Shown: positions 1 to 64,000 of the stretch, piece after piece
Layout of the letters: each line of letters begins with the position of its first letter
Numbering within the stretch: position 1 is the first letter of the stretch
Assembly (NCBI GenBank): GCA_964524955.1
Contig: CAZGEP010000004.1
Location: forward strand, 3,627 to 67,626
Direction: 5' to 3'
From: an uncultured Planctomycetota bacterium
Lineage (GTDB): Bacteria > Planctomycetota > CAZGEP01
DNA: 64,000 bases
Notes under the pieces: model-generated
What the model saw: only the letters and a program-made list of their open reading frames with translations
What the model was told of the DNA's origin: nothing
Databases searched by the model: none
Made by a program: the position numbers and the translations under genes

Positions 1-618
1 CTGATTATGGTAGACGGTCGTGGTGAGAACATTATCTCCGTCGCTCCCGGTGCTAACTTCTCACTGAATACAGAAGACGTGGACAAGGCGGAAACAGCTT
101 TTGAAAGTGCAGCCTGCCTGCTGACACAACTTGAGATACCCGTTGATGTTGTTGAAAGAGCATTTGAAGCCGCACGAAAGAGAGACATGATTACGATCCT
201 CAATCCCGCGCCGGTTCCGAAACAGAGCATACCCGACAGCTTGCTCGAAAAAACAGACATCTTCATTCCCAACCAGATTGAGGCACAGGCCATACTTGGC
301 AGCAACATAACAGATTTGAATGAGATCGCAGCAAGACTCACTGAAAAAGGCCCCACAGATATCATCTTCACACTTGGATCCAAAGGCGCCCTGTGGATAA
401 CAGAAAGCGGAACCGCAACCGAAATTCCACCTGTCAGGGCTGAACCCGTAGATACTGTGGGAGCCGGAGACTGTTTCTGCGGCGTGCTGGCCGCCGGTCT
501 CTGTCAGGGCAAAGAAATGGAAGAAACACTCCAGTTTGCCACAGCAGCAGCGGCAATCTCCGTAACCCGTAAAGGCGCCCAGCCCTCCATGCCGCGGAAA
601 GAAGAGATTAATCTATAA
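1..618 (+). CDS. rbsK: Ribokinase / pfkB-family carbohydrate kinase, 5'-truncated by window edge
   Basis: Frame is open from nt 1. C-terminal pfkB signature 'DTVGAGDCFCG' and overall RbsK-like sequence. Confidence 0.7.
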   Translation: MIMVDGRGENIISVAPGANFSLNTEDVDKAETAFESAACLLTQLEIPVDVVERAFEAARKRDMITILNPAPVPKQSIPDSLLEKTDIFIPNQIEAQAILGSNITDLNEIAARLTEKGPTDIIFTLGSKGALWITESGTATEIPPVRAEPVDTVGAGDCFCGVLAAGLCQGKEMEETLQFATAAAAISVTRKGAQPSMPRKEEINL

Positions 619-1699
619 CAAATACAGGGCTTCTCCGACAATAAGTCTCAAGCATCAAACAGGCAAGTGCTGTGGACATAACTCGACCGCCTATACTTTC
701 CGGTCCTTTTCCCGGATCCCATGAACCTTTGTTATCTCCGTTCTCTGTATTCTGATCATCCGGGATTAACCCAAGGCGTACATCCTTGTCCCATTTACTC
801 CACATTTTCCCGTAAGAAAAAATGATTGTTACATGAGCTAAAAAAATATGCATCAGATCCCGCTCTTTCCAGGCAGGTCCTCGTGACACTTGATCGTTTA
901 CAACCTTTTTCAACCATGGTTCTCTGCAACGCCACCCCATAAATATCCGGCAAAGTCCGGCACACACCTGTGCTCGAGACCCGTCCTTCTGAATATACAA
1001 CACCTTGCCGGTCTGCGGATCTATCTTGCTCCATGCCCATCCATATGTTCCTGTGAAGTTATCTCCTGTAGTCAGAACACACCCATCTAAAAAGAATTTG
1101 CATCGCTCAAAAACCTGCTTTATTTCTTTAGGTCTTCCTCCGGCAATAAGCGCTTCCTTCAGTCCCAGGAGATGAAACGCAGTTGTAAGAATATCACTGT
1201 CACCCTTCTTTCGAAGTGCACTCCAGAATCCGAATTCATTCATTATGGAAATTGAATATTCCACTGCTCTCTCAACATTCCATTTGTATTTCCTGTCACC
1301 ACCCATTCCGAAAGAACACGCCAATGTGCTCATACAAAGACCATGGGTATATCCGGGCAATCCCTTTTCGGTGAAAGACCCGTCTGCGTTCTGCTGTTTA
1401 ACCAGCCACCTGATTCCATTACGGACAGTATTTTTGTATCTACCAATACGTTCCGTATATCCAGCACTAAGAAACGCACTTAACGCTGATGATGTAACCA
1501 GTATATCCGCATTCTCTTCACCACCGTATTTATCGCTGTCCCACCGGCCGCCCGGCTCCTGATGATCCGCCAGCCACTTCAGCCCCATCTGTAAGGGGCT
1601 GACCCTCTCGTGATTTTTCTCAGCTTCATCCGCCCATGCTGATGAAAACAACAGTGTGAATTCAAGAATCCCGATGAATATGACATAGCAGCTTTTCAT
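608..1699 (-). CDS. Secreted prenyltransferase/squalene-oxidase-repeat (alpha-alpha toroid) protein
   Basis: N-terminal signal peptide (MKSCYVIFIGILEFTLLFSSAWA). Repeated aromatic/Gly-rich PFTB-like motifs ('NADGSF', 'GGRWD'). Confidence 0.5.
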   Translation of the reverse strand: MKSCYVIFIGILEFTLLFSSAWADEAEKNHERVSPLQMGLKWLADHQEPGGRWDSDKYGGEENADILVTSSALSAFLSAGYTERIGRYKNTVRNGIRWLVKQQNADGSFTEKGLPGYTHGLCMSTLACSFGMGGDRKYKWNVERAVEYSISIMNEFGFWSALRKKGDSDILTTAFHLLGLKEALIAGGRPKEIKQVFERCKFFLDGCVLTTGDNFTGTYGWAWSKIDPQTGKVLYIQKDGSRAQVCAGLCRIFMGWRCREPWLKKVVNDQVSRGPAWKERDLMHIFLAHVTIIFSYGKMWSKWDKDVRLGLIPDDQNTENGDNKGSWDPGKGPESIGGRVMSTALACLMLETYCRRSPVFVID

Positions 1700-1956
1700 G
1701 GCAATACCTCCGGACAGGCTCTTCTCCTTTTCACTATTTAAAACGCATGCGTCTTATAAAAGTTCAGAAAAAACTGGACATACAATTCAAATTAAAATAT
1801 ACTTGTTTTAAATTCAGCGCTTGCTGCATTAACTGTTTGATGGCGATTAATTTTCTGGAAAGGACGATTGCGATATTTTTCGACAGTCATTCATTTTCAG
1901 CTATCGACCATAGACCATCGACTATCGACTGCAATTATTTCCAACCGGAGAAATCA

Positions 1957-3333
1957 ATGGATAAACGACCCAATATACTCTTTTTGATGAGTGATCAGCA
2001 TCGGGCCGATGTAACCGGATATGCAGGCAATTCTGTAATCCAAACACCTGTACTCGACCGGCTGGCAGAGACCGGCACAGTCTTCAACAATGCGTATACG
2101 CCATCTCCTGTATGCATTCCTGCGCGCCAGTGCATGATGTCCGGACAGCTGCCCAAGACCTGCAACTGCGAAGGCTGGATCGATCTCGAGTCCGGCTACC
2201 GGACCTTTGCCCGCGAATTCTCCCGCTACGCCTACAATACCTGCTGCAGTGGCAAGCTCCACCATCTGGGGCCGGATCAGATGCAGGGGTGGCGTCGTCG
2301 GATCGCACCCGATGCAGAGATATCCGACAGATATGTACCCGAGAAAATCGAAGAAGAATTTGCCCGCTACACGCCCCCGCCTGATACAGGCAAATGGTCA
2401 AATCAACGGGAGGTTGAAGAAGCACGCGCCGTGGAAGGTCCGTATCAGAAATTCGATGCCCTGGCAATGGACGCGACCATCGAATATCTTGATCGGTATT
2501 TTGATGATCCGGTCTATTGGCGGAGGGAGTGCCACTACCCCCTGCTCTTTAAGCTCAGTCTGCTTCAGCCACATTACCCCTTTTTCACAGACCAGGAGAA
2601 ATTTGAACGCTACATGCAATGCGTTCCGATTTTTCGGGAAGAGCCCTGCGACCATCCCAAACTCAGTCTCAGCCAGCAGGGAAAACCGGTTCATGTATCC
2701 GACGATGCCGTCCGACGGGCCACTGCCGCATATTACGGCATGATCGAAACAATTGACACCTATTACGGACAGGTCCTGGACAAGATCGAGTCTCTGGGCG
2801 AAAATCTGGATGAGTGGATCATTGTCTACACCAGTGATCACGGTGAAATGCTCGGCCAGCACGGCATCTGGGAAAAGACCCGTTTCTATGAAGCCAGCGT
2901 ACGCGTTCCATTAATCATCCGCTGGCCCAAACACTTCAAGGGAGGACAGACCGTCAATGAAAACGTCAACCTCTGCGATCTCTTTGCCACGCTCTGCGAT
3001 CTGACCGGCCTGGAGATCCCGGACGGTCTGGACAGCCGCAGCCTTGTACCGCTCTTAAACGGCAGGAGCTCAGGCTGGAAAAATGAATCTCTGTCGCAGA
3101 TGTGGAAGAATGAGTATATGATCAAACAGGACAGCCTCAAGTACCAGTACTACGGACCGGACATTCCCGAAGTCCTCTTTGACCTGGAGCAGGATCCGGG
3201 CGAGACAACCAATGTGATCGATTCACCGGACTACAGCCAGGCGGTCGCCCGGTTCCGAAAGCGATTATCCGAACTCGGACACGGCCCCAACGCAGACCCG
3301 GATTACGTCAATGCGGGGTACTGCGGTGCATAG
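1957..3333 (+). CDS. Sulfatase (alkaline-phosphatase superfamily), no signal peptide, FGly motif C-I-P-A-R
   Basis: 'MDKRPNILFLMSDQHRAD' N-terminus, 'CIPARQCMMSGQ' and 'SGKLHH' motifs. Internal ATG at 1957 chosen, because the ORF-track start at 1747 adds 70 non-homologous residues. Confidence 0.8.
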   Translation: MDKRPNILFLMSDQHRADVTGYAGNSVIQTPVLDRLAETGTVFNNAYTPSPVCIPARQCMMSGQLPKTCNCEGWIDLESGYRTFAREFSRYAYNTCCSGKLHHLGPDQMQGWRRRIAPDAEISDRYVPEKIEEEFARYTPPPDTGKWSNQREVEEARAVEGPYQKFDALAMDATIEYLDRYFDDPVYWRRECHYPLLFKLSLLQPHYPFFTDQEKFERYMQCVPIFREEPCDHPKLSLSQQGKPVHVSDDAVRRATAAYYGMIETIDTYYGQVLDKIESLGENLDEWIIVYTSDHGEMLGQHGIWEKTRFYEASVRVPLIIRWPKHFKGGQTVNENVNLCDLFATLCDLTGLEIPDGLDSRSLVPLLNGRSSGWKNESLSQMWKNEYMIKQDSLKYQYYGPDIPEVLFDLEQDPGETTNVIDSPDYSQAVARFRKRLSELGHGPNADPDYVNAGYCGA

Positions 3334-3465
3334 CGCCGCAAAGAGAAGACGAAAGTAGTGAGTAGAGCATGGAAGAATTGGTTGTTTTAAAAATAAACGA
3401 ATGCTTTCTGAAAAAACTCGCATTCGTTCTCTTTATTCTTAACCTTTACCAGCAGGAGCAGAAAA

Positions 3466-4830
3466 ATGGACAAACGACCGAATATCTTATTTCTGATGAG
3501 TGATGAACACCGCGCGGATGTGACCGGATATGCGGGAGACAATGTGGTCCGCACACCAGTACTCAACCGGTTGGCAGAAAGCGGTACTGTATTCTCAAAC
3601 ACCTGTACACCGGCACCGGCATGTATTCCCGCTCGCCAGTGCATGATGTCCGGACAGCTGCCCAAGACCTGCAACTGTGAGGGCTGGATTGATCTTGAGC
3701 CCGGGTATCATACATTTGCCCGGCAGTTCTCCCGCTACGCGTACAATACCTGCTGCAGCGGAAAGCTTCACCATGTAACTGAGGACCAAATGCAGGGATG
3801 GCGACGCCGAATCGCACCGGATGCGGTTGTTGCCGAAAACCATATTCCGGACAAAATTGAAGAGGAATTCAGCCGCTACAAACCCGCTCCAGATACCGGC
3901 AAATGGCCCAACCAGCGGGAACTTGAAGAAGCCCGCGGTGTGATCGGGCCGTACCAGAAATTCGACGCGCATGCCGTGGATGCAGCCATTGAATATCTGG
4001 ATCGGTATTTTGATGACGCGGTCTACCGCCGACCGGAAAATCACCGCCCATTGCTCTTTAAACTCAGCCTGCTTCAGCCGCACTATCCTTTTTTCACCGA
4101 CCCCAAACGCTTTGACTTTTATCACGACCGGGTGCCCATTTACAATGAAGAGGCCTGCGCGCATCCGGTCCTGGGCGTTACCAACCGCAACTACCGGGTC
4201 GATGTTTCGGAAGACATTATCCGTAATGCCACGGCCGCGTATTACGGAATGATTGATCAAATCGACACCTACTACGGACAGATCCTGGACAAGCTGGAGT
4301 CCCTGGGAGAAGATCTGGATGAGTGGATCATTGTGTACACCGCGGATCATGGAGATATGCTCGGACAGCACGGTATCTGGGAGAAAACAAAGTTTTACGA
4401 AGGCAGCGTTCGTGTGCCGCTGATCATCCGCTGGCCCAAAAGGTTCAAGGGAGGGCAAACGGTCTCTGAAAACGTTAATCTCTGCGACCTCTTTGCCACG
4501 CTTTGTGACCTGGCCGGACTGGACATTCCGGACGGTCTGGACAGCCGCAGCCTAATACCGCTCTTAAACGGTGACAGCTCGAACTGGCAGAATGAAAGCA
4601 TATCCCAGTGGTGTGATACATTCATGATCAAACAGGACAGTCTCAAGTACCAGTACTACGGACCGGACATTTCCGAAGTCCTCTTTGACCTGGAAAGCGA
4701 TCCCGGCGAAACAACCAATGTGATCGATTCACCGGAGTACAGTCAGGCAACAGAACGATTCCGCAAACGGCTGGCAGCACTCGGACACGGTCCCAATGCA
4801 GATCCGGATTACGTCAATGCAGGATACTGA
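3466..4830 (+). CDS. Sulfatase, tandem paralog of 1957..3333, no signal peptide
   Basis: About 75% amino-acid identity to the upstream gene, with the same CIPARQCMMSGQ motif. RBS-like 'aggagcag' upstream. Confidence 0.8.
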   Translation: MDKRPNILFLMSDEHRADVTGYAGDNVVRTPVLNRLAESGTVFSNTCTPAPACIPARQCMMSGQLPKTCNCEGWIDLEPGYHTFARQFSRYAYNTCCSGKLHHVTEDQMQGWRRRIAPDAVVAENHIPDKIEEEFSRYKPAPDTGKWPNQRELEEARGVIGPYQKFDAHAVDAAIEYLDRYFDDAVYRRPENHRPLLFKLSLLQPHYPFFTDPKRFDFYHDRVPIYNEEACAHPVLGVTNRNYRVDVSEDIIRNATAAYYGMIDQIDTYYGQILDKLESLGEDLDEWIIVYTADHGDMLGQHGIWEKTKFYEGSVRVPLIIRWPKRFKGGQTVSENVNLCDLFATLCDLAGLDIPDGLDSRSLIPLLNGDSSNWQNESISQWCDTFMIKQDSLKYQYYGPDISEVLFDLESDPGETTNVIDSPEYSQATERFRKRLAALGHGPNADPDYVNAGY

Positions 4831-5129
4831 AGCGATGCTTTACACCGCTGACCACAGAGAGCTGCTTTACCCAATCAACAGATAAGGAATAACTGATAAC
4901 AGCTTTTTAGACAGGATTGACAGGTCGGTATCGGCTGTTTCTGTTTATTAAAAAACGATATCGATACCGATTACGACAGCGAGAATATTCCAAGTGGTGA
5001 CTTCCGGGAAAAGGTGGTTTTTTGCGTTTTCTGCGCATTCTTGCGGTTAATATCTTGTTATCTCATCACTCTTCTCTCATCACCCTTTACTGCCGTTAAA
5101 AGCTATCGACCATCGACGATCGACTGCAG

Positions 5130-7823
5130 TTACTTCCCAAACACGACCTGTGCGGCCTGTCCGGAGGTGACCTTTACTTTTTTTGCCCGGGAACCGATAT
5201 CCACGTTCTTGTCTCTGACAATCACGGTTACTGTATATTCTCCGGGAGACAGTCTGGAAAAGCTGAATCTGCCGTCCGCGTCGCTGCGTGTATGGCCGAA
5301 ATACCGTGTCTTCTGATTGAAAGCACGTACGGTAATATTCGGCTGCGGTGTGCCGTCCGAAAGAATACTGCCCTCAATGCTCCCACCCTGGTCGAGTTTG
5401 ATTTCACCAAGATCCGCAGTTTCAGCCCCTATTGTTACGGTAGAGCTGTAATCCGCGTAATTCTTGTGTTTGACCGTAATCGTATACGCACCGTCTCCCG
5501 CGTTTTCCACCTTGAATAATCCATTGTCCGCAGTTACGGCTTTGAGGGCTCCCCGGGATCGGGAAGAGATTTGTCCCGTGCCCGGATACAGAGTCACGGT
5601 CGCTCCCTTTACAACTCCGGAATCACTGACAACCATTCCTTTGAGTGTATGGCCCGAACCAAGTCTGAGTTCAACATCCGTGGGAAGCACCCCTGTAGAG
5701 ATATCATATTTTGGCGACACCGCGGGCGCATATCCCTCAGCAAAGGCCTTGACTTGAACCTGTGTTATGTTCTTGCTTTTAATGGGCATTTCAAATGCAC
5801 CGTCTTCAGTGTTGAAATTCTGACGCTGCCGCGGATGGGATGTTTTTGCGTCAAGCAGCTGTATCTGAAACTTGCGGACGGCGCCACCGGTTTGGGAATC
5901 AATCACCTTGCCCTTGATCACAGGAACTCGCTCAAGAATCAATTCAAGATCTTCGCTGCCGCCGGCCACCTCCTTGACAAAACGATTGAATTCCGGATGG
6001 CGGATGCTCATCACATACGTATCCGAACGCACGTTCTGCAGTTCAAATTTGCCTTTTCTGTCGCTTCTGGCCCGGTGGGTGTCCTTGTGTATGGATTTAT
6101 CCCTGGGGGAGGCAAACACAAAGGCGTTAAAAACAGGCGTACCGTCCGGATCCTTGATAATACCGGTCACTTTGTATGCCCCTTCGTACCGAAGTTCCAG
6201 CGCGTTATCGCCCTGGTGTATTTCAACATTGCGTTTCTCTATCTTCCCGTAGGTCTTGTGAAATGCCCTGGCATTATATTTCCCGGGCATCAGACCGCTG
6301 ATGGTGAATTTTCCCGAAGCATCCGATGAGGCGCTCGCATTTCCGCCTTTGTTGTTATACAGCATGACATTCACATCCGCAACCGGTTTTCCTTCGCTGT
6401 CCATAACTGTTCCCTTGCAGGAAACACCACGGCTGAGTGTAAAATTCTTTTGGACTTCTTTGATCTTATCGAAATCCACTTTAGCCTTTTCCGAAGTATA
6501 TCCTTTAGCTTTGACCGACACCTGGACCTTGGCGTCAGGAATCCCACTGAGCGCGTACACTCCTTTTTCATCCGATGTTCCGCTGGTATTGGAAAAACGG
6601 GTTGTGGCGGCATCATAGTAGCTCACGTATATCCGTGCGTCCTTTATGGGCGTTCCGTCCTGGTCAGTGATGGTACCGGAGAGGCTGCAGCCTTTTTCAA
6701 GAGTAAACGTCACTTCGTGTTTTGCGCCAGCTTTGATGGTAACGGTCTTGTCCTCGGGCGAAAGAAATCCCTTGCACTTGAGATTCAGGGTGTAGGTTCC
6801 CTGGCCCATGGCTGTGGTAAAGGTATTGTCTGTACCCTCCAGGTTAAGGTAGTGCTTCACACTGCCGGGGGCTTTGTATCCCAGGGATATCTTCTCAAGG
6901 ACTTCATCACCAGGCGTTTTTACTCGGACTACCAGAGACGCGGCAGGCTTTAACTTCAGATCAAGTTTCTTGGGCTGGTCCTTGAGAATTGTCACACTCA
7001 TGCTCTCAATGTTCTGATACCCATCACACCGGATCGAAAAGAGCCATGATCCCTGAACCAGTCCACTAAGGGTGTAAATCCCCCTGCCATCGGTGCGCGC
7101 ACTTTTGATCTCGCCCCCTACGCTGTTTCGCAGGGTAATTGAGGCGCCACGGATAACCGCACCAGAGGCTTCGCTGCTTACAACACCGTACAGGGTGGCG
7201 CCGACCCGAAGAAGCAACGTAACGTTCGCTGGCTTTCCCGGCTCCACTACAGCCTCTTTGGGTTTGCTCTTCAAATACTCATTATGAACCACAGAAACCC
7301 GATATCGACCCGGACTGCACTTGATCTGAAAATTCCCCGAACCATCCGAGGTGGCACTGAAATCCCTGCCGCTTTTCAGATTCCGGGCGGTAATGCTTGC
7401 ATCCTTGACAAACCCTCCGGAATCGCTGCTGACTTTTCCACGCATCAATCCGGATGTTTCGCTGCCGTCTGATGGTTGAGCAGTACTATCAATCGGTGGT
7501 GCGGTTGTTTCGGTCTGGTTTCCGGTGGCGTTTGTTCCGGTTGTTGTGCGGGTACCGTTTCTGTCTGGATTACTTCTATCGGGTGTTGTCCGCCGGACAA
7601 CCGCTGGTCCGGAATGGGAGCGCCTGTTTTTATCCGTATCAACTGACGTATCCTTTGTATCACCCTTGGTTCGGGTTTCGATTGCGCTCTGGCTTTGCGG
7701 ATCGGATGGCTGTCCGGAAAAAAGGAGCATTGCGCCAATAATGATTACGCCTGTCACCCATACGCCTGCCGCTACAGCAATCAGTTGAATCTTCATGTTC
7801 CTGGTCATAGCTATGGTCTCCAT
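5130..7823 (-). CDS. Large membrane-anchored/secreted protein with about 10 tandem carboxypeptidase-regulatory-like (transthyretin-fold) domains
   Basis: N-terminal hydrophobic anchor, then a Thr/Ser/Asp-rich linker, then repeated 'G-x-V-x-D-x-x-G-x-P-I/V-x-x-A-x-V' modules. Confidence 0.5.
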   Translation of the reverse strand: METIAMTRNMKIQLIAVAAGVWVTGVIIIGAMLLFSGQPSDPQSQSAIETRTKGDTKDTSVDTDKNRRSHSGPAVVRRTTPDRSNPDRNGTRTTTGTNATGNQTETTAPPIDSTAQPSDGSETSGLMRGKVSSDSGGFVKDASITARNLKSGRDFSATSDGSGNFQIKCSPGRYRVSVVHNEYLKSKPKEAVVEPGKPANVTLLLRVGATLYGVVSSEASGAVIRGASITLRNSVGGEIKSARTDGRGIYTLSGLVQGSWLFSIRCDGYQNIESMSVTILKDQPKKLDLKLKPAASLVVRVKTPGDEVLEKISLGYKAPGSVKHYLNLEGTDNTFTTAMGQGTYTLNLKCKGFLSPEDKTVTIKAGAKHEVTFTLEKGCSLSGTITDQDGTPIKDARIYVSYYDAATTRFSNTSGTSDEKGVYALSGIPDAKVQVSVKAKGYTSEKAKVDFDKIKEVQKNFTLSRGVSCKGTVMDSEGKPVADVNVMLYNNKGGNASASSDASGKFTISGLMPGKYNARAFHKTYGKIEKRNVEIHQGDNALELRYEGAYKVTGIIKDPDGTPVFNAFVFASPRDKSIHKDTHRARSDRKGKFELQNVRSDTYVMSIRHPEFNRFVKEVAGGSEDLELILERVPVIKGKVIDSQTGGAVRKFQIQLLDAKTSHPRQRQNFNTEDGAFEMPIKSKNITQVQVKAFAEGYAPAVSPKYDISTGVLPTDVELRLGSGHTLKGMVVSDSGVVKGATVTLYPGTGQISSRSRGALKAVTADNGLFKVENAGDGAYTITVKHKNYADYSSTVTIGAETADLGEIKLDQGGSIEGSILSDGTPQPNITVRAFNQKTRYFGHTRSDADGRFSFSRLSPGEYTVTVIVRDKNVDIGSRAKKVKVTSGQAAQVVFGK

Positions 7824-7927
7824 TCACTTTTTCGGAACAGGTCCGTATACTGTCCTGAGATGATATCGTGGTCTCTGCCGGCAGAAGAAACACATCGGAT
7901 TTCTTCCACGCATATAGACGGAGCAAA

Positions 7928-8920
7928 TTACTCCGCGGGTGTATATTTTTCTCCATCCGGAGTAAAGAGCGCGCCGTCCCTGTATTTAAGCTCCGTTCCG
8001 TCCAGCAGCCGAACGCTGTCCTCACCCATGGCCATGGGCCGTTCGGAAAAGGGTTTTTTCTGGTACATGGGATCCGCCAGCAAAATCAATCTGGTTTCAT
8101 TAAAAATCATCTGGACCGTTGCGTCATCGGTACGATACGTACGATTTTCGTTCATGCACCCGTCCGGCGCTGCCTTGATTTTTTCAACTTCCTTTCCAGC
8201 ACGTTCCCAGTCATCTCCATAAATATGCAGGGAATCGGATGTATCCACATACCGGCCCAGCGACACCTCTTTGCCGATCATTCCGGAAAGCCGTTCGGCA
8301 AAGACACGCTGAAGGTCAGTGAATCCGTAGACATTCATGGGCCAGGCTTTAAACAGATCCCGGGAACGCCAGTAGGTATGCATGTTCAGCACGTATTCAT
8401 CCCCAACCGGGATTGCTCGAAACCACATTCGCTGAAAACAGGGGGCACTCTTGGTCGAATTCGGGTCATAGGCCGGTCGCCATGTAATAGCCTCAGCCCG
8501 TTTATTCGTAATATCCTTTGCCAGCATTTCCAGAATCGTATCAAACTGGTTGACACGCTGCATATTCCCCTTCTCATCCCATACCGGATACGCAAAAAGC
8601 CGCTCGTGATAGGAATACGGCCATACTGATGTTTCGGGATTGTCGTCCACCCATTTATCGTGAATTCCCTCAACCACTTCCTGGCGATAGACTTCAAGTT
8701 CCTCGGGGCCGCCGATAATGGCCTTGGGAATTCTCGGCTCACAGAACGGTTCTTCAAGAATCACGGTCACCATGGCTTCCTTGCTGGGATTTCCGTCCTC
8801 CTTGTCGTAATGCGTTGCCATGGAAACTCCCTGATCCCAGACCGCAACAAGCGCCTGTTCAAATGCCTGAGGCAGATTCTTTCCGCTGACCTGCAGTACC
8901 GGTAAATGGCCTTTTTTCAT
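7928..8920 (-). CDS. Thymidylate-synthase-family protein (divergent ThyA-like)
   Basis: 'SAPCFQRMWF' matches the ThyA catalytic Cys region. 'YWRSRDLFKAWPMNVYGF' resembles ThyA 'YQRSCDVFLGLPFNIASY'. RBS 'aaaggag' before the ATG at 8920. The ORF-track N-terminal extension was rejected. Confidence 0.55.
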   Translation of the reverse strand: MKKGHLPVLQVSGKNLPQAFEQALVAVWDQGVSMATHYDKEDGNPSKEAMVTVILEEPFCEPRIPKAIIGGPEELEVYRQEVVEGIHDKWVDDNPETSVWPYSYHERLFAYPVWDEKGNMQRVNQFDTILEMLAKDITNKRAEAITWRPAYDPNSTKSAPCFQRMWFRAIPVGDEYVLNMHTYWRSRDLFKAWPMNVYGFTDLQRVFAERLSGMIGKEVSLGRYVDTSDSLHIYGDDWERAGKEVEKIKAAPDGCMNENRTYRTDDATVQMIFNETRLILLADPMYQKKPFSERPMAMGEDSVRLLDGTELKYRDGALFTPDGEKYTPAE

Positions 8921-9056
8921 GCCCTTGACTCCTTTCAATGAATGGTTGAATTCAGGATATTTGATTACAATTATTTTACAGACTACTATTGAAAATGCAA
9001 TATATGAAGTTAAAATGTATTCAACTGAATTGCAAACAGATACATAGGGTATCCTT

Positions 9057-10697
9057 ATGCTCAACCAGCTCAGTGTACAAAACCTTGTAATTGTCCGCAG
9101 CGCGGATGTGGAACCGGGAAAAGGACTGACGGTTATCAGCGGTGAAACCGGAGCAGGAAAGACCCTGATCCTCGAAGCCATGAAACTGATCATGGGCGGC
9201 AGGGCATCGGCCAGGCTGATCGGACCGAATTGTCCGGATGCCGCGGTCACCGCCGTCTTTCAGCCGCTGGCCCATGTCAACGAATTCCTTGAAGAAACAC
9301 TGGGGATTTCCGCATCAGACACCCTCATCCTGCGCAGAAAATTATCTCCAGGCGGTAAAAGCCGAGCATGGATCAACGATGTCCCGGTCAGCCTGGCCGG
9401 TCTCAAAAGCGTGGCATGCCTGATGGTGGACCTGACCTCACAGAACGAACACCTGAAACTCTCCAGTCCCGAATATCAGCTGGATATGCTGGACCAGTAT
9501 GGTAAAGCAGTCTCGCTGCGGGATCAGTACCGCGGTATCCACGACCAATGCCTGTCGATCCGCACGAAACTGACCGAACTGGAACAGAGTGAGAACGGCA
9601 GTCTCAAGGAACTGGATTACATGACATTCCTGCTCGAAGAATTCAAGGGCGTGGACCTGGAAGAAGGGGCCTTTGACAAACTGACCCGTGAGCATACCCT
9701 GCTGTCCCAGGCCCTGGACTGGAAGGAAACCGCACGTGATGCAAGCGATGTGCTCAACGAAAAAGACGGCTCTGTCACGGAAATCCTCGGCGACCTTGAA
9801 CGCCGGCTGAACGAGGCGCCGGATGCGGAACTCGCTAACGCGGGCACCTGCTGCGCCCAGGCCCTTGAATCCATCCGCGAAGCCGCGTATATCTGTTCGG
9901 ACGCAGCGGAACGGATTGACTCTAATCCGGAACGCTTTGAAAGACTTGATGAGAAACTCTCCCGATGGCACCAGCTCATCCGAAAACACGGCGGAACCGA
10001 ACAGAGCGTTCTCAACGCCTATGCAGACATCTCCGACCGAATCGATAACCTCCGCAACCTGGGTCCCAAGCGCAAAAGAATGCTGTCCGAGCTCAAACAG
10101 GCAGAGAACGAACAGGACCGGTTGGGCAAGGAGCTGATGGAAGCCCGCAAAAAAGCCTTTAGAAAACTCTCCCGCCGCCTGAAGAAAGAACTCGCGGATC
10201 TCGGGCTTCCCAGGGTCTCGTTCAAGCTTGAATCCCGTAAACTCAAGCACGCCGGATCCGCCGGCACATTCCACCAGGAGCTTCAGATCAGCACCAACCC
10301 GGGAATCGCCCCCGGCCCCATCAAGGATGTTCCCTCCGGCGGGGAACTCTCCAGAATCATCCTGGCCATCCGTGTTGTGCTTGCTGAAAAAGAAACAACC
10401 CCGGTACTGATCTTTGACGAAGTGGACAGCGGCGTCGGCGGACGGCTGGGAAAAACCATCGGAGCCAAACTGCGCGAACTGGCAACCGACCGTACTGTAA
10501 TCGCGGTCACACATACCCCGCAGATTGCGGCCCTGGCGGACAAACAGTACATGGTAGAAAAAGTCCACGAACCCAACACAACCGGCGTTGTGGTGCGGCG
10601 GCTGGACAACCAGGACCGAATTGTTGAAATAACTGATATGCTCGGCGGAGGCAAGTCCGCTGAAAACCAGGCAAGGGAGCTGCTTGAAACCGTATGA
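9057..10697 (+). CDS. recN: DNA repair protein RecN
   Basis: Walker A 'GETGAGKT', SMC-like coiled coil and signature 'SGGELSRIILA'. Length 546 aa. Confidence 0.85.
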   Translation: MLNQLSVQNLVIVRSADVEPGKGLTVISGETGAGKTLILEAMKLIMGGRASARLIGPNCPDAAVTAVFQPLAHVNEFLEETLGISASDTLILRRKLSPGGKSRAWINDVPVSLAGLKSVACLMVDLTSQNEHLKLSSPEYQLDMLDQYGKAVSLRDQYRGIHDQCLSIRTKLTELEQSENGSLKELDYMTFLLEEFKGVDLEEGAFDKLTREHTLLSQALDWKETARDASDVLNEKDGSVTEILGDLERRLNEAPDAELANAGTCCAQALESIREAAYICSDAAERIDSNPERFERLDEKLSRWHQLIRKHGGTEQSVLNAYADISDRIDNLRNLGPKRKRMLSELKQAENEQDRLGKELMEARKKAFRKLSRRLKKELADLGLPRVSFKLESRKLKHAGSAGTFHQELQISTNPGIAPGPIKDVPSGGELSRIILAIRVVLAEKETTPVLIFDEVDSGVGGRLGKTIGAKLRELATDRTVIAVTHTPQIAALADKQYMVEKVHEPNTTGVVVRRLDNQDRIVEITDMLGGGKSAENQARELLETV

Positions 10698-12100
10698 CTG
10701 ATTCATCAAACACATCATCCAATGACTCGTCCCGGACCAAACCCAAGTTTGGAAGCCTGGCCATTAAAAAGGGCTTCATCAGCCGGGACCAAATCCAGGA
10801 ATGCTTGACTATTCAGCAGGAACTCAAACAGACCGGAGTCGATGAAAAACTCGGGAAAATTCTGATCAAACGCGGCTACATGAGCAAAGACCAGATTCTT
10901 GAGATCCTGCAGGAACAGCGCGGAATCGGACTGACCAACCTCAAGGGCTTTGAAGTCATTGACCAGCTGGGCAGTGGATCCATGGGCAGTGTATACAAAG
11001 CCAAACAGATCAGCATGAACCGATGGGTTGCCCTCAAAGTATTGTCCAAGGATCTCTCCGAAGACAGGGACTTTCTTAAGCGCTTTCTCCGGGAAGCCAA
11101 AGCCGTAGCTCGCCTGCACCATGAAAACATCGTCACTGGCCATGACATGAGGAACGAAGGAAATCTCTATTACTTTGTCATGGAATACGTTGAAGGCGAA
11201 ACCCTTAAGGACATTGTAGAAGAAAACGGTGCCTTGCCTGAAGAAAAAATCGCGGAGATTGGATATCGAATCAGTCGAGCCCTTGCACACGCGAATGAAA
11301 AAAACATGATTCACCGGGACATCAAGCCCGAAAACATCATGATAAACAACGAAAACACCCCCAAGCTCACAGACTTTGGTCTGGCCAAGATTATCGATTC
11401 CGACGCCCCGGCCCTGACCATGGCCGGAACCACCATGGGTACCCCCTATTACATGTCTCCGGAACAGGTCCGGGGGGATGAGTCTATTGACATCCGTACC
11501 GACATCTATTCTCTCGGCGCCACACTATACTATGCGCTGACCGGGACCGTGCCCTTTTACGGAAAGAATCCCATGGCGGTCATGGACATGCATCTTCGCA
11601 AACCCCTGGAACCGCCGCACCAGCGAAATACAGCTATCAGCACCCACATGAATCGGATCATCTGCAAGATGATGGAAAAAGAACCGGAAGCACGCTATGC
11701 AACACCGCATGAGCTGGCAAATGAGTTTGAACAGATGGCACCTGGTGAAACCCGTCAGACCACCCGGATTTCCCCTCCCATGCCTCCGGTTCAGTCGGAG
11801 TCGGGTCCTGCGAAAACCCACTGGGCATCCTATGTAATCATCACATTAATCGCATGCTGCGCACTGGTTTTCGGCTACCTTATAATCCATGACCAGAATC
11901 CCGCACCCAACAAGACTCAGGTAGAGATACAGAAACTTCAGACAGAACTCACTCAAATTCAGGACGAGCTCAACCAAATTGAGAAACACAACCTGACCTC
12001 AAAGGAGAATTCCCTGCTCATGAAAATTCAGGTTCGGATCACCAAAACAAAAGAAAAGCTTCAGCAGCTGGAGCAGCGCCGAAAACAGCAGCTCAAATAA
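10694..12100 (+). CDS. Ser/Thr protein kinase with an N-terminal T2SSE_N/MshEN-like domain and a C-terminal TM plus coiled coil
   Basis: Kinase motifs 'GSGSMGSVYKA', 'HRDIKPEN', 'DFGLAK', 'GTPYYMSPE'. N-terminal tandem 'LGxILxxxGxISxDQIxExL' motifs. ATGA overlap with the recN stop codon. Confidence 0.8.
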   Translation: MTDSSNTSSNDSSRTKPKFGSLAIKKGFISRDQIQECLTIQQELKQTGVDEKLGKILIKRGYMSKDQILEILQEQRGIGLTNLKGFEVIDQLGSGSMGSVYKAKQISMNRWVALKVLSKDLSEDRDFLKRFLREAKAVARLHHENIVTGHDMRNEGNLYYFVMEYVEGETLKDIVEENGALPEEKIAEIGYRISRALAHANEKNMIHRDIKPENIMINNENTPKLTDFGLAKIIDSDAPALTMAGTTMGTPYYMSPEQVRGDESIDIRTDIYSLGATLYYALTGTVPFYGKNPMAVMDMHLRKPLEPPHQRNTAISTHMNRIICKMMEKEPEARYATPHELANEFEQMAPGETRQTTRISPPMPPVQSESGPAKTHWASYVIITLIACCALVFGYLIIHDQNPAPNKTQVEIQKLQTELTQIQDELNQIEKHNLTSKENSLLMKIQVRITKTKEKLQQLEQRRKQQLK

Positions 12101-12164
12101 CAACCAAACAGGCAGTAATACGGCACGGGAAAGCCAGTAAAGAACAGGATTCGGAATCTTCACA

Positions 12165-13025
12165 ATGCCCCAGGAATTCGATACCCCAGAAAAAGATTTG
12201 AAGCGTCCCCGCTGCAGATGTTGCGATTCGTTTCTTACGGAATATCCTGTGAGCAAAATTCCATGTTCGTCGGTACAATCGGCTATGTATAAACGTGCTG
12301 CGGCATCAATGAACTATTCAAATAATCACGTTTGGGTTTGTGACGAATGCAGCATTTTCTACCCATGCGAATTCAAGCTGCGTAAATCAAAGAATAGATA
12401 CCGCTACGGCGTGCCAATGTCTGAAGTTTATTATTCTATCTTAGCATGCCCCAGATGCAACCGGCAGATCGTTTGCTCCCATATACCCCCAAAACCATAT
12501 CCTTCTTCCGCAATCTACATATGCGAACACTGTGTGCTGGATAATCCTGAAAAGACTGTATTCGGATTCACCAGGCCGGAACGATCCGAGTACATGTTTT
12601 TCACAACACTTACGTCACAGGAAACCCGCGAACGTCTTCTGGCAGGAGATACCGAAAAACCATCTCAAGCCGGTCGGCACAAACTCTTTTCCACAGGTTC
12701 GGGAACAAAGCGTTTCTCCTATCCAAGAATGATGCCCATTGATCCGCTGTATGTGACGGAAAAACTTCGGAGTCCGATCAAACAGCCCTATTTGAAGATG
12801 CTTTCATTTGCGTTTAAAATCGACCTTCAGAAAGAAGAAGAAAACCGACAGCAGCAGATTGCCGATCACATCCGCCAACACAATCTCAAGGCATGGGATT
12901 GCCCCTTTGCCGGATTCTTCAATGAAATCAAACTCGAACCCGACCACGTGCTGCTGAGCATTACCCCGTCCGGCAAAAAAGGATATCATTATATCTTCTG
13001 CGGACTCATTTGTTCAAAAACCTGA
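12165..13025 (+). CDS. Cysteine-rich hypothetical protein (multiple CxxC zinc-ribbon-like motifs)
   Basis: ORF of 286 aa with at least 6 CxxC pairs. No recognisable catalytic motif. Confidence 0.4.
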   Translation: MPQEFDTPEKDLKRPRCRCCDSFLTEYPVSKIPCSSVQSAMYKRAAASMNYSNNHVWVCDECSIFYPCEFKLRKSKNRYRYGVPMSEVYYSILACPRCNRQIVCSHIPPKPYPSSAIYICEHCVLDNPEKTVFGFTRPERSEYMFFTTLTSQETRERLLAGDTEKPSQAGRHKLFSTGSGTKRFSYPRMMPIDPLYVTEKLRSPIKQPYLKMLSFAFKIDLQKEEENRQQQIADHIRQHNLKAWDCPFAGFFNEIKLEPDHVLLSITPSGKKGYHYIFCGLICSKT

Positions 13026-13282
13026 ACAAGGCCGTCAGATTTTTCACCATATTCAATGCAGTCGCAGACCGTGCCATTGAATCCGGGAACAACGGCAAAG
13101 GCGGTTGAAGCATCTTCCCCCTCACGGATACATTCCGCGGCCTTTGACAGAGAACTCTTCATGTTCGTGCCAACAGGCAGCATCAGACTTTTTTCAATAC
13201 ACTCTTCCAGGGGCATGCCCCTGGCCAGAAGCCGGGCGTAAAGTCGGGTGATCAGCGCAAGTTTTCTGTTTCTGAAAAACAT
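12989..13282 (-). CDS. Stand-alone T2SS-F (GspF/PilC) cytoplasmic-domain-like small protein
   Basis: 97 aa. 'ARLLARGMPLEECIEK...REGEDASTAF...GEKSDGL' matches the T2SSF domain pattern. Starts 1 nt after the GspE-like gene. Confidence 0.45.
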   Translation of the reverse strand: MFFRNRKLALITRLYARLLARGMPLEECIEKSLMLPVGTNMKSSLSKAAECIREGEDASTAFAVVPGFNGTVCDCIEYGEKSDGLVQVFEQMSPQKI

Positions 13283-13283
13283 A

Positions 13284-14396
13284 TCAGATCTGCCTGTCGG
13301 GAAAAATTCTGAATACTTCCTTTTTATCCGTTACAGCTTTATCAATAAGACCGGCTGCATTTAAAGCAATGTCCATAAACCCGGAATTCTGCAAGCATTC
13401 CATGATGTCATGTTCCCCGCCGCCCTGTATGATTATATCTCTCAATCGCGGAGTAATACGAATAATCTCACCAACTGCGATCCTGCCCGAATACCCGGTC
13501 ATGCGGCACTGAGAACATCCCTTTCCCCTGCACTCCGGGCACAACCGTCGAACCAGTCGCTGGGAGAGGACGCCTTTGACCGAAGAGCCGATGTGAAAAG
13601 GCTGAACTCCCATCTGAGAGAGCCTGGGAAAGACAGCCGCTGAATTCGGAGCATGAAGTGTAGTAATGACCAGTTGACCGGTAAGGCCTGCCTGCACCGC
13701 AATCCGGGCGGTTTCCGGATCCCGGATCTCTCCGACTACAATAACCTGGGGATCCTGTCGCAGCATTCCTTTCAAGGCTTCCGCAAACCCTAATCCGCGA
13801 TGGGGATTGACTTCGGTCTGTGTTACACCTTCCAGTTCCATTTCCACCGGATCTTCAATAGTCATCACACATGTCCCCCTGCCTCTGACTGCGAGAATTT
13901 CTTTGAGCAGCGCATAAATCGTGCTCGTTTTTCCGCTGCCGGTCGGTCCACATAAAATGAGCATTCCGTCGTTCAGCAAAGACCATTGTTTAATCGTGTC
14001 ATATTGATCCTGTAAAAATCCAAGTTCTTCCAGTCCCAGAAACTGGTCGTGCTCTCGAAATACACGAACAACACAACGCTCCCCGCGTATAGTCGGGAAA
14101 GTGGCCACCCGGAACTCCACTGCGCATGCCTTGATTCCATGAGCCGGGATTCGCCCCTCCTGAGGAATGTCGGTCCGGTAGGTCAGCAATTTGGAGAGCA
14201 CCTTTAGCCGGGCCACAACCCCTTCTCGCGCAACCGCAGGCAATTGCTCTGAATCCTGAAGAACGCCGTCAATTCGAAACCGAACATTCAAGCCGACCGA
14301 GGTGGGTTCCAGGTGAACATCCGTTGCATTGGAGTTCACCGCGCCTTTTAAAATGCTTTCCACTTTTTCAACAATAGGGTATTTTTTATCATCCAC
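13284..14396 (-). CDS. GspE/PilB-family secretion ATPase, N-terminally minimal (N2 plus CTD only) with a tetracysteine motif
   Basis: Walker A 'GPTGSGKTST', Asp/His boxes and 'CPEC...CSQC' zinc motif. 370 aa. Confidence 0.8.
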   Translation of the reverse strand: MDDKKYPIVEKVESILKGAVNSNATDVHLEPTSVGLNVRFRIDGVLQDSEQLPAVAREGVVARLKVLSKLLTYRTDIPQEGRIPAHGIKACAVEFRVATFPTIRGERCVVRVFREHDQFLGLEELGFLQDQYDTIKQWSLLNDGMLILCGPTGSGKTSTIYALLKEILAVRGRGTCVMTIEDPVEMELEGVTQTEVNPHRGLGFAEALKGMLRQDPQVIVVGEIRDPETARIAVQAGLTGQLVITTLHAPNSAAVFPRLSQMGVQPFHIGSSVKGVLSQRLVRRLCPECRGKGCSQCRMTGYSGRIAVGEIIRITPRLRDIIIQGGGEHDIMECLQNSGFMDIALNAAGLIDKAVTDKKEVFRIFPDRQI

Positions 14397-14583
14397 GTCT
14401 ATTGCATAAATTTATACCAGAATTCCTTTGAATTGCGAGAAAAACTTCAAACCATCATGGACTTACTGAAGCACATATAACAATTGTAAAGAAAGACTCG
14501 GGTATAGCAATTATAACATGGCGTTTATTTTATAAACCTGTCCCCATCAGCTCGTGACAAGCATAATCAGCATACAGATTGGT

Positions 14584-14624
14584 TTAAAAAGAAAAATGGC
14601 TCCCGGTTTATACCCGGGAACCAT
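14584..14624 (-). terminator. Rho-independent terminator for the 14676..18983 gene
   Basis: 11-bp stem 'atggctcccgg/ccgggaaccat' with a 7-nt loop, followed on the minus strand by a U-run (plus-strand 'aaaaagaaaaa'). Confidence 0.55.
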
Positions 14625-14675
14625 GAATGAAAACAAAAATCATACTGTTATCACATTCAGCGATGTGATGACATA

Positions 14676-17600
14676 TCACTTCTTCTTGCCGCCTACGAAC
14701 AGCAGCCTTCCGAACAGATGGCTTGAGATCCGACAGCCTGGAACCCCTTCCCAGTGACTGGCATTGACTGAACTGCCTACATCTGCCCAGCTGCCGTAGT
14801 AATCCGGCCAGCCGTGATAGGGTTCAGTGGTCATGCGCACGACATTCATCGCCCACACATCACCGGATTTGGGTACAGTCGTGTTTAATAATGAATATGG
14901 TACGACTAGTTCAACGGCGTATCCATCGCTGATTTTGCGGCCTTTCATTTCCCAGTCCACTTTCCAGCCAGGCCATCCGTATTTGGTCAGATCTTCGCCG
15001 GCAGTCGAATATTTACGCCCCAGATAGTTCATGACCATTCGGTATGTCACTTCACCGGCCCCCTGCGTTGGATCAAAGAAAACCTGAAGGTTATCATCAC
15101 ACCAGATGGCGTCTTCAAATCCATCCTGCACCGGTGCATTGACCCTGAGTATGCGTGGATCCAACCCTTTTATTTCCGCGGCAATGTAGACGTTTTTGTC
15201 ATCATGGCAGACACGGAAATGAATGGGAAATTTCTCAGGTGCCACCTTTCCCACAGAGCGGAAACTGTGCGTCTCTTTCTGGGCGTTCTTCCAGCAGGGT
15301 TCATCAAAGACACCGTCCAGAACCGGTGCCTTGGCTGTGTATTCTGAACGGCAGACCGGCAAATACCGTTTGTGATTCAGGGTAAAACCGTTGTCGGTCT
15401 TTACTTCAACGGTAACCACAGGTGACTCTTTAAACTTGAGCGGACCGACCAGCCGGATCGTGTTCTGTCCGTTGGCTGACAGCAGGGCCTGTTCCAGATC
15501 AATCTCTGCCGGCTCCAGCGTCCACTCTTTGTTGGCGCTCAGACGTATTTTCCCCGAAGGTATCCGGGCAGCTGATGTCTGAACTCGAAGCGGCATGGTG
15601 CAGACACACTTGTCGTCTTCAATGAGAACCCGCTGGATATCCGGATGGTAGTAATTAAATTCGATCGTAACGGGTGCCGATTCTTTCAGTCTGGAGGCAA
15701 GTTTTTTTCCTTCGATCTTACTTGCTTTTTTCAGACTCTTTCCGTCATCGGTTTTAACGTTCATGGTAACTTCCAGGTTGGTCTTTTCCAGATCACTTGC
15801 CTTGCAGCTGACTGTAATCATGAATTCTCCAGCCTGTTCTGCTGTAATCGCTGCCAGATCAAAGGTATTCTGTTGAAGTTTCCACGGGCTGTTCACCTGA
15901 ACACGGATCTTGCCTGCGCTGTCCTTCACACCTTCGCGCCAGACAGCTGCCGGGACCGATACACGGCATTGTCCGTTTGCCCGGTTCACATCCGAGGCTC
16001 CCTGAAGCTGAGCAAAAAGACGCCCCTTCTTCACCGGAAAGCTGATGGGAAGTTTTCCTGCCAGCAGCGGATCCGTTGTTTTGGTAAATTCCGTTTTACC
16101 GATTACGCCGGTGGCTGTGTCTCGCAACTGAATGGTCCAGGTGCCTTTCTTACCGTTTTCCGGTATACGCAGTTTTCCCTGAGTTTTACCAGCATTCGCA
16201 ACTATATTTCTGCTCAGGAAATCACAGATCCTGCCATCCGGGTCAGTCACACTCATATGCAGCACATGACGGCCCGGCGCACCTCCGGCAGCAGCAATGC
16301 TTGCATCGTATTCGAGAAGCCCAGGATCTCCGTCTGCGGATTTGACCGATACCTGAAGATTATTGACTTTGTACGGAAGCTGCGCCAGCCAGGCAAATCC
16401 CATTGGATCGAGTTTAACAGAGACTGTTTTCTTTTCTCCAAGATACGAACCGGTACGGGAGTCATATACATGCGCTTTTTCCGGAAAAGTTACGGTTACC
16501 GGTATCAGATCCCCCTGTTTAATATTGTAGATATTCAACCGTCCGTTCGCAGTAATCGGTCCGGTCCATTTGGGCGGTGAGATTCCGGTAACGTCCTTGT
16601 AGTTATTGTGATATCGGGAGCTCTGATGCGGATACTCAAGCGGCCTTGCCTGAACATTAAAGGCCGCGTAAGCTGTCTTACCGTCTTTGAAGAGATACTG
16701 TTCAATCTGCGGAGCCGATGCGTCTTTTGCATCAACGGTTACCTGATAATACGGCTCCAGTCCGGCGGACTTCACAAGGTTCCGGGCCAGCACGCTCAAT
16801 GCTGCTCGGGCTCCGCCCAGTTCACGACCCCGGATATAGTCTGCCCAGTAGACATTCGCGCAGATTACCTGTCCTTTTCCGAATTTTCTTACAGAGAGTA
16901 CCGGGGCTTCACCGGCCTGCGCAAAGACCTCTGCTTTGCCTGCACGCAGATCCGGACAATGGACAAGCAAAGCTTCCACTTTTACGCCGTCCAGCAGTTT
17001 TGTTTTCGCACCGTCTTTCTTGCGGGTCAGTCCCTGGTAAAACGGGAAATAACCGCCGTCCATATCGCACAGGCGGAAGTTTTTCCGGTCAATTCCGGCA
17101 ATCCGTTCCAGCAGGCCGTATTGCCTGCGTTTGCACTGTGGATCCATGGAGCCCAGCGCGCCGTCTGTAATCAGGGTTCCACCGGCCTTGACCCAGTGGG
17201 TGAGCGCGTCCGCTTCTTCGTCACTCAAGGCCTCAATGCGGGACGTAAAAATCACTTTAAGATCGCTGTCCTTGAGACCCTGCTTGCGCACCTGGTCCCC
17301 GGAAACAGCGCGAGTCTGATACCCGCTGTCTTCCAGGGCAAGGCTGATGCCGGTATATGCCCGGACCATGGAATCCCGCGGCTGATGATGGAAGGTCAGC
17401 CGCCTCGGCCAGGCCGTTCCGTCCATCAGGGAGTCTGTCAGCCAGGCCATGCGCTGGCTGGCCTGGTTGTGATAGATCGCGATCGGATGCGGGGCATCTT
17501 CCGCAATCATTCGAAGCTTGCCCAGACCACGAGTCAGATCTTTAAGCGTATTTCGCAGATAGGTCATTCCCGTACCGCGAATTTTTCTTCGATCCCACAT

Positions 17601-18983
17601 ATTTCTGGCTTCTCTGAGGATAACTCCATGCCCGCCCTTTAAAAAAATGGTATTGATCACGTATCGCTGGATGGAAGGACCTCCAACAGAAACGGTCTTG
17701 GTCAAGCGTTGTTCCGGACCGCCCAGTGATGCAAACAGGTCCCAGGACATACCCAGGCCGCAGGGCTCAAACCAGTCCAGAGCACTGACCAGCTTAGCAT
17801 AATCGTATCCACCGAATGCGGACGGGTACATGGTACCCAGGATGCCGGTACGAACGGTTGGCGCGGATACGTCCGCAGCCTGCGCGCACTGCTTAAGCAG
17901 TGCGGCAAATGAATCATCCATGAATTCCCGGTGATCGGACCACGCGGAATAATTCTGGGTTTCCCATTCCGGAAACTCGTCGTGCATCAGACGGCGTTCG
18001 GGAATCATGATGCCGGCAACAATCCGCGAGATACATTCTTTATACTTTGGATTGTTCCGTGCCCGGGTCTGATTGGTCGTTTCCGGAACAACATCTTCCC
18101 ATTTCTTGAATTCCGTATCCCACTGCTTGTTCAATGCACTCAGTTTTTTATACTTCTTTTTGCACCACTCACGAAAGGCAGTCAGGGCGGTACCGGAGAT
18201 GTCAAAGTCAAAGGGGTCAGCATAGAGTGTTGTGGACGGCATTTCATGCAGACTGAACGCTGCCTGTCCACCCTTTGCACATGCGGCCGCTCTTGACTTG
18301 GCATAGCCCACGCATTTTTTGATAAAGGCCGGATCGTTGAAGCTGGGTTTCCGTTTAAGCTTAACCCGCGAGCCGGTATAATTCCCTTTTCGGTGTGCAC
18401 TCATAAATCCCCCCCATTGATTGTCGGCAAAATTCGGCCCAAACGCAAGCCCGGCTGACCCGTGAAGGTAGGATTCGTTCTTAAAGAAACAGGACCGGTA
18501 GTGCAGGCCTTCTGCACCGCCAGCCCGGTGCCCCCTGTACAGCCAGACCTGAAAATCACTCCAGGGGTCATCTTCTGTCTTCACGCCAAAACTGCTGCGC
18601 GCAAGGAGCTTTCCGGATTTGTCGACCAGTAGGATACGATTCACCGATCCGCTGGTTTCCCCGAGGGTGAAGGTTACAGGTTTGGCAGCAGCGGGCGGGG
18701 TTTTTTTCTTGGGATCCGCTGGTTTTTCCTGTGGCGCGGTTTTGAAGACAAAGGATTTGAGTATTCGGTTGCAGTTGTCGGTCACCAGAATCCGGTTGAC
18801 TCCTTTTCGGATATGCGGAACCACAGTAATTTCTTCATCAAGGCTGAACGGAGCGGAACCGGATTTACTGCCCTTGATGCTTTGTATCGCCGGAGGCGGC
18901 CCTTTTCTCCTGCGAGCCTGGACATCAATTACGGAGGCAAAAACCAGCATACCTGCAATCAAAACCGTTAGCATTTTATTCAT
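14676..18983 (-). CDS. Very large secreted protein with a GH42-like (beta-galactosidase trimerisation-like) region and a C-terminal CBM9/DOMON-like domain
   Basis: Signal peptide. 'HWVKAGGTLITDG' GH42-like motif. C-terminal 'LDGVFDEPCW...' CBM9-like domain. Start set at the MNKML codon, which follows a 'ggagagag' RBS. Confidence 0.5.
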   Translation of the reverse strand: MNKMLTVLIAGMLVFASVIDVQARRRKGPPPAIQSIKGSKSGSAPFSLDEEITVVPHIRKGVNRILVTDNCNRILKSFVFKTAPQEKPADPKKKTPPAAAKPVTFTLGETSGSVNRILLVDKSGKLLARSSFGVKTEDDPWSDFQVWLYRGHRAGGAEGLHYRSCFFKNESYLHGSAGLAFGPNFADNQWGGFMSAHRKGNYTGSRVKLKRKPSFNDPAFIKKCVGYAKSRAAACAKGGQAAFSLHEMPSTTLYADPFDFDISGTALTAFREWCKKKYKKLSALNKQWDTEFKKWEDVVPETTNQTRARNNPKYKECISRIVAGIMIPERRLMHDEFPEWETQNYSAWSDHREFMDDSFAALLKQCAQAADVSAPTVRTGILGTMYPSAFGGYDYAKLVSALDWFEPCGLGMSWDLFASLGGPEQRLTKTVSVGGPSIQRYVINTIFLKGGHGVILREARNMWDRRKIRGTGMTYLRNTLKDLTRGLGKLRMIAEDAPHPIAIYHNQASQRMAWLTDSLMDGTAWPRRLTFHHQPRDSMVRAYTGISLALEDSGYQTRAVSGDQVRKQGLKDSDLKVIFTSRIEALSDEEADALTHWVKAGGTLITDGALGSMDPQCKRRQYGLLERIAGIDRKNFRLCDMDGGYFPFYQGLTRKKDGAKTKLLDGVKVEALLVHCPDLRAGKAEVFAQAGEAPVLSVRKFGKGQVICANVYWADYIRGRELGGARAALSVLARNLVKSAGLEPYYQVTVDAKDASAPQIEQYLFKDGKTAYAAFNVQARPLEYPHQSSRYHNNYKDVTGISPPKWTGPITANGRLNIYNIKQGDLIPVTVTFPEKAHVYDSRTGSYLGEKKTVSVKLDPMGFAWLAQLPYKVNNLQVSVKSADGDPGLLEYDASIAAAGGAPGRHVLHMSVTDPDGRICDFLSRNIVANAGKTQGKLRIPENGKKGTWTIQLRDTATGVIGKTEFTKTTDPLLAGKLPISFPVKKGRLFAQLQGASDVNRANGQCRVSVPAAVWREGVKDSAGKIRVQVNSPWKLQQNTFDLAAITAEQAGEFMITVSCKASDLEKTNLEVTMNVKTDDGKSLKKASKIEGKKLASRLKESAPVTIEFNYYHPDIQRVLIEDDKCVCTMPLRVQTSAARIPSGKIRLSANKEWTLEPAEIDLEQALLSANGQNTIRLVGPLKFKESPVVTVEVKTDNGFTLNHKRYLPVCRSEYTAKAPVLDGVFDEPCWKNAQKETHSFRSVGKVAPEKFPIHFRVCHDDKNVYIAAEIKGLDPRILRVNAPVQDGFEDAIWCDDNLQVFFDPTQGAGEVTYRMVMNYLGRKYSTAGEDLTKYGWPGWKVDWEMKGRKISDGYAVELVVPYSLLNTTVPKSGDVWAMNVVRMTTEPYHGWPDYYGSWADVGSSVNASHWEGVPGCRISSHLFGRLLFVGGKKK

Positions 18984-19020
18984 ATTCACTCTCTCCATTT
19001 TCTACCTCTTCTTGTTATTG

Positions 19021-20802
19021 TTAGGGTGCGTGTTTTAATATTTCTTTTTTCAGTGAGAAACCCTTGGGACGGGGGCCATAGTGCGGCAGCGGTCTGCCAC
19101 GCTCATACGCTCCCAGATCCGGCGCCTTGCCGGTAAAGCCGTCGTTGAAATTCGGAAGCCGAACACCTTTGTCCAGGGCGTCGGAGTTCTTGCCCGGCCG
19201 CAGGTCGAAGTCCTCGGGTTTGTATACTCTTCCAACATTCTTTGGCACGGGATCCTTCATCTCAAAACAGGTTTTGTTGTCAATCAGAATCACCGGATGC
19301 CTGTTATAGATGGATGATTTCTTTGAATTAATTTTGATATACGGTCTTCCGTCCTTACCGGGAGCACCTCCGAATCCGTCGTTCTGCATGTCTGCGAATT
19401 GATACCATCCGGACTGCGTCGCATATCCGGCTCTGGAACCGATAAAGAGGTTGTTCCGCGTGATCAGGTTATCTGTACGGTCCCGGGGATCCTGATGCAG
19501 GCCCAGGCCTTTGTTTACAAAGGTGTTGTGATAGATCACCGCCCCGGAGCTTCCGCTGTTAATACTGTATATCTTCAGGGGGGCATGCGAAGAATTGTAT
19601 GCCACGTTTCGAAAAATATAGGCCGGTCCGCCACAAATCGGCTGCGTGGTGTACCCGTGACAGGTATTGATCACGCGGTTGTCGTAATACCGTGTATTGG
19701 CCAGGGTGAAGTCGGCTTCGTATCCATCATCCTCACAGATGCTCGCATCGTTGTTATGGATATCTGACGCACTCAGAAAACCATAACGGCAACCGTGAAC
19801 CCCGTCTCCAATATTTTCAAACCGGTTATAGCAGATCACATGACCGGAACCGGTGATAAATGTGCCATACCCGCCGGTAATTCCTGTACGGGGCCAGACA
19901 CCGAATCCCCGGAAATAATTATCACTGATAAAATGGTGTTGCGAGGCGTAGAATCCACCGTTATGAGCTATAAACCCAACCTTAAAACCAAGAAACCGGC
20001 ACCTTCTCAGAACCCAGTTACTTCCTTTGTGTGCGCAGATCAGGAAATGCCGATTCTGAAAGGTCACATCCTCAAACCAGATATGACTGGTGGAAACAGC
20101 GCTGACCAGGCGCCCGCCGGTTTTCCGGCTCTTGCCGCCGTTAATGATCGTCTGTTTGGCATCCGTCCCCCTGAAGATAATGGGTTTGCCGGGTTCGCCG
20201 GATGTCCGGATAGTCAGTGTTCCGTTTACATACACGCCTTTGCCCAGCAGGTAGAGCTCTCCGGCATTGGCACGGCTTACTGCAGTCTGAAGACCGCGGA
20301 TCGGATCCTTCTTTGTTCCGGTCCCACCCGGTTTGCCGTCACCCAGTGGAACAACATGATAAATTTTCATTCCTTTGGGCTCCATGGGTTCTTTCCAGGT
20401 CTTCATGTTGAGCAGTTTTTCGGCCTTGCCACCGTCCGAATCGCTGAGCATAAGCTTGACCTCATACTCTGTGTCCGGAAGCAGATCGACAATACTGCCG
20501 ACAAAGAGCCAACCTTCCTTGACGTTATGCAGGGGCGTGTGATTTTTCGGACTCCTGTCCGGACGCCCGCGTACAAGCGGCATCCCTTCGCGCCACTTAT
20601 CTGCTCCTTTCTGCCTGAACTGTACATTCACCACCGCGTTCGCGTTCTTATCTCCGAAAATTTCCCAGTGCACCCCCAGACAGTGGAGTGTGGACGGATA
20701 TTCCAGCACCTTGCCGGGCCTGGATGAATTCTTCCACTCGGCGTTAACGTTTCCGACAACAACGAACATAAAACCAAAAATTACCAACAAAAATCTCATC
20801 AT
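19021..20802 (-). CDS. Secreted right-handed parallel beta-helix protein (pectate-lyase/polysaccharide-lyase-like) with an N-terminal Fn3-like domain
   Basis: Signal peptide, 'NNDA' motif and beta-helix repeat pattern. Paralog of 20807..22597. Confidence 0.5.
   Translation of the reverse strand: MMRFLLVIFGFMFVVVGNVNAEWKNSSRPGKVLEYPSTLHCLGVHWEIFGDKNANAVVNVQFRQKGADKWREGMPLVRGRPDRSPKNHTPLHNVKEGWLFVGSIVDLLPDTEYEVKLMLSDSDGGKAEKLLNMKTWKEPMEPKGMKIYHVVPLGDGKPGGTGTKKDPIRGLQTAVSRANAGELYLLGKGVYVNGTLTIRTSGEPGKPIIFRGTDAKQTIINGGKSRKTGGRLVSAVSTSHIWFEDVTFQNRHFLICAHKGSNWVLRRCRFLGFKVGFIAHNGGFYASQHHFISDNYFRGFGVWPRTGITGGYGTFITGSGHVICYNRFENIGDGVHGCRYGFLSASDIHNNDASICEDDGYEADFTLANTRYYDNRVINTCHGYTTQPICGGPAYIFRNVAYNSSHAPLKIYSINSGSSGAVIYHNTFVNKGLGLHQDPRDRTDNLITRNNLFIGSRAGYATQSGWYQFADMQNDGFGGAPGKDGRPYIKINSKKSSIYNRHPVILIDNKTCFEMKDPVPKNVGRVYKPEDFDLRPGKNSDALDKGVRLPNFNDGFTGKAPDLGAYERGRPLPHYGPRPKGFSLKKEILKHAP
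19040..19739. repeat. Copy A of a roughly 0.7-kb near-identical direct repeat (about 600 bp are 100% identical) shared by the two beta-helix genes
   Basis: 19141..19739 is identical to 20939..21537 (offset 1798 bp). Confidence 0.85.
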
Positions 20803-20806
20803 ATTC

Positions 20807-22597
20807 TTATTCCTTTGCCTGTGGCGCGTATTTCAGTATCTCTTTTTTCAGTGAAAAGCCCCTGGGCCTTGGGCCATAGTGCGGAAGCGGTCTGCCACGC
20901 TCATACGCTCCCAGATCCGGCGCCTTGCCGGTATAACCATCGTTGAAATTCGGAAGCCGAACACCTTTGTCCAGGGCGTCGGAGTTCTTGCCCGGCCGCA
21001 GGTCGAAGTCCTCGGGTTTGTATACTCTTCCAACATTCTTTGGCACGGGATCCTTCATCTCAAAACAGGTTTTGTTGTCAATCAGAATCACCGGATGCCT
21101 GTTATAGATGGATGATTTCTTTGAATTAATTTTGATATACGGTCTTCCGTCCTTACCGGGAGCACCTCCGAATCCGTCGTTCTGCATGTCTGCGAATTGA
21201 TACCATCCGGACTGCGTCGCATATCCGGCTCTGGAACCGATAAAGAGGTTGTTCCGCGTGATCAGGTTATCTGTACGGTCCCGGGGATCCTGATGCAGGC
21301 CCAGGCCTTTGTTTACAAAGGTGTTGTGATAGATCACCGCCCCGGAGCTTCCGCTGTTAATACTGTATATCTTCAGGGGGGCATGCGAAGAATTGTATGC
21401 CACGTTTCGAAAAATATAGGCCGGTCCGCCACAAATCGGCTGCGTGGTGTACCCGTGACAGGTATTGATCACGCGGTTGTCGTAATACCGTGTATTGGCC
21501 AGGGTGAAGTCGGCTTCGTATCCATCATCCTCACAGACAAAGGCATCATTATTATGAATATCCGAAGCACTCAGAAATCCCCATGCGGTACCATGAACCG
21601 CATCCCCGATATACTCAAACCGATTGTAGCAGATTATATGACCGGATCCGGTAATCGTGGCTCCGTAACCGCCGGTAATGCCGGTTCGCGGCCACACACC
21701 GTATCCGCGGAAATAATTGTCACTGATAAAATGGTGCTGCGATGCGTAAAAACCTCCGTTATGCGCAATAAAGGCGGTCCCGAAACTCACGAACCTGCAC
21801 CGTCTGAGCACCCAGTGACTGGCCTTGTGTGCGCAGATCAGGTACTGGCGATTCTGCAAGGTTACATCTTCAAACCAGATATGACTGGTGCAGACCGCGC
21901 TGACCAGCCGGCCGCCCGTCTTATGGCTCTTGCCACCGTTGAGGATGGCTTCACCGTCACCAGCTCCCCGAAAGATAATGGGTTTACCGGGCTCACCGGA
22001 TGTTCGGATAGTCAGTGTTCCGTTTACATACACCCCTTTATGAAGCAGGAAGAGATCGCCGGCGCCGGCCCGGTCCACAGCGGTCTGAAGACCGCGGATC
22101 GGGTCTTTCGCTGTGCCGGCTCCACCCGGCTTGCCGGTGCCCAACGGCACGACATGGTAAGTCTTCATGCCTTTGGGCTCCATGGGCTCTTTCCAGGTCC
22201 TCATTGTAAGCAGCTTGTCGGCTTTTCCGCCGTCCGGATCCCTGAGCATGAGTTTGACTTCATATTCTGTATCCGGAAGCAGGTCCACAACACTTCCTGC
22301 AAAAAGCCATCCATTCTTTACATTATGAAACGGTGTACGGTTGGCATGGCTCCGGTCCGGTTGACTGCGAAAAAGCGGCATCCCCTCGCGCCACTTCGCA
22401 GCCCCCCTCTGCCTGAACTGAACATTCACTGCCGCGTTTTTATTCTTATCTCCGATAATTTTCCAGTGCACCCCCAGACAGTGAAGTGTGGACGGGTACT
22501 CCAGCACCTCTCCAGGCTCAGAGGAATCCTTCCACTCGGCAGAGACAAGCGAAGAGCAGCAGAACACAACACATAAGATAAAGGATAGAATCCTCAT
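20807..22597 (-). CDS. Secreted right-handed parallel beta-helix protein, tandem paralog
   Basis: About 75% identical N-terminal half and essentially identical C-terminal half compared with the upstream gene. Confidence 0.5.
   Translation of the reverse strand: MRILSFILCVVFCCSSLVSAEWKDSSEPGEVLEYPSTLHCLGVHWKIIGDKNKNAAVNVQFRQRGAAKWREGMPLFRSQPDRSHANRTPFHNVKNGWLFAGSVVDLLPDTEYEVKLMLRDPDGGKADKLLTMRTWKEPMEPKGMKTYHVVPLGTGKPGGAGTAKDPIRGLQTAVDRAGAGDLFLLHKGVYVNGTLTIRTSGEPGKPIIFRGAGDGEAILNGGKSHKTGGRLVSAVCTSHIWFEDVTLQNRQYLICAHKASHWVLRRCRFVSFGTAFIAHNGGFYASQHHFISDNYFRGYGVWPRTGITGGYGATITGSGHIICYNRFEYIGDAVHGTAWGFLSASDIHNNDAFVCEDDGYEADFTLANTRYYDNRVINTCHGYTTQPICGGPAYIFRNVAYNSSHAPLKIYSINSGSSGAVIYHNTFVNKGLGLHQDPRDRTDNLITRNNLFIGSRAGYATQSGWYQFADMQNDGFGGAPGKDGRPYIKINSKKSSIYNRHPVILIDNKTCFEMKDPVPKNVGRVYKPEDFDLRPGKNSDALDKGVRLPNFNDGYTGKAPDLGAYERGRPLPHYGPRPRGFSLKKEILKYAPQAKE
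20838..21537. repeat. Copy B of the beta-helix gene repeat
   Basis: See copy A. Confidence 0.85.
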
Positions 22598-22971
22598 AAC
22601 AAGTCCCTGTTCTGAAAGAGTGGAAAAAAGTATACGGAAAATGTATTTGCGTTATATACCAGCGTAAGCCAGCTTGTGTTGAAAATTTCAGAATTTCTTT
22701 TTTAAAAGTCGGTTACACAGTTTTTTACACCATGAAACCTTGATTTTTCTCTGCATACATATACAATTTACAGGTACTTCTCAGAAAGGAGAAATAATGA
22801 AAAGTCAGAATAAAATCACACGTGAAAACAAGGAGAACAGTTTTCGCATGAAATTCGGGAACATCAGGAAGAATACACCCAAAAGCACATTGATAATGCC
22901 CACGCCAATCAAACCCGTAAATATCACATAACCGCCGACAAGACTTTCCATTATATATCTGGATAAAAGGG

Positions 22972-23458
22972 TCAAACCCAGTCCACTCGCGGCAAGAACT
23001 GCTCCGCCGACAATAAAGGCAATACCATGCCCCCGCCCTCTGCATGAATCATATCCCGCAGATCATCACATAACATGTCTGCTGTTTTTACAGGAACCTG
23101 GCACTGAATGAAAAAATCACGAACCTCGCTGAGCGTTTTTCCTTTGCGAAGAATTCCTGCGGCTTCCTGCAGCAGAAATTCCATCCTGTCCTCGCTGATT
23201 ACAGGTTCTGTAGCTGTTTCTTCCGATTTCCATTCTTGGATCTGTGGCTCTTCAGCAACCGTTTTCTCTGCACTCGCCTGCGCAAAAAAGTCCGTACGAT
23301 TTTCACGAATTTCACCCTGGATACCCTGTCCACAGCAGGAGCTGCATTTCAGCTGATCCAGCCCGAAACATTCTGAACATAAACTCTTTCCGCCGACAAA
23401 ACAGGTATTGACAGCAGGTCGATCCGGATGGTTTGGACAATGCGCCATGTGTATTCTC
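22972..23458 (-). CDS. Zinc-finger (B-box/zinc-ribbon-like) protein. Probably the 5' part of a frameshifted ZnF-TM gene spanning 22781..23458
   Basis: 'MAHCPNHPDRPAVNTCFVGGKSLCSECFG'. GGGGAG RBS. A +1 frame downstream encodes two TM helices with no start codon of their own. Confidence 0.45.
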
Positions 23459-23622
23459 CCCAAGTAAGAATTCACTTGCATATAGGTATAATATAATACC
23501 GTTTTTCTGACTGTCAAGAGGGAAAACGGCATTTCCGTTTTACACTGGATATCCCTGATCGAATATATTATAATCCTCTGACTGCAGACATTGCATTCAA
23601 AACCTTTATTCGAGGATATGTA

Positions 23623-25098
23623 ATGACCGATAAACCCAACATCCTGCTGATCCACGCTGACCAGCACCGCTATGACTGTCTGGGAGCCTGCGGTAACACA
23701 GACATCAAAACACCCAATATTGACAGACTTGCGCAGGACAGCGTTGTCTTTGACAACAGTTTCTGCCCGCATCCAGTCTGCACCCCGTCGCGGTACTCTC
23801 TGCTGTGCGGCCAGTATATTCACCAGCACCTGGGCCTTACCAACACAAGTACACTTCCCCACGGCATGCCGACACTGCCCCGATCGCTCAAGGCAGAAGG
23901 GTACACGACTGCAGCGGTGGGCAAGATGCACTTTACGCCCACGTATCTGGATGTCGGGTTTGATGAAATGCAGCTGGCTGAACAGTGCGGCAAGGGCCGC
24001 TACGATGATGACTACCATCGCTGGCTGCAAGACCAGGGACTCTGCGACCGCCTGGATATGATCGACCAGGTCAATGAATTCCGGGAACGCGCCCCTGATG
24101 AATACTGGGAGAATTTCGGCGCATTCCAGTCAGACCTGGATGAAGCGCATCACTCCACAACCTGGATCGGTGACCGTGCCCTGGAAAAAATTGAATCTTG
24201 GGACAGCGGACCCAACTTTCTGATGGCAGGATTTATCAAGCCCCACCACCCCTTTGATCCGCCGGCACCATGGGATACCATGTACAATCCGGATGAACTG
24301 ACGCTTCTGCCCGGCTGGACCGAAGAACTGATTCAAGGCGATACCGGCGAATCCTTTTTTGCCTACAAAAACCTGACTGAACAATCCCTGCGCCGCGTCA
24401 TGGCGCTCTACTACGCATCCATCTCTCAGATCGACTTCCACGTTGGCCGGATGATCGACCGTCTCAAGGAAAAGGGCCTGTACGACAACACGGTGATCGT
24501 CTACACCAGCGACCACGGGGATTACATGGGATATCACCACCGCATTCTCAAAGGCTACAGAATGTTCGAACCGCTGGTGCGCGTCCCCCTTCTGATCAAG
24601 TATGCTGCGGACACGGTTCCGGCAGGCAGGGATGAACGGCTGGTGAACAACATTGACGTGGCCCCCACACTGCTTCACGCAGCACAGATCACACCGCCTG
24701 AAACCATGTCCGGCATGAACCTGACTCAAGAAAGCGATGGCCCGGATTACGTGTTCGCGGAAAAGGGCGATGAGTATATGGTCCGATCCCGGACACACAA
24801 ACTGCTGCTCAACCGCAACCCTGACAGGTCCATGTTCTTTGATCTGACGCGCGATCCGCTGGAAATGGAGAATCGCATTAACGACGATCAATACCAGACC
24901 GAGATTGCAGCACTCCGCGACCGCCTGTACGAATGGGCGCTCTTTGACAGCCGTGCAACCAATCACCTGGATCACAATGCTCCCCTGTGCCCATCAAAGA
25001 ATGTTTGTGACGGAGACACTGGACTCTATGAGCACTTCAAACCCATTATGCTGAAAAACGAAGACCAGCCCCTTGAACCGGAAACCGAGCGCAACTGA
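23623..25098 (+). CDS. Sulfatase with canonical C-T-P-S-R motif, no signal peptide
   Basis: 'CTPSRYSLLCGQ' and 'GKMHF'. RBS 'gaggat'. Confidence 0.85.
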   Translation: MTDKPNILLIHADQHRYDCLGACGNTDIKTPNIDRLAQDSVVFDNSFCPHPVCTPSRYSLLCGQYIHQHLGLTNTSTLPHGMPTLPRSLKAEGYTTAAVGKMHFTPTYLDVGFDEMQLAEQCGKGRYDDDYHRWLQDQGLCDRLDMIDQVNEFRERAPDEYWENFGAFQSDLDEAHHSTTWIGDRALEKIESWDSGPNFLMAGFIKPHHPFDPPAPWDTMYNPDELTLLPGWTEELIQGDTGESFFAYKNLTEQSLRRVMALYYASISQIDFHVGRMIDRLKEKGLYDNTVIVYTSDHGDYMGYHHRILKGYRMFEPLVRVPLLIKYAADTVPAGRDERLVNNIDVAPTLLHAAQITPPETMSGMNLTQESDGPDYVFAEKGDEYMVRSRTHKLLLNRNPDRSMFFDLTRDPLEMENRINDDQYQTEIAALRDRLYEWALFDSRATNHLDHNAPLCPSKNVCDGDTGLYEHFKPIMLKNEDQPLEPETERN

Positions 25099-25103
25099 AT
25101 AAA

Positions 25104-26717
25104 ATGAACCCTGCAACAACCCACACCATCACACCAACTGTACCCGCGCAGAAAAGCGACCGCGTCAGTCTCTGGACAGCGGTTCGGGATTTTGTTTCTT
25201 CCAGCGACCTTGTATCACCGCTGTCCAGAGAAGACCTCGAAACCATGGCTGAAGAACTCTGCACTCAGACTGGAACCGAAACACAGTATCGTGACTTCCT
25301 GATGGTGCTGCTTAATACGGAATCCTGGAAAAAAACGGTATCCATGGTTCCCTATGAACGCCGCATGCTGCTCCTGCCTCAATGCCTGCGCACCCGGTCC
25401 GACTGCCCGGCGGAAATGGATGACCTGGGTCTGCTCTGTGAAAACTGCGACCGATGTCCGCTGGGAAAAATCACGCAGCTTGCCGAAGATCTGGGGTATG
25501 TCACCCTGATTGCAGAAGGCACCACCGTGGTCACCCGGCTCTTTGAGCAGGGAAAGATCGACTGCGTGGTCGGCGCCAGCTGCATGGAAACCCTGGAAAA
25601 GACCTTTCCCCTCAGTGTACGGGAGGCAGTGCCCTCCCTGGCCGTCCCCCTGAACAGCCACGGCTGCGACAACACATCCGTGGACACAGAACAACTGATT
25701 GAAATGATCCGCCTGAGGAATCCGGACCAGACAAGAGAGCGCATCAACATCCCGTCCGTCAAAAATGAAGTACGCTCCTGGTTTGACGCCGATCAGATTG
25801 GCAGCATCCTTGAGAGCAGCCAATCTGAAACCAGCCGGATCGCCACAGACTGGGTGGCAGAAAGCGGAAAACGATGGCGCCCCATTGTTATGGCCTCTGC
25901 CTTTCAGGCGCTCTCAGAAACCACAGCACCCTTCTCAGCAACCATAAAGAAAGCAGCCACTGCAGTGGAATGCTTTCACAAGGCATCCCTGGTTCACGAT
26001 GACATTGAAGACAATGACACCCTGCGAAACGGGCATCAGACCCTGCACCGCAGACACGGAATCCCCATTGCACTGAACATCGGCGATTATCTGATCGGCG
26101 AAGGCTACCGCTTGATCTCCAGTCTGGACCTGGACAGCCAACGCAAATGCCAGATGCTTTCCATTGCCTCTCAATGTCATCACACGCTCTGTCTGGGACA
26201 GGGAGAAGAACTCGCTATGCTAAAGGCTGATCTTCCACCCACACCACATAAACTCCGAGAAATATTCGCCAACAAGACATCACCGGCATTTGAGACCGGG
26301 CTTCGGCTCGGAGCAGCCTGCGCAAATGCAGACAGCAAAACCCATCCGATACTCTCCGCCTACAGCAGCGCCATTGGCATTGCCTATCAGATCAATGATG
26401 ATCTCCACGATCTTAACACAGACACCATAGAAGCCAATCCTGCTGTACTCAAAACATCATTTCTCCTTGCCATGGCCTGGGAATCCGCTAAAGAGGCAGA
26501 GCGAAAGGATCTTGCTCAATTCTGGAACAACCCCAATGCAGACACAAATAAAGAAAGACTGCTCTGCATTCTTAATCAGCTGAATATCCGGGAACAGGCT
26601 TCTGATATTATTGAAACGTATCAGCGTACAGCTCTGGAATCACTCAGACCTCTACAGAATACAGATCTGAAAATCCTTCTCTGGCGCCTCAGTCACAGAA
26701 TTTTTGAGGATGAGTAG
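25104..26717 (+). CDS. Fusion protein: N-terminal Cys-rich domain of unknown function (DUF116-like?) plus a C-terminal trans-isoprenyl diphosphate synthase domain
   Basis: FARM 'DDIED' and SARM 'DDLHD' motifs in the C-terminal 270 aa. The N-terminal about 260 aa have a CxxCxxC cluster. Starts 6 nt after the sulfatase stop. Confidence 0.6.
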   Translation: MNPATTHTITPTVPAQKSDRVSLWTAVRDFVSSSDLVSPLSREDLETMAEELCTQTGTETQYRDFLMVLLNTESWKKTVSMVPYERRMLLLPQCLRTRSDCPAEMDDLGLLCENCDRCPLGKITQLAEDLGYVTLIAEGTTVVTRLFEQGKIDCVVGASCMETLEKTFPLSVREAVPSLAVPLNSHGCDNTSVDTEQLIEMIRLRNPDQTRERINIPSVKNEVRSWFDADQIGSILESSQSETSRIATDWVAESGKRWRPIVMASAFQALSETTAPFSATIKKAATAVECFHKASLVHDDIEDNDTLRNGHQTLHRRHGIPIALNIGDYLIGEGYRLISSLDLDSQRKCQMLSIASQCHHTLCLGQGEELAMLKADLPPTPHKLREIFANKTSPAFETGLRLGAACANADSKTHPILSAYSSAIGIAYQINDDLHDLNTDTIEANPAVLKTSFLLAMAWESAKEAERKDLAQFWNNPNADTNKERLLCILNQLNIREQASDIIETYQRTALESLRPLQNTDLKILLWRLSHRIFEDE

Positions 26718-26738
26718 ACCGAAAGACAAGGCGTTGCT

Positions 26739-28184
26739 ATGACATCCTGGTCAATGATTTTTGGAATCTTACTGATACTGACATTGCCGATATATGGTCT
26801 GTGGAGTATCGTTGGCGCACTCAGTAGTTTTCACCTTGAAAAATCGTATAAACTGGATATCATCAAAAAAACATGCAATTTTTTGAAGGCACTCAAGCCG
26901 TTGAAAACAACTCATACAATTATTACCGGTGACAGTCGCCAGATGAATCTGGTAGAGGATCAATCCGTTCAGCTTGTCATTACATCACCGCCCTATTGGC
27001 AACTCAAAGATTACGGAACTGAAAACCAGATCGGTTTTCATGAAGATTATGAAACGTATATCAACAATCTGAATATAGTCTGGAAAGAATGTTACCGTGT
27101 GCTGGAAAACGGCTGCCGTTTATGTATAAATATCGGTGATCAGTTTGCCAGAGCAGTTTATTACGGCAGATATAAAATCATTCCAATTCGTACGGAAATC
27201 ATCAAGTTTTGTGAAAGCATTGGATTTGATTACATGGGAGCCGTTATCTGGCAGAAACACACCACAACAAATACAACCGGTGGTGCCTCCTTAATGGGGA
27301 GCTACCCAACACCTCGAAACGGTATCGTATCTATTGATTATGAATTTATTCTCCTATTCAAGAAACTTGGAAAACCTTTAAGGGTCAAAAAAGAGGTCAA
27401 GAATGAGTCAAAGTTGACCAAGGAAGAATGGAAAGAATATTTTTCCGGACACTGGACATTCGGCGGCATACGGCAGAACGGCCACATTGCCATGTTTCCT
27501 GAAGAACTGCCCAAACGATTGATTAAAATGTTCGCTTTTGTCGGAGAAACGGTCCTAGATCCATTTATGGGAAGCGGAACCACAAGCCTTGCAGCCAGAA
27601 ATCTGAACAGGAATTCGATTGGGTATGAAGTCAACCCGGAATTCATTACAGTAGCCAAAGAAAAACTGAATATCGACCAGGGTGATTTTTTCGGCACAGA
27701 GTATCTCTTCAAGAACGACCATTTTAGTCTGAATGTCAACAAAGAGTTGTCTTCTTTGCCGTATCGTTTCAGAGATCCCCACCAACTGGACAAAAAGACT
27801 GACCCAAGAATGATGCAGTTCGGTTCAAAAATAAACAATTCTGCATCTGAAAGAGAAACCTATTATTCTGTAAAAGAGATCATCAGCCCGGAACTGATTA
27901 AATTAAGCAATGGAATTATCATACGCCTGATCGGTGTAAAAGAGAAACCAAATGTCAACGGAAAAGCAACACAATTCCTTAAAACTAAAACAAAGGGACA
28001 GAGGGTTTTCTTAAAATATGACACCCAGAAACACGATGAAGACAATCACTTGATGTGCTATTTGTATTTAAAAAATAAAACATTTATCAATGCCCATCTG
28101 ATAAAAACCGGCCTTGTAGAACCGGATTGTTCGATGAGCTTCAAATACAAAGATAAATTTATGCGCCTGGGAGTGGGAGAATAA
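26739..28184 (+). CDS. Beta-class DNA methyltransferase (N4-C or N6-A) fused to a C-terminal staphylococcal-nuclease (SNase)-like domain
   Basis: Motif IV 'TSPPY' precedes motif I 'DPFMGSGTT'. C-terminal 'IIRLIGV...GKATQFL...VFLKYD...NAHLIKTGLVEPD' is SNase-like. AT-rich. Confidence 0.7.
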   Translation: MTSWSMIFGILLILTLPIYGLWSIVGALSSFHLEKSYKLDIIKKTCNFLKALKPLKTTHTIITGDSRQMNLVEDQSVQLVITSPPYWQLKDYGTENQIGFHEDYETYINNLNIVWKECYRVLENGCRLCINIGDQFARAVYYGRYKIIPIRTEIIKFCESIGFDYMGAVIWQKHTTTNTTGGASLMGSYPTPRNGIVSIDYEFILLFKKLGKPLRVKKEVKNESKLTKEEWKEYFSGHWTFGGIRQNGHIAMFPEELPKRLIKMFAFVGETVLDPFMGSGTTSLAARNLNRNSIGYEVNPEFITVAKEKLNIDQGDFFGTEYLFKNDHFSLNVNKELSSLPYRFRDPHQLDKKTDPRMMQFGSKINNSASERETYYSVKEIISPELIKLSNGIIIRLIGVKEKPNVNGKATQFLKTKTKGQRVFLKYDTQKHDEDNHLMCYLYLKNKTFINAHLIKTGLVEPDCSMSFKYKDKFMRLGVGE

Positions 28185-28820
28185 ATGGCCAAGGAATGGA
28201 TATTAAACAGCGCAATGAACCGTTTCCAGCTGAATTTCAAACGAAATGTTGGCCCTACATCAGAAAGCATACGGGCGTGCGAGCCAAAGACCCTGGAAGA
28301 GTGGAAAGCGTATTATTTCCGGGAAGTTCGGAGCAAAGACCACATCATTGATCTTGGCAAGAAACTTTACATCAAGATTACGGAAGTCATTCAAGCCGAA
28401 GTCGAGCAAATAACAGAGCAAGACTGCATAGACTATATGCTGAAGATGGTCGTTGAGAGAACATTTGATGGATACATCACTGAAATCAAAACGATATACG
28501 GACAAATAGAAAAAGAACTGGGATGCAAGGTAAAACCTTCATCGGATGAATGGGACAGAAAGTTCAACGTGGATTTCTTTATTAAAGTAAACGACTATTA
28601 TCTTGGCCTTCAGATCAAACCGGTAAACGAGGGCATTCAGCTCTCACAAATATATAAAGAAAAAGATCTTCAGAAAACAAGCCATCAGAAATTCACTGAT
28701 CAATTCGGCGGTCAAGTCTTTTATATCTTTTCTACCAAAGTCAGTGGAAATAAAATTATTAAAAATCCGGAAGTTATTGACGAAATCCGAAACGAAATCA
28801 CCCGGCTTAACCATGCCTGA
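28185..28820 (+). CDS. Putative type II restriction endonuclease (PD-(D/E)xK-like), partner of the upstream methyltransferase
   Basis: The ATG abuts the methyltransferase stop (TAAATG). AT-rich. Candidate 'E-x-D...D-x12-Q-I-K' catalytic arrangement. No other family recognised. Confidence 0.4.
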   Translation: MAKEWILNSAMNRFQLNFKRNVGPTSESIRACEPKTLEEWKAYYFREVRSKDHIIDLGKKLYIKITEVIQAEVEQITEQDCIDYMLKMVVERTFDGYITEIKTIYGQIEKELGCKVKPSSDEWDRKFNVDFFIKVNDYYLGLQIKPVNEGIQLSQIYKEKDLQKTSHQKFTDQFGGQVFYIFSTKVSGNKIIKNPEVIDEIRNEITRLNHA

Positions 28821-29685
28821 TCTCTTTGCCCGAATGATTCAGACCGCTTCATATTCAACAGAGCAGCTTGAGCCGGATGCACGTGAAGACATCACCTCAT
28901 TCATCCTCAACTGCATGAATCCGGACGGCGGTTTTCAGGGGCGTTCTGAGGAAAGCGACCTCTATTACACCTGCTTTGCGCTCATGTCCCTTCATGCGCT
29001 TGGAAAAACAATGCCCGAAGACACAACCGACTGGCTCATCAGCCAGGCCGCGAAGCCGCCAACAGATCGGGTCCACCTCGCCTCACTGATCCTATGCCTT
29101 GAAATAACCGGACAGGCTCAGAAGGCAAACCTGCTGCGAAAAAAACTCCAGCCATCCTGTGCGGACATTCTACACTGCAAAATATCAGGCAGCAAAAACA
29201 CTGAAAACCTGTACAGCATATTCCTGTCCATGCTCTGTATGAAACCCCCGGAAGATACCGTACCGAACGCTCAAAGACTGACCCGGGAGCTTGAGACGTT
29301 TCAAGTCCGAAACAAAACCTATGCCAACGAACCCGGCAGCAGCCAGTGCAGTACGCCGGCCACAGCCGCGGCCCTGGCAATTCTTTTCGCACTCAACATT
29401 ACGCCGGATCCCCGGACAATCAACCACCTGATAACCATGCATGAGAAGACCGGTGGATTCAGGGCCGCGGAACTCACCCCACTTCCTGACCTGCTCTCCA
29501 CCGCCACAGCCCTCTTCTCGATCAGTCTCCACCAGAGCATACCGCAAGCTATCAAGAAGCCGTGCCTGACGTTTATCCAGGACTGCTGGCTGAAAAACGG
29601 GGGCTTCTGCGGCAGCCTTGTGGATGATATGCCGGACTGCGAGTATACCTTTTACGGACTGCTGGCGCCGGGATGCGTTGGTTAA
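28813..29685 (+). CDS. Prenyltransferase/squalene-oxidase-repeat (PFTB-like alpha-alpha toroid) protein, cytoplasmic
   Basis: Repeated 'GGF' and aromatic motifs. The start overlaps the REase stop codon (ATGCCTGA). Confidence 0.5.
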   Translation: MPDLFARMIQTASYSTEQLEPDAREDITSFILNCMNPDGGFQGRSEESDLYYTCFALMSLHALGKTMPEDTTDWLISQAAKPPTDRVHLASLILCLEITGQAQKANLLRKKLQPSCADILHCKISGSKNTENLYSIFLSMLCMKPPEDTVPNAQRLTRELETFQVRNKTYANEPGSSQCSTPATAAALAILFALNITPDPRTINHLITMHEKTGGFRAAELTPLPDLLSTATALFSISLHQSIPQAIKKPCLTFIQDCWLKNGGFCGSLVDDMPDCEYTFYGLLAPGCVG

Positions 29686-30552
29686 AGACAGTCGATGGTC
29701 AATGGTCTATGGCTAATTGCGCTGAAAACCTCCGAATTGACAGGATAAAGAATGACAAAGTATGCATCGCACGGTCGCCGCAGGCATGCAGTTGATCCGT
29801 CCGCTGACGGAAGACACAGGGGCACGGAGAAAAACAACAGCTAAAGATTTTCAACAACGAAATAGACGAAATAAACGAAAAAACTGCATTGAAAACAGAA
29901 TTATGGGAACGCTGAAGATGCAAGAGACGCTATCAAAAGATCAGCACTGCCACAGCCGGTCATGGCCCGGCGCGTCCGGGGCATCCAGGAGCAGCCGACA
30001 CCGATTACGTCCTTATCCGTATATCCTGTTTATCCTGTAAATCCTGTCCAATTCTCTTTCTTTTTGTTGTTCTGAACTAAGACAAAATAGTAGACGGGAT
30101 TGACGGGTCGGCGGAGCCTTGTTTTTGATCCGCCTAGGCGGAATTGACAGGATGAGAAAAGAACAGAACTCTCCTTGTTCTGCGATTTCAGACTGTCAAT
30201 AAAAAGATGAATCCGCTCATCAAGCGTTTTCTCCCGGTTCTGGCTGGAAAGCAAAATAAACTTACTCGCCCAGATTGCGTGAAACTTAATAGTAGACGGT
30301 TTTACCAGTTTTTTATCCTCTAGATACTGCTGAAATTCTTTCAGAACAGCCCTAATATATTCGTTTCTCCTTAATAGGCAAAGTAAATGCTATTAAAATA
30401 TAGTCATACTATCATACATTCCAATTCGAATATTTCAAAAAAATAATTTTTTATTTGACACGGTTCAGTGGTTTTATAAAATTTACCGTTGTCAGAAATC
30501 ATAACTGTAACCTATACACACTAAATTGTTCCCGTCGCGCTGCGCGCGACGG

Positions 30553-30709
30553 GAACGGCGAGTTGAGGGCTTCGCCCCTCGCCCGATTAGTTCCCTGCGC
30601 GCTGATTCGCGCGCCGAGAACAAATCGTTCGAGGGGTCCATTGGCCTATCAACTCCGGGCGCTGAAGCGCCCTCCGATGATAGGTCAACGGCCCCTCAAC
30701 TCGCCGTTC
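30553..30709. repeat. GC-rich, multi-hairpin palindromic element (MITE/REP-like) with about 17-bp terminal inverted repeats
   Basis: Left TIR 'gaacggcgagttgaggg' and right TIR 'ccctcaactcgccgttc'. Internal hairpins include 'gagggcttcgcccctc', 'gcgcgctgattcgcgcgc' and 'gggcgctgaagcgccc'. Confidence 0.5.
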
Positions 30710-30720
30710 GAAGCAAGAGA

Positions 30721-30942
30721 ATGAAGAAACTGAATCGCGAAGAATTGATCATCCTTGTTCAACGCATCATGGATGTCGATGGCACAGAAGAAGAGATCGA
30801 CCAGATGATGGACACATTGGAGGCCAACGTGATCCACCCGGAAGTCTCCGATCTGATATTCTACTCAAAGAAGGAAGACCCGGCCGCAGAGGAGATCGTG
30901 GACGAAGCACTGGCTTACAAGCCCATCATTCTTGGGCCGTGA
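30721..30942 (+). CDS. Colicin/pyocin DNase immunity protein (Im7/Im9 family)-like small protein
   Basis: 73 aa. '...HPEVSDLIFYSKKEDP..EEIV' parallels Im9 '...[23 protein letters not shown]'. Confidence 0.55.
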   Translation: MKKLNREELIILVQRIMDVDGTEEEIDQMMDTLEANVIHPEVSDLIFYSKKEDPAAEEIVDEALAYKPIILGP

Positions 30943-31112
30943 GCGAGACTTCGAACAAGGTCGGTGGAGCGTACGGCTAAAGCCGCCGCTCACCGACGGC
31001 GTTCGCCGGAAAAAGACAGAGATTCCGCAGATTTTCTACGATTTCCGTAAAGCTATGGACCCGAAGATGGGTCTATACTCATAGCAAAGGAAATTTCTGC
31101 AAGGACAACGAC

Positions 31113-32066
31113 ATGAAAGACTTGGCGAAAACCATACAAAACGCCTGTTCTGGCGACCTATACTCATTCGGCAGACTTGTCACCTATTATCAGGATATGG
31201 CATACGCTTATGCGTACTCGCTTTTAGGCGACTTCCATCTTGCCCAAGACGCTACCCAGGAAGCATTTATTGATTCCTATCGGCACCTATCATCGCTTCG
31301 GGTTCCCGAAGCGTTCCCCGGGTGGTTTCGACGGATTGTGCTCAAGCACTGTAATCGACTCACCAGAGGCAAGAGCATACAAACCCTGCCGCTTGACGTG
31401 GCGGGAGAGCAGGAGAGTCCCGAACTGCGGCCCGACGAGGTGCTGATTCGGAGTGAAATACGCTCTTCCGTTCTTGGCGCACTACGGGCGTTGTCTCAGG
31501 ATCAACGGACCGTAGCCTCACTTTACTATATCAACGGCTATTCCCAAGCCGAGGTAGCCGATTTTCTCGATGTGCCGAAAACAACTGTAAACAATCGCCT
31601 TCATGCCGCAAGGCGACGACTAAAGGAAAGGATGGTCACCATGGTGCAGCAAGAACTGACGAACAATGCTCTGCCAAAGGACGAGTTCTGCCACGTAGTG
31701 CTAGACAAGCTCTCGAAGCAACAGGCGGGCCTGATGGCCGGCAGTCCAGTCAACAAGTTTGCCGATCTTGTCATTACCCAAGCCCTGCACGACAAGTGCA
31801 AGCAGATGAGCCTATCCCTCGATGAGAATGGCACCGTCTGCCTGAGTGCACTGTATGATCGCGAATGGAAGGAATGGGCTCCGCCTCCAGCTCGCATCAT
31901 CCCTGCGCTTCTTTCGTTTTTGGCTGCCGCTGCAACATCGGATTCAAACTCCGACGAGTTGGCTGCAGAACTTCCTTTTGTTGCGTCAGATGGTCAGAAG
32001 TACATCGCAACCATCGAGGTGAAGAACATTACCGTCGGGATCACGTTGCCGGAAACGGGGCACTGA
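31113..32066 (+). CDS. ECF-type RNA polymerase sigma factor with a roughly 140-aa C-terminal extension
   Basis: Region 2 'DATQEAFIDSYR' and region 4 'LSQDQRTVASLYYINGYSQAEVADFLDVPKTTVNNRLHAARRRLKE'. Extra C-terminal domain of unknown fold. Confidence 0.7.
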   Translation: MKDLAKTIQNACSGDLYSFGRLVTYYQDMAYAYAYSLLGDFHLAQDATQEAFIDSYRHLSSLRVPEAFPGWFRRIVLKHCNRLTRGKSIQTLPLDVAGEQESPELRPDEVLIRSEIRSSVLGALRALSQDQRTVASLYYINGYSQAEVADFLDVPKTTVNNRLHAARRRLKERMVTMVQQELTNNALPKDEFCHVVLDKLSKQQAGLMAGSPVNKFADLVITQALHDKCKQMSLSLDENGTVCLSALYDREWKEWAPPPARIIPALLSFLAAAATSDSNSDELAAELPFVASDGQKYIATIEVKNITVGITLPETGH

Positions 32067-32166
32067 TTGATCCGGCGAACAACCACATTCAGCATATTGT
32101 CGCTGGCGCGCCAGATGCTGATGTGAAGCGTTATGTGCAAGAAGACAAAAGGAGAAATCAAAGAAT

Positions 32167-32757
32167 ATGAGCGTAGAATTACTTTCTGACTTTATCAGAG
32201 AAAAATATGAGGTGCATGAATGGAAACATGCGTGTGCCATATTGAAAGAGGATTTTACGAACGAATGGAATGATATTATATCTGTATTGGAAAGTTTTCG
32301 CCTAAAAAAGAGTTGGATTACAACTCCAGGAGGCAGGAAATCAAAGGTTTCTGCATATATTGATGGCTATTTATATGATAGGGATTGGGTTGAAAAAGAA
32401 TTTGAGACGAAAGTGACTGTTGATGATCATACAATGGACACACCAACTCATAAAATCGACTGTTTTAAAAATAGAGTGGCTCTTGAAATTGAGTGGAACA
32501 ACAAGGACCCTTTTTATGACCGAGACCTAAATAATTTCAGATTACTGTTTGATTTACGTGCAATTAGCGTTGGAGTGATCATTACACGCTGTGAAGATCT
32601 TCAAGATATTTTCAATGATTTGGGAAGAGGGGCATCTTATGGTGCATCTACAACGCATATGGGGAAATTACTCCCAAGGATTGAAGGTGGAAGTGGAGCT
32701 GGTTGTCCACTCGTTGTTTTTGGAATATCAAAATCACTTTATGTGGAGGATTGCTAA
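32167..32757 (+). CDS. Type II restriction endonuclease of the BglII/BamHI/BstYI family
   Basis: 'KIDCFKNRVALEIEWNNKDPFYDRDLNNFRLL' aligns with BglII 'DIDFGKRDTLVEVQFSNYPFLLNNTVRSELF' (D-x8-E-x-E/Q). RBS 'aaaggag'. AT-rich. Confidence 0.6.
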   Translation: MSVELLSDFIREKYEVHEWKHACAILKEDFTNEWNDIISVLESFRLKKSWITTPGGRKSKVSAYIDGYLYDRDWVEKEFETKVTVDDHTMDTPTHKIDCFKNRVALEIEWNNKDPFYDRDLNNFRLLFDLRAISVGVIITRCEDLQDIFNDLGRGASYGASTTHMGKLLPRIEGGSGAGCPLVVFGISKSLYVEDC

Positions 32758-32759
32758 TT

Positions 32760-33410
32760 ATGAACGCATCTGATGATCTGTTAAATTTTATTGGAAAAAG
32801 AAAATTTTCAACAATACTTGCTGACCCTCCATGGCAGTTTCAAAACAGGACGGGCAAAATGGCACCAGAGCATAAAAGGTTATCTCGGTACCCTACGATG
32901 AAATTACAAGAAATTAAAGATTTGCCGGTTGAAGCTATTGCGGAAGACCGAGCACATCTTTATTTGTGGGTTCCAAATGCACTTTTATCTGAAGGCATGC
33001 AAGTTATGGAGAATTGGGGATTTAAATATAAAACAAATCTAATATGGTACAAGATTAGAAAAGACGGCGGCCCCGATAGAAGAGGTGTTGGATTTTATTT
33101 TAGAAATGTGACTGAAATAATTCTTTTTGGTGTTCGGGGCAAGAATATCAGAACACTACAACCCGGAAGAAGTCAGGAAAACATTATATCATCAAGAAAA
33201 AGAGAACACAGTAGAAAACCAGATGAACAATATGATTTAATTGAATCTTGTAGTTGGGGACCTTTCTTAGAACTTTTTGGTAGAGGGCCAAGAGAAGGCT
33301 GGACAACTTGGGGCAATCAGGCAGAAGAATATACCCCTGATTGGGAAACATATTCAAACCATTCTAATGGGGATAGAATAATACCGTTTAAGAAAGTCAG
33401 GACAGGTTAA
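32760..33410 (+). CDS. MT-A70-family N6-adenine DNA methyltransferase
   Basis: 'ILADPPWQF' (DPPW) motif. RBS 'ggagga'. Starts 3 nt after the REase stop. Confidence 0.7.
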   Translation: MNASDDLLNFIGKRKFSTILADPPWQFQNRTGKMAPEHKRLSRYPTMKLQEIKDLPVEAIAEDRAHLYLWVPNALLSEGMQVMENWGFKYKTNLIWYKIRKDGGPDRRGVGFYFRNVTEIILFGVRGKNIRTLQPGRSQENIISSRKREHSRKPDEQYDLIESCSWGPFLELFGRGPREGWTTWGNQAEEYTPDWETYSNHSNGDRIIPFKKVRTG

Positions 33411-33423
33411 TCACTAGAATCGT

Positions 33424-34269
33424 ATGCATTATTATACGCAAAACTATAACAATGTGATGGATTTTGAGCGATCATGCATGGTTGCAGAAGAAGCTAATCC
33501 ACCATTCTATTATGATGTTTCTAATGGAATAAAACTATATAATGCAGACACTTTTTCATTTTTCAAAAATATACCAGATGGTTGTGTTGATCTAATATTT
33601 GCCGATCCTCCGTATTTCCTGTCTTCAGGAGGTATAACTTGCCATAGTGGTAAAATGGAAAATGTAAATAAGGGGGAATGGGATAAATCAAAACCAATTG
33701 AGGAAATTCACAATTATAACAAACAGTGGCTATCAGAGTGCAATCGTATTTTGAAAAAGCATGCTACTATTTGGGTTTGTGGAACATTTCACAATATTTT
33801 TTCTGTCGGATTCGCTTTGCAAGAATTAGATTTTAAAATATTAAACAATATAGTGTGGGAAAAGAAAGATCCTCCGCCGAATTTAACAAAAAAATACTTT
33901 GTCCATGCTTCTGAACATCTTCTTTGGGCATCAAAAACAAAATATTCTAAGCATATCTTTCATCAAGATGCTCTCAAAGAAGTTTCAAACGGGGAACCAA
34001 TGAAGTCTGTATGGAGGGATATATGGAAATTGCCATCAGTAGATCATTTAGAGAAAGTTTTTGGTAAACACCCAACACAAAAACCAGAAGAGGTTATTCG
34101 GAGAGCAGTGCTTGCATCAAGTAATATTGGGAGTCTGGTTTTCGATCCATTTTGTGGTAGTGGGACAACAGGAGTTGTCTGTAGAAGAATGAACAGAAGG
34201 TTTGTTGGCGTTGATAATAATTTAAAGTACTTGGATATCGCAAAAAAAAGAATAGCATCAGTAAAATGA
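33424..34269 (+). CDS. Beta-class DNA methyltransferase (N4-cytosine or N6-adenine; DPPY)
   Basis: Motif IV 'FADPPY' precedes motif I 'DPFCGSGTTG'. Confidence 0.7.
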   Translation: MHYYTQNYNNVMDFERSCMVAEEANPPFYYDVSNGIKLYNADTFSFFKNIPDGCVDLIFADPPYFLSSGGITCHSGKMENVNKGEWDKSKPIEEIHNYNKQWLSECNRILKKHATIWVCGTFHNIFSVGFALQELDFKILNNIVWEKKDPPPNLTKKYFVHASEHLLWASKTKYSKHIFHQDALKEVSNGEPMKSVWRDIWKLPSVDHLEKVFGKHPTQKPEEVIRRAVLASSNIGSLVFDPFCGSGTTGVVCRRMNRRFVGVDNNLKYLDIAKKRIASVK

Positions 34270-34367
34270 AAAATAGAGAGAAATTGCACATAACAAATCA
34301 CTGCACTGGATTTTTACTCCGCTGCGCTCCGTAAAAACCAGTGAGTTCAGTCGTTGGCGCCACTGCA

Positions 34368-35801
34368 ATGAATAAAAACAAGCCAAATATCATTCTGTTC
34401 ATCACGGAACAACACCGCGGTGACTGTCTCGGCATAGAAAACCACCCCGTGTTGATGACCCCGAACATGGACGCCATCGCGGGCGCGGGCGTCCGTTTCA
34501 CCCGGGCCTACTCCAACTGTCCGACCTGCATTGCCGCGCGACGCACGATTCTGTCCGGCCAGTTCCCCCCCACCCACGGTATGGTCGGATATCAGGAGGA
34601 TGTACCCTGGGAAATCGAGGACACCCTTCCTGCGGTCCTGTCGAAAGCGGGTTACGAAACCGCCTGGATCGGACGCAGCATGCACCAGTACCCGATCGAC
34701 AAACCGTTCGGGTTCGAGCACTACGTCCGAAGCGGGCTCGACGCGGCGAGCCCCTACATGCGTTTCTTTCGCGAACGCCGACCCGACGACTGGGAAGCCC
34801 AATTCGGCACCGGCATCAGGAACAACGATTGGACCTCGCGGCCCTGGCATTTGGACGAGGACCTGCATCACACGAGCTGGACGGTCCATGAAGCGTTGCG
34901 CTTTCTCAGAGACCGCGATACGACGCGGCCCTTCTTCCTGGTGGTTTCGTTCCTTGCCGCCCATCCGCCCCTGGTGCCGCCCGCGTTCTACCTGGAGCGC
35001 TACATCCGCACCGGAGTTCCTGATCCCGTGATCGGCGACTGGGCCGAGCCGCCTCCCAATGGCGGCAAGGGGCTGGATATCGGCGGACACCGGGTGGACC
35101 TGAAAGGGGAAGCCCTGCTATGCGCGCGAGCCGGCTACTACGGGCTAATCAACCACATGGACGATCACATCCGCCGCCTCCTTAACCCCGTGGCCGGAGT
35201 GGACCGCATGACGGGCAACAACACGGCCGTCATGCTGACAAGCGACCATGGCGAGATGCTTGGCGACCACTATCGGTGGCACAAGGTCGTCCCCTACGAG
35301 CCGTCCGCGCGCATCCCGATGCTGCTGCGTGCTCCGGCACACTTCGGAATCGAGCCCGGAACCGTGATCGACCGGCCCGTTTGCCTGACGGACGTCATGC
35401 CGACGTTGCTCGACCTGGCGGGCACGCCCGTGCCGCCAGGCGTAGAGGGACTGAGCCTCTTGCCGCTGCTACGCGGCGAAGAGACATCCTGGCGCGACTA
35501 TCTTCACATCGAACATGCGCCCATGCACCATGCGCTGACGGATGGTCGGGAAAAATATGTCTGGTTCGTCACCGACGGCCGCGAGCAGCTCTTCTGCCTG
35601 GACAACGATCCCTCGGAGTGCCATGATCTGGCCGGTTGTCCCGCGGCAGCGGAACGCCTATCACACTGGCGGGGACGAATGATTCAGGAACTGGACGGCC
35701 GCCCGGAGGGTTTCTGTGATAGCGGAACCCTCATTCCCGGCAGTGAGTACAAACCTGTGTGCTCGCGCGCCAACAAGCCGGATGCTCGCGACGGCTCATA
35801 G
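34368..35801 (+). CDS. Sulfatase, no signal peptide, variant FGly motif C-I-A-A-R
   Basis: 'MNKNKPNIILFITEQHRGD' and 'CPTCIAARRTILSGQ'. High GC. Confidence 0.75.
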   Translation: MNKNKPNIILFITEQHRGDCLGIENHPVLMTPNMDAIAGAGVRFTRAYSNCPTCIAARRTILSGQFPPTHGMVGYQEDVPWEIEDTLPAVLSKAGYETAWIGRSMHQYPIDKPFGFEHYVRSGLDAASPYMRFFRERRPDDWEAQFGTGIRNNDWTSRPWHLDEDLHHTSWTVHEALRFLRDRDTTRPFFLVVSFLAAHPPLVPPAFYLERYIRTGVPDPVIGDWAEPPPNGGKGLDIGGHRVDLKGEALLCARAGYYGLINHMDDHIRRLLNPVAGVDRMTGNNTAVMLTSDHGEMLGDHYRWHKVVPYEPSARIPMLLRAPAHFGIEPGTVIDRPVCLTDVMPTLLDLAGTPVPPGVEGLSLLPLLRGEETSWRDYLHIEHAPMHHALTDGREKYVWFVTDGREQLFCLDNDPSECHDLAGCPAAAERLSHWRGRMIQELDGRPEGFCDSGTLIPGSEYKPVCSRANKPDARDGS

Positions 35802-35839
35802 CCGCGCGAGATCCGCGACGTTCGCTCAACTGAAGAAAC

Positions 35840-37159
35840 ATGGAGATGTGCATGACACATAAGAATATCCTCCTAATTACGACAGATCAGCAGAGTTCCA
35901 CCATGCTAAGCTGCAGCGGTAATCCTGACCTGCACACACCACACATTGATACATTGGCGTCGGATGGTGTGCGCTTCGAAAAAGCATATGCAGCCCAACC
36001 GCTTTGTATTCCACAACGCTGTTCTTGGTACACGGGCCTCATGCCACACCGCCACGGAATTACTTTCAATGTGACAAACAAAGACATCCAGGCAGAATCA
36101 ATGATGGGGCAGATATTTCGGGACGCGGGCTACGCAACCGGATATTCCGGAAAGTGGCACATCAATACTTCGCCTGAAAACAAACCATTCCACGGATTTG
36201 AGTGGATGAACAATATCCGGTGCAACGGTGCAGACGCGGGGATTGCGGCTGACTTTGAAACGTTTCTCAGTATGAATTGTGACCGACCGTTCATCTTTTC
36301 AGCCTCATTCAATAATCCCCATAACATATGTGAAGCCGCTCGCGGAGGCCCATTTCCCGACGGCGAACCGGGCTTGCCAGAGAATACGAACCAGTTGCCT
36401 CGACTTCCGGAGAATTTCGGCGTGCCCGAAAGGGAACCTTCCGTGATCCGCGAAGTGCAAAATATGTTGAGAATAAGTAACTATCCAACGAGCAACTGGG
36501 ACGAGATGCGATGGCGTCTGCACCGCTGGTTCTACTGCCGACTTACGGAAATTGTAGACAGGCGCATTGGCGGGCTTCTTGAAACCCTGCAACAAAGAGG
36601 TCTGAGCGACAACACGCTTATTGTCTTTACTAGTGATCATGGAGACGGCAACGCCCACCACCAATGGAACCAGAAACAGGTATTGTATGATGAATCGGCG
36701 AGGGTGCCCTTTATTGTGAGCCGGCCAGGTAGCAGAATGAATCGTCTCGACGGAAAACAGCTCGTCAATACAGGGATTGATCTCATTCCTACATTATGCG
36801 GGCTTGCCGAGATTGACTGTCCGCCTCACCTGGATGGTCATGATTGGTCCGAGGCGTTGTCAAACGACGATCTTCCATCACGGCGAGACCATGTGATTAT
36901 CGAGACGGAATTTGGAACGTTCGGAAAGCCATTGGGGTATCGGGGACGGGCGGTGCGCACTGGGCGCTATAAATACATGGTTTATGATCGGGGTGAAAAC
37001 CGTGAGTATTTTTGCGATATGAATAACGACCCCGGCGAGACTATCAACCTTGCCGGCATCCCTGACCATCAAGAGGAATTGCTTAGTCACCGCGCCCTTC
37101 TGCGCGACTATATAGCCAAAACCGACGACATATTTCCTGTTGAGATGCTACCGGCTTAA
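35840..37159 (+). CDS. Sulfatase, no signal peptide (C-I-P-Q-R)
   Basis: 'NILLITTDQQ', 'CIPQRCSWYTG' and 'GKWHI'. Confidence 0.8.
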   Translation: MEMCMTHKNILLITTDQQSSTMLSCSGNPDLHTPHIDTLASDGVRFEKAYAAQPLCIPQRCSWYTGLMPHRHGITFNVTNKDIQAESMMGQIFRDAGYATGYSGKWHINTSPENKPFHGFEWMNNIRCNGADAGIAADFETFLSMNCDRPFIFSASFNNPHNICEAARGGPFPDGEPGLPENTNQLPRLPENFGVPEREPSVIREVQNMLRISNYPTSNWDEMRWRLHRWFYCRLTEIVDRRIGGLLETLQQRGLSDNTLIVFTSDHGDGNAHHQWNQKQVLYDESARVPFIVSRPGSRMNRLDGKQLVNTGIDLIPTLCGLAEIDCPPHLDGHDWSEALSNDDLPSRRDHVIIETEFGTFGKPLGYRGRAVRTGRYKYMVYDRGENREYFCDMNNDPGETINLAGIPDHQEELLSHRALLRDYIAKTDDIFPVEMLPA

Positions 37160-37274
37160 CTGTTGTCCTTGATCATAGGCAAATTAACGAAGAGGGAAAT
37201 AGCAGGAGCGAACAAGCCGTTGCTCGCGACGGCTTATAGCCGCACGAGAACGGCGAGTTCGGAGACAAGACAAT

Positions 37275-38396
37275 ATGCTAAAATATTTATTGGCCTCACT
37301 GCTTCTGTGCTTCTCTCTTGTCTATGGCAAGGAGATCTCGCAGTGGCAGAGGAACAAGCGCAGCCTTCTGACAAACTTCAACAACATGTATCAGCCGTGT
37401 GTCGTAGAAACTGGGGGCAAGTATCCCTATAAGATGTGGTTTTTCGGCTGGGCGGCTGCCAGGACGAACCCCGGTTGGCCGGGGTGCGATGCGATATTTC
37501 ACGCACGTTCAAAAGATCTGAAGACCTGGGAAGTCTACAGCCAGGACGGGAAATGGGATACCACCATGAATCCAAAGGCCTGGGTGCCTGTCCTTCACGC
37601 CAGCGACCGCTGGTACGATGCCTGGCATGTCGGCGACCCGTCCGTTGTGCTCAGAGACGGCAAGTTGTTCATGGCCTACAGCGCCACATCCAAGCACTTC
37701 AGTAAGCGTGAAGGCTATCCCGCCACTATGGTGCAGTGTGTCATGGGGGCGGTATCCGAAGATGGTATTCACTGGAAAAAAACCCAGCAGCCTCTCCTGA
37801 TTCGCGCTGGTGACACCGCCAACCCTGAGCCCGAACAGGAACGGATCGGCGATTTCCACCGCCCATGCCTGCTCTGGGATAAAGGGAAATGGCGACTCTG
37901 GTTTGATTACTGGTTGCCCGGCAAGGGGGTCTGCATGGGCTACGCAGAGAACAAAGGGGATTTTGCGGCCGCAGGCGGTTTCAAAATCCAGAACGACCTT
38001 ACGCAACCGCTGATTGAGGGCTGGCCGAACCCTGACATCATCCGTATCGGTGAGACCTACCACAGTTTTTCCGATGCCCCTGGATATCCTGGTGAATCGG
38101 GGTGGAAGGGACGACAGCTCCGCGAAGCAGTTTCGAAAGACGGTATCACCTGGGAACTGCGCGACTTTATTCCTCCAGACGAGGACACCGATGCTAATCA
38201 CGTTCCACAGGCCTTTACCACGACCCTTGATGGCAAGCGCTGGCTCTATATCTTCTATGCCACCCAGATTGGTAACGGGCTAAACGATGGGAGGTACCAC
38301 TTTGAGTACAACCGCATACGGGCGATGCGACGACCAATCGACAACTCCGAACAATCTCCTGCAGGCGACAGCCTAAAGGCCGCGCCTGAGGAGTAG
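37275..38396 (+). CDS. Secreted glycoside hydrolase, 5-bladed beta-propeller type (GH43/GH117/GH130-like)
   Basis: Signal peptide. 'WHVGDPSVVLRDGKLFMAYSA' matches the GH43-like propeller motif. Confidence 0.45.
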   Translation: MLKYLLASLLLCFSLVYGKEISQWQRNKRSLLTNFNNMYQPCVVETGGKYPYKMWFFGWAAARTNPGWPGCDAIFHARSKDLKTWEVYSQDGKWDTTMNPKAWVPVLHASDRWYDAWHVGDPSVVLRDGKLFMAYSATSKHFSKREGYPATMVQCVMGAVSEDGIHWKKTQQPLLIRAGDTANPEPEQERIGDFHRPCLLWDKGKWRLWFDYWLPGKGVCMGYAENKGDFAAAGGFKIQNDLTQPLIEGWPNPDIIRIGETYHSFSDAPGYPGESGWKGRQLREAVSKDGITWELRDFIPPDEDTDANHVPQAFTTTLDGKRWLYIFYATQIGNGLNDGRYHFEYNRIRAMRRPIDNSEQSPAGDSLKAAPEE

Positions 38397-38418
38397 CGTT
38401 CGAACAAAAGGAGCCACT

Positions 38419-40167
38419 ATGAGGAACTCACAATTGGAATTGGATCTTTCCAGAATCGCTTTCAGCCGTTATGAAAGCAATCTCGCGATTTGCGTTTGCG
38501 GCCAATCGAAAGCGCTGTGGCTACGTCACATCTATGGCGGCAGAGCAACAAATCTATTCCGCCTGGATGTTATGGGCTTCTCGGGCATTACAAATCCAAC
38601 GGTTCGTGCCGTTCCCGGGTTAATGTGGTTGTCCGACACTCATGGCCGAATCGAGATCGTGATGCCGGAACCAAACACGATCCGCATCCGCAGTCATAGG
38701 ATGAATCTGCACCTTGTCGGCTCGGATTCACGTCGGTGTGATTTGATGATTCCGGCAGCCGACGATCAATGGCGATGCATTATGAGCAGAGCAAAACTCC
38801 TGTTCACGCCGATTTCCGGGACCATGAAGGTAGAAGCTCCTTGGATGCCAGCGAAGGGCACGAAGCAAAAGCATCATGGCACCCATCCGATCCATGTTAC
38901 GATTGATGGTGATTCTGATGAATGGGAGTTTCAGATCAACACCTATGAGAGCGAGATAAACCCTCCGGTTATCCGTAGCCGTTTCGCCGAAGCGCACCGA
39001 CAGAGCAAAGAGTCCTTCGCCTTTTGGCTCAGGAATACAACTTCTGTGCCGGAACGGTATCAGCCGGCTCGCGAATTGGCGGCCTATGTCGGTTGGTCGG
39101 CTGTCGTTCCGGCCGCCGGGAACTACCATGCGCCATCGATGCTCATGAGCAAAAACTGGATGGTGAATACCTGGAACTGGGATAACTATATCAACGCTTG
39201 GGCGAGTGTCTACCGCGATCCGGATTTTGCCTGGGACCAGTTTATGTTGCACATCCGGCATCAGCATCCGACTGGTGGTCTGGGCGATGGCATCAACGAG
39301 CAAAGCATCGGTTGGTCCTACACCAAGCCCCCTGTGCATGGATGGATCCTGCGACGGATGGCGGAAGCCAACCCCGCCATCGACCGCACGCGTATAGCTC
39401 AGGTGTATGAGCCAATATGTCGATGGACGGAGTGGTGGTTTCGCTATCGCGATGACGATGATGACGGCATCTGCCAGTATCACCACGGTAACGACAGCGG
39501 ATGGGATGATGCCACGGCATTTGACATCGGCTGTCCCAATGAGGCGCCGGACCTCAATGCGCTTCTGATCCTGCAGATGGATGCGCTCGGCGAATTCGCA
39601 CAATGCCTCGGTAAACATGACGAGGCAGCGGTTTGGGGCAACCGCTCACGTGAAATGCTGGAACGCTTCGTGGAACACAGTTGGCGCGAAGGACGGTTCG
39701 CCGCCATGGTCAGCGGGAGCCATGCCTATGATCCCGGGAACCAGTGTTTGTTGAGCTATATCCCCTTGGTACTCGGGAGCCGATTGCCGAAGGCAATTCG
39801 GAAAGAGATGATTTGTGGCCTGATGCGGCAGGGAGGATTTCTAACAGAATGGGGGCTGGCCACGGAATCAGTTGACAGCCCGGACTACCTGTCTTGTGGC
39901 TACTGGCGTGGATCGATTTGGCCACCGCCTATGTTGATGATCGTGGACGGCTTACACGATGCCGGGGAGAATGAGCTTTCGGAGGACCTTGCCGAGCGCT
40001 TTTGCCGATTGGTGGCCACACACGGCTTCGGTGAGAACCACGATGCGCTCACTGGCGAGATTCATTACGACCCGGCATACACGTGGTCAGCGAGTGTGTT
40101 TCAGCTGTTCGCACACTTGTATCTGCATGACAGAACAAAAGAACAAGAATCAAGTTCTCCTGGTTGA
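38419..40167 (+). CDS. Cytoplasmic (alpha/alpha)6-barrel glycoside hydrolase (GH63/GH37/GH15-like)
   Basis: Trp-rich 'NTWNWDNYINAW' and 'GNDSGWDDATAFD' motifs typical of alpha-alpha-toroid glycosidases. No signal peptide. Confidence 0.4.
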   Translation: MRNSQLELDLSRIAFSRYESNLAICVCGQSKALWLRHIYGGRATNLFRLDVMGFSGITNPTVRAVPGLMWLSDTHGRIEIVMPEPNTIRIRSHRMNLHLVGSDSRRCDLMIPAADDQWRCIMSRAKLLFTPISGTMKVEAPWMPAKGTKQKHHGTHPIHVTIDGDSDEWEFQINTYESEINPPVIRSRFAEAHRQSKESFAFWLRNTTSVPERYQPARELAAYVGWSAVVPAAGNYHAPSMLMSKNWMVNTWNWDNYINAWASVYRDPDFAWDQFMLHIRHQHPTGGLGDGINEQSIGWSYTKPPVHGWILRRMAEANPAIDRTRIAQVYEPICRWTEWWFRYRDDDDDGICQYHHGNDSGWDDATAFDIGCPNEAPDLNALLILQMDALGEFAQCLGKHDEAAVWGNRSREMLERFVEHSWREGRFAAMVSGSHAYDPGNQCLLSYIPLVLGSRLPKAIRKEMICGLMRQGGFLTEWGLATESVDSPDYLSCGYWRGSIWPPPMLMIVDGLHDAGENELSEDLAERFCRLVATHGFGENHDALTGEIHYDPAYTWSASVFQLFAHLYLHDRTKEQESSSPG

Positions 40168-40267
40168 GCGTAGAGATGAAAGTGATCGTTCGAACCATCA
40201 GGTGCAGGCGACGCTTGACAGCGCGCCTCAACTCGCCGTTGGGCGAACCCCAAGAAGAGTTTTATAA

Positions 40268-40570
40268 ATGGCTTTGATTAAGTGTCCTGAATGCAATAAT
40301 GACGTATCGACCTCGGCAGCGTCGTGTCCCAAATGTGGCGCACCTATAGCGTCACAAACTAGCCGCATCACCGAACCAACAATACCGAGGGGAAAAGTAC
40401 AATGCGGGCATTGCCGGGCAATCGTAAAACCTCAAAAAATGGAAGCTGGATGTAGCTCACTGATCATAGCTATACTACTTCTCTGCCTTGGTATTATCCC
40501 TGGAGTAATCTATATCATTTGGGAAAGTAGCAGAAAACAATGTCCAAACTGCAAACTGCCAATAAAGTGA
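40268..40570 (+). CDS. Zinc-ribbon domain protein with a C-terminal TM helix
   Basis: 'CPECNN...CPKCG' and 'CGHC...CPNC', plus a hydrophobic stretch 'LIIAILLLCLGIIPGVIYIIW'. Confidence 0.5.
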   Translation: MALIKCPECNNDVSTSAASCPKCGAPIASQTSRITEPTIPRGKVQCGHCRAIVKPQKMEAGCSSLIIAILLLCLGIIPGVIYIIWESSRKQCPNCKLPIK

Positions 40571-40582
40571 ACGACGCCCAAC

Positions 40583-40611
40583 AACGGTTGAGGGCTTCGC
40601 CCCTCGCCGTT
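40583..40611 (+). repeat. GC-rich hairpin 'aacggttgagggcttcgcccctcgccgtt', a copy of the repeat family at 30563..30583
   Basis: The 21-mer 'ttgagggcttcgcccctcgcc' is identical at 30563 and 40588. Lies 13 nt after the zinc-ribbon gene stop. Confidence 0.6.
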
Positions 40612-40675
40612 GGACCAGCCATATCGATAGCCAGACCGAATCTGTGGCGCAGGGCGCGAAGCGAGTATTCAGAGT

Positions 40676-43471
40676 ATGTCAAACCATTGGTACAACATCG
40701 AAGGCTGTCTGACATTCTATCGTGATCTGAAAGGGGTAGAGCAGTGGCTCATACGCGGCCACAAGGAGTTACCCACCTCGGACTTCAGCGGGCTTCTCGA
40801 TACTGTCATGCGTTGGCTAGTTGACAACCCAGCGTATGGCGACATCGCGGCGGATGTTGTTCAGCTCCTCTCCGGGTACGACCCCAAATACACTGCGCAG
40901 TGGCACGAGGCTGAGGAGGCCCGCAGGCGTGAAGCGGAACTCCGCGCACGAGAGATACAGGAAGCACAGGAACGCCGGAAGAAGGAAACTGAACTACTCG
41001 CACAGCAGCAACGAGAGGCTGAGGCGCGTCAAAGACGTGAGCGCAAACTTGCGGAGAAAAAGCAGGCACTCATGGACCGTTGCCACGAGTGGTTTCAGAC
41101 GGACTTCCTTACAGCGGACAGGCGCTTCAGAGACGATGCCGACCGCAAGCTGCTAACGGCTCGTGAGTATTCTGAGTTGAAGACAGCCTTTGTCCAGGGT
41201 TGGGTCCACACAGAGCTTCACCTGTCGCTTGATATCGAGCAGGCTCAGGCGGTCGCCGGTGGACCCCGCGACATGCTGGTTGTTGCCAGAGCGGGTGCTG
41301 GTAAGACCCGCACGCTAGTCACCCGCGCCGTCTTTCTCCAGAAGCACTGCGGTGTCCCGCCTGCCGCCCTGCTTCTGCTTGCGTTCAATCGCGATGCTGC
41401 GCGGGAAATGCAGCAGCGGCTGCATGAAGCCTTGGGTGGCGATTTGCCACACATCATGACCTTCCACGCATTGGCCTATGCGTTGGTGCATCCGGACGAG
41501 GAACTCGTCTATGACAAGCCCTCAGCCGGAAGTCTCGGCCACAGCCGTGCGATTCAACAAGCCATCGATGAACACCTGCAGGCGGACCGGTACCGTGCCA
41601 TGATCCGCGACCTGATGCTCTTGCACTTCAAAGATGATTGGGAGCGCATAGTTGCCGGTGGGTTCAACCTGCCAATCGAGGAGTTGATCGAATACCGGCT
41701 GGCATTGCCGCGCGAGACTCTGAGGGGCGAGTACGTCAAGTCCTTCGGAGAGAGACTAATCGCCAACACACTCTTTCAGAACGACGTGGAATACAAATAC
41801 GAACGAAACTATCGGTGGAATGGCGTCAACTACCGGCCCGACTTCACTATCCTGCTGCCCGGACGGCGTGGCGTTGTAATCGAGTACTTTGGTCTCGAAG
41901 GTGAACGCGACTACGATGAGATGTCAGCAGACAAGCGGGCGTTTTGGGCTTCCCGCCAGGGTTGGACCCTGATCGAATTCTACCCACAAGATATTGCATC
42001 TCAAGGTGTTGATGGTTTTACCGAGTGCATTGTGAAGCGTTTAGCTGATGCCGGGGTCACAACTCGTTCTCTTTCAGATGACGAAATATGGCAGCGCATT
42101 CGCAGACGGGCCATCGACAGTTTCACAGGCGCAGTTCGGTCGTTAGTCAGTCGCTGCCGGAAACTGAACCTAACGGGCGAGCAGTTGGCTGGCTTAATCG
42201 ACGGTCATACCCCGATTACTGAAGCAGAACGGTTGTTTCTGGCTGTGGGAGCGTCTGTATACGTTGCGTATCTGGAGCGCCTCCGGTCTTCTCAACAAGA
42301 GGATTTCGACGGCCTGATGTGGAGGGCAATCACCTTGGTGGATTCTGGCCATAGCCAGTTTGCACGGGACAGAGGGCGCGAGCGCGGAGACTTGCGTAGA
42401 ATCCGCCATGTGCTGGTAGATGAGTTTCAGGACTTCTCTCAGATGTTCTACCGCATGGTGCAAGGGATTCGGACACTCAGTCCGCACGCCGACTTCTTCT
42501 GTGTGGGTGACGACTGGCAAGCAATCAACGGCTTTGCTGGCTCGGACTTGAGATTCTTCCGTGAGTTCAGCGAATTGTTCCGAGAGCCAACAACCTTTAC
42601 CGTCAGCACCAATTATCGTTCACCAGCAGGAGTTGTTGAACTCGGGAATGCCCTGATGGTAGGACGCGGGAGTCCCGCCAAGCCACACCGAGAAGACGCC
42701 GGGTGTGTGAGACTGGCAGACTTAGGCAGTTTCATGCCGTCACCCGCCGAACGAGCACGACATGAAGGGGATGATGCGACCCCATTTCTGCTTCGGCTGA
42801 TTCGGCGGTTGCTTGATTGTGGCGATTCCATCGTGCTCCTCTCGCGACGTAACGGCGTTCCTTGGTATGTGAAGTACCATGCTGACCTGCCAGCCGCTGT
42901 CGATGGGCTTGAACGCTTCGCTGAGCACATCCGCATGTTCTTACCGGAAGACGAGCGCGGCCGCCTGACCGCCTCGACTGCCCACCGGTACAAAGGCCGT
43001 GAACGAGAGGCTGTAATCATACTCGACGCCGACGAAGGCTGCTATCCTCTCATCCATCCCAACTGGGAATTCCTCCGAGTGTTTGGCGATACGTTGGAAG
43101 CCATTGAGTCAGAGGAGCGCCGGCTATTTTACGTGGCGCTGACCCGATCCCAGAAGACGCTGGTCGTTCTTGTCGAGAGCGAGAGGCGCGAAAGCCCTTA
43201 CCTGAGAGAGATCAAAACGCGCGAGGATATTCAAGCAATCGAATGGGAGCAACTCCGCCCAGTGCCTTCGCTTGATGGCGACAGACTGGAAGTGCACGTG
43301 TCAAATGCATATGAGGTCCACAATGAACTGGCGGCGCAGGGATATCGATGGGAGGAGGGCCAGAAGTACTGGTATCGTCTGGTGATGGCGGAAGGTTTCG
43401 ACTTGCGCAACCTGAAGCGTCAAGCGTGGGCGCGACAGGGCGTGTGTATCGACGGGTTACTGTTTTCTTAA
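40676..43471 (+). CDS. UvrD/Rep-like SF1 helicase with an embedded Vsr/DUF559-like PD-(D/E)xK nuclease-like domain and an N-terminal coiled coil
   Basis: Motif I 'ARAGAGKTRT', II 'VLVDEFQDFS', III 'VGDDWQAINGFAGSD', IV 'TNYRS', V/VI 'TAHRYKGRE...LFYVALTRSQKTL'. Insert at about aa 345-440, 'NYRPDFTILLPGRRGVVIEYFG'. Confidence 0.7.
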   Translation: MSNHWYNIEGCLTFYRDLKGVEQWLIRGHKELPTSDFSGLLDTVMRWLVDNPAYGDIAADVVQLLSGYDPKYTAQWHEAEEARRREAELRAREIQEAQERRKKETELLAQQQREAEARQRRERKLAEKKQALMDRCHEWFQTDFLTADRRFRDDADRKLLTAREYSELKTAFVQGWVHTELHLSLDIEQAQAVAGGPRDMLVVARAGAGKTRTLVTRAVFLQKHCGVPPAALLLLAFNRDAAREMQQRLHEALGGDLPHIMTFHALAYALVHPDEELVYDKPSAGSLGHSRAIQQAIDEHLQADRYRAMIRDLMLLHFKDDWERIVAGGFNLPIEELIEYRLALPRETLRGEYVKSFGERLIANTLFQNDVEYKYERNYRWNGVNYRPDFTILLPGRRGVVIEYFGLEGERDYDEMSADKRAFWASRQGWTLIEFYPQDIASQGVDGFTECIVKRLADAGVTTRSLSDDEIWQRIRRRAIDSFTGAVRSLVSRCRKLNLTGEQLAGLIDGHTPITEAERLFLAVGASVYVAYLERLRSSQQEDFDGLMWRAITLVDSGHSQFARDRGRERGDLRRIRHVLVDEFQDFSQMFYRMVQGIRTLSPHADFFCVGDDWQAINGFAGSDLRFFREFSELFREPTTFTVSTNYRSPAGVVELGNALMVGRGSPAKPHREDAGCVRLADLGSFMPSPAERARHEGDDATPFLLRLIRRLLDCGDSIVLLSRRNGVPWYVKYHADLPAAVDGLERFAEHIRMFLPEDERGRLTASTAHRYKGREREAVIILDADEGCYPLIHPNWEFLRVFGDTLEAIESEERRLFYVALTRSQKTLVVLVESERRESPYLREIKTREDIQAIEWEQLRPVPSLDGDRLEVHVSNAYEVHNELAAQGYRWEEGQKYWYRLVMAEGFDLRNLKRQAWARQGVCIDGLLFS

Positions 43472-43679
43472 ATTGTTTATCCATAATTCTGCCTCCATAT
43501 CGATATAACCGGCCGAGGTAAAACGTAACTCGGAAAAAATAAAAAAATATTGGAATTGTTATTTTATTAAACAAGCAGCGGACTGACAGGGAAAAGTGCT
43601 TGATGTAAAAGATACGTATACGCGAAAAGCGATATCAGACAGGGAAAGAGAAAGGTATTATCCTCTCCCTGGCAACACG

Positions 43680-43726
43680 TTACAAAAATATAACCGCCAC
43701 AGCATACTGCCGTGGCGGTTATATTT
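43680..43726 (-). terminator. Rho-independent terminator for 43772..47551
   Basis: Perfect 15-bp stem 'aaatataaccgccac/gtggcggttatattt' with an 11-nt loop, followed on the minus strand by a U-run. Confidence 0.6.
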
Positions 43727-43771
43727 ACGTGATGTTTATTCTTTCGACGAAACTGCGAAACATACCATCTA

Positions 43772-46700
43772 TTATTTATAACCGAGAATGATGTCTCCGA
43801 GCATGGTGGCTGTTTCGGCTGTCTTTCCTTTCTTTCCGCGTTTTCGTCCCACTTTCAAGACCAGGGACCAGGTAGTTTCGTCACCCGGTTTGTAGTAGGC
43901 CTTGAACACGGAAAGCGGAATGCGAAGTTCGGCCTGCCAGCGGCCGGGTTCGCTCTTGACCCGACGGTACCATTTGAAATTACAGGAGGCATTTCCGCCA
44001 AAGGAGTCAAACTGTTTGCCGATGCTGTTTAAGGCCAGGCGATAGGTCTTGCCGGTTCCGGACTTGGGTGTAATGTCCAGACAGACATAATCATCGGTCT
44101 TTAATACACCGTTGTTGTCCCGGCGCGTGCATCGGGCAATGGGCTTGCGGTTCTTTTCCAGCTGATTCTCGATCCGAAACCAGAGCGCGTCTTCTGAAAG
44201 CAGGAAAGCGGCCTTGCTTTTCTGCTGTGCCGGTTTTCCCTTGACCAGGAATTCGGTCAGGTCTCTGGCCTTTTTCCAGGCGGCTTCGCTGAGTTCTCCG
44301 TCCAGTTCAGGCGCTTTCCGGGTAAAGAGTGGTAACAGGGAAAAGGTGTAGGCCAGTTTTTCAGCCTTTTTGCCTTTCAAGTCCATTCCGACAACCAGGG
44401 GACAGATTTCCGGCGCGTCTTTGATCCTGTCAAAATCACGATGCACGGTAAAGATCCGGGTGTGTTCGGAAAGATGATCCAGTCCACGAATCGGCATTGT
44501 TGGGAATGGGACGGACCATCCATTGGCGGCAAAAGATAAATCTCCATCTGCAAAGGATTTGTCCACGCGCTCAATTGCAATGCGGAATTCAGCGCGTTTC
44601 TTTCCGCTGGCTGTGTCTGTGATCCGAAAGGCATCCTTTCGGACATCCAGAATCACGCCCGTGTTTTTGTAGCTGTCCCGTGTCACGATCGTAGTGTACC
44701 GCGGGTCTACGCTCTTTTTTTCAATCGTCCTGATCACTTCAAAACCCGTGACACAGTCCCGGAATACAGCGGTCCAGGTTCCCTGCGGATCGTTCATACA
44801 GAGCGGAATTTCGCCTTGAGCGACACCACCGGGCGCGTTCAGGTTCTGACAGTAATTCTCCCGGCAGACTCCTCTGGGATCAAAGACCTCGACATGTACG
44901 ACGTGCTCCATAGCAGACCCGTCTGTGTCCAGTGCTGCCTTAAAATGCCAGGGATACGACTCACCGAGTTCAACATTGAATCCCTTGACTTTGTACGGCA
45001 GTGCTGCAAAGACATATCCCTCCACCGGAATCATCTCATAGTCAAATTCATCGACCTCGCCCAGATAGGTTCCTCTGCGGCAGTCATAGATATGCCGCTT
45101 CCAGGGAACGTTCACGCGAACCGACAGATTCGCGGAAGAGTCCAGACCGGAAATTTTAGTCGCGCCCAGCTGATCCTGCGTAATTTTGGCATTGACCACA
45201 ATGCTGAAGAGATCCATGCCCTTGCGTTTGTACATGAAACGCTGTACCACGTGCCGGTCTTTTCCAGTCGTTGGGTCCAGCACTGTAATCTGTTTTTTGA
45301 CACCTGCCATGTCCAGCAGGTTGCGGGTAAGGGCACGCAGATTGGGTCCGATCTCGCGTTTGTCATTCAACCGTTTCTGCTGATAATCCATCCAGGAGAT
45401 GTTGGTATAGATAAACTTGCCTTTTCCGTAAGGATTCACGATCATGGCCGGAGCTCCGCCCGCGTCGGCCAGTGCTGCGGCGCCGCGACGCACTTTGATG
45501 CCCGGCTCCACGATGCGCAGTTCATCGATTCCAGCGTCCTTGAACAGGTCCGCGTATTTCGCGCCTTTGTTAAACGTAACAGGACTCTTTGCCTTTTTTA
45601 GCCATTCTTTGTTCCTGGCTTTCATGATATGGCTCTGTTTGGGACAGAAGGAACCATTGACTTCGGCAACAATGTAATTTTCCCGTTCAATTCCAAACGC
45701 ATCATCCAGCTGTCCCTTTTTCAGGCGTTTGCCGTGTTCGTCAAAGCAGGCGGTCATGTTGTCGGCCACGCAGACTCCGCCCTTCTTGACCCACTTGCGG
45801 ATCGCTTTGACCTCGTCCTCAGACATGGCACACGTTTTGTTCAAAACCAGAAGCTTGAATCCCTGCTTTTCCAGTGCTCCGTCCAGCAACCGCTCATCAT
45901 CCACAAACTTATACAACAGTCCGCTGTCTTCAAAGACCTTCATCCAGGAGAGACGGTTCTTGAGCAGACAGGAGTGACTGCTCTCGTAGGAACTGTAGCG
46001 ACGCGGCCAGGTAGAGGCGTCCACTTCCGAATCCAGCATCCAGTGAACCCGGATCGACGGCTGCGAATAGTAGATCGCGACCGGGTCGTTCTGAATCACG
46101 GAGGGCACCATGACTTTGCCCAGACCATCGTGAAGTTCGTGAAAAAAATTGCGCATGGCTCGTCCATAGCTCCAGAGAATCACACCGTCGTCTCCCCGCA
46201 GAAAGAAGCGCCACAGTACGTACTTGGATTTATCGGTACTACCGAAATTGGTTCGGACCGAACGCAGGTCCGGCCGGGCAAAGGAGCGAATTACGTCCCT
46301 GGAGCCACCCCAGTCATAGGCCTCGCAATACGTCATTTCCTTGAGCAGCAGGGGCCAGTTCCAGCCCGACCAGGCCAGCGGGGCCTGGCCACCCACAAAT
46401 CCCGCATATGTTTCAGGTATTTGTTCTTTGATGATTTTATAATACATGGCCAGAAAATCCGCCCAGTGTTCGTCCACAAACTGAATTCGATCCCAAAGCG
46501 CGGAGAAGTTCTCGCTGCCCGGATCACAGAACTGTTCCGCGGTCAGTTCGAACCGGCCCACTCCCGGCACCAGCTTTCCCTTGAGATATGGCGTATGCTT
46601 CATCTTGGCGTCATCAATGGTATCCGGCATCACCTCGTCCCAGGTTTTGAAGTGGGTGTCCCACTGTTTATTCAGCTCCTTCACGGATTTATATCGCGTC

Positions 46701-47551
46701 TGGAGCCATTCCCGGAACCGCTTGATGCAGTGCTCACAGAAACAGAAGTCAAAGGGGTTGCCCATGGCTGTGTATCCGAGTTCATCCCGGACATCCACGC
46801 CAAGGGGACAGTTGATGCGGCTTCCCTTGATTCCCTTGACCCGGCCGATATCAAAATTATTTTTTACATCATCGGGATTGTTGGTGCAGGGTTTACGAAT
46901 CAGGTACTTGCGGTCGCGTGTCCGTTCATACGGCGCGGAATACGGTTTGATGAATCTCCGGTGCAAGAAGAGTCCGCCAACCAACTCCCCAATATACCGG
47001 CGCATGTTGTTCAGCGAAAGATTGTCTGAGCAGTAACAGCCGCCGCCAAAGATTCCTGCGTCCATATTATAGTGATAGTCACTGCTGATTCGCCAGTACT
47101 TCATGACCTCGTATTCTCCCCACCACTCTTTGGGCCGCACACCGAAACGGCAGGTGCCGATCTGGCGCGGTTTGGCTTTGGCATTCCCGGGAACGGTCTC
47201 TACGATCAGGTAGTTGATAATGGCGGTTGGAAAGTTTACTGTCATGGTTCCCTTGTGCGTGGCCGCTTCTGCTTTAAATTCCGTTTCCCTGATAATCCGG
47301 CAGAAGGAATCGCACCAGATCAGGCGATACGTTTCCCCGGCCTTGAGTTTGCTTGCCGTGAATGTCAGCGTGTCCCCCTTAAAGTAAAGCACTTTGTCCA
47401 CATGAAGATTCCGGGCGCGCCCTGCTCCCCCGGCCCCCAGCTTGTCCAGGGCGTGCAGCGGAAGAACCGAGCAGAGCACAAAGCCCAGCAGACATATCAC
47501 TCGTATACCGATCCGGTGTATTCTATTTTGTTTAATTCGCATACCATTCAT
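43772..47551 (-). CDS. Very large secreted protein, paralog of 14676..18983 (GH42-like region plus C-terminal CBM9/DOMON-like domain)
   Basis: Signal peptide. 'IRKWVKKGGVCVADN' GH42-like motif. C-terminal 'PELDGELSEAAWKKA...' CBM9-like domain. Confidence 0.5.
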   Translation of the reverse strand: MNGMRIKQNRIHRIGIRVICLLGFVLCSVLPLHALDKLGAGGAGRARNLHVDKVLYFKGDTLTFTASKLKAGETYRLIWCDSFCRIIRETEFKAEAATHKGTMTVNFPTAIINYLIVETVPGNAKAKPRQIGTCRFGVRPKEWWGEYEVMKYWRISSDYHYNMDAGIFGGGCYCSDNLSLNNMRRYIGELVGGLFLHRRFIKPYSAPYERTRDRKYLIRKPCTNNPDDVKNNFDIGRVKGIKGSRINCPLGVDVRDELGYTAMGNPFDFCFCEHCIKRFREWLQTRYKSVKELNKQWDTHFKTWDEVMPDTIDDAKMKHTPYLKGKLVPGVGRFELTAEQFCDPGSENFSALWDRIQFVDEHWADFLAMYYKIIKEQIPETYAGFVGGQAPLAWSGWNWPLLLKEMTYCEAYDWGGSRDVIRSFARPDLRSVRTNFGSTDKSKYVLWRFFLRGDDGVILWSYGRAMRNFFHELHDGLGKVMVPSVIQNDPVAIYYSQPSIRVHWMLDSEVDASTWPRRYSSYESSHSCLLKNRLSWMKVFEDSGLLYKFVDDERLLDGALEKQGFKLLVLNKTCAMSEDEVKAIRKWVKKGGVCVADNMTACFDEHGKRLKKGQLDDAFGIERENYIVAEVNGSFCPKQSHIMKARNKEWLKKAKSPVTFNKGAKYADLFKDAGIDELRIVEPGIKVRRGAAALADAGGAPAMIVNPYGKGKFIYTNISWMDYQQKRLNDKREIGPNLRALTRNLLDMAGVKKQITVLDPTTGKDRHVVQRFMYKRKGMDLFSIVVNAKITQDQLGATKISGLDSSANLSVRVNVPWKRHIYDCRRGTYLGEVDEFDYEMIPVEGYVFAALPYKVKGFNVELGESYPWHFKAALDTDGSAMEHVVHVEVFDPRGVCRENYCQNLNAPGGVAQGEIPLCMNDPQGTWTAVFRDCVTGFEVIRTIEKKSVDPRYTTIVTRDSYKNTGVILDVRKDAFRITDTASGKKRAEFRIAIERVDKSFADGDLSFAANGWSVPFPTMPIRGLDHLSEHTRIFTVHRDFDRIKDAPEICPLVVGMDLKGKKAEKLAYTFSLLPLFTRKAPELDGELSEAAWKKARDLTEFLVKGKPAQQKSKAAFLLSEDALWFRIENQLEKNRKPIARCTRRDNNGVLKTDDYVCLDITPKSGTGKTYRLALNSIGKQFDSFGGNASCNFKWYRRVKSEPGRWQAELRIPLSVFKAYYKPGDETTWSLVLKVGRKRGKKGKTAETATMLGDIILGYK

Positions 47552-48429
47552 CAGTCAGCCTCCTCAATAAGCCCGAGAGTAAACGCCAGCACACCAAACC
47601 GGTCCGGCATATGTGTCTTCCAGCTCCTGCTCCAGGACATTTCGCCCACATGATGGCGAAACCGGAAAAAATTCACTCCCCAGAGCTTGGGAAATTTCTT
47701 ACCCGCAGGAACCAGACTGTTCAGCGGGATCGCCATTTCTATCAGGTATAATCCCTTCTTTCCAAGCTTGGTTTTAACTTTGGTTTCCGGATCCCAGTTG
47801 ATTTCATCTACTTCAAACGCGTCATAAAGCGTTCCCAATGTATTGACAATGATGTGATAGTAATCCCCGTGCTTGCGTGTGGCACCGGGCTGAAGCAGAA
47901 ATTCATGGTAAGCGTCTTCCCAGGTATGATCATCCCACATGGCCTGGTCGCGCTCCTTGATACGGCTCATTCGGTTAAACCGAGCCTGAAAATCAAACTT
48001 ATGTAATTCTTCTTTCATATAACTGGCTGGATCCAGACTCGGCTCTCTGCACTGGTACGTGATGTAGAGATACCCGGGATCGGTCAGCACAAAAACCTTG
48101 GCCGGATATTTCTTTGCAATATCACCTGCACCCGCATTGCGCTGAAGCGTAAACTGGGCAGCGTCCTTGTACAGGTCATCCAGGTCTCCGTCAATCGCTG
48201 GGCCTTTCTTTACATGCGGAACCACGGCAAACGGGACTGTATATTTTTTTGCTTTCTTTCCCTTTCCCTCGGTCCGGGAGGCTGCTTTCTCAGCGTCAGC
48301 CTTGAGCGCGGCTTTCTGCGCGTCACTGATTTTTTTAAACGGCCTGGCCGGATCTTCGGCTGCAACCGTTCCTGCGCTCATCACGCAGAAAATAATTAAT
48401 AAAAACCATTTTATTTCACCCATACCCAT
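47551..48429 (-). CDS. Secreted stand-alone CBM9/DOMON-like carbohydrate-binding protein
   Basis: Signal peptide. 'VPHVKKGPAIDGDLDDLYKDAAQF' and 'WGVNFFR'. One-nucleotide overlap with the downstream large gene. Confidence 0.45.
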   Translation of the reverse strand: MGMGEIKWFLLIIFCVMSAGTVAAEDPARPFKKISDAQKAALKADAEKAASRTEGKGKKAKKYTVPFAVVPHVKKGPAIDGDLDDLYKDAAQFTLQRNAGAGDIAKKYPAKVFVLTDPGYLYITYQCREPSLDPASYMKEELHKFDFQARFNRMSRIKERDQAMWDDHTWEDAYHEFLLQPGATRKHGDYYHIIVNTLGTLYDAFEVDEINWDPETKVKTKLGKKGLYLIEMAIPLNSLVPAGKKFPKLWGVNFFRFRHHVGEMSWSRSWKTHMPDRFGVLAFTLGLIEEAD

Positions 48430-48686
48430 ATATAACTCCTTCCAAATAAGTAGAATCTGCCATTAAAGACACATCAAGCAAAGATATAAATCTATTCGTC
48501 TATACCTGTTGGAAGCAATATGTGTTGATTTTTTTTAAAATTTTTTACCGCCAATTTACTATGACTATTAATTGATTCAAAATAAATCTCATCTTAACTT
48601 CATCTTAACAAAAAGATTATATATTGTATCCAACATCGTGCAATCGTACTATATATTCCCATTTAAGATCCTATCGGAGAATGAAA

Positions 48687-51059
48687 ATGACAAAGGTTGA
48701 CCTGCATGTTCACTCGCAGTATTCAAAACACCCGTCGGAATGGTTTCTCAAGCGGATCGGTGCCCAGGAATCCTATACGGACATTGAGCACATTTACCGG
48801 ACTGCCAAGAAAAACGGCATGACATATGTTACGATCAGTGATCACAACACCATTGAGGGTGCGCTGCGCTTGAATAAATCTCATCCGAGGGACACTTTTG
48901 TCAGCGCGGAGATGACCGCGTATTTTCCGGAAAACGGCTGCAAGATCCACGTTCTGGTCTTTGACATTGACGAACATCACTTCCGGGAGATCGACCGGCT
49001 GCGGAGCAACATTTATGATTTGCGCGATTATCTGCGCGATAACAACATCGCCTGCTCTGTAGCGCATGCCACGTACAACATCAATAACAAGCTGAACATG
49101 GATGTTCTGGAAAGACTCATTCTGCTTTTTAATGTTTTCGAAACCATTAACGGAAACCGCAGCTATGCCTTCAACCAGGTTTGGAACAGCGTACTCCACA
49201 GCCTGGACCCGGATGACATCAGCGAGCTCTACGAAAAGTACAGTATCGAACCCTGGGGCGATACCCCCTGGATCAAGGGATTTACCGGCGGATCCGATGA
49301 TCATGCCGGACTTCTAATCGGGACCACGTATACCAAGACCGGCAATCCGGAATCGGATATGAAGGAGTTTCTCAACAATATCCGCTCGCGAAAGACCTAT
49401 CCCGAAGGCGGAGACAATGACTTCAAATCCTTTGCGCTCTCGCTGTACAAAATCGCCTATGAATTCTATAAGACCAATTCCGGCAACAAGGGCGGGCGGT
49501 TCTGGAATCTGCTCAATGACATGATCTTTGAAGATAAAAAACCCGGATTTCTGGAACGCATGTCGGTAAAAAAGATCCGTACCGGAAACAATGATCAGGA
49601 CCGGGTGATCTATCAGTTTATTCAAAATTTCATTGAAGGCCTGGGCTCCTTTAATGATGGAAACGTGCATCAATACATCAGCAACATTTATGACAACGTG
49701 GCCACCCTGACGGATGATTTCTTCCAGATCATGCTCACCTCCATGGAAAAAGATTTAAAGTCCGGGGATCCGGCCAGGCTCTTCCGAAATCTTTCCGCGT
49801 TCCTGCCCGTGCTTTTCATGTCCACACCGGTTTTTTCCGCCTTTTATCACCAGAACCGGGAACGGGATCTGATTGAAGCCGTGGAAAAGAAATACCTGAA
49901 CAGGGAACGTTCCGATACACGAAAGATCCTCTGGTTCACGGACACGATTGATGATGTTAACGAGGTTACGGTTACACTTAAAAAGACCGCATGGATGGCA
50001 TACAATACCAACAAGAACCTCAAACTCGTCTTCTGCAACAAAAACGGTGAGGTCAACGGAAACACGCCTCCCAATCATATCAACCTTGAGAATGTGTACT
50101 CGTATTCGCCGGATTACTACAACTGCTTTTCCGTTCAGGTTCCGTCTATCCTCAAGTCGATTAATATCATTCACTCCGAACAGCCCGATGAAATAATTAT
50201 TTCCACCCCCGGTCCGATGGGAATCCTGGGCCTTATCTGCGCCAAGCTGCTCAAAGTGCGCTGCCGCGGAATCTACCATACTGATTTCCGGATTATGGCC
50301 GAACGAATCACCGATGATGAATCCGTTGCCTGTCTGGTCGAGGGATACATCCGCTGGTTCTACTCTCAGATGGATGAAGTCCGGGTGCCGTCCGATGAAT
50401 ACATTCGCATCCTCGGAGAACGGGGGTACGACAGAACCCGTCTTAAGAAGTCAAAACGCGGTTTGGACATGAACGTTTTCAAGTACAATGAAAAGTACCG
50501 GAAGGAGCTCAAGGAAAAACACTCCCTGAATGGAGGCATCACAGTACTGTACGCAGGCCGCGTCAGTTATGAAAAAAATATCGGATTTCTCAATGTGCTC
50601 TTTGATGAACTCACGGCCGAAGCCGGCGACATCCGTTTGATTATTGCCGGCAGCGGTCCGGCACTGGAGGAAATGAAAACGAACCTTTCCTCAAAAAAGA
50701 ACATCCTCTTCACCGGTGAACTCAAACGCGAGGATATGATCAAGTATTATTCCCTGGCCGACCTGTTTATATTTCCCAGTGCGTTTGAAACTTTTGGCAT
50801 GTTCATCCTGGAGGCCCAGGCCTGCGGTCTTCCCGTGCTGGTCACGGACCAGGGAGGCCCCAGGGAACTGGTGGAAAGCGGCACCACCGGATATGTGCTG
50901 CCGCTTCAGAAAGAATTGTGGAAGGATAAAATACGTCACTTCTCCCAACTGCTCCAAAACGATCCGGAAAAATATATTCGTCTCAGGCAAGCCTGCCGAA
51001 AGAATGTCGAAACCCGCTTCAGCTGGCAGACCGCACTCAAGGATATTGTGGAGACGTAA
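48687..51059 (+). CDS. Fusion protein: N-terminal PHP (polymerase/histidinol-phosphatase) domain plus a C-terminal GT1/GT4 glycosyltransferase
   Basis: 'VDLHVHSQYS...TISDHNT' PHP motifs. C-terminal 'GRVSYEKN...IAGSGP...FPSAFETFGMFILEAQACGLPV' is GT4-like. RBS 'ggaga' 6 nt before the ATG at 48687. Confidence 0.6.
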   Translation: MTKVDLHVHSQYSKHPSEWFLKRIGAQESYTDIEHIYRTAKKNGMTYVTISDHNTIEGALRLNKSHPRDTFVSAEMTAYFPENGCKIHVLVFDIDEHHFREIDRLRSNIYDLRDYLRDNNIACSVAHATYNINNKLNMDVLERLILLFNVFETINGNRSYAFNQVWNSVLHSLDPDDISELYEKYSIEPWGDTPWIKGFTGGSDDHAGLLIGTTYTKTGNPESDMKEFLNNIRSRKTYPEGGDNDFKSFALSLYKIAYEFYKTNSGNKGGRFWNLLNDMIFEDKKPGFLERMSVKKIRTGNNDQDRVIYQFIQNFIEGLGSFNDGNVHQYISNIYDNVATLTDDFFQIMLTSMEKDLKSGDPARLFRNLSAFLPVLFMSTPVFSAFYHQNRERDLIEAVEKKYLNRERSDTRKILWFTDTIDDVNEVTVTLKKTAWMAYNTNKNLKLVFCNKNGEVNGNTPPNHINLENVYSYSPDYYNCFSVQVPSILKSINIIHSEQPDEIIISTPGPMGILGLICAKLLKVRCRGIYHTDFRIMAERITDDESVACLVEGYIRWFYSQMDEVRVPSDEYIRILGERGYDRTRLKKSKRGLDMNVFKYNEKYRKELKEKHSLNGGITVLYAGRVSYEKNIGFLNVLFDELTAEAGDIRLIIAGSGPALEEMKTNLSSKKNILFTGELKREDMIKYYSLADLFIFPSAFETFGMFILEAQACGLPVLVTDQGGPRELVESGTTGYVLPLQKELWKDKIRHFSQLLQNDPEKYIRLRQACRKNVETRFSWQTALKDIVET

Positions 51060-51219
51060 AACTGCTTTTGAGAAAACGGAAAAGAGAATTCGACAGGATT
51101 AACAGGATCGACTGGATAAAAAAAGGATTTCTTGTCGTGCTGAAACGTAATTCTGCTTTTCATTGCGTCATCCTGGCCTGAACATCCTTGCGGATTTTGA
51201 ATTCATAATTTATATCTTT

Positions 51220-52686
51220 TCATTTTTCCTTACCCGCACCCAGAATCTGGGCAAGATTGGTTCTGACACGCAGCAGAATCTGGCTCTCTTCTCTGACAGC
51301 GGTAACCTGGATATTCTGGGACAGAATTCCGCTGAAAATTTTAAGAGGTACGGGCAATTCCGGTGATTCGCCGGAAACCTGGATCAAATGGAGAATGCTG
51401 GTGCTGGTATAAAAAGAAAGAGGCTGTCGGAGTTCTCCGTTGATGGGCTTTGCAGCGGCCTTTTCCAACAGGGAGCCGTCTGCCAGTTTTTCCAGCAGAG
51501 GAATGCTCCCCAATGCAAAGAAACTCTCTGTAAGCAGAAAACCAACCTTGCCTTTGATGTAGAGGCTCGCTTTGGCAATCGTCTTTTTTTCCGGCTGCTT
51601 TTTCCAGCGCTCAAAGAGCAGGTTCAAACTGGTTTCCAGTGCTTTACGGTTCTTGATGCCTGTCAGAAGAGCGGAATCGTTCATGGGAGTGGAAAAAAGA
51701 ATCAACTCTCTCTCAAAATATCCAAGAAAGGTCTCCAGATTCACATCCGAGACGGCTTCGAATTCGCGGATCTCGGTATTGTATTCTTCAAGAATTTCCG
51801 GATCAATGGATGCAACAATGGTCTTGTAAAGCCTGATCAGGTCTTTGCCGGAATTCATGGACTTGGCGATCACTGACCCGTCTGCCGGAAGTCGTACCGC
51901 CAGGCGGAGCGTTTGAGGCTTGCAGAATAAGAAGGCGGGGAGTCCGCGGTTTATATTCTTTGTTCCAACTGCAGCCCGAATTCCCTGGCTGTCCAGGCTG
52001 GCAGCAGCGCTGGTGAAGACTTCAAGGTTAAGAGAATCCATTAACCGATTAATAAAGCCCTTTCGCGGTGAAGCGATATGCATACTCATTATCGTACGGA
52101 GTATGGTTTCCAGATCTGCCCAGGCGATCAAGGGCGCCTGGTTATTGATCTGATTGTACCGCTGCAGAAAATGCGGCGCATCCTTGATCCCTCCGTTTCC
52201 GCGAAGCGTTCCGGACGCTGCTCCCTGTGCAATGGCTTCACTGTTGGAAAACCACACCCAGTGTTTACCATGGCTGAGAAAGCCCAGCGTCCGTCCTCCG
52301 CGTTTGTTGCTTACAGGTCCGGATGTATTCTCCGGCAGTGTGACGTTCAGCTGTTTCTGAAAGGGCCAGACCTTAAGAACCCGGTTCCATGATCCGGGCA
52401 TCTCCTTTGTCTTTGCGCCAACAAGAAACTTTACATTGTCTCCCTTGCCAATTTCAAGCAGGGCAATCAGAAGCTCATCATCCAGTTCTTTCATCACATC
52501 GGGTGTCAGACCAACCATCGGACCGAACATACGGAGCATGGGCCAGGACTTGTACCCGCGAACATATACAAACGCACGGGTGTGAGAAGGAAGCTGCCGC
52601 AGGGCCCGGGGAAATTCTACTGTATCTGCACCAAAGCACATTCCAGCAGTCACAACAAAGAGCATGCATATCAGTAATTGTTTCAT
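51220..52686 (-). CDS. Secreted hypothetical protein
   Basis: Signal peptide MKQLLICMLFVVTAGMCFG. Last gene of the sigma/anti-sigma operon. Confidence 0.4.
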   Translation of the reverse strand: MKQLLICMLFVVTAGMCFGADTVEFPRALRQLPSHTRAFVYVRGYKSWPMLRMFGPMVGLTPDVMKELDDELLIALLEIGKGDNVKFLVGAKTKEMPGSWNRVLKVWPFQKQLNVTLPENTSGPVSNKRGGRTLGFLSHGKHWVWFSNSEAIAQGAASGTLRGNGGIKDAPHFLQRYNQINNQAPLIAWADLETILRTIMSMHIASPRKGFINRLMDSLNLEVFTSAAASLDSQGIRAAVGTKNINRGLPAFLFCKPQTLRLAVRLPADGSVIAKSMNSGKDLIRLYKTIVASIDPEILEEYNTEIREFEAVSDVNLETFLGYFERELILFSTPMNDSALLTGIKNRKALETSLNLLFERWKKQPEKKTIAKASLYIKGKVGFLLTESFFALGSIPLLEKLADGSLLEKAAAKPINGELRQPLSFYTSTSILHLIQVSGESPELPVPLKIFSGILSQNIQVTAVREESQILLRVRTNLAQILGAGKEK

Positions 52687-54071
52687 TGAAGTTCTCCCTG
52701 TTTGGGGTTGTATTTGTATTGGATAACGATTCCTCTCTCATCTCTTCCCGTACCCCCGTCATCCTTCATGTTCGGCCCTGCACTGTACAGGATAAATCCG
52801 TCAAGGCTGCGCTTGTAAAGGAACGGTTTCCCCGTAAAGGGATCCGCAAGTCCTGCAGCACCTGCGATCTCATCCAGTTTCTGCGGCCATGCCTTATTCT
52901 CCAGATAAAATTCCCGCAATCTGCAGAGCACTTGAATCAGTAGAAACTTGGCTTTACACTTGATCATACTTGCTTTGGTTCTGGATAACGCAGGCAGAAG
53001 CATACGGGCAAGAAAATTCCAGTCCGGAATGGATTCCAGCAGTCGTTTATCAAAATCTATCCCGTGCAGTTCCACCATTTCAGGGTACGGCAAAACAACA
53101 ATCTCAATTATCTGGTCATAGAAACGTTCCAGATCCCGGATCATCAGACGGTCTGGATAGAGTATTGAAAACAGCTTACCCACCGCAGCCCTTCCATCTG
53201 AACCGATATTTTCGGTCCCGGGAATTCGAAGCCCGAGTACCTGACTGTACATATCCAGATCCATTCCACTCTGCCTGAATATCTGTCCGCAGGTTGTAAT
53301 ACCGAATATCTTCTCATACCCCATATATTTCTCTGGCTTAGGGACGTATTTGCTGTTTTCTGCTGCAAGCATCCGAATTTTCTGAAGTGTTGCAAGGTCC
53401 GCATTCTCTGACAACACTGCCATCTCAATAAAATCATGCGTCATGGCAAGCATGGCTGAACGGACCAGGCCGCCGATCAGAGTTACTTCATGCTCCAGGG
53501 ACTGGCTCATGCAATAAAGCATCCGGATATCACTGAGAACACCGTCCATATTATTTGTATGCAGTCTGTATGCTGCGCGTGCAATTACCAGCCGGGTCAG
53601 GGTTCTCATGCCGGTAATATGTGGCAGCAGCATGCCGGCCATCATCTCCTTTCCTCTTGAATCCATGGGAAAGGCGCAGCTATGCTTGGCTGCTGCATGT
53701 TCAAGAATTTCATAGGTCCGGACATTCGTCTCAATCAGTTCTTCCAGTCCTTTGCCGTCCGCCCATTGATACTTTTTATCGCCGCTGAGAAAGTTTTCGT
53801 ATGCTTTCTTTATATTAAGCATCACTTCCTTTGATGGAATTTTCATAACATTCATCGCCTGGATATAATCATAGGCAGCGTTGTCATCTCTGGGGATATC
53901 CGGGTAATCCGTAAATCCCATTTCTCGGATTTCAGCAACGGTCAGCACGGAAAAGGTTCTTCCGTCAACCGTTACTTGTTCCCGACCGTCTGCGGCCGGT
54001 TCATCACCAAACATAGGAACCAGCCAGGCTGCGAACAGGCAGATAAGCAGCGGTTTCTTAATAGAGTTCAT
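52683..54071 (-). CDS. Secreted hypothetical protein
   Basis: Signal peptide. ATGA overlap with the downstream gene and 14-nt overlap with the upstream anti-sigma gene. Confidence 0.4.
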   Translation of the reverse strand: MNSIKKPLLICLFAAWLVPMFGDEPAADGREQVTVDGRTFSVLTVAEIREMGFTDYPDIPRDDNAAYDYIQAMNVMKIPSKEVMLNIKKAYENFLSGDKKYQWADGKGLEELIETNVRTYEILEHAAAKHSCAFPMDSRGKEMMAGMLLPHITGMRTLTRLVIARAAYRLHTNNMDGVLSDIRMLYCMSQSLEHEVTLIGGLVRSAMLAMTHDFIEMAVLSENADLATLQKIRMLAAENSKYVPKPEKYMGYEKIFGITTCGQIFRQSGMDLDMYSQVLGLRIPGTENIGSDGRAAVGKLFSILYPDRLMIRDLERFYDQIIEIVVLPYPEMVELHGIDFDKRLLESIPDWNFLARMLLPALSRTKASMIKCKAKFLLIQVLCRLREFYLENKAWPQKLDEIAGAAGLADPFTGKPFLYKRSLDGFILYSAGPNMKDDGGTGRDERGIVIQYKYNPKQGELQ

Positions 54072-54642
54072 CGTTTTCCTCCTTGAATATATGTCGGGTC
54101 ATTGGTAAGGTGCGTAACCGGTATCCGGCATCCTTCACAACCGGTTGGTCATTCGGTTTCCGGTTAAAGAGCTGATAGACCACGGTGCGGGGACCACGCA
54201 CACTGGCACGGGCTTCCGCAAGGGCTTTCTCGCTCTGCTCAACTTTGCTTTTAAGCGTTGCGTTCTCTGCTCTCTGTTCATTGAGTTCCTGATCCAGATA
54301 GCGGATTTCACTGGACAGCGTACCGAGAAAGTATCCCATGATCATGCATCCTGCCATTAAACAGGCTGCCAGTGCCGCCAGCAAGGTTCGTCCGGATCGT
54401 TTCGCCGGACTGACCGGATCATCATTGATACCCAGATCCAGATCTGAGCGTTCTTCGGCCATAACCGGTTCATCACCGCGACAGGCATCCTGAAGCATGC
54501 GGTCCAGATCCCCGAACAAAGCCTGCTCGCGCGCGCACTCTTTGCATCCGGAGATATGGTCACGAAGAGCCCGTTCCTCTTCATTGCTTCGGTCCATGGC
54601 ATGAACTGTAAGCAATTCTCTGATTTTTTTGCAGTCCATCAT
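54058..54642 (-). CDS. Anti-sigma factor (zinc-finger, single TM)
   Basis: 'HISGCKECAREQ' zinc motif. TM 'LLAALAACLMAGCMIMGYFLG'. Directly downstream of the ECF sigma gene. Confidence 0.6.
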   Translation of the reverse strand: MMDCKKIRELLTVHAMDRSNEEERALRDHISGCKECAREQALFGDLDRMLQDACRGDEPVMAEERSDLDLGINDDPVSPAKRSGRTLLAALAACLMAGCMIMGYFLGTLSSEIRYLDQELNEQRAENATLKSKVEQSEKALAEARASVRGPRTVVYQLFNRKPNDQPVVKDAGYRLRTLPMTRHIFKEENDELY

Positions 54643-54663
54643 GTTTCCTCCTAATGAGAGTGT

Positions 54664-55200
54664 TCATCGAATCAGCCTTTCTCTGAGCAGTGCCCGGGCT
54701 TCACTCAGACGGGATCGGACACGTCCATGAGACATGCTGAGCAGACTGGCCATTTCCTGACCACTGAATCCTTCCTGATAGCGCATCAGTACCAGCTGTT
54801 TCATATCCTCGGGCAGGGACTCCACGGTCTTCCGGACCTGGATCACGGTTTCATTCTGCTCGGCGACAACTGCCGGATCCTGAGTTCGGTTCTGAATAAA
54901 TTCATCGGTCGTTTTCGCGGATAAGCCGTCAGCTTTCTTTCTGCGCATCCGGCTGATCAGCTTGAGCAGAATTCCGTACAGCCAGGTGTATACCGCAGAA
55001 TCGCCTCTGAATTTGTGGGCATACTGAACCGCAACCACAAACGTATCCTGACAAAGGTCTTCCGCATCATGCCGATTCCCAGTGTACGAAAGTGCGGCCG
55101 CATGCAGCCGGTCATAAAACATATTGTTCAGCCAGGTCAGCGCATCATCCCGACTTTTGCTCAAGTGTTCTCTGAATAGTTCGTTCTGGTTCATTGGCAA
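54664..55200 (-). CDS. ECF RNA polymerase sigma factor (sigma-24 family)
   Basis: Region 2 'DAEDLCQDTFVVAVQYAHKF' and region 4 'LVLMRYQEGFSGQEMASLLSMSHGRVRSRLSEAR'. Confidence 0.8.
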   Translation of the reverse strand: MPMNQNELFREHLSKSRDDALTWLNNMFYDRLHAAALSYTGNRHDAEDLCQDTFVVAVQYAHKFRGDSAVYTWLYGILLKLISRMRRKKADGLSAKTTDEFIQNRTQDPAVVAEQNETVIQVRKTVESLPEDMKQLVLMRYQEGFSGQEMASLLSMSHGRVRSRLSEARALLRERLIR

Positions 55201-55284
55201 TTGTTTCCTGGCTGCTTGATTCCGGATCCGTTACACCCGTTTAGTGTTGGTTCGAAGTAAAATGTTCGGGAAAAAATAATTTTC

Positions 55285-56136
55285 TCATCCCATATTTACC
55301 AGCGTGGCGGCCAGTGCACCAAGTATAATCCCTGCAATCTGACGATGGGTAATGCGTTCTTTCCAAATCAAAACCGCCAGGAAGGCGGTCAGGATGATAT
55401 TACAGACTGTTTTGGTCGGAAAGAAGACGATTCCCTCCAGATGCTCCAGGGCCTTGATAAATGTATACACGCCGATTACGTTTAAAACCGCCATCAGCAG
55501 TCCGGAACGGGTTTCTGCAGAGAAAACGCTCCAGTGCCTGCCCTCTTTAAACACAAGCAATGCCATTGCTCCCGTCGCGTAGATCCAGAACATGTAGTTG
55601 GAAATCAGACACAATCGACTGGCGTATTCATATTCGGAGATCACCTTGCTGGCCACCTGGGTCAGACCGGTACAGAAGGAAGCTGTCAGAACCAGCATCA
55701 TCCACCGCTTCCGGTTGCCGGTCACCTGAAGACGAAGGTTTCCAAAGAGAACAACACAGGGCAGCATCAGCAGAATACCGGAAATCTGAAGCACAGAAGG
55801 GATCTCGTTCCAGAAAAAGATCGAAGCCACCAGCGGAATCACCACAGACAGCCCCACAAACGTCCAGCCTACAGCCAGACCGCCCTGGGCCATGGCAAAG
55901 AAGAAAGTCCGCATGGCCGTGAACAGGCAGATACCCGCAGCCACACCGGTAATAATCAGTTTCGGTTCCGGGATCATGCCGCCGCTAATAATCAAACCCG
56001 CAACCGCGACAATCAAAGCGGCCAGGTACATGGTCAGCTGAACCGATGGGGTGTAGCATTTGCGTTCGCCTGAAGCTACTTTATAGCAGAGACTGAACAG
56101 GGTTATTGAAAGGATATGAAAAAAAAGATACGCCAT
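55285..56136 (-). CDS. EamA/DMT-family transporter (about 10 TM helices)
   Basis: 283-aa polytopic membrane protein with two similar halves. Confidence 0.45.
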   Translation of the reverse strand: MAYLFFHILSITLFSLCYKVASGERKCYTPSVQLTMYLAALIVAVAGLIISGGMIPEPKLIITGVAAGICLFTAMRTFFFAMAQGGLAVGWTFVGLSVVIPLVASIFFWNEIPSVLQISGILLMLPCVVLFGNLRLQVTGNRKRWMMLVLTASFCTGLTQVASKVISEYEYASRLCLISNYMFWIYATGAMALLVFKEGRHWSVFSAETRSGLLMAVLNVIGVYTFIKALEHLEGIVFFPTKTVCNIILTAFLAVLIWKERITHRQIAGIILGALAATLVNMG

Positions 56137-56145
56137 ATCGGTTTG

Positions 56146-57540
56146 CTACACTGAATCGTTTTCGCGGGACTCAATAAATGTTCTGTGTAGCGCTTCCAGT
56201 GCTTTCTGTTCATCCGCGGCCTTGATTACAAAGGGCAGGGCAATATCGGATCCGCCGTCGGAGATCACTTCGACATTCACTCCGGTTTCATACACGGAAT
56301 TGAATGTACGGCCGGCAATGCCCGGTGTTTCCCGAAGCGCCTCCCCCACAAGGCATATCAGGGAAACATCAATCATGGTTTCAATCCGATGAATAATGCC
56401 GTCGCGAAGTTTTTCCAATATAGCCACAGCCCGGTCTGCCTGGCTGGCGTCTATGACCAGGGAAAAACTGGCCATGGACGCGGCCATGGTGTATACATTA
56501 ATATCCTCTTCTCCAAGCCGGTCAAATACCTGTGAGGCCAGTCCGGAGGTGTTGGCCATGGCCGGGCCGTACAGGCTGACCAGGGCCACGTCCCGTTTGG
56601 CTGCCACACTCTGAATCACCCATTCCTTGGAAATATCCTTGTCGCTGATCAGTGATCCCGGTGCCTGGGGATCATACAGATTCTTAACCAGGATCGGGAT
56701 GTCCCGGAGTACGGCCGGTTCCACAATTCGCGGGTGCAGAATCTTGGCTCCGAAATATGCCAGCTCAGCGGCTTCATTGTAACTGAGGCGTCTGACATTT
56801 TTTGCCGCGGGCACGACCTTGGGATCCGCGCTCATGAATCCGGGAACATCTTTCCAGACTTCAAGTCGGTCGGCTTCAAGTGCGTAGGCGATAATGGCCG
56901 CGCTGTAATCGCTGCCGCCCCGCCCGAAGGTAGTCACGCTTCCGTCGGCTGCGCAGCCGAAGTAACCGGTAATGACGGGTATGGCCCCGGCTTCCAGTTC
57001 CGGCACCAGTTTTTCTTTGAGGTTTTTTTCCACCTGATCCATGACCGGGGTAGCGGCCCCGTATTTGCCGTCCGTCAAAATGCCCAGTTCATCGCCGTCA
57101 TACGCATTGGACCGCAATCCACGCGTACGAAGATGTCCGGCAAGGATAGAGGCGGAAAACCGCTCGCCGCAACTGATAATGTAATCATTCATGCGCGGAG
57201 TCAGCTCTTCGGTATAGGATACGCCGTACAAACACTTTTCCAGTCTGCTTATTTTGGCTCTCAGCCGGTCCAGTGTGTCCATGCGTATGGTTTCATCCAA
57301 TATAATTTCTGCTGCTACCGCGTGATGACGCTCTGTAAGTTTCTGGATACAAGGATCAATTACTGCTTCATCCTTGAGGGCCTGTGCGGTTACCTCATGG
57401 AGTTGATCCGTGACTCCCTGGATCGCTGAGAGCACAATGGCTACACGGTCTTCTGATGCATGGGTTTCAATTACATCGCCGGCCAGCTTCATGGATTGGC
57501 CGTCACTGACTGTTCCGCCTCCAAATTTCATAACTTTCAT
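56146..57540 (-). CDS. lysC: Aspartate kinase
   Basis: 'MKFGGGTV' N-terminus, amino-acid kinase fold and tandem C-terminal ACT domains. Confidence 0.85.
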   Translation of the reverse strand: MKVMKFGGGTVSDGQSMKLAGDVIETHASEDRVAIVLSAIQGVTDQLHEVTAQALKDEAVIDPCIQKLTERHHAVAAEIILDETIRMDTLDRLRAKISRLEKCLYGVSYTEELTPRMNDYIISCGERFSASILAGHLRTRGLRSNAYDGDELGILTDGKYGAATPVMDQVEKNLKEKLVPELEAGAIPVITGYFGCAADGSVTTFGRGGSDYSAAIIAYALEADRLEVWKDVPGFMSADPKVVPAAKNVRRLSYNEAAELAYFGAKILHPRIVEPAVLRDIPILVKNLYDPQAPGSLISDKDISKEWVIQSVAAKRDVALVSLYGPAMANTSGLASQVFDRLGEEDINVYTMAASMASFSLVIDASQADRAVAILEKLRDGIIHRIETMIDVSLICLVGEALRETPGIAGRTFNSVYETGVNVEVISDGGSDIALPFVIKAADEQKALEALHRTFIESRENDSV

Positions 57541-57753
57541 AATTCGTTCCTCTGATTGGGTTCTGTTACCATTCTATACCATAATTGTTTCTGTCAGAAT
57601 TACCGAGTTTATTTATACCAAAAACATTCCCGATTGCGAGAAAAAGATCACCCATACCTTTCCTTTTAACTTGTGTTATATGCTGCGTCAAATATAATGA
57701 AAATGTTTCCAGAATAAAACCAGGGCTTCTTATGCACGAAAGGAAGATGACGA

Positions 57754-58716
57754 ATGGGAAAACCTGATGACAGCTGTGAAATCACTTATCACAAAGGAAA
57801 TGATCTCTTTTGCGAAGGAGATGAACCGGATCATCTCTACATTATCAAGTACGGAGAAGTCGGCATATACAAGATTGATAAAAACGGACAGGAAGTTATG
57901 ATTGACACGGTCAGGGAGGGAAATGTAATTGGTGAAATGGCCCTTTTTGACGACAAACCTCGATCAGCCACGGTACGTGCAAACCGACTCACACGGGTGG
58001 TACGGGTTCCGAAAAAAGAATTTCTCAAACGTATCAACAAAATGCCCGGCTGGCTGGCCAGCATTGTTCGAATCATTATCAAACGCCTTCGCATCTCCAA
58101 CTCACGATTCACCGAATCCGCCAATCGCAGTTTCAGCGCAAATGTCTCATACCTTCTCACCTACATCTCCGAACGGTATTGCACAGACTCCGAAACCGGA
58201 CTGACCCTGAACATCGATACAGCGACCAAGGAAATTCAGAAAATACTCAACCTGGATTACAATACAGTCAAGGAATGCTACGATGAACTGGCAGCTAAGA
58301 ATATCATTACTCTGAGTAGAAATAAGATGATGATTCCGGACCCCAACCTGCTGTACGAGTATTACAGATACAAAGAAGGTCTACTGAACCCGGACGCGCT
58401 GCCAAAACTCAGTACAACCACTCGAAAGGTTGCGGACGCGCTCATGGACTATACGCAGACCCGTGGAACCCAGAAAAAAGACGGTGTCATGATCCCCTAT
58501 ATGATGTTCTGCAAAGACTGCCGGAAAATGTATGGTGTACACGCTGATGCATCCGCGATGAATGAGCTTGCAAGCGTCGGCTTGATCGCTATTACACCCG
58601 AACCGCCTGCATCCGGCAAAGAAATAAAAGATGAAGATAAGGACATTTATGTGTACACGGAGAAGCTGAAAATTCTTTTTCGAAAAACACGAATTCTTGA
58701 GATGTTTGCTCGTTGA
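57754..58716 (+). CDS. Cyclic-nucleotide-binding-domain regulatory protein
   Basis: 'LFCEGDEPDHLYIIKYGEVGIY...IGEMALF...RSATVRA' cNMP-binding fold. RBS 'aaggaag'. Confidence 0.6.
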   Translation: MGKPDDSCEITYHKGNDLFCEGDEPDHLYIIKYGEVGIYKIDKNGQEVMIDTVREGNVIGEMALFDDKPRSATVRANRLTRVVRVPKKEFLKRINKMPGWLASIVRIIIKRLRISNSRFTESANRSFSANVSYLLTYISERYCTDSETGLTLNIDTATKEIQKILNLDYNTVKECYDELAAKNIITLSRNKMMIPDPNLLYEYYRYKEGLLNPDALPKLSTTTRKVADALMDYTQTRGTQKKDGVMIPYMMFCKDCRKMYGVHADASAMNELASVGLIAITPEPPASGKEIKDEDKDIYVYTEKLKILFRKTRILEMFAR

Positions 58717-58729
58717 GAACTTCATCCGG

Positions 58730-59563
58730 TCAATCCTGCCGGAAATCCGTTGGAACCATTCCAATTGTTTTCTTGAATATCCTGGCAAAATAATTCGGGT
58801 CTTCATACCCGCATCGATACGCAATCTCGGAAATGCGCATATCCGTCTCCTTGAGAAGTGACATGGCCTTCTGCAGCCGGAGGGAGTTGAGATACTCTTT
58901 GGGAGACATGCCCATCTTTTTTTTAAATACCCGGGTCAGGCTGCTTCGGTTGAGCTCCACCTCTATACTGAGTTCATTCACCGAAAGAAGAGGATCTTCA
59001 TATCGCTGTTCCATCAGTTCAACACATTCACCGACTGCATTTTCTTCTCTTCGAATAACCCCAATCGATCCACAGGCCCGGGTCAGAACGCTGTATGCGA
59101 TTGCCGATGCCCGTCTCTCACCGTTTGGCGAAACGTCCCGCAGACATGCCTCCAGCTGAATAAAGAGTTCCTGGGGACACTCTCCGGCCTGAACTACTTT
59201 TCGCCCAAGTCCTAAGGCCTTAACCGTCTGAACATTCACGGGACCGTCCAGTGTCAGCCAACGATATTCCCAGACTCGGCTCACGGTCCGGATATAGTGC
59301 CGGTCACCAGGCAAATACAGAAATACCTGGCTGGGTTGCAGTACAAACGTCTTGTTGCGAAAAGTAAACTCCCCCTTTCCCTGAATCCCCCAGAAAAGTT
59401 GAACAAAGTTCTTATTCCTTCCTTCTTCAATCCGTTCCGGGCAAAAGCGGTAATGACCGGCAGACCGAGCGCCGAACGGCAGCGGAATCCCCGGCGAAGT
59501 ATTAACACGATAAATTAATCTCTTAAATGTCTCTTCCGTATCTGCCATAACGCAATCCTGCAA
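58730..59563 (-). CDS. AraC-family transcriptional regulator (cupin plus HTH)
   Basis: C-terminal 'ISEIAYRCGYEDPNYFARIFKKTIGMVPTDFR'. Divergent from the GH4 gene. Confidence 0.8.
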   Translation of the reverse strand: MQDCVMADTEETFKRLIYRVNTSPGIPLPFGARSAGHYRFCPERIEEGRNKNFVQLFWGIQGKGEFTFRNKTFVLQPSQVFLYLPGDRHYIRTVSRVWEYRWLTLDGPVNVQTVKALGLGRKVVQAGECPQELFIQLEACLRDVSPNGERRASAIAYSVLTRACGSIGVIRREENAVGECVELMEQRYEDPLLSVNELSIEVELNRSSLTRVFKKKMGMSPKEYLNSLRLQKAMSLLKETDMRISEIAYRCGYEDPNYFARIFKKTIGMVPTDFRQD

Positions 59564-59748
59564 AGAGATAAATATAATCGCGAAGCGACCGGATAATCAT
59601 TTCTTACAAAATTTCAACTATGCAACATTTGTCTTGTTTATTATACATTATTCCTGTTGATAATATCTGCCTATGCTGTATATTTTATTCAAGTTCAATT
59701 TATTTCAAGCAACATTTATCTTTAACCTGTTCGTGAAGGAGAAAAAAT

Positions 59749-61122
59749 ATGAGCGGTCCCAAAATTGCAGTTATCGGAGCAGGCAGCTATTTTTTTGGCA
59801 GAGAAATCATCTATAAGGCAGCATCCAGTCCAGTTCTGAATAACGGAACCCTTGCCCTTGTGGACATTGACAAAAAGGTCCTAAAAACTATGAAACAGCT
59901 TGCTGTCCGTGTTCTGGCCAAATCAAAGAACACAGTGAAAATCACCGCAGATACGGATTACAAGAAAGCGGTCAAGAGCGCGGACTTTGTGGTACTCACG
60001 TTTTCATGGCAGAATGCACATTACCGGGGTATAGATACCGAGATCGCTCAAAAACACGGCATCCGCATGTGCAGTTCTGACACCATCGGGCCGGGCGGCG
60101 TCTTTCGGGCCATGCGGGAAATCCCCAAGGCCGTGGAAATTGCCAGGTACACGGCCCGGGTAAGCCCTTCAGCCTGGGTCATCAATTTTATCAATCCAAC
60201 CGCTGTACTGGGTATGGCCCTTCGCAGTTATGCTCCGGAAATCCGAAGCTTTGCGCTGTGCGATGGACTGCACGAACCGCGCTGCACGCTCAGATACCTT
60301 CAAATGGCCGGCATGCTTCCCTTTGACGCCAACGAAATACCAGCAGAGGTATGGGCCGGCTTAGACCTGAAGATCACCGGTGTAAATCACTGCACCTGGG
60401 TCATCCGATTCAATTATAAAGGAAAGAACATGCTTCCTGCCCTGCGGAATTTCCTGGTCAAAAAGGTGCGTGAAGAGAAAAAAAATAACAGTGACAAAGC
60501 CAAGGGACGGTTCAACAGAGCCTACACGCTCAAACTTCTCGACATCTACGGTGCCTATCCGAATCAGATTGGCCATACCAAGGAATACGTACCGTTTTTT
60601 CAGGGATATGGCAATGCACCTGTAAAGCCCGAACCAATTATATGCTTTAACGCGAATCGCAGGGCCGAAGAAATGGCCCAGGCCTGGGAAATAACAGAAA
60701 AGTATGCTTCCGGAAAGCTCAGCGTACCGCATTTTATGAAAAATACAAAATCGGATCACGCCAGCGATATCATTGAATCCATGTGGGGAAACTTGCGCAA
60801 GCCCTTTTACGTGAACACATCCAACAACGGTGCGGTACCGAATATGCCGGATGATGCCTTTCTTGAGTTGCGAAGCGATCTGGATCTGCAGGGAGCCCGT
60901 CCCCAGCCGGCGTGCGATATGCCCAGAGGTATTCTGGCACTTCAGCACCAGGTACTGGACACGCATGAACTGACCGCACAAGCGGCCATGACCGGTGATA
61001 AGAAAGTGCTGCGCCGCGCCATGCTCACAGATCCGATCTGCAACAATATTGAAGATGCGGACGCCTGCATCAAAGACCTGCTGGCTGCTCAGAAAGAAGC
61101 CCTGCCCCGGTACTGGTATTGA
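59749..61122 (+). CDS. Glycoside hydrolase family 4 (NAD-dependent alpha-glucosidase/galactosidase-like)
   Basis: 'KIAVIGAGSYFFG' Rossmann N-terminus and the 'GVNHCTW' GH4 motif. Confidence 0.75.
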   Translation: MSGPKIAVIGAGSYFFGREIIYKAASSPVLNNGTLALVDIDKKVLKTMKQLAVRVLAKSKNTVKITADTDYKKAVKSADFVVLTFSWQNAHYRGIDTEIAQKHGIRMCSSDTIGPGGVFRAMREIPKAVEIARYTARVSPSAWVINFINPTAVLGMALRSYAPEIRSFALCDGLHEPRCTLRYLQMAGMLPFDANEIPAEVWAGLDLKITGVNHCTWVIRFNYKGKNMLPALRNFLVKKVREEKKNNSDKAKGRFNRAYTLKLLDIYGAYPNQIGHTKEYVPFFQGYGNAPVKPEPIICFNANRRAEEMAQAWEITEKYASGKLSVPHFMKNTKSDHASDIIESMWGNLRKPFYVNTSNNGAVPNMPDDAFLELRSDLDLQGARPQPACDMPRGILALQHQVLDTHELTAQAAMTGDKKVLRRAMLTDPICNNIEDADACIKDLLAAQKEALPRYWY

Positions 61123-61124
61123 TT

Positions 61125-62471
61125 TCACTGCTCTGACACAGCCGGCAGGATCTCGGGTTCGTTTTCTCCGGCGTGAACCATCCGGCGCTTGAGCCGTTCG
61201 GCCAGATCCGCCCGAACCTGTGCGTACGCCGGATCCCGGACCAGGTTGTTTTTTTCGTGCGGATCTTCATTCAGGTCGTAGAGGAAATCTTCCACATAGC
61301 GATCACTTGCCGCGTCATTTCGAGCGTCTTTATCCGGAGCCGTTACCGAGTATTTCCAGCGGTCTGTCCGGACAGCCCTCCCTACCTGGCTCTCGCTGAT
61401 CTGAATAAAGACCTCCTGCGGCCAGTTGGCGTTATCCCCTTCTGCCAGACGGTTCAACGAATTGCCTTTCATGGACTCGGGCGGCTGAACTCCCCCGCTA
61501 TTAAGGATGGCGGGAGGCAGATCCATCAGACTTACCAGGTCCCTCACTTCGTTTCCGCCGGTAAAGCCGGGGCCGCGGATCACCATGGGAATCCGCACGC
61601 ATCCCTCATGACAGGAGCGTTTGTATTCCCGGTTACGGGTACGGAAATGAGATCCATGGTCACTGGTGTAAATCACAAGGGTATCTTCGAGAATGCCTTT
61701 GGCTTCCAGGGTATCAAGAATTCGACCAAGATTGGTATCCAGACTGTTGATGCATCCCAGGTAATCGGGATACTCTTCCCGCCAGTCTCCTTCGGTTTCC
61801 GCAAGGTCTCCGGGAACGGTGAAGTTCTTATACGTTTCTTTGGATCCATGCGGACCTTCATAATGTTTGTGGTCATTCTGGTGATGCGGTTCAATGTAGG
61901 AAACAAAGAGAAAGAACGGATCCGGCTTGTCATAGTCGTTGAGATAGTTAATCACCCAGTCGGTCTGGGCGTCGGCCCGGTATCGGCCCTCAGGAAAATC
62001 AACCCGCTCCATTTCGCTGTTAAACATGTATCCGTCATAGGAGTGAGATGTGGACTCCAGTGTATCGGAGGCCAACCAGAAATCCTTATATCCGCCGCGA
62101 CGCTCCGGCGGAACCGCACGTATTCTGAAATCGTCTTCACCGCCGATGGGGCCAAAAGAGGCCAGATGCCACTTGCCGATATATCCCACGCTGTAACCAC
62201 TGTCTGATAAATGATGGGCAATGGTCTTTTCGTCCATAGGAAGCATGCGGTGATTGGTAAAACAGCCCATTTCCGTGGGATATTTTCCGGTCTGAAGGGC
62301 TGCCCGGGCCGGTCCGCAGACCGGCTGGCAGGTAAATGCGTTCCGGAATAAGACGCCTTCGGATGCCATGCGGTCAAGGTTTGGAGTCAGGTTAAGCTGC
62401 TGGCCATAACACCCGACAGTGTCCCAACGCTGTTGATCGCTGAAAAAGAATAGAATGTTCGGTTTCTTCAT
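61125..62471 (-). CDS. Sulfatase (C-G-P-A-R), no signal peptide
   Basis: 'MKKPNILFFFSDQQRWD', 'CGPARAALQTGKYP' and 'GKWHL'. RBS 'gggagg'. The ORF-track 16-aa N-terminal extension was rejected. Confidence 0.8.
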   Translation of the reverse strand: MKKPNILFFFSDQQRWDTVGCYGQQLNLTPNLDRMASEGVLFRNAFTCQPVCGPARAALQTGKYPTEMGCFTNHRMLPMDEKTIAHHLSDSGYSVGYIGKWHLASFGPIGGEDDFRIRAVPPERRGGYKDFWLASDTLESTSHSYDGYMFNSEMERVDFPEGRYRADAQTDWVINYLNDYDKPDPFFLFVSYIEPHHQNDHKHYEGPHGSKETYKNFTVPGDLAETEGDWREEYPDYLGCINSLDTNLGRILDTLEAKGILEDTLVIYTSDHGSHFRTRNREYKRSCHEGCVRIPMVIRGPGFTGGNEVRDLVSLMDLPPAILNSGGVQPPESMKGNSLNRLAEGDNANWPQEVFIQISESQVGRAVRTDRWKYSVTAPDKDARNDAASDRYVEDFLYDLNEDPHEKNNLVRDPAYAQVRADLAERLKRRMVHAGENEPEILPAVSEQ

Positions 62472-62472
62472 T

Positions 62473-63753
62473 TCAGAACCTCCCGGCAATAAAGGTAACG
62501 AGGATGTAGTAAAAGACAAAAGCTCCGCACAGCACCAGGAGTACGGGCCGGATCAGAAAACGATATGCATCGCTCATACGAACGGAGAAATACTCATTGG
62601 TTACAAGCAGGCAGATATGCACGGGTGAGAGCAGCATGCCCATGTATCCGGATGCATAGGCAACCATGGTATAAGCCATCAGCTGCCCCGGAGGCAAATC
62701 GCTGAGTAACCCCATGACAATGGGAAAGCTCGCACCCACAAATCCGATGGCCAGTCCGGTGATGATACCGGAGAGAAAGGGAATCAGGATTGCGATTCCG
62801 AGAAGACTGACATGGACTGAATCCATATCCTGCTTGACCTGAGCAACAATATTCCCCGAACTCAGATCTGCTTCAAGAATCCGCGAAAAAAGTCGGATTC
62901 CGATTACCAGTATGACAAAGCCCCATATCTTTTTATTTCTGGCTATATTCTTCCATTCCACAAAGGAAACTCTTCGCTGGAAATGCATCCAGGCAAGTGC
63001 TGGAATCAGTGCGACGGATATGGGAAAAAACTTACCCGGCAGGTGCTCCTTGAAAATGTAGAGAATCAGGGTTCCGGATATGGTCAGGATAATCGGAATC
63101 ATGGGGTAAATCAGACGAAAAAAAGATCCGCGGGATTTGTCTGCAGAAACAGCATCTGTAATCCGAACACCGCGCAAGAGAAAAAGGCTTCCGGCAGTAA
63201 CGGAAAGAATTGTTAATGGAATCTGAACCGAGAAAAACTGCCACATCTCCAGCCCGGACAGGTCAAAGGCCAGAATAACACCGGGATAGAGCGGCCACCA
63301 GTACTCCCACATATGCCGAAACCAGTAATTAATTGCCGCTTTGCGGGCGGGTTTGATCTCAGATTTCCCGTCACAGGCATTGACCATGGGTGCGGAAAAA
63401 ACCGCTCCCCCGGGCATGGGGAGCAGTCCAATGATCGCAGGGAGCATGGCCATCCGTATGCGCGCACTTTTGACAAGGTTTCCCAGCTCCCGGACAATGG
63501 CACGGGTATCCCCGCTCTTTTCCATAAATCCGCTGAGAACCACGATCATGACCACCACCCAGATCAACAGGAGTGTATCCCGTTCCAGCAGGCAGGAAAA
63601 ACCGATAACAAATGAATCAGAGGGTGAGAGCCCGAACCAGATACCCATCAGCAGACCGCCCAGCGTCATGCTCAGACCGAGATTGAGCTTAAGCCGGTTC
63701 AGGAGCAGTATCAGGATAAAGACAAGCAGAACTTTAAAGGTTGGCGGTATCAT
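62473..63753 (-). CDS. Polytopic membrane permease (DUF401/ion-transporter-superfamily-like), co-oriented with the sulfatase
   Basis: 426 aa and at least 10 predicted TM helices. Its stop lies 1 nt from the sulfatase start. Confidence 0.4.
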   Translation of the reverse strand: MIPPTFKVLLVFILILLLNRLKLNLGLSMTLGGLLMGIWFGLSPSDSFVIGFSCLLERDTLLLIWVVVMIVVLSGFMEKSGDTRAIVRELGNLVKSARIRMAMLPAIIGLLPMPGGAVFSAPMVNACDGKSEIKPARKAAINYWFRHMWEYWWPLYPGVILAFDLSGLEMWQFFSVQIPLTILSVTAGSLFLLRGVRITDAVSADKSRGSFFRLIYPMIPIILTISGTLILYIFKEHLPGKFFPISVALIPALAWMHFQRRVSFVEWKNIARNKKIWGFVILVIGIRLFSRILEADLSSGNIVAQVKQDMDSVHVSLLGIAILIPFLSGIITGLAIGFVGASFPIVMGLLSDLPPGQLMAYTMVAYASGYMGMLLSPVHICLLVTNEYFSVRMSDAYRFLIRPVLLVLCGAFVFYYILVTFIAGRF

Positions 63754-63766
63754 CAGTTATCCGGAT

Positions 63767-64000
63767 TTATTCCGTGATAAAGCCGGTAAAGTTTTCGGAA
63801 AACAGATGCCGGACATCCCGCTGTATTTCTTCTTCCGAGACAGTCCATCCTGCATCCAGGATATCCGCATATTTTTCGAACAGAACTTCGGAGAGAATCT
63901 TCCGGGAATGGTTCCATTTGTAAATCAGCTGATCCAGGACCCGTGCATCGGAGTGCTGCGGCACAAAAGAGGTGCCCAGGACTTCAATACGTTCCCGGGT
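63767..64000 (-). CDS. Hypothetical protein, 5'-truncated by the window edge
   Basis: The open frame continues to the window end. The ORF-track 'M' is a GTG internal codon. Confidence 0.3.
   Translation of the reverse strand, partial: TRERIEVLGTSFVPQHSDARVLDQLIYKWNHSRKILSEVLFEKYADILDAGWTVSEEEIQRDVRHLFSENFTGFITE

What the first reader, a model, noticed from the sequence alone, without database searches (positions are those of the whole stretch)
32167..34269. BglII/BamHI-family restriction enzyme with two methyltransferases (MT-A70 N6A plus beta-class DPPY) as a second low-GC R-M cassette
The REase shows a striking match to the BglII active-site strand. 'KIDCFKNRVALEIEWNNKDPFY...LNNFRLL' aligns with BglII 'DIDFGKRDTLVEVQFSNYPFLLNNTVRSELF'. 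This implies a GATC-core palindromic target such as AGATCT, GGATCC or RGATCY.

Two methyltransferases of different classes follow in tight array (3-nt and 13-nt gaps), and no controller protein is present. The cassette is AT-rich and sits between a GC-richer ECF-sigma gene and a very GC-rich sulfatase.
Basis: partly seen in the sequence, partly recalled or inferred. Interest (0 to 1): 0.55.

Follow-up and report, generated by a model that had tools for sequence, protein, structure and literature searches.

The report
Restriction-modification operon on an integron cassette
The three genes are an intact restriction-modification system (a BglII-like DNA cutter plus two adenine methylases) that sits in the genome as one mobile integron gene cassette; this is a known kind of defence module, not a new one.

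Summary

Three things were missed:
- The conserved core is R+M1. That pair is adjacent in 81 of 84 related loci, and R relatives turned up in 568 stretches of the one-genome-per-species collection at 66-90% identity. M2 occurs only in a small sublineage.
- M2 is not CcrM-like in specificity. Its relatives at 58-73% identity occupy the second-methylase (DpnA) position of DpnII-type GATC systems, or follow AlwI-family enzymes. Together with the GATC-core structural neighbours of R, this points to a GATC-containing target blocked by adenine methylation. That is inferred, not shown.
- The operon is one integron gene cassette (32131-34353) in an array of at least nine attC sites (30615-40615). Each attC's left box is the exact reverse complement of the preceding attC's right box, in 8 of 8 cases. 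This explains the GC mosaic.

All the components are known kinds, so the finding is ordinary to moderately interesting.

The parts
32074..32136 (+). attC site of the preceding (ECF-sigma) cassette. Its right box GTTATGT (32130-32136) contains the G|TT crossover that forms the left boundary of the R-M cassette.
   Evidence: It passes the strict attC template scan. Its left box GGCGAAC is the exact reverse complement of the right box GTTCGCC of the attC before it. Nucleotide homology to L093-L096 starts at 32130.
32131..34353 (+). The R-M1-M2 integron gene cassette, 2,223 bp, running from the TT of GTTATGT to the G of GTTGGCG.
   Evidence: blastn homology to L093-L096 spans 32130-34355 at 82.5% identity and stops there. 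Flanks are unrelated beyond these points. The chain rule holds on both sides.
32167..32757 (+). R: type II restriction endonuclease of the BglII/BstYI/BamHI fold, 196 aa. Putative catalytic residues are D98, E107 and E109.
32760..33410 (+). M1: MT-A70-family N6-adenine DNA methyltransferase, 216 aa, DPPW motif. It is the conserved cognate partner of R.
   Evidence: Pfam PF05063 E=7e-33. PADLOC MTase_II, 292 bits. Adjacent to R in 81 of 84 loci. Best solved relatives are Tetrahymena MTA1 and METTL3.
33424..34269 (+). M2: beta-class N6-adenine DNA methyltransferase, 281 aa, DPPY motif, of the DpnA-like subgroup. It is an accessory second methylase.
   Evidence: Pfam PF01555 E=2e-57. Homologues at 58-61% identity sit between a D12-class methylase and a DpnII-family REase; homologues at 71-73% follow AlwI-family REases. 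47% identical to the second methylase of LlaDCHI on pSRQ700. Its recognition loops match that group and not CcrM.
34288..34359 (+). attC site of the R-M cassette: ACATAAC-AAATC-ACT-G-CACTGG-A-TTTTTAC...GTAAAAA-CCAGTG-AGT-TCAGTC-GTTGGCG. Two extra unpaired bases lie on the 5' arm.
   Evidence: It passes the strict template scan. It is 94-95% conserved after M2 in L093-L097. Its left box ACATAAC is the reverse complement of GTTATGT at the cassette's left end, and its right box GTTGGCG is the reverse complement of the next attC's left box CGCCAAC.

Best explanation
The finding is a complete, apparently functional type II restriction-modification operon carried as a single integron gene cassette.

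- **R** is a small PD-(D/E)XK endonuclease of the BglII/BstYI/BamHI fold. By analogy with that family it should act as a homodimer and cut a short palindrome.
- **M1**, an MT-A70-family enzyme with the adenine-type DPPW motif, is its conserved cognate methylase. It protects host DNA by N6-adenine methylation of the same site.
- **M2** is a second N6-adenine methylase, added in one sublineage. It belongs to the DpnA-like group of beta-class enzymes that accompany GATC-type systems. It most likely methylates G-A-T-C and gives redundant cover, or cover of single-stranded incoming DNA.
- **Target**: the site therefore most likely contains GATC, and cutting is blocked by adenine methylation. The exact length and flanks are unknown.
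- **Mobility**: the three genes are transcribed R-M1-M2 with 2- and 13-nt spacers and no controller gene. The 2.2-kb unit ends in its own attC site and was inserted by integron-integrase crossover at G|TT into an array of at least nine attC sites. That accounts for its foreign low GC content between GC-richer neighbours.

**Shown here**: the family, fold and motif assignments; gene order and its conservation; the attC structure, the array and the chain rule.

**Inferred**: enzymatic activity, the GATC-containing target, the single-strand role of M2, and expression.
For: **Families and fold**
- Pfam, PADLOC and structural assignments.
- Catalytic D-X8-E-X-E motif aligned to BstYI and BglII.

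**Core pair**
- tblastn finds R+M1 adjacent in 81 of 84 loci. A close M2 is present only in L001, L002 and L008 of that set.
- R is 80-90% identical in its best 120 database hits, and relatives were found in 568 stretches of the one-genome-per-species collection.
- Iyer et al. already describe MT-A70 methylases of BglII-type R-M systems (PMC4738411).

**M2**
- Homologue contexts: BglII-family REase + MT-A70 + M2 (L085-87, L093-98, L101); double D12 methylase + AlwI-family REase + M2 (L088, L099-104); D12 methylase + M2 + DpnII-family REase (L089-92).
- pSRQ700 LlaDCHI has the same D12 / beta-class / DpnII-family order, with its second methylase 47% identical to M2. LlaDCHI is a GATC system related to DpnII (PMC4190342).
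- DpnA methylates single-stranded DNA (PMC3573125).
- The loops following DPPY and around PPNL..YF.H are shared with that group. The CcrM contact residues R44, P45 and R129 are not shared.
- R homologues at 50-60% identity on two plasmids pair with D12-class adenine methylases.

**Integron cassette**
- A strict attC template gives 5 hits on the + strand and 0 on the - strand, against about 0.2-0.35 per strand in 20 shuffles.
- Further sites lie at 30950, 37207, 40189 and about 40576.
- The left box of each attC is the exact reverse complement of the right box of the preceding attC in 8 of 8 junctions. Within a single site the two boxes differ at 1-4 positions.
- The homology block with L093-L096 is 32130-34355.
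- In L023 the R-M1 pair lies between textbook attCs, GCCTAAC..GTTAGGT and ACCTAAC..GTTAGGC.
- Type II restriction systems are reported as prevalent among integron defence cassettes (bioRxiv 10.1101/2024.07.02.601686).
Against: - No direct evidence of the recognition sequence exists. Palindrome over- and under-representation in 1.2 Mb of carrier loci singled out nothing (GATC O/E 0.93; many hexamers at 0.4-0.65).
- The characterised GATC-core members of this fold use N4-cytosine methylases and tolerate Dam methylation (my own knowledge). An adenine-protected member need not keep the GATC core.
- M2's GATC specificity rests on 47-73% identity and on genomic context, not on an assay.
- No integron integrase lies in the 64-kb window. 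The cassette has no room for its own promoter, so the operon might be silent here.
- Across 78 non-identical loci, a simple test for the cassette signature was not enriched over permuted controls (9 loci against a control range of 2-11). The integron context therefore applies to a subset of the family only.
Confidence: 0.65

Rival explanations
1. R+M1 is the complete R-M system. M2 is an unrelated solitary methylase with a different specificity, for example a CcrM/HinfI-like GANTC enzyme, that merely shares the cassette.
For: - The best solved match of M2 is the CcrM methylase domain (189 bits), and the best NCBIfam model is CcrM (231 bits).
- PADLOC also gives an orphan-methylase hit of 224 bits.
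- Most R+M1 loci lack M2.
Against: - The NCBIfam score is far below the CcrM cutoff of 830.
- M2 lacks CcrM's C-terminal domain.
- The CcrM base-contact residues are changed: R44 to H, P45 deleted, R129 to Y, L38 to S, L42 to T.
- In every context examined, close M2 relatives lie next to a restriction gene: BglII-family, AlwI-family or DpnII-family.
- M2 is closer to LlaDCHI-B (252 bits) than to rhizobial CcrM (about 190 bits).
Confidence: 0.15
2. The target is asymmetric or bipartite, and M1 and M2 each modify one strand or one half-site, as in type IIS systems with two methylases.
For: Two methylases of different classes sit in tight array with one nuclease. M2 relatives also occur with type IIS AlwI-family enzymes.
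Against: - R+M1 without M2 is the commonest arrangement and is conserved across phyla, so M1 alone must protect.
- All strong structural neighbours of R are homodimeric palindrome cutters (hits; their properties are my own knowledge).
- R has no extra domain (196 aa, one Pfam domain).
Confidence: 0.05
3. The block is a generic horizontally acquired island inserted by a phage, a transposon or illegitimate recombination. The flanking hairpins are ordinary terminators or REP-like repeats, not attC sites.
For: - No integrase is present in the window.
- The hairpin after M2 does not fold significantly better than shuffles (z=-1.3).
- Most R+M1 loci show no cassette signature.
Against: - The 8-of-8 exact complementarity between each left box and the preceding right box is what crossover at G|TT predicts, and is not expected of terminators.
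- All sites lie on one strand, each just after a + strand ORF. Each has AAC...GTT ends, an unpaired spacer and a one-sided extra base at a fixed position.
- The homology break falls exactly at these junctions.
Confidence: 0.07

Closest known systems
BglII / BstYI / BamHI / OkrAI restriction endonucleases (Pfam PF09195 and the BamHI-like fold)
   Different: Only 16-22% identity. The partners here are N6-adenine methylases rather than the N4-cytosine methylases of BglII, BstYI and BamHI (my own knowledge). There is no controller protein. The recognition site is unknown.
MT-A70-type methylases of BglII-like R-M systems (Iyer, Zhang and Aravind, Bioessays 2016, PMC4738411)
   Same: The R+M1 pair is exactly this association. 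M1's nearest solved relatives are the eukaryotic MT-A70 enzymes MTA1 and METTL3.
   Different: That paper gives no specificity and mentions neither a second methylase nor an integron context.
DpnII / LlaDCHI / MboI-type GATC systems with two methylases (DpnM plus DpnA)
   Same: One nuclease plus two adenine methylases. M2 belongs to the same beta-class subgroup as the second methylase of these systems: 47% identical to the pSRQ700 enzyme, and 58-61% to metagenomic DpnII-type loci.
   Different: The nuclease is BglII-fold, not the DpnII family PF04556. The primary methylase is MT-A70, not D12/Dam class. The gene order is R-M1-M2 rather than M-M-R.
Integron gene cassettes encoding defence systems (Darracq et al., bioRxiv 10.1101/2024.07.02.601686)
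   Same: A compact type II R-M system packaged as one cassette with its own attC inside a cassette array.
   Different: [quoted passage not shown] Neighbouring cassettes encode large enzymes such as sulfatases and a GH63-like hydrolase, plus an ECF sigma factor. The extra unpaired base is mostly G on the top strand, whereas my recollection of the attC of aadA7 has C there.

Membership tests
BglII/BstYI-family type II REase (PF09195) | Match to the family profile above Pfam's gathering score, over the full length | tested here: met
   156.1 bits against a cutoff of 26; profile positions 1-162 of 163.
BglII/BstYI-family type II REase (PF09195) | BamHI-like PD-(D/E)XK fold | tested here: met
BglII/BstYI-family type II REase (PF09195) | Catalytic Asp...Glu-X-Gln/Glu motif | tested here: met
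   D98, E107 and E109 align to BglII D84, E93 and Q95 and to the BstYI motif. The motif is conserved in most intact homologues in the alignment.
BglII/BstYI-family type II REase (PF09195) | Recognition of an NGATCN palindrome and cleavage before the G | not testable with these tools
   Only indirect support exists, from the fold neighbours and the M2 contexts. The palindrome-avoidance test was uninformative.
MT-A70 N6-adenine methyltransferases (PF05063) | Profile match above cutoff, and the DPPW catalytic motif | tested here: met
   114.4 bits against a cutoff of 23.9, covering 1-172 of 172 profile positions. ADPPWQF is read directly from the sequence.
Beta-class N6/N4 DNA methyltransferases, DpnA-like subgroup | PF01555 match, DPPY motif placed before the FxGxG SAM-binding motif, and shared post-DPPY and PPNL..YF.H loops | tested here: met
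   194.9 bits. Alignment with DpnII-type and LlaDCHI second methylases.
Beta-class N6/N4 DNA methyltransferases, DpnA-like subgroup | Serves as the second methylase next to a GATC-type restriction gene | tested here: met
   True of homologues at 47-73% identity. For M2 itself the partner nuclease's site is unknown.
Beta-class N6/N4 DNA methyltransferases, DpnA-like subgroup | Methylation of GATC, including on single-stranded DNA | not testable with these tools
   Requires an enzyme assay or a methylome.
CcrM/HinfI GANTC methyltransferases | NCBIfam equivalog score, C-terminal DNA-binding domain, and base-contact residues R44, P45 and R129 | tested here: not met
   230.9 bits against a cutoff of 830. 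M2 ends where the CcrM methylase domain ends. R44 to H, P45 absent, R129 to Y.
Integron gene cassette | A 3' attC site with RYYYAAC / GTTRRRY-type boxes, an unpaired spacer, a paired stem and a one-sided extra base | tested here: met
   Site at 34288-34359. The template gives 5 hits on + and 0 on -, against about 0.2-0.35 per strand in 20 shuffles. The box consensus is only partly matched (ACATAAC, GTTGGCG).
Integron gene cassette | Boundaries at G|TT, so that a cassette's left end completes its own attC (the chain rule) | tested here: met
   8 of 8 junctions are exact. The homology block is 32130-34355.
Integron gene cassette | Integron integrase and attI adjacent to the array | tested here: not met
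   tblastn with IntI1 (sequence recalled from memory) found nothing in the window. ORFs upstream have no integrase domains. The array is CALIN-like, or the integrase lies outside the window.
C-protein-controlled R-M systems | A small helix-turn-helix controller gene upstream of R | tested here: not met
   There are 30 nt between the cassette edge and the R start codon. More distant R homologues on plasmids do have one.
BclI (TGATCA, m6A) system | Nuclease homologous to R.BclI | tested here: not met
   R.BclI on pBcl1 is DUF7687/DUF7690. hhalign probability against the R profile is 0.15%.

The most novel reading that the evidence does not exclude
R is a GATC-specific (or GATC-core) endonuclease of the BglII fold that, unlike BglII, BamHI and BstYI, is blocked by adenine methylation. 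It is protected by a bacterial MT-A70 enzyme, the closest prokaryotic relative of eukaryotic METTL3/MTA1. The DpnA-like M2 was recruited because integron cassettes and their hosts receive DNA as single strands, so the cassette carries its own means of pre-protecting incoming single-stranded DNA. On this reading the system is adapted to the integron lifestyle.
Probability: 0.15. Interest if true: 0.6.

Novelty: new member of a known kind. Interest (0 to 1): 0.4.

Why it matters
- **An uncharacterised but very common enzyme.** I could find no published specificity for this R+M1 pair in the literature I could search. Yet it is one of the most widely spread and best conserved type II systems seen here: all 8000 scored candidates in the protein search matched, and relatives turned up in 568 stretches of the one-genome-per-species collection across many phyla. 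Determining its site would annotate thousands of genomes.
- **A model for DNA recognition by MT-A70 enzymes.** M1 would be a tractable bacterial model for how these enzymes recognise DNA.
- **Mobility.** The integron context offers one concrete route by which so small an R-M system could move between phyla.
- **What integrons can carry.** The array shows that cassette arrays in an uncultured lineage can hold large catabolic genes such as sulfatases.

None of this overturns current understanding.

Tried and rejected
1. **Palindrome avoidance.** I tested 1.2 Mb of carrier loci with a maximal-order Markov expectation to infer the site. Depletion is broad and no motif stands out, so the test is uninformative without non-carrier controls.
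2. **BclI analogy (TGATCA, m6A, C protein).** The controller on the Dyadobacter plasmid resembles C.BclI. I located the BclI system on pBcl1, but R.BclI is unrelated to R.
3. **M2 as a GANTC enzyme.** Rejected on the NCBIfam cutoff, the missing C-terminal domain and the changed contact residues.
4. **An integrase remnant on the minus strand at 30030-30400.** No Pfam support.
5. **Host identification through aspartate kinase.** The nearest named homologues are only 40-47% identical and taxonomically scattered.
6. **RNAalifold on a MAFFT alignment of diverse attC sites.** No consensus structure was found because the alignment is not structural, so I used a template scan with shuffle controls instead. 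I did not build a covariance model.
7. **Scan attempts.** The first free-energy scan used box-consensus filters that missed the bulged site after M2. A relaxed version timed out.
8. **Chain-rule test across 78 loci.** Not enriched over permuted controls.
9. **Other searches.** The promoter and terminator scan of the cassette found nothing above chance. phmmer of R alone against solved structures found nothing; a profile of homologues was needed.
Full report
**1. Observation**

The three ORFs exist as described, all on the + strand.

| Gene | Coordinates | Length | Pfam match |
|---|---|---|---|
| R | 32167-32757 | 196 aa | PF09195 Endonuc-BglII, E=8.2e-46, full profile length |
| M1 | 32760-33410 | 216 aa | PF05063 MT-A70, E=7e-33, motif ADPPWQF |
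| M2 | 33424-34269 | 281 aa | PF01555 N6_N4_Mtase, E=2.4e-57, motif FADPPYF |

- The ORF list starts M1 at TTG 32703. The ATG at 32760 is the start shared by homologues.
- The intergenic gaps are 2 nt (not 3) and 13 nt.
- GC is 0.33-0.40 inside the block, against 0.49-0.55 upstream and 0.55-0.66 downstream.
It places R's D98, E107, E109 and N112 opposite BglII's D84, E93, Q95 and N98.

**2. The nuclease**

- phmmer of R alone finds nothing among solved structures. A profile of 24 homologues reaches BstYI (E=7e-4) and aligns the catalytic strand.
- R is therefore a genuine member of this fold clade, with an intact D-X8-E-X-E motif.
- It is unusually conserved and widespread.
  - The best 120 database hits are 80-90% identical, from Desulfobacterota, Gamma- and Betaproteobacteria and other groups.
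  - A scan of one genome per species confirmed relatives in 568 stretches. The 80 loci kept are 66-84% identical and span many phyla.
  - At 50% clustering, 1,178 representatives match.
- The GC of the R+M1 block tracks host GC (r=0.81) but averages about 6 points lower. This suggests both long residence in hosts and horizontal transfer, under strong protein-level constraint.

**3. Core pair and accessory methylase**

- tblastn on 84 loci finds M1 immediately after R in 81 of them (convergent in three). A close M2 follows only in L001, L002 and L008.
- The unit that travels is therefore R+M1. This association was already noted by Iyer et al. as MT-A70 methylases of BglII R-M systems (PMC4738411).
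- M1's nearest solved relatives are ciliate MTA1 and human METTL3.

M2's best solved match is the CcrM methylase domain, but three things argue against CcrM-like specificity:
- It scores far below the CcrM equivalog cutoff (231 against 830 bits).
- It lacks CcrM's C-terminal domain.
- The CcrM base-contact residues described by Horton et al. (PMC6787082) are not kept: R44 to H, P45 deleted, R129 to Y.

The genomic contexts of M2 homologues are the informative evidence:

| Identity to M2 | Context |
|---|---|
| 70-82% | follows a BglII-family REase plus MT-A70 |
| 71-73% | follows a double D12-class methylase plus an AlwI-family REase |
| 58-61% | lies between a D12 (Dam-like) methylase and a DpnII-family REase, the position of DpnA |
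| 47% | second methylase of LlaDCHI on pSRQ700, same D12 / beta-class / DpnII-family order |

- LlaDCHI is a GATC system related to DpnII (PMC4190342).
- DpnA is the single-strand DNA methylase of DpnII (PMC3573125; PMC4738411).
- In an alignment, M2 shares the post-DPPY loop and the PPNL..YF.H loop with these enzymes and not with CcrM.

I conclude that M2 is a DpnA-like second methylase and most likely specific for GATC.

**4. Target**

Two independent lines point to a GATC-containing site:
- All four strong fold neighbours of R cut NGATCN (their sites are my own knowledge).
- M2's family accompanies GATC (DpnII) and AlwI-family systems. That AlwI itself recognises GGATC is my own knowledge; the AlwI Pfam family also holds enzymes with other sites.

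Further points:
- R homologues at 50-60% identity on Dyadobacter and Acinetobacter plasmids pair with a controller protein and D12-class adenine methylases.
- Both methylases here are adenine-type. BglII, BstYI and BamHI are protected by N4-cytosine methylation and tolerate Dam methylation (my own knowledge). The site is therefore unlikely to be handled like AGATCT, GGATCC or RGATCY, and R must read the adenine N6.
- Whether the site is GATC itself or a longer GATC-core palindrome cannot be decided here.
- The avoidance statistics were uninformative.
- The BclI analogy failed because R.BclI is an unrelated protein.

**5. The operon is an integron gene cassette**

Boundaries:
- Nucleotide homology with the closest relatives (L093-L096, 82.5% identity) covers window 32130-34355 and stops there.
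- The left edge is GTTATGTGCAA, shared by several loci whose upstream sequences are unrelated.
- After M2 lies a conserved 72-nt imperfect palindrome.

Template scan:
- The template was xxxxAAC, a 4-7 nt spacer, 3 bp, one extra base, 6 bp, then the mirror arm, a spacer and GTTxxxx.
- It finds 5 sites on the + strand and none on the - strand, against about 0.2-0.35 per strand in 20 shuffles.
- Looser scans and direct reading add four more sites.

| Site | Coordinates |
|---|---|
| attC0 | 30615-30712 |
| attC1 | 30950-31007 |
| attC2 | 32074-32136 |
| attC3 | 34288-34359 |
| attC4 | 35768-35826 |
| attC5 | 37207-37263 |
| attC6 | 38346-38404 |
| attC7 | 40189-40244 |
| attC8 (short) | about 40576-40615 |

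- Each site follows a + strand ORF.
- The 3-bp and 6-bp boxes differ in sequence between sites yet stay complementary (GAT/ATC, GTT/AAC, CCT/AGG, ACA/TGT, ACT/AGT).

The decisive feature is the chain rule. The left box of every attC is the exact reverse complement of the right box of the preceding attC:

| Right box of preceding attC | Left box of next attC |
|---|---|
| GTTCGAA | TTCGAAC |
| GTTCGCC | GGCGAAC |
| GTTATGT | ACATAAC |
| GTTGGCG | CGCCAAC |
| GTTCGCT | AGCGAAC |
| GTTCGGA | TCCGAAC |
| GTTCGAA | TTCGAAC |
| GTTGGGC | GCCCAAC |

- That is 8 of 8 junctions. The two boxes of any single site differ at 1-4 positions.
- This is what integrase crossover at G|TT produces.
- The R-M cassette is therefore 32131-34353.

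Its neighbours are separate cassettes:
- a colicin/pyocin-immunity-like ORF;
- the ECF sigma gene;
- two sulfatases;
- a 373-aa protein;
- a GH63-like hydrolase;
- a zinc-ribbon membrane ORF.

This explains the GC mosaic.

Further support and limits:
- The R-M cassette's attC differs from the array's predominant 57-59 nt repeat type. It resembles the repeats flanking cassettes in Spirochaetaceae loci (L003, L006), which is consistent with import from another cassette pool.
- In L093 the next attC obeys the chain rule, apart from a G to A change in the cassette's own right box. In L023 the R-M1 pair lies between textbook GCCTAAC/GTTAGGC-type sites that obey the rule exactly.
- No integrase is present in the window, so the array is CALIN-like.
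- Across all loci the cassette signature is not general.
- Type II restriction systems in integron cassettes are already documented.

**6. Mechanism**

- *Shown*: the family memberships, intact motifs, operon order, conservation, and cassette structure.
- *Inferred*:
  - R cuts an unmethylated GATC-containing palindrome.
  - M1 protects that site by m6A methylation.
  - M2 adds GATC methylation, possibly on single-stranded DNA.
  - Expression depends on read-through, because the cassette has only 30 nt upstream of R and no controller gene.

**7. Verdict**

The system is a new member of known kinds: a BglII-fold REase with an MT-A70 methylase, a DpnA-like second methylase, and a defence cassette in an integron. 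Interest is moderate. It rests on the unknown specificity of a very common enzyme and on the clean integron array.

Noticed in passing
window 30615-40615: An array of at least nine attC sites, all on the + strand, delimits cassettes. These encode a colicin/pyocin-immunity-like protein, an ECF sigma factor, the R-M operon, two sulfatases, a 373-aa protein, a GH63-like hydrolase and a zinc-ribbon membrane ORF. No integrase lies within the 64 kb. Cassette GC ranges from about 0.36 to 0.64.
   Followed up: yes
window 26739-28820: A first low-GC R-M pair. It comprises a 481-aa SPPY (N4-cytosine type) beta-class methylase with a C-terminal staphylococcal-nuclease-like domain, and an MjaI-family REase (Pfam E=2e-48). 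It is wedged between a polyprenyl synthase gene (25104-26717) and a prenyltransferase-like gene (28744-29685). No attC site was found next to it.
   Followed up: partly
L085 2439-3275, L086/L087, L101 870-1520: In these loci M1 is 90-94% identical to the window's M1 and M2 is 70-77% identical. The nuclease, however, is a longer BglII-family protein (262-278 aa) only 35% identical to R. This looks like a nuclease replacement beside an unchanged methylase.
   Followed up: partly
L088, L099-L104, L107: M2-family methylases (71-77% identical) follow an AlwI-family REase and a fused double D12-class methylase. The same accessory methylase has thus been recruited by three unrelated nuclease families.
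   Followed up: partly
window 30563-30588 and 40588-40608: The 22-nt element GTTGAGGGCTTCGCCCCTCGCC occurs at both ends of the array: just upstream of the first attC and inside the short last attC.
   Followed up: no
window 40676-43471: A 931-aa UvrD-like helicase lies directly after the array. It has PADLOC hits to GajB and to a DRT-associated helicase (E about 1e-32), so it may be another defence gene.
   Followed up: no
L003 5228-5486 / 7570-7855 and 11124-11483; the same arrangement in L006: In a Spirochaetaceae chromosome the R-M1 pair is bracketed by direct repeats of about 260 nt. It sits among repeated attC-like elements (5881-5985 and 10387-10495), with a glyoxalase cassette and a fragment 38% identical to IntI1 residues 207-329.
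   Followed up: partly
L113 3751-5795, L115 1084-3240: On Dyadobacter and Acinetobacter plasmids, R homologues (50-60% identical) pair with a helix-turn-helix controller and a D12-class methylase of about 395 aa instead of an MT-A70 enzyme. The best solved match of the Dyadobacter controller is C.BclI.
   Followed up: partly
window 33424 versus 33457; M1 homologue P0407: Two annotation issues. The public record calls M2 as 270 aa, starting at the second Met, whereas the N-terminus from 33424 is conserved in homologues. A JGI record names an M1 homologue 'N6-adenosine-specific RNA methylase IME4'.
   Followed up: partly
window 56146-57540 and the whole window: The host is a poorly sampled lineage. 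Its aspartate kinase is at most 58% identical to anything else in the database, and named hits are only 40-47% identical and taxonomically scattered. The window carries at least five sulfatase genes.
   Followed up: partly

Follow-up and report, generated by a model that had tools for sequence, protein, structure and literature searches.

Fusions of a helicase with a nuclease play central roles in DNA repair, as in RecBCD and AddAB, and in several anti-phage systems. To our knowledge, the nuclease of the well-studied fusions is always a terminal or tethered domain. Hhe, which reportedly was described by Gao et al. in 2020, is a single-gene anti-phage helicase carrying a Vsr-type endonuclease domain; its motor is Upf1/DNA2-like rather than UvrD-like. 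Protection by Hhe is lost when its Vsr-type nuclease is mutated (E1731A; bioRxiv 10.1101/2022.06.16.496414). Here, we describe an SF1A helicase that resembles helicase IV and contains a nested nuclease-fold domain. It is encoded by a complete ORF (40676..43471, + strand; 931 aa plus stop) in a 64,000-nucleotide stretch of DNA from an uncultured Planctomycetota bacterium, which we refer to as the window. In this protein, the motor itself accommodates a Vsr-type domain, in the portion lying over the DNA fork, and the arrangement is found in a sizeable family from at least a dozen phyla.

A UvrD-type motor with a reduced 2B domain

The 931-aa ORF recognized in the initial annotation is contained in the ORF list, and its product is a UvrD-type SF1A helicase by the criteria of the superfamily, i.e. 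Pfam thresholds and motifs Q to VI. Two Pfam models passed their thresholds: UvrD-helicase (PF00580; E 9e-39, 134 bits vs a cut-off of 23) and UvrD_C (PF13361; E 2e-10, 40.8 bits vs 25.6). The UvrD-helicase match spans aa 188-635, that is 448 aa of protein for a model of 271 positions. All SF1 motifs are present, as originally proposed, and alignment of 40 relatives revealed invariant residues throughout: Q189, GAGKT (207-211), DEFQD (582-586), VGDDWQAINGFAGS (610-623), NYRS (646-649), H770/K773/G774, and T823/R824. With the full-length AF2 model (pLDDT 87.3, pTM 0.72) as query, UvrD, PcrA, and Rep were the top Foldseek matches.

The motor is preceded by three helical segments, and these and all further domains lie on the + strand. 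An N-terminal helical bundle (aa 1-66, 40676..40873; AF2 helices at 8-66) is weakly conserved and often shorter or missing in relatives, as judged from a gap and conservation profile of 121 sequences, and had neither Pfam nor PADLOC matches. The Arg/Glu-rich stretch noted earlier in front of the core corresponds in the AF2 model to one continuous Arg/Glu/Ala-rich helix (aa 71-142, 40886..41101). Its length varies in the family (gaps exceed 20% across aa 85-122 of the same alignment), and it possibly acts as a coiled-coil dimerisation element. Conserved helices (aa 144-183, 41105..41224) containing the conserved residues F144, L145, and W176 lead into the motor; positions 86-284 of the NCBIfam helicase IV model align to query 74-272.

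The first part of motor domain 1A (aa 184-275, 41225..41500), delimited by identity to HelD and by invariant residues, holds the Q motif (Q189), Walker A (nt 41294-41308), and motif Ia. Domain 1B consists of an N-terminal helical part (aa 276-333, 41501..41674; AF2 helices 288-327) and a C-terminal helical part (aa 459-575, 42050..42400; AF2 helices 468-556), between which the nuclease-fold core (aa 334-458, 41675..42049) is placed. The second part of 1A together with 2A (aa 576-835, 42401..43180) carries motifs II-VI, with the DEFQD of motif II at nt 42419-42433, and is defined by the HelD and UvrD1 alignments and by invariant residues. Only ~120 aa separate motifs IV and V, and 2B is therefore largely missing. 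A small alpha/beta domain (aa 855-931, 43238..43468; AF2 elements E870-876, H879-887, E891-893, E898-904, and E924-930) forms the C-terminus. It is conserved in the family (W857, W899, W918) and gave no significant Pfam or PADLOC match and no match to a nuclease.

A Vsr/DUF559-type fold nested in domain 1B

The placement of the insert between motifs Ia/Ib and II agrees with the alignment to UvrD1, in which query 185-279 corresponds to UvrD1 23-119 and query 514-679 to UvrD1 177-341. The UvrD1 alignment stops at aa 279 and resumes at aa 514, the HelD alignment resumes at aa 526, and the extra block amounts to ~175 aa. The insert lies in domain 1B and is not a variant 2B subdomain of a housekeeping UvrD/PcrA, which had been named as a possible objection. 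The block quoted in the initial annotation, NDVEYKYERNYRWNGVNYRPDFTILLPGRRGVVIEYFG, covers aa 369-406, and its RPDF begins at nt 41834.

The core adopts an alpha-beta-beta-beta-alpha-beta fold in which beta2 and beta3 bear acidic residues, the defining arrangement of PD-(D/E)xK nucleases. Its proposed Vsr/DUF559 affiliation holds at the level of structure: the closest structural neighbours are of the Vsr type, and among solved compact structures, the repair enzyme Vsr is nearest. The affiliation does not extend to Pfam matches or signature residues: Vsr and DUF559 were not matched even at E<=10, no Pfam nuclease family scored above threshold, and HHalign to Vsr reached only E 0.022. PADLOC matched the insert to three defence candidates, PDC-S68 (8.5e-13), HEAT_CxxC_PD-DEXK (8e-11), and PDC-S69 (3e-7). 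Four residues form the candidate active site: E359 (nt 41750-41752), D389 (41840-41842), E403 (41882-41884), and K420 (41933-41935). They are conserved in 69, 69, 68, and 67 of 72 relatives, respectively, that is in at least 93% and even at 27-30% overall identity, and occupy the same alpha1, beta2, and beta3 positions as the acidic residues of DUF559 (D, E) and Vsr (E25, D51). The insert is a Vsr/DUF559-type PD-(D/E)xK fold nested in 1B, with a strongly conserved E-D-E-K set.

In 71 of the 72 relatives, position 405, where the lysine of a classical ExK motif would be expected, is occupied by F, W, I, L, A, or Y; K occurs there in none. Given this replacement of the lysine by Phe or Trp, catalysis is not assured, and the conserved K420 on the next helix might act as a substitute. 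Alternatively, the domain could be catalytically dead and provide a DNA/RNA-binding or structure-sensing module to a pure helicase or translocase. We consider such a loss of activity fairly unlikely, although it would account for the hydrophobic residue at the ExK position and for the below-threshold scores of all Pfam nuclease families. It would also agree with one subclade (Acidimicrobiia) that carries E359Q and E403R and yet retains the domain and all motor motifs. The absence of the ExK lysine is, however, shared by Vsr-type enzymes such as Vsr itself (1cw0), and the conservation of the four residues and their coincidence with the acidic positions of DUF559 and Vsr argue for an active nuclease, as does the dependence of Hhe defence on the glutamate of its Vsr domain (bioRxiv 10.1101/2022.06.16.496414). 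An inactive insert would concern the mechanism only and fit any biological role.

Distribution, genomic context, and biological role

Out of 185,579 species genomes, at least 589 contain a family member; they represent more than 12 phyla, the distribution is patchy, and cross-phylum identities reach 55%. Members are present on 4 of 72,556 plasmids and none was found in phage records; Anabaena plasmid pANA03 carries a member beside a tyrosine recombinase. The architecture is fixed: 217 clusters were obtained at E<=1e-30, and nearly all full-length matches are 900-1100 aa long and carry the domain at residues ~300-500. The family is conserved and horizontally mobile. None of the curated family models names it specifically, our literature search retrieved no paper describing it, and no PADLOC v2 family fits the helicase at full length. 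The idea of a universal core gene in a syntenic context, another possible objection to a defence role, is contradicted by the number of carrier genomes and by the lack of conserved synteny. Across 80 loci, we found neither a conserved neighbour of the helicase nor an obligatory partner gene.

Genomic contexts were compared for nine annotated loci of close relatives, a small sample that, apart from the closest relative, was chosen by available sequence length only. Defence systems or conjugation genes lie within 10 kb in seven of these nine contexts (counted without a control set), and an eighth has an MmeI-type enzyme ~9 kb away. The helicase gene is accompanied by Zorya (L089), a type I R-M system (L095), a type III-like R-M system (L096), TIR, type ISP, toxin-antitoxin, and IS66 genes (L094), a conflict-type cluster (L092), or a methylase, a Shedu fragment, and a transposase (L001). 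In two conjugative elements (L090, L091), it is located between T4SS genes. L089 and L095 have only an integrase block (88%) and the helicase block (72%) in common; in both islands, integrase and helicase flank the swapped cargo, Zorya in one and type I R-M in the other. Similarity between L090 and L091 is limited to the helicase gene itself. Close relatives reside mostly in integrative or conjugative elements and beside known defence systems, and the link to defence or mobile regions suggested initially is better backed than the window alone could show. Islands of the integrase-cargo-helicase type might also serve as a marker for new defence cargo.

The same contexts could point to a backbone gene of mobile elements, acting in replication, excision, transfer, or establishment, or in counter-defence as ArdC-type leading-region genes do. 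The positions between T4SS genes in two conjugative regions and next to the tyrosine recombinase of pANA03, as well as the retention of the gene with ArdC and the integrase block while the intervening cargo is swapped, would be in line with such a function. We nevertheless assign it a low probability: the L090 element already has its own relaxase, primase, and coupling proteins, L090 and L091 resemble each other in nothing but the helicase gene, plasmid-borne copies are rare and phage-borne copies were not found, and many copies, including that of the window, have no element genes nearby. Nicking combined with unwinding is also what a relaxase or Rep accomplishes with PcrA.

In the window, the surroundings of the gene are less suggestive than initially described. 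A GC-rich island is not apparent, as GC3 of the helicase (0.624) is close to the window median (0.572, sd 0.10) and to that of the hydrolase neighbours (0.62-0.66). Instead of several repeat hairpins, our repeat search yielded one, an inverted repeat (43677..43735, no strand assigned; 28-nt arms, 82% complementary, 3-nt loop), and otherwise short two-copy matches at chance level. This repeat sits in a 300-nt gap between the helicase and a convergent 1259-aa gene, overlaps a terminator-like site at 43706-43719, and is probably a bidirectional terminator. Upstream of the helicase lies an ORF for a 100-aa double zinc-ribbon/LITAF-like membrane protein (40268..40570, +; Pfam zf-LITAF-like and Zn_Ribbon_1), whose start had been mistaken for that of the helicase. 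Its co-occurrence with the helicase had been suggested as a check; an upstream zinc-ribbon ORF was seen in 0 of 71 homologue loci, and tblastn returned no significant matches beside homologues. GC3 differs as well (0.386 vs 0.624 for the helicase), and we judge this ORF to be outside the system. An R-M system is indeed present, in the form of two cassettes rather than one, at distances of 6.4 and 11.9 kb upstream of the helicase. The intervening DNA contains two sulfatase genes and a further pair of genes with matches of the glycoside-hydrolase type, weak in one case. The orphan immunity gene could be verified as Colicin_Pyocin immunity (ORF 30526-30942; 24.9 bits vs a cut-off of 21.2). No integrase, transposase, or tRNA was found near the helicase in the window, and the composition is not anomalous.

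Together, horizontal spread and frequent location in mobile elements and beside anti-phage systems make the family a credible candidate for single-gene immunity. As the most likely role, we consider it an even call that the protein is a stand-alone helicase-nuclease of a mobile family that protects its host, or the element carrying it, from incoming foreign DNA. The two R-M cassettes in the window count in favour of such a role. Counted against it are the sulfatase and glycoside-hydrolase genes that immediately neighbour the helicase, a mean column identity of 47% over 931 aa, which is unusually high for an immune gene, and the Poribacteria and Acidimicrobiia lineages, in which the local context is conserved as for a stable chromosomal gene. 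The hydrophobic residue at the ExK position, the substitutions in the Acidimicrobiia subclade, the lack of a full-length PADLOC v2 match, the mostly housekeeping ORFs beside the gene in 37 species-genome loci, and the lack of integrase, transposase, and tRNA genes near it in the window add to these objections. Mechanistically, the motor would share the 3'-to-5' translocation of UvrD, Rep, and helicase IV along single-stranded DNA. In UvrD-type helicases, domain 1B is positioned over the fork, and a nuclease embedded therein would therefore nick or cut the DNA engaged by the motor, resulting in a putative 'nick-and-unwind' or 'unwind-and-cut' enzyme. Dimerisation via the long N-terminal helix may allow two nuclease domains to act together, and phages or rival plasmids would be the targets. 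In function, the protein would resemble single-protein helicase-nuclease defences such as Hhe while belonging to none of these families. With somewhat less than even confidence, we propose a more specific scenario: an unnamed single-protein immune system of bacteria and their mobile elements whose Vsr-type nuclease, located in 1B of a 2B-less UvrD-type motor, mechanically couples translocation to nicking and to unwinding or shredding of foreign DNA, and whose gene also marks one edge of a hotspot at which integrative elements swap defence cargo, for example Zorya and type I R-M. If the defence role is true, the family would represent a compact one-gene system and a new coupling of unwinding to cutting.

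Several of these observations would also suit an accessory enzyme of DNA repair or recombination, in which a helicase-IV-like motor and a Vsr-type nicking domain nick a lesion, mismatch, or branch and unwind from the nick. High sequence conservation, the local synteny kept in Poribacteria and Acidimicrobiia, and surroundings of the housekeeping type, both in the window and at many genome loci (of the two ORFs closest to the gene on either side in 37 species-genome loci, most are housekeeping genes that do not recur), are compatible with repair, and one relative adjoins DciA and RecA, though both lie beyond the island boundary. In addition, DNA helicase IV is the best curated family match, E. 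coli HelD has a colinear core, and Vsr, the closest solved compact structure, is a repair enzyme. Yet, a core repair gene would not be expected to show such sporadic spread and high cross-phylum identity, the score for helicase IV falls far short of the equivalog threshold (178 vs 543 bits), and the His residues of Vsr are unmatched in the alignment. Defence or conjugation genes in seven of nine contexts, and the gene's behaviour as a conserved border of a hotspot where an integrative element holds its defence cargo, likewise render repair rather improbable. One polypeptide would here join the separate jobs of Vsr or MutH and UvrD. If repair is the true function, the protein would carry out by itself the nick-then-unwind logic that underlies mismatch repair, and either way helicase IV, whose role is poorly understood, gains an informative relative.

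Comparison with known systems

E. coli HelD (b0962; PRK11054) has the same SF1A core, with 44% identity in the motif I region and 27% in the motif II-VI region (BLASTP: query 185-272 = HelD 197-284; query 526-848 = HelD 393-675), and in both proteins, 2B is strongly reduced and the motor follows an N-terminal extension. HelD differs by lacking the ~145 aa of the nuclease-fold domain, at 284-393, and the C-terminal ~85-aa domain. NCBIfam NF008276 (helicase IV) matched in three stretches with 177.8 bits, below the equivalog cut-off of 543, Pfam Helicase_IV_N did not match the query, and helicase IV orthologues are ~684 aa long and have no nuclease domain. This score, the 1B insert, and the extra C-terminal domain exclude a HelD orthologue. 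The Gram-positive HelD (6wvk, 6yys), a factor that recycles RNA polymerase, shares an N-terminal helical extension, a 2B-less motor, and an extra 1B domain; its extension is a Gre-like hairpin rather than a 72-residue helix, and its 1B domain a clamp-opening arm rather than a nuclease fold. It was rejected at 25.6 bits for NF041464 (cut-off 419) and a Foldseek rank of 27 or lower.

The insert matches the Vsr/DUF559/RAP clade (Vsr 1cw0, NGO0050 3hrl, I-Bth0305I 3r3p, E. coli YcjD) in fold and in the order of elements: a helix with Glu precedes the (Y/R)PDF strand, which is followed by a hydrophobic strand with Glu at its end, and the ExK lysine is missing. It differs by being nested in a helicase and by carrying IE(Y/H)(F/W)G for the Vsr His residues and the DUF559 'E.DG..H'; IEYFG stands where VELDG and FTHG appear in the DUF559/Vsr alignments. 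K420 has no stated counterpart in this clade.

AddA, RecB, and AdnAB likewise combine a UvrD-type SF1A motor and a PD-(D/E)xK nuclease in one chain, as reflected by Foldseek and NCBIfam matches. Their RecB-type nuclease is tethered at the C-terminus and they form heteromers (AddB, RecC/D, AdnA/B), whereas the nuclease of the query is Vsr-type and lies in 1B. NCBIfam scores of 31-71 bits (cut-offs 650-1697), the lack of a conserved partner gene, and a C-terminus without nuclease match exclude these complexes.

Among defence systems, GajB and RTasHel, the UvrD-like helicase associated with UG35, gave the best PADLOC scores (E 6e-33 and 1.5e-32), and both are UvrD-type helicases. Their models (570-675 positions) have no counterpart of the insert, and the matches comprise three stretches over generic motor motifs. 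GajB depends on GajA, and the partner of the UG35 helicase is a methylase-RT (PMC9226505). The suggested likeness to GajB hence reduces to features generic to helicase motors, with neither GajA nor an RT nearby. Gabija was rejected because GajA (an OLD-type ATPase-TOPRIM nuclease) is not beside the gene in the window and no neighbour is conserved in 80 loci, and the RTasHel/UG35 system because no RT occurs among the window neighbours or the listed homologue neighbours. Nhi and Hna were neither among the best 25 of 49 PADLOC matches of the full protein nor among those of three separate parts.

Likewise, no Hhe model appeared among the three to four PADLOC families matching the insert or the best 25 of 49 full-length matches, and membership in the Hhe family is excluded by the unmatched HheA model and by size and nuclease position. 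Hhe is much larger and has its nuclease near the C-terminus (E1731), whereas the protein described here accommodates an internal nuclease fold within 931 aa. Still, with a helicase and a Vsr-type nuclease in one polypeptide, Hhe is its closest functional analogue.

The motor and its nested nuclease fold

The 931-aa protein is encoded at 40676..43471 on the forward strand. The initial annotation had drawn the gene as 40268-43471, and the open reading frame behind this call is real, but position 40268 is the start of a separate zinc-ribbon ORF. An exact look-up of the protein returned no identical record. In Pfam, UvrD-helicase (E 9e-39) covers aa 188-635, spreading a 271-position model over 448 aa of protein, and UvrD_C is matched at aa 762-833. 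The SF1 motifs noticed initially do not vary among the query and 39 aligned relatives: Q189, GAGKT (207-211), DEFQD (582-586), VGDDWQAINGFAGS (610-623), NYRS (646-649), H770/K773/G774, and T823/R824. The gene is real, and its motor looks catalytically intact.

Alignment with Mycobacterium tuberculosis UvrD1 pairs query residues 185-279 with 23-119 and residues 514-679 with 177-341. The breaks in this alignment (279/514 versus 119/177) place about 175 extra residues in 1B, after motifs Ia/Ib and before motif II, and not in 2B, which agrees with the insertion point proposed at the outset. The block that had drawn attention to this region corresponds to aa 369-406, its 'RPDF' beginning at nt 41834. 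Only ~120 aa separate motifs IV and V, and 2B is therefore largely missing. Among curated families, DNA helicase IV scores highest (178 bits versus an equivalog cut-off of 543), and direct comparison aligns query residues 185-272 with Escherichia coli HelD 197-284 (44 % identity) and residues 526-848 with 393-675 (27 % identity), the core being colinear. E. coli HelD, in contrast, lacks ~145 aa between the two aligned blocks as well as the last 85 aa of the query, and the protein is helicase-IV-like without being a helicase IV orthologue.

The full-length structural model (pLDDT 87.3, pTM 0.72) has four parts: a variable helical bundle (aa 8-66), a single continuous helix whose length varies in the family (aa 71-142), the motor with its nested domain, and a small alpha/beta C-terminal domain (aa 870-930). 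Foldseek ranks UvrD, PcrA, and Rep first, followed by AdnB, AddA, and RecB, with the RNA-polymerase factor HelD appearing only from rank 27 down. The C-terminal region (aa 855-931, window positions 43238-43468) is conserved, with W857, W899, and W918; it is missing from E. coli helicase IV and has no match in Pfam, PADLOC, or PDB sequences.

The nested domain itself (core aa 334-458) is nearly invisible by sequence alone, given that Pfam returned just a sub-threshold RmuC match (E 0.005) and that a sequence search of the PDB was blank. A model of aa 320-475, built from an alignment of 40 diverse relatives (pLDDT 86.5, pTM 0.83), gave weak Foldseek matches to the PDB (best E 0.01, none at E<=0.001), nearly all of the top ones being PD-(D/E)xK nucleases. 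In a separate structural comparison, the closest neighbours were Vsr-type domains, with Can2, TnsA, restriction enzymes, and Hjc next. Profile comparison with the E. coli DUF559 protein YcjD (E 6.8e-5, 63 % probability) pairs 'YrPDF' with 'YILDF', 'VVIEYFG' with 'VVVELDG', and 'KR..W...GWT' with 'RR..W...GWT'. The match to Vsr is weak (E 0.022), and it sets RPDF on RPDF (D389 on Vsr D51) and E359 on Vsr E25. Compared alone with PADLOC, the insert matched three defence candidates over their nuclease portions: PDC-S68 (8.5e-13), HEAT_CxxC_PD-DEXK (8e-11), and PDC-S69 (3e-7). From the structural, YcjD, Vsr, and PADLOC matches together, the PD-(D/E)xK fold suspected initially is therefore well supported, and its placement in the Vsr/DUF559 sub-clade moderately so. 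A likeness to T7 endonuclease I, considered early on, did not hold up.

Residues were counted in 72 family members from species genomes, reaching down to 27-30 % overall identity. E359 and D389 are each retained in 69 of the 72, E376 and E403 in 68, and K420 in 67, while position 405, where the classical ExK lysine would sit, is hydrophobic in every member. The Vsr/DUF559 clade likewise lacks this lysine, so a hydrophobic residue 405 fits that clade, and the insert is a putative nuclease. The exceptions cluster in one subclade of Acidimicrobiia (Ca. Poriferisodalis; loci L046, L064, and L068), which carries the substitutions E359Q, P388A, and E403R, and the two intact copies (L046 and L068) retain all motor motifs. 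In this subclade at least, the domain can persist without its acidic residues. As to mechanism, a catalytically dead domain, serving in nucleic-acid binding only, would have its precedent here; set beside the near-uniform retention of the same residues across the family, we regard this account as doubtful for the query.

Spread and decay of the family

More than 1,300 relatives were found in a search of 5.8 billion proteins; the best 120 share 48-66 % identity with the query, most are 840-1030 aa long, and the insert is among the best-conserved parts of the protein in the family alignment. At E<=1e-30 the insert profile matched 217 of 1.84 billion cluster representatives, a count that rises to 588 at E<=1e-10. 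Full-length matches are almost all 900-1100 aa long with the domain at residues ~300-500, and this subtype of the domain is therefore tied to one architecture. A survey of 185,579 species, each represented by a single genome, gives at least 589 loci with a relative. Those listed come from Chloroflexota, Actinomycetota, Gemmatimonadota, Bacillota, Cyanobacteriota, Poribacteria, Pseudomonadota, Desulfobacterota, Armatimonadota, Planctomycetota, Verrucomicrobiota, and Bacteroidota, as well as from two archaeal MAGs, and cross-phylum identity among them reaches 55 %. Such a spread, together with this degree of identity between phyla, indicates an accessory, horizontally moving gene. Plasmids seldom carry the family (4 of 72,556), and it is missing from all 50,697 phage records searched; a phage-borne origin was rejected on the latter count.

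Several copies are incomplete. Within the Acidimicrobiia subclade, whose members have local synteny in common and carry a second UvrD-like helicase gene downstream, the L064 copy is broken near aa 521-547 by ~960 nt (11230-12194), with a 27-aa overlap duplicated on either side of the break and the upstream ORF ending at 11119; an insertion has probably made this copy a pseudogene. Four further loci from Poribacteria and cyanobacteria (L044, L045, L053, and L061) match only over the N- or C-terminal half, away from any contig end, and these copies may be split, interrupted, or decayed. The matches at L043 and L059 are also partial and start at a contig end, where truncation is a possible explanation. 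The neighbours scanned include a XisH gene. On an IncP conjugative plasmid of Pseudomonas veronii, a distant member (L088, 8019-9266) is apparently truncated to 415 aa and has an IS21 element (istA/istB) directly downstream.

Surroundings of the gene in the window and in its relatives

The window alone gives only weak contextual evidence. Third-position GC content (GC3) is 0.624 in the helicase gene and 0.62-0.66 in the adjacent hydrolase genes, against a window median of 0.572 (sd 0.10); in composition the helicase gene does not stand out, and the GC-rich island of the initial annotation does not hold. The repeat hairpins said to mark that island reduce to one real hairpin nearby, at 43677-43735 between convergent genes. 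No tRNA was found in the window, and no integrase or transposase among the window ORFs scanned. The flanking hydrolase has its closest named relative in Lentisphaerae and a known copy that is 100 % identical (P0121); the next relative (71 %, from a Lentisphaerae MAG) sits in an unrelated neighbourhood.

The only true compositional outliers are two restriction-modification (R-M) cassettes, where the initial annotation named a single R-M system. The first (26739-28820, GC 0.40), 11.9 kb upstream of the helicase, pairs an N6/N4 DNA methylase with a MjaI-type restriction enzyme. Its flanks are a polyprenyl synthetase/DUF116 gene (25104-26717) on one side and a prenyltransferase-like gene (28744-29685) on the other, which gives the look of an insertion within an isoprenoid gene cluster. 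The second (32167-34269, GC 0.35-0.37, GC3 0.26-0.29), 6.4 kb upstream, encodes a BglII-type endonuclease and two methylases, one MT-A70 and one N6/N4. Next to it, on the helicase side, are two sulfatase genes; these and two genes with glycoside-hydrolase-type matches, one of them weak, lie between the cassettes and the helicase. The ORF at 30526-30942 matches the colicin/pyocin DNase immunity family PF01320 over its last 73 aa (24.9 bits, cut-off 21.2), and given that no toxin gene is evident near it, it is an orphan immunity-type gene, as first noted.

In the 100-aa product of the zinc-ribbon ORF immediately upstream (40268..40570, forward strand), Pfam recognises a double zinc ribbon and a LITAF-like membrane segment: one ribbon is N-terminal, a second CxxC pair is present, and the membrane segment is LITAF-like/Pmp3-like. 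This ORF had been put forward as a partner, an idea we rejected, since a zinc-ribbon ORF lies upstream at 0 of 71 loci, tblastn finds none beside homologues, and the GC3 of the ORF (0.386) is well under that of the helicase and its neighbours. When ORFs within 6 kb of the family gene were clustered over 80 loci, no neighbour was common to more than four.

Among the nearest two ORFs on each side at 37 species-genome loci, taken from crude ORF calls, one-off housekeeping genes prevail, with a minority of resolvase, integrase, Uma2, PIN, BREX, type IIG, and DRT genes; local synteny is retained in some lineages (Poribacteria, Acidimicrobiia). An accessory repair or recombination enzyme that nicks and unwinds would be at home among such housekeeping neighbours and with a helicase-IV-like motor; next to the patchy distribution of the gene and the contexts of its close relatives, it seems improbable.

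These 10-kb contexts, read with precomputed annotation, gave a clearer signal than the scan of nearest ORFs. They comprise eight relatives (50-56 % identical), picked solely because they lie on the longest contigs, and the closest relative (65 %). L089 carries ArdC, an integrase, a complete type I Zorya system (ZorA/B/C/D), and the helicase, followed by the core genes DciA and RecA; L095 has ArdC, an integrase, and a type I R-M system with a Schlafen-like ATPase before the helicase. At L096, a type III-like R-M system lies directly upstream on the same strand (Res, a DUF4062/HATPase/Fic-like protein, and a 1098-aa methylase), and L094 combines a HigB-like toxin-antitoxin pair, IS66, a TIR protein, a FokI-domain protein, and a type ISP enzyme. 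L092 holds ARPP-1, DUF6361, AAA_16, a second UvrD-like helicase, and an M78 peptidase, and the closest relative (L001) a C5 methylase, a Shedu-type fragment, YqaJ, and a transposase. The L090 gene lies within an integrative conjugative element (pilin, TrbL, TraG, primase, relaxase, integrase) whose other genes include a patatin with an E2/ThiF/JAB module and a HEPN/DUF499 protein; L091 provides a second conjugative region (TrbL/Toprim). L093 is largely housekeeping, with an MmeI-type enzyme 9 kb off. By a rough estimate, not a computation, far fewer than one in five random 20-kb stretches would hold a defence system, and seven or eight of nine contexts would be far above this expectation. The defence-type association proposed initially holds in close relatives.

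L089 and L095 (positions 1-12877 of each) have only two blocks of DNA in common: ArdC/integrase (88 % nucleotide identity) and the helicase with ~200 nt upstream of it (72 %). The 8.6 kb between these blocks and everything downstream are unrelated. Two common blocks around unrelated cargo mark a hotspot exchanging defence cargo (Zorya versus type I R-M), and in this element family the helicase is its conserved flank. A backbone function of the mobile element, in replication, transfer, or anti-defence, might account for this position and for the conjugative regions; with the family on so few plasmids and no element genes near many copies, the one in the window included, we hold it to be unlikely.

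Proposed role and comparison with known systems

What has to be explained is a protein with an intact SF1A motor and, nested in 1B, a fold of the Vsr/DUF559 type that keeps an E-D-E-K set; its gene has no obligatory partner, is mobile and patchily distributed, and often resides in defence and conjugative regions. Translocation 3'-to-5' on single-stranded DNA, with 1B over the fork, is the mode of UvrD, PcrA, Rep, and helicase IV. By analogy, the motor would move in the same direction, and a nuclease nested in 1B, positioned over the fork, would act on the DNA being engaged: a nick might create an entry site from which unwinding then starts, or the strands might be cut while being separated. 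Dimers may form through the long N-terminal helix. The most likely role, which we put at an even chance, is immunity of the host, or of its mobile element, against incoming DNA. The observation in the initial annotation is confirmed, with corrections, and its interpretation is partly supported.

Of documented analogues Hhe comes closest: it defends as a single gene, has a Vsr-type domain, and loses protection when a glutamate of that domain is mutated (E1731A; bioRxiv 10.1101/2022.06.16.496414). No Hhe model matches the insert, however, and size and domain order differ. Membership among GajB-like proteins, as suggested initially, was rejected: to GajB and to the UG35-associated helicase the query offers only generic matches over three motor stretches, with neither GajA nor a reverse transcriptase nearby. 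Unlike AddA, RecB, and AdnB, it has no RecB-type C-terminal nuclease and no partner genes. An RNA-polymerase-binding role like that of Gram-positive HelD was rejected on scores (25.6 bits versus a cut-off of 419) and on the shape of the N-terminal helix, and relative to helicase IV the query falls under the threshold and has extra domains. In the open-access literature searched, no description of this helicase with a nested nuclease was found. The query would work like a helicase-nuclease, outside every named family tested, and represents an uncharacterised and fairly widespread family.
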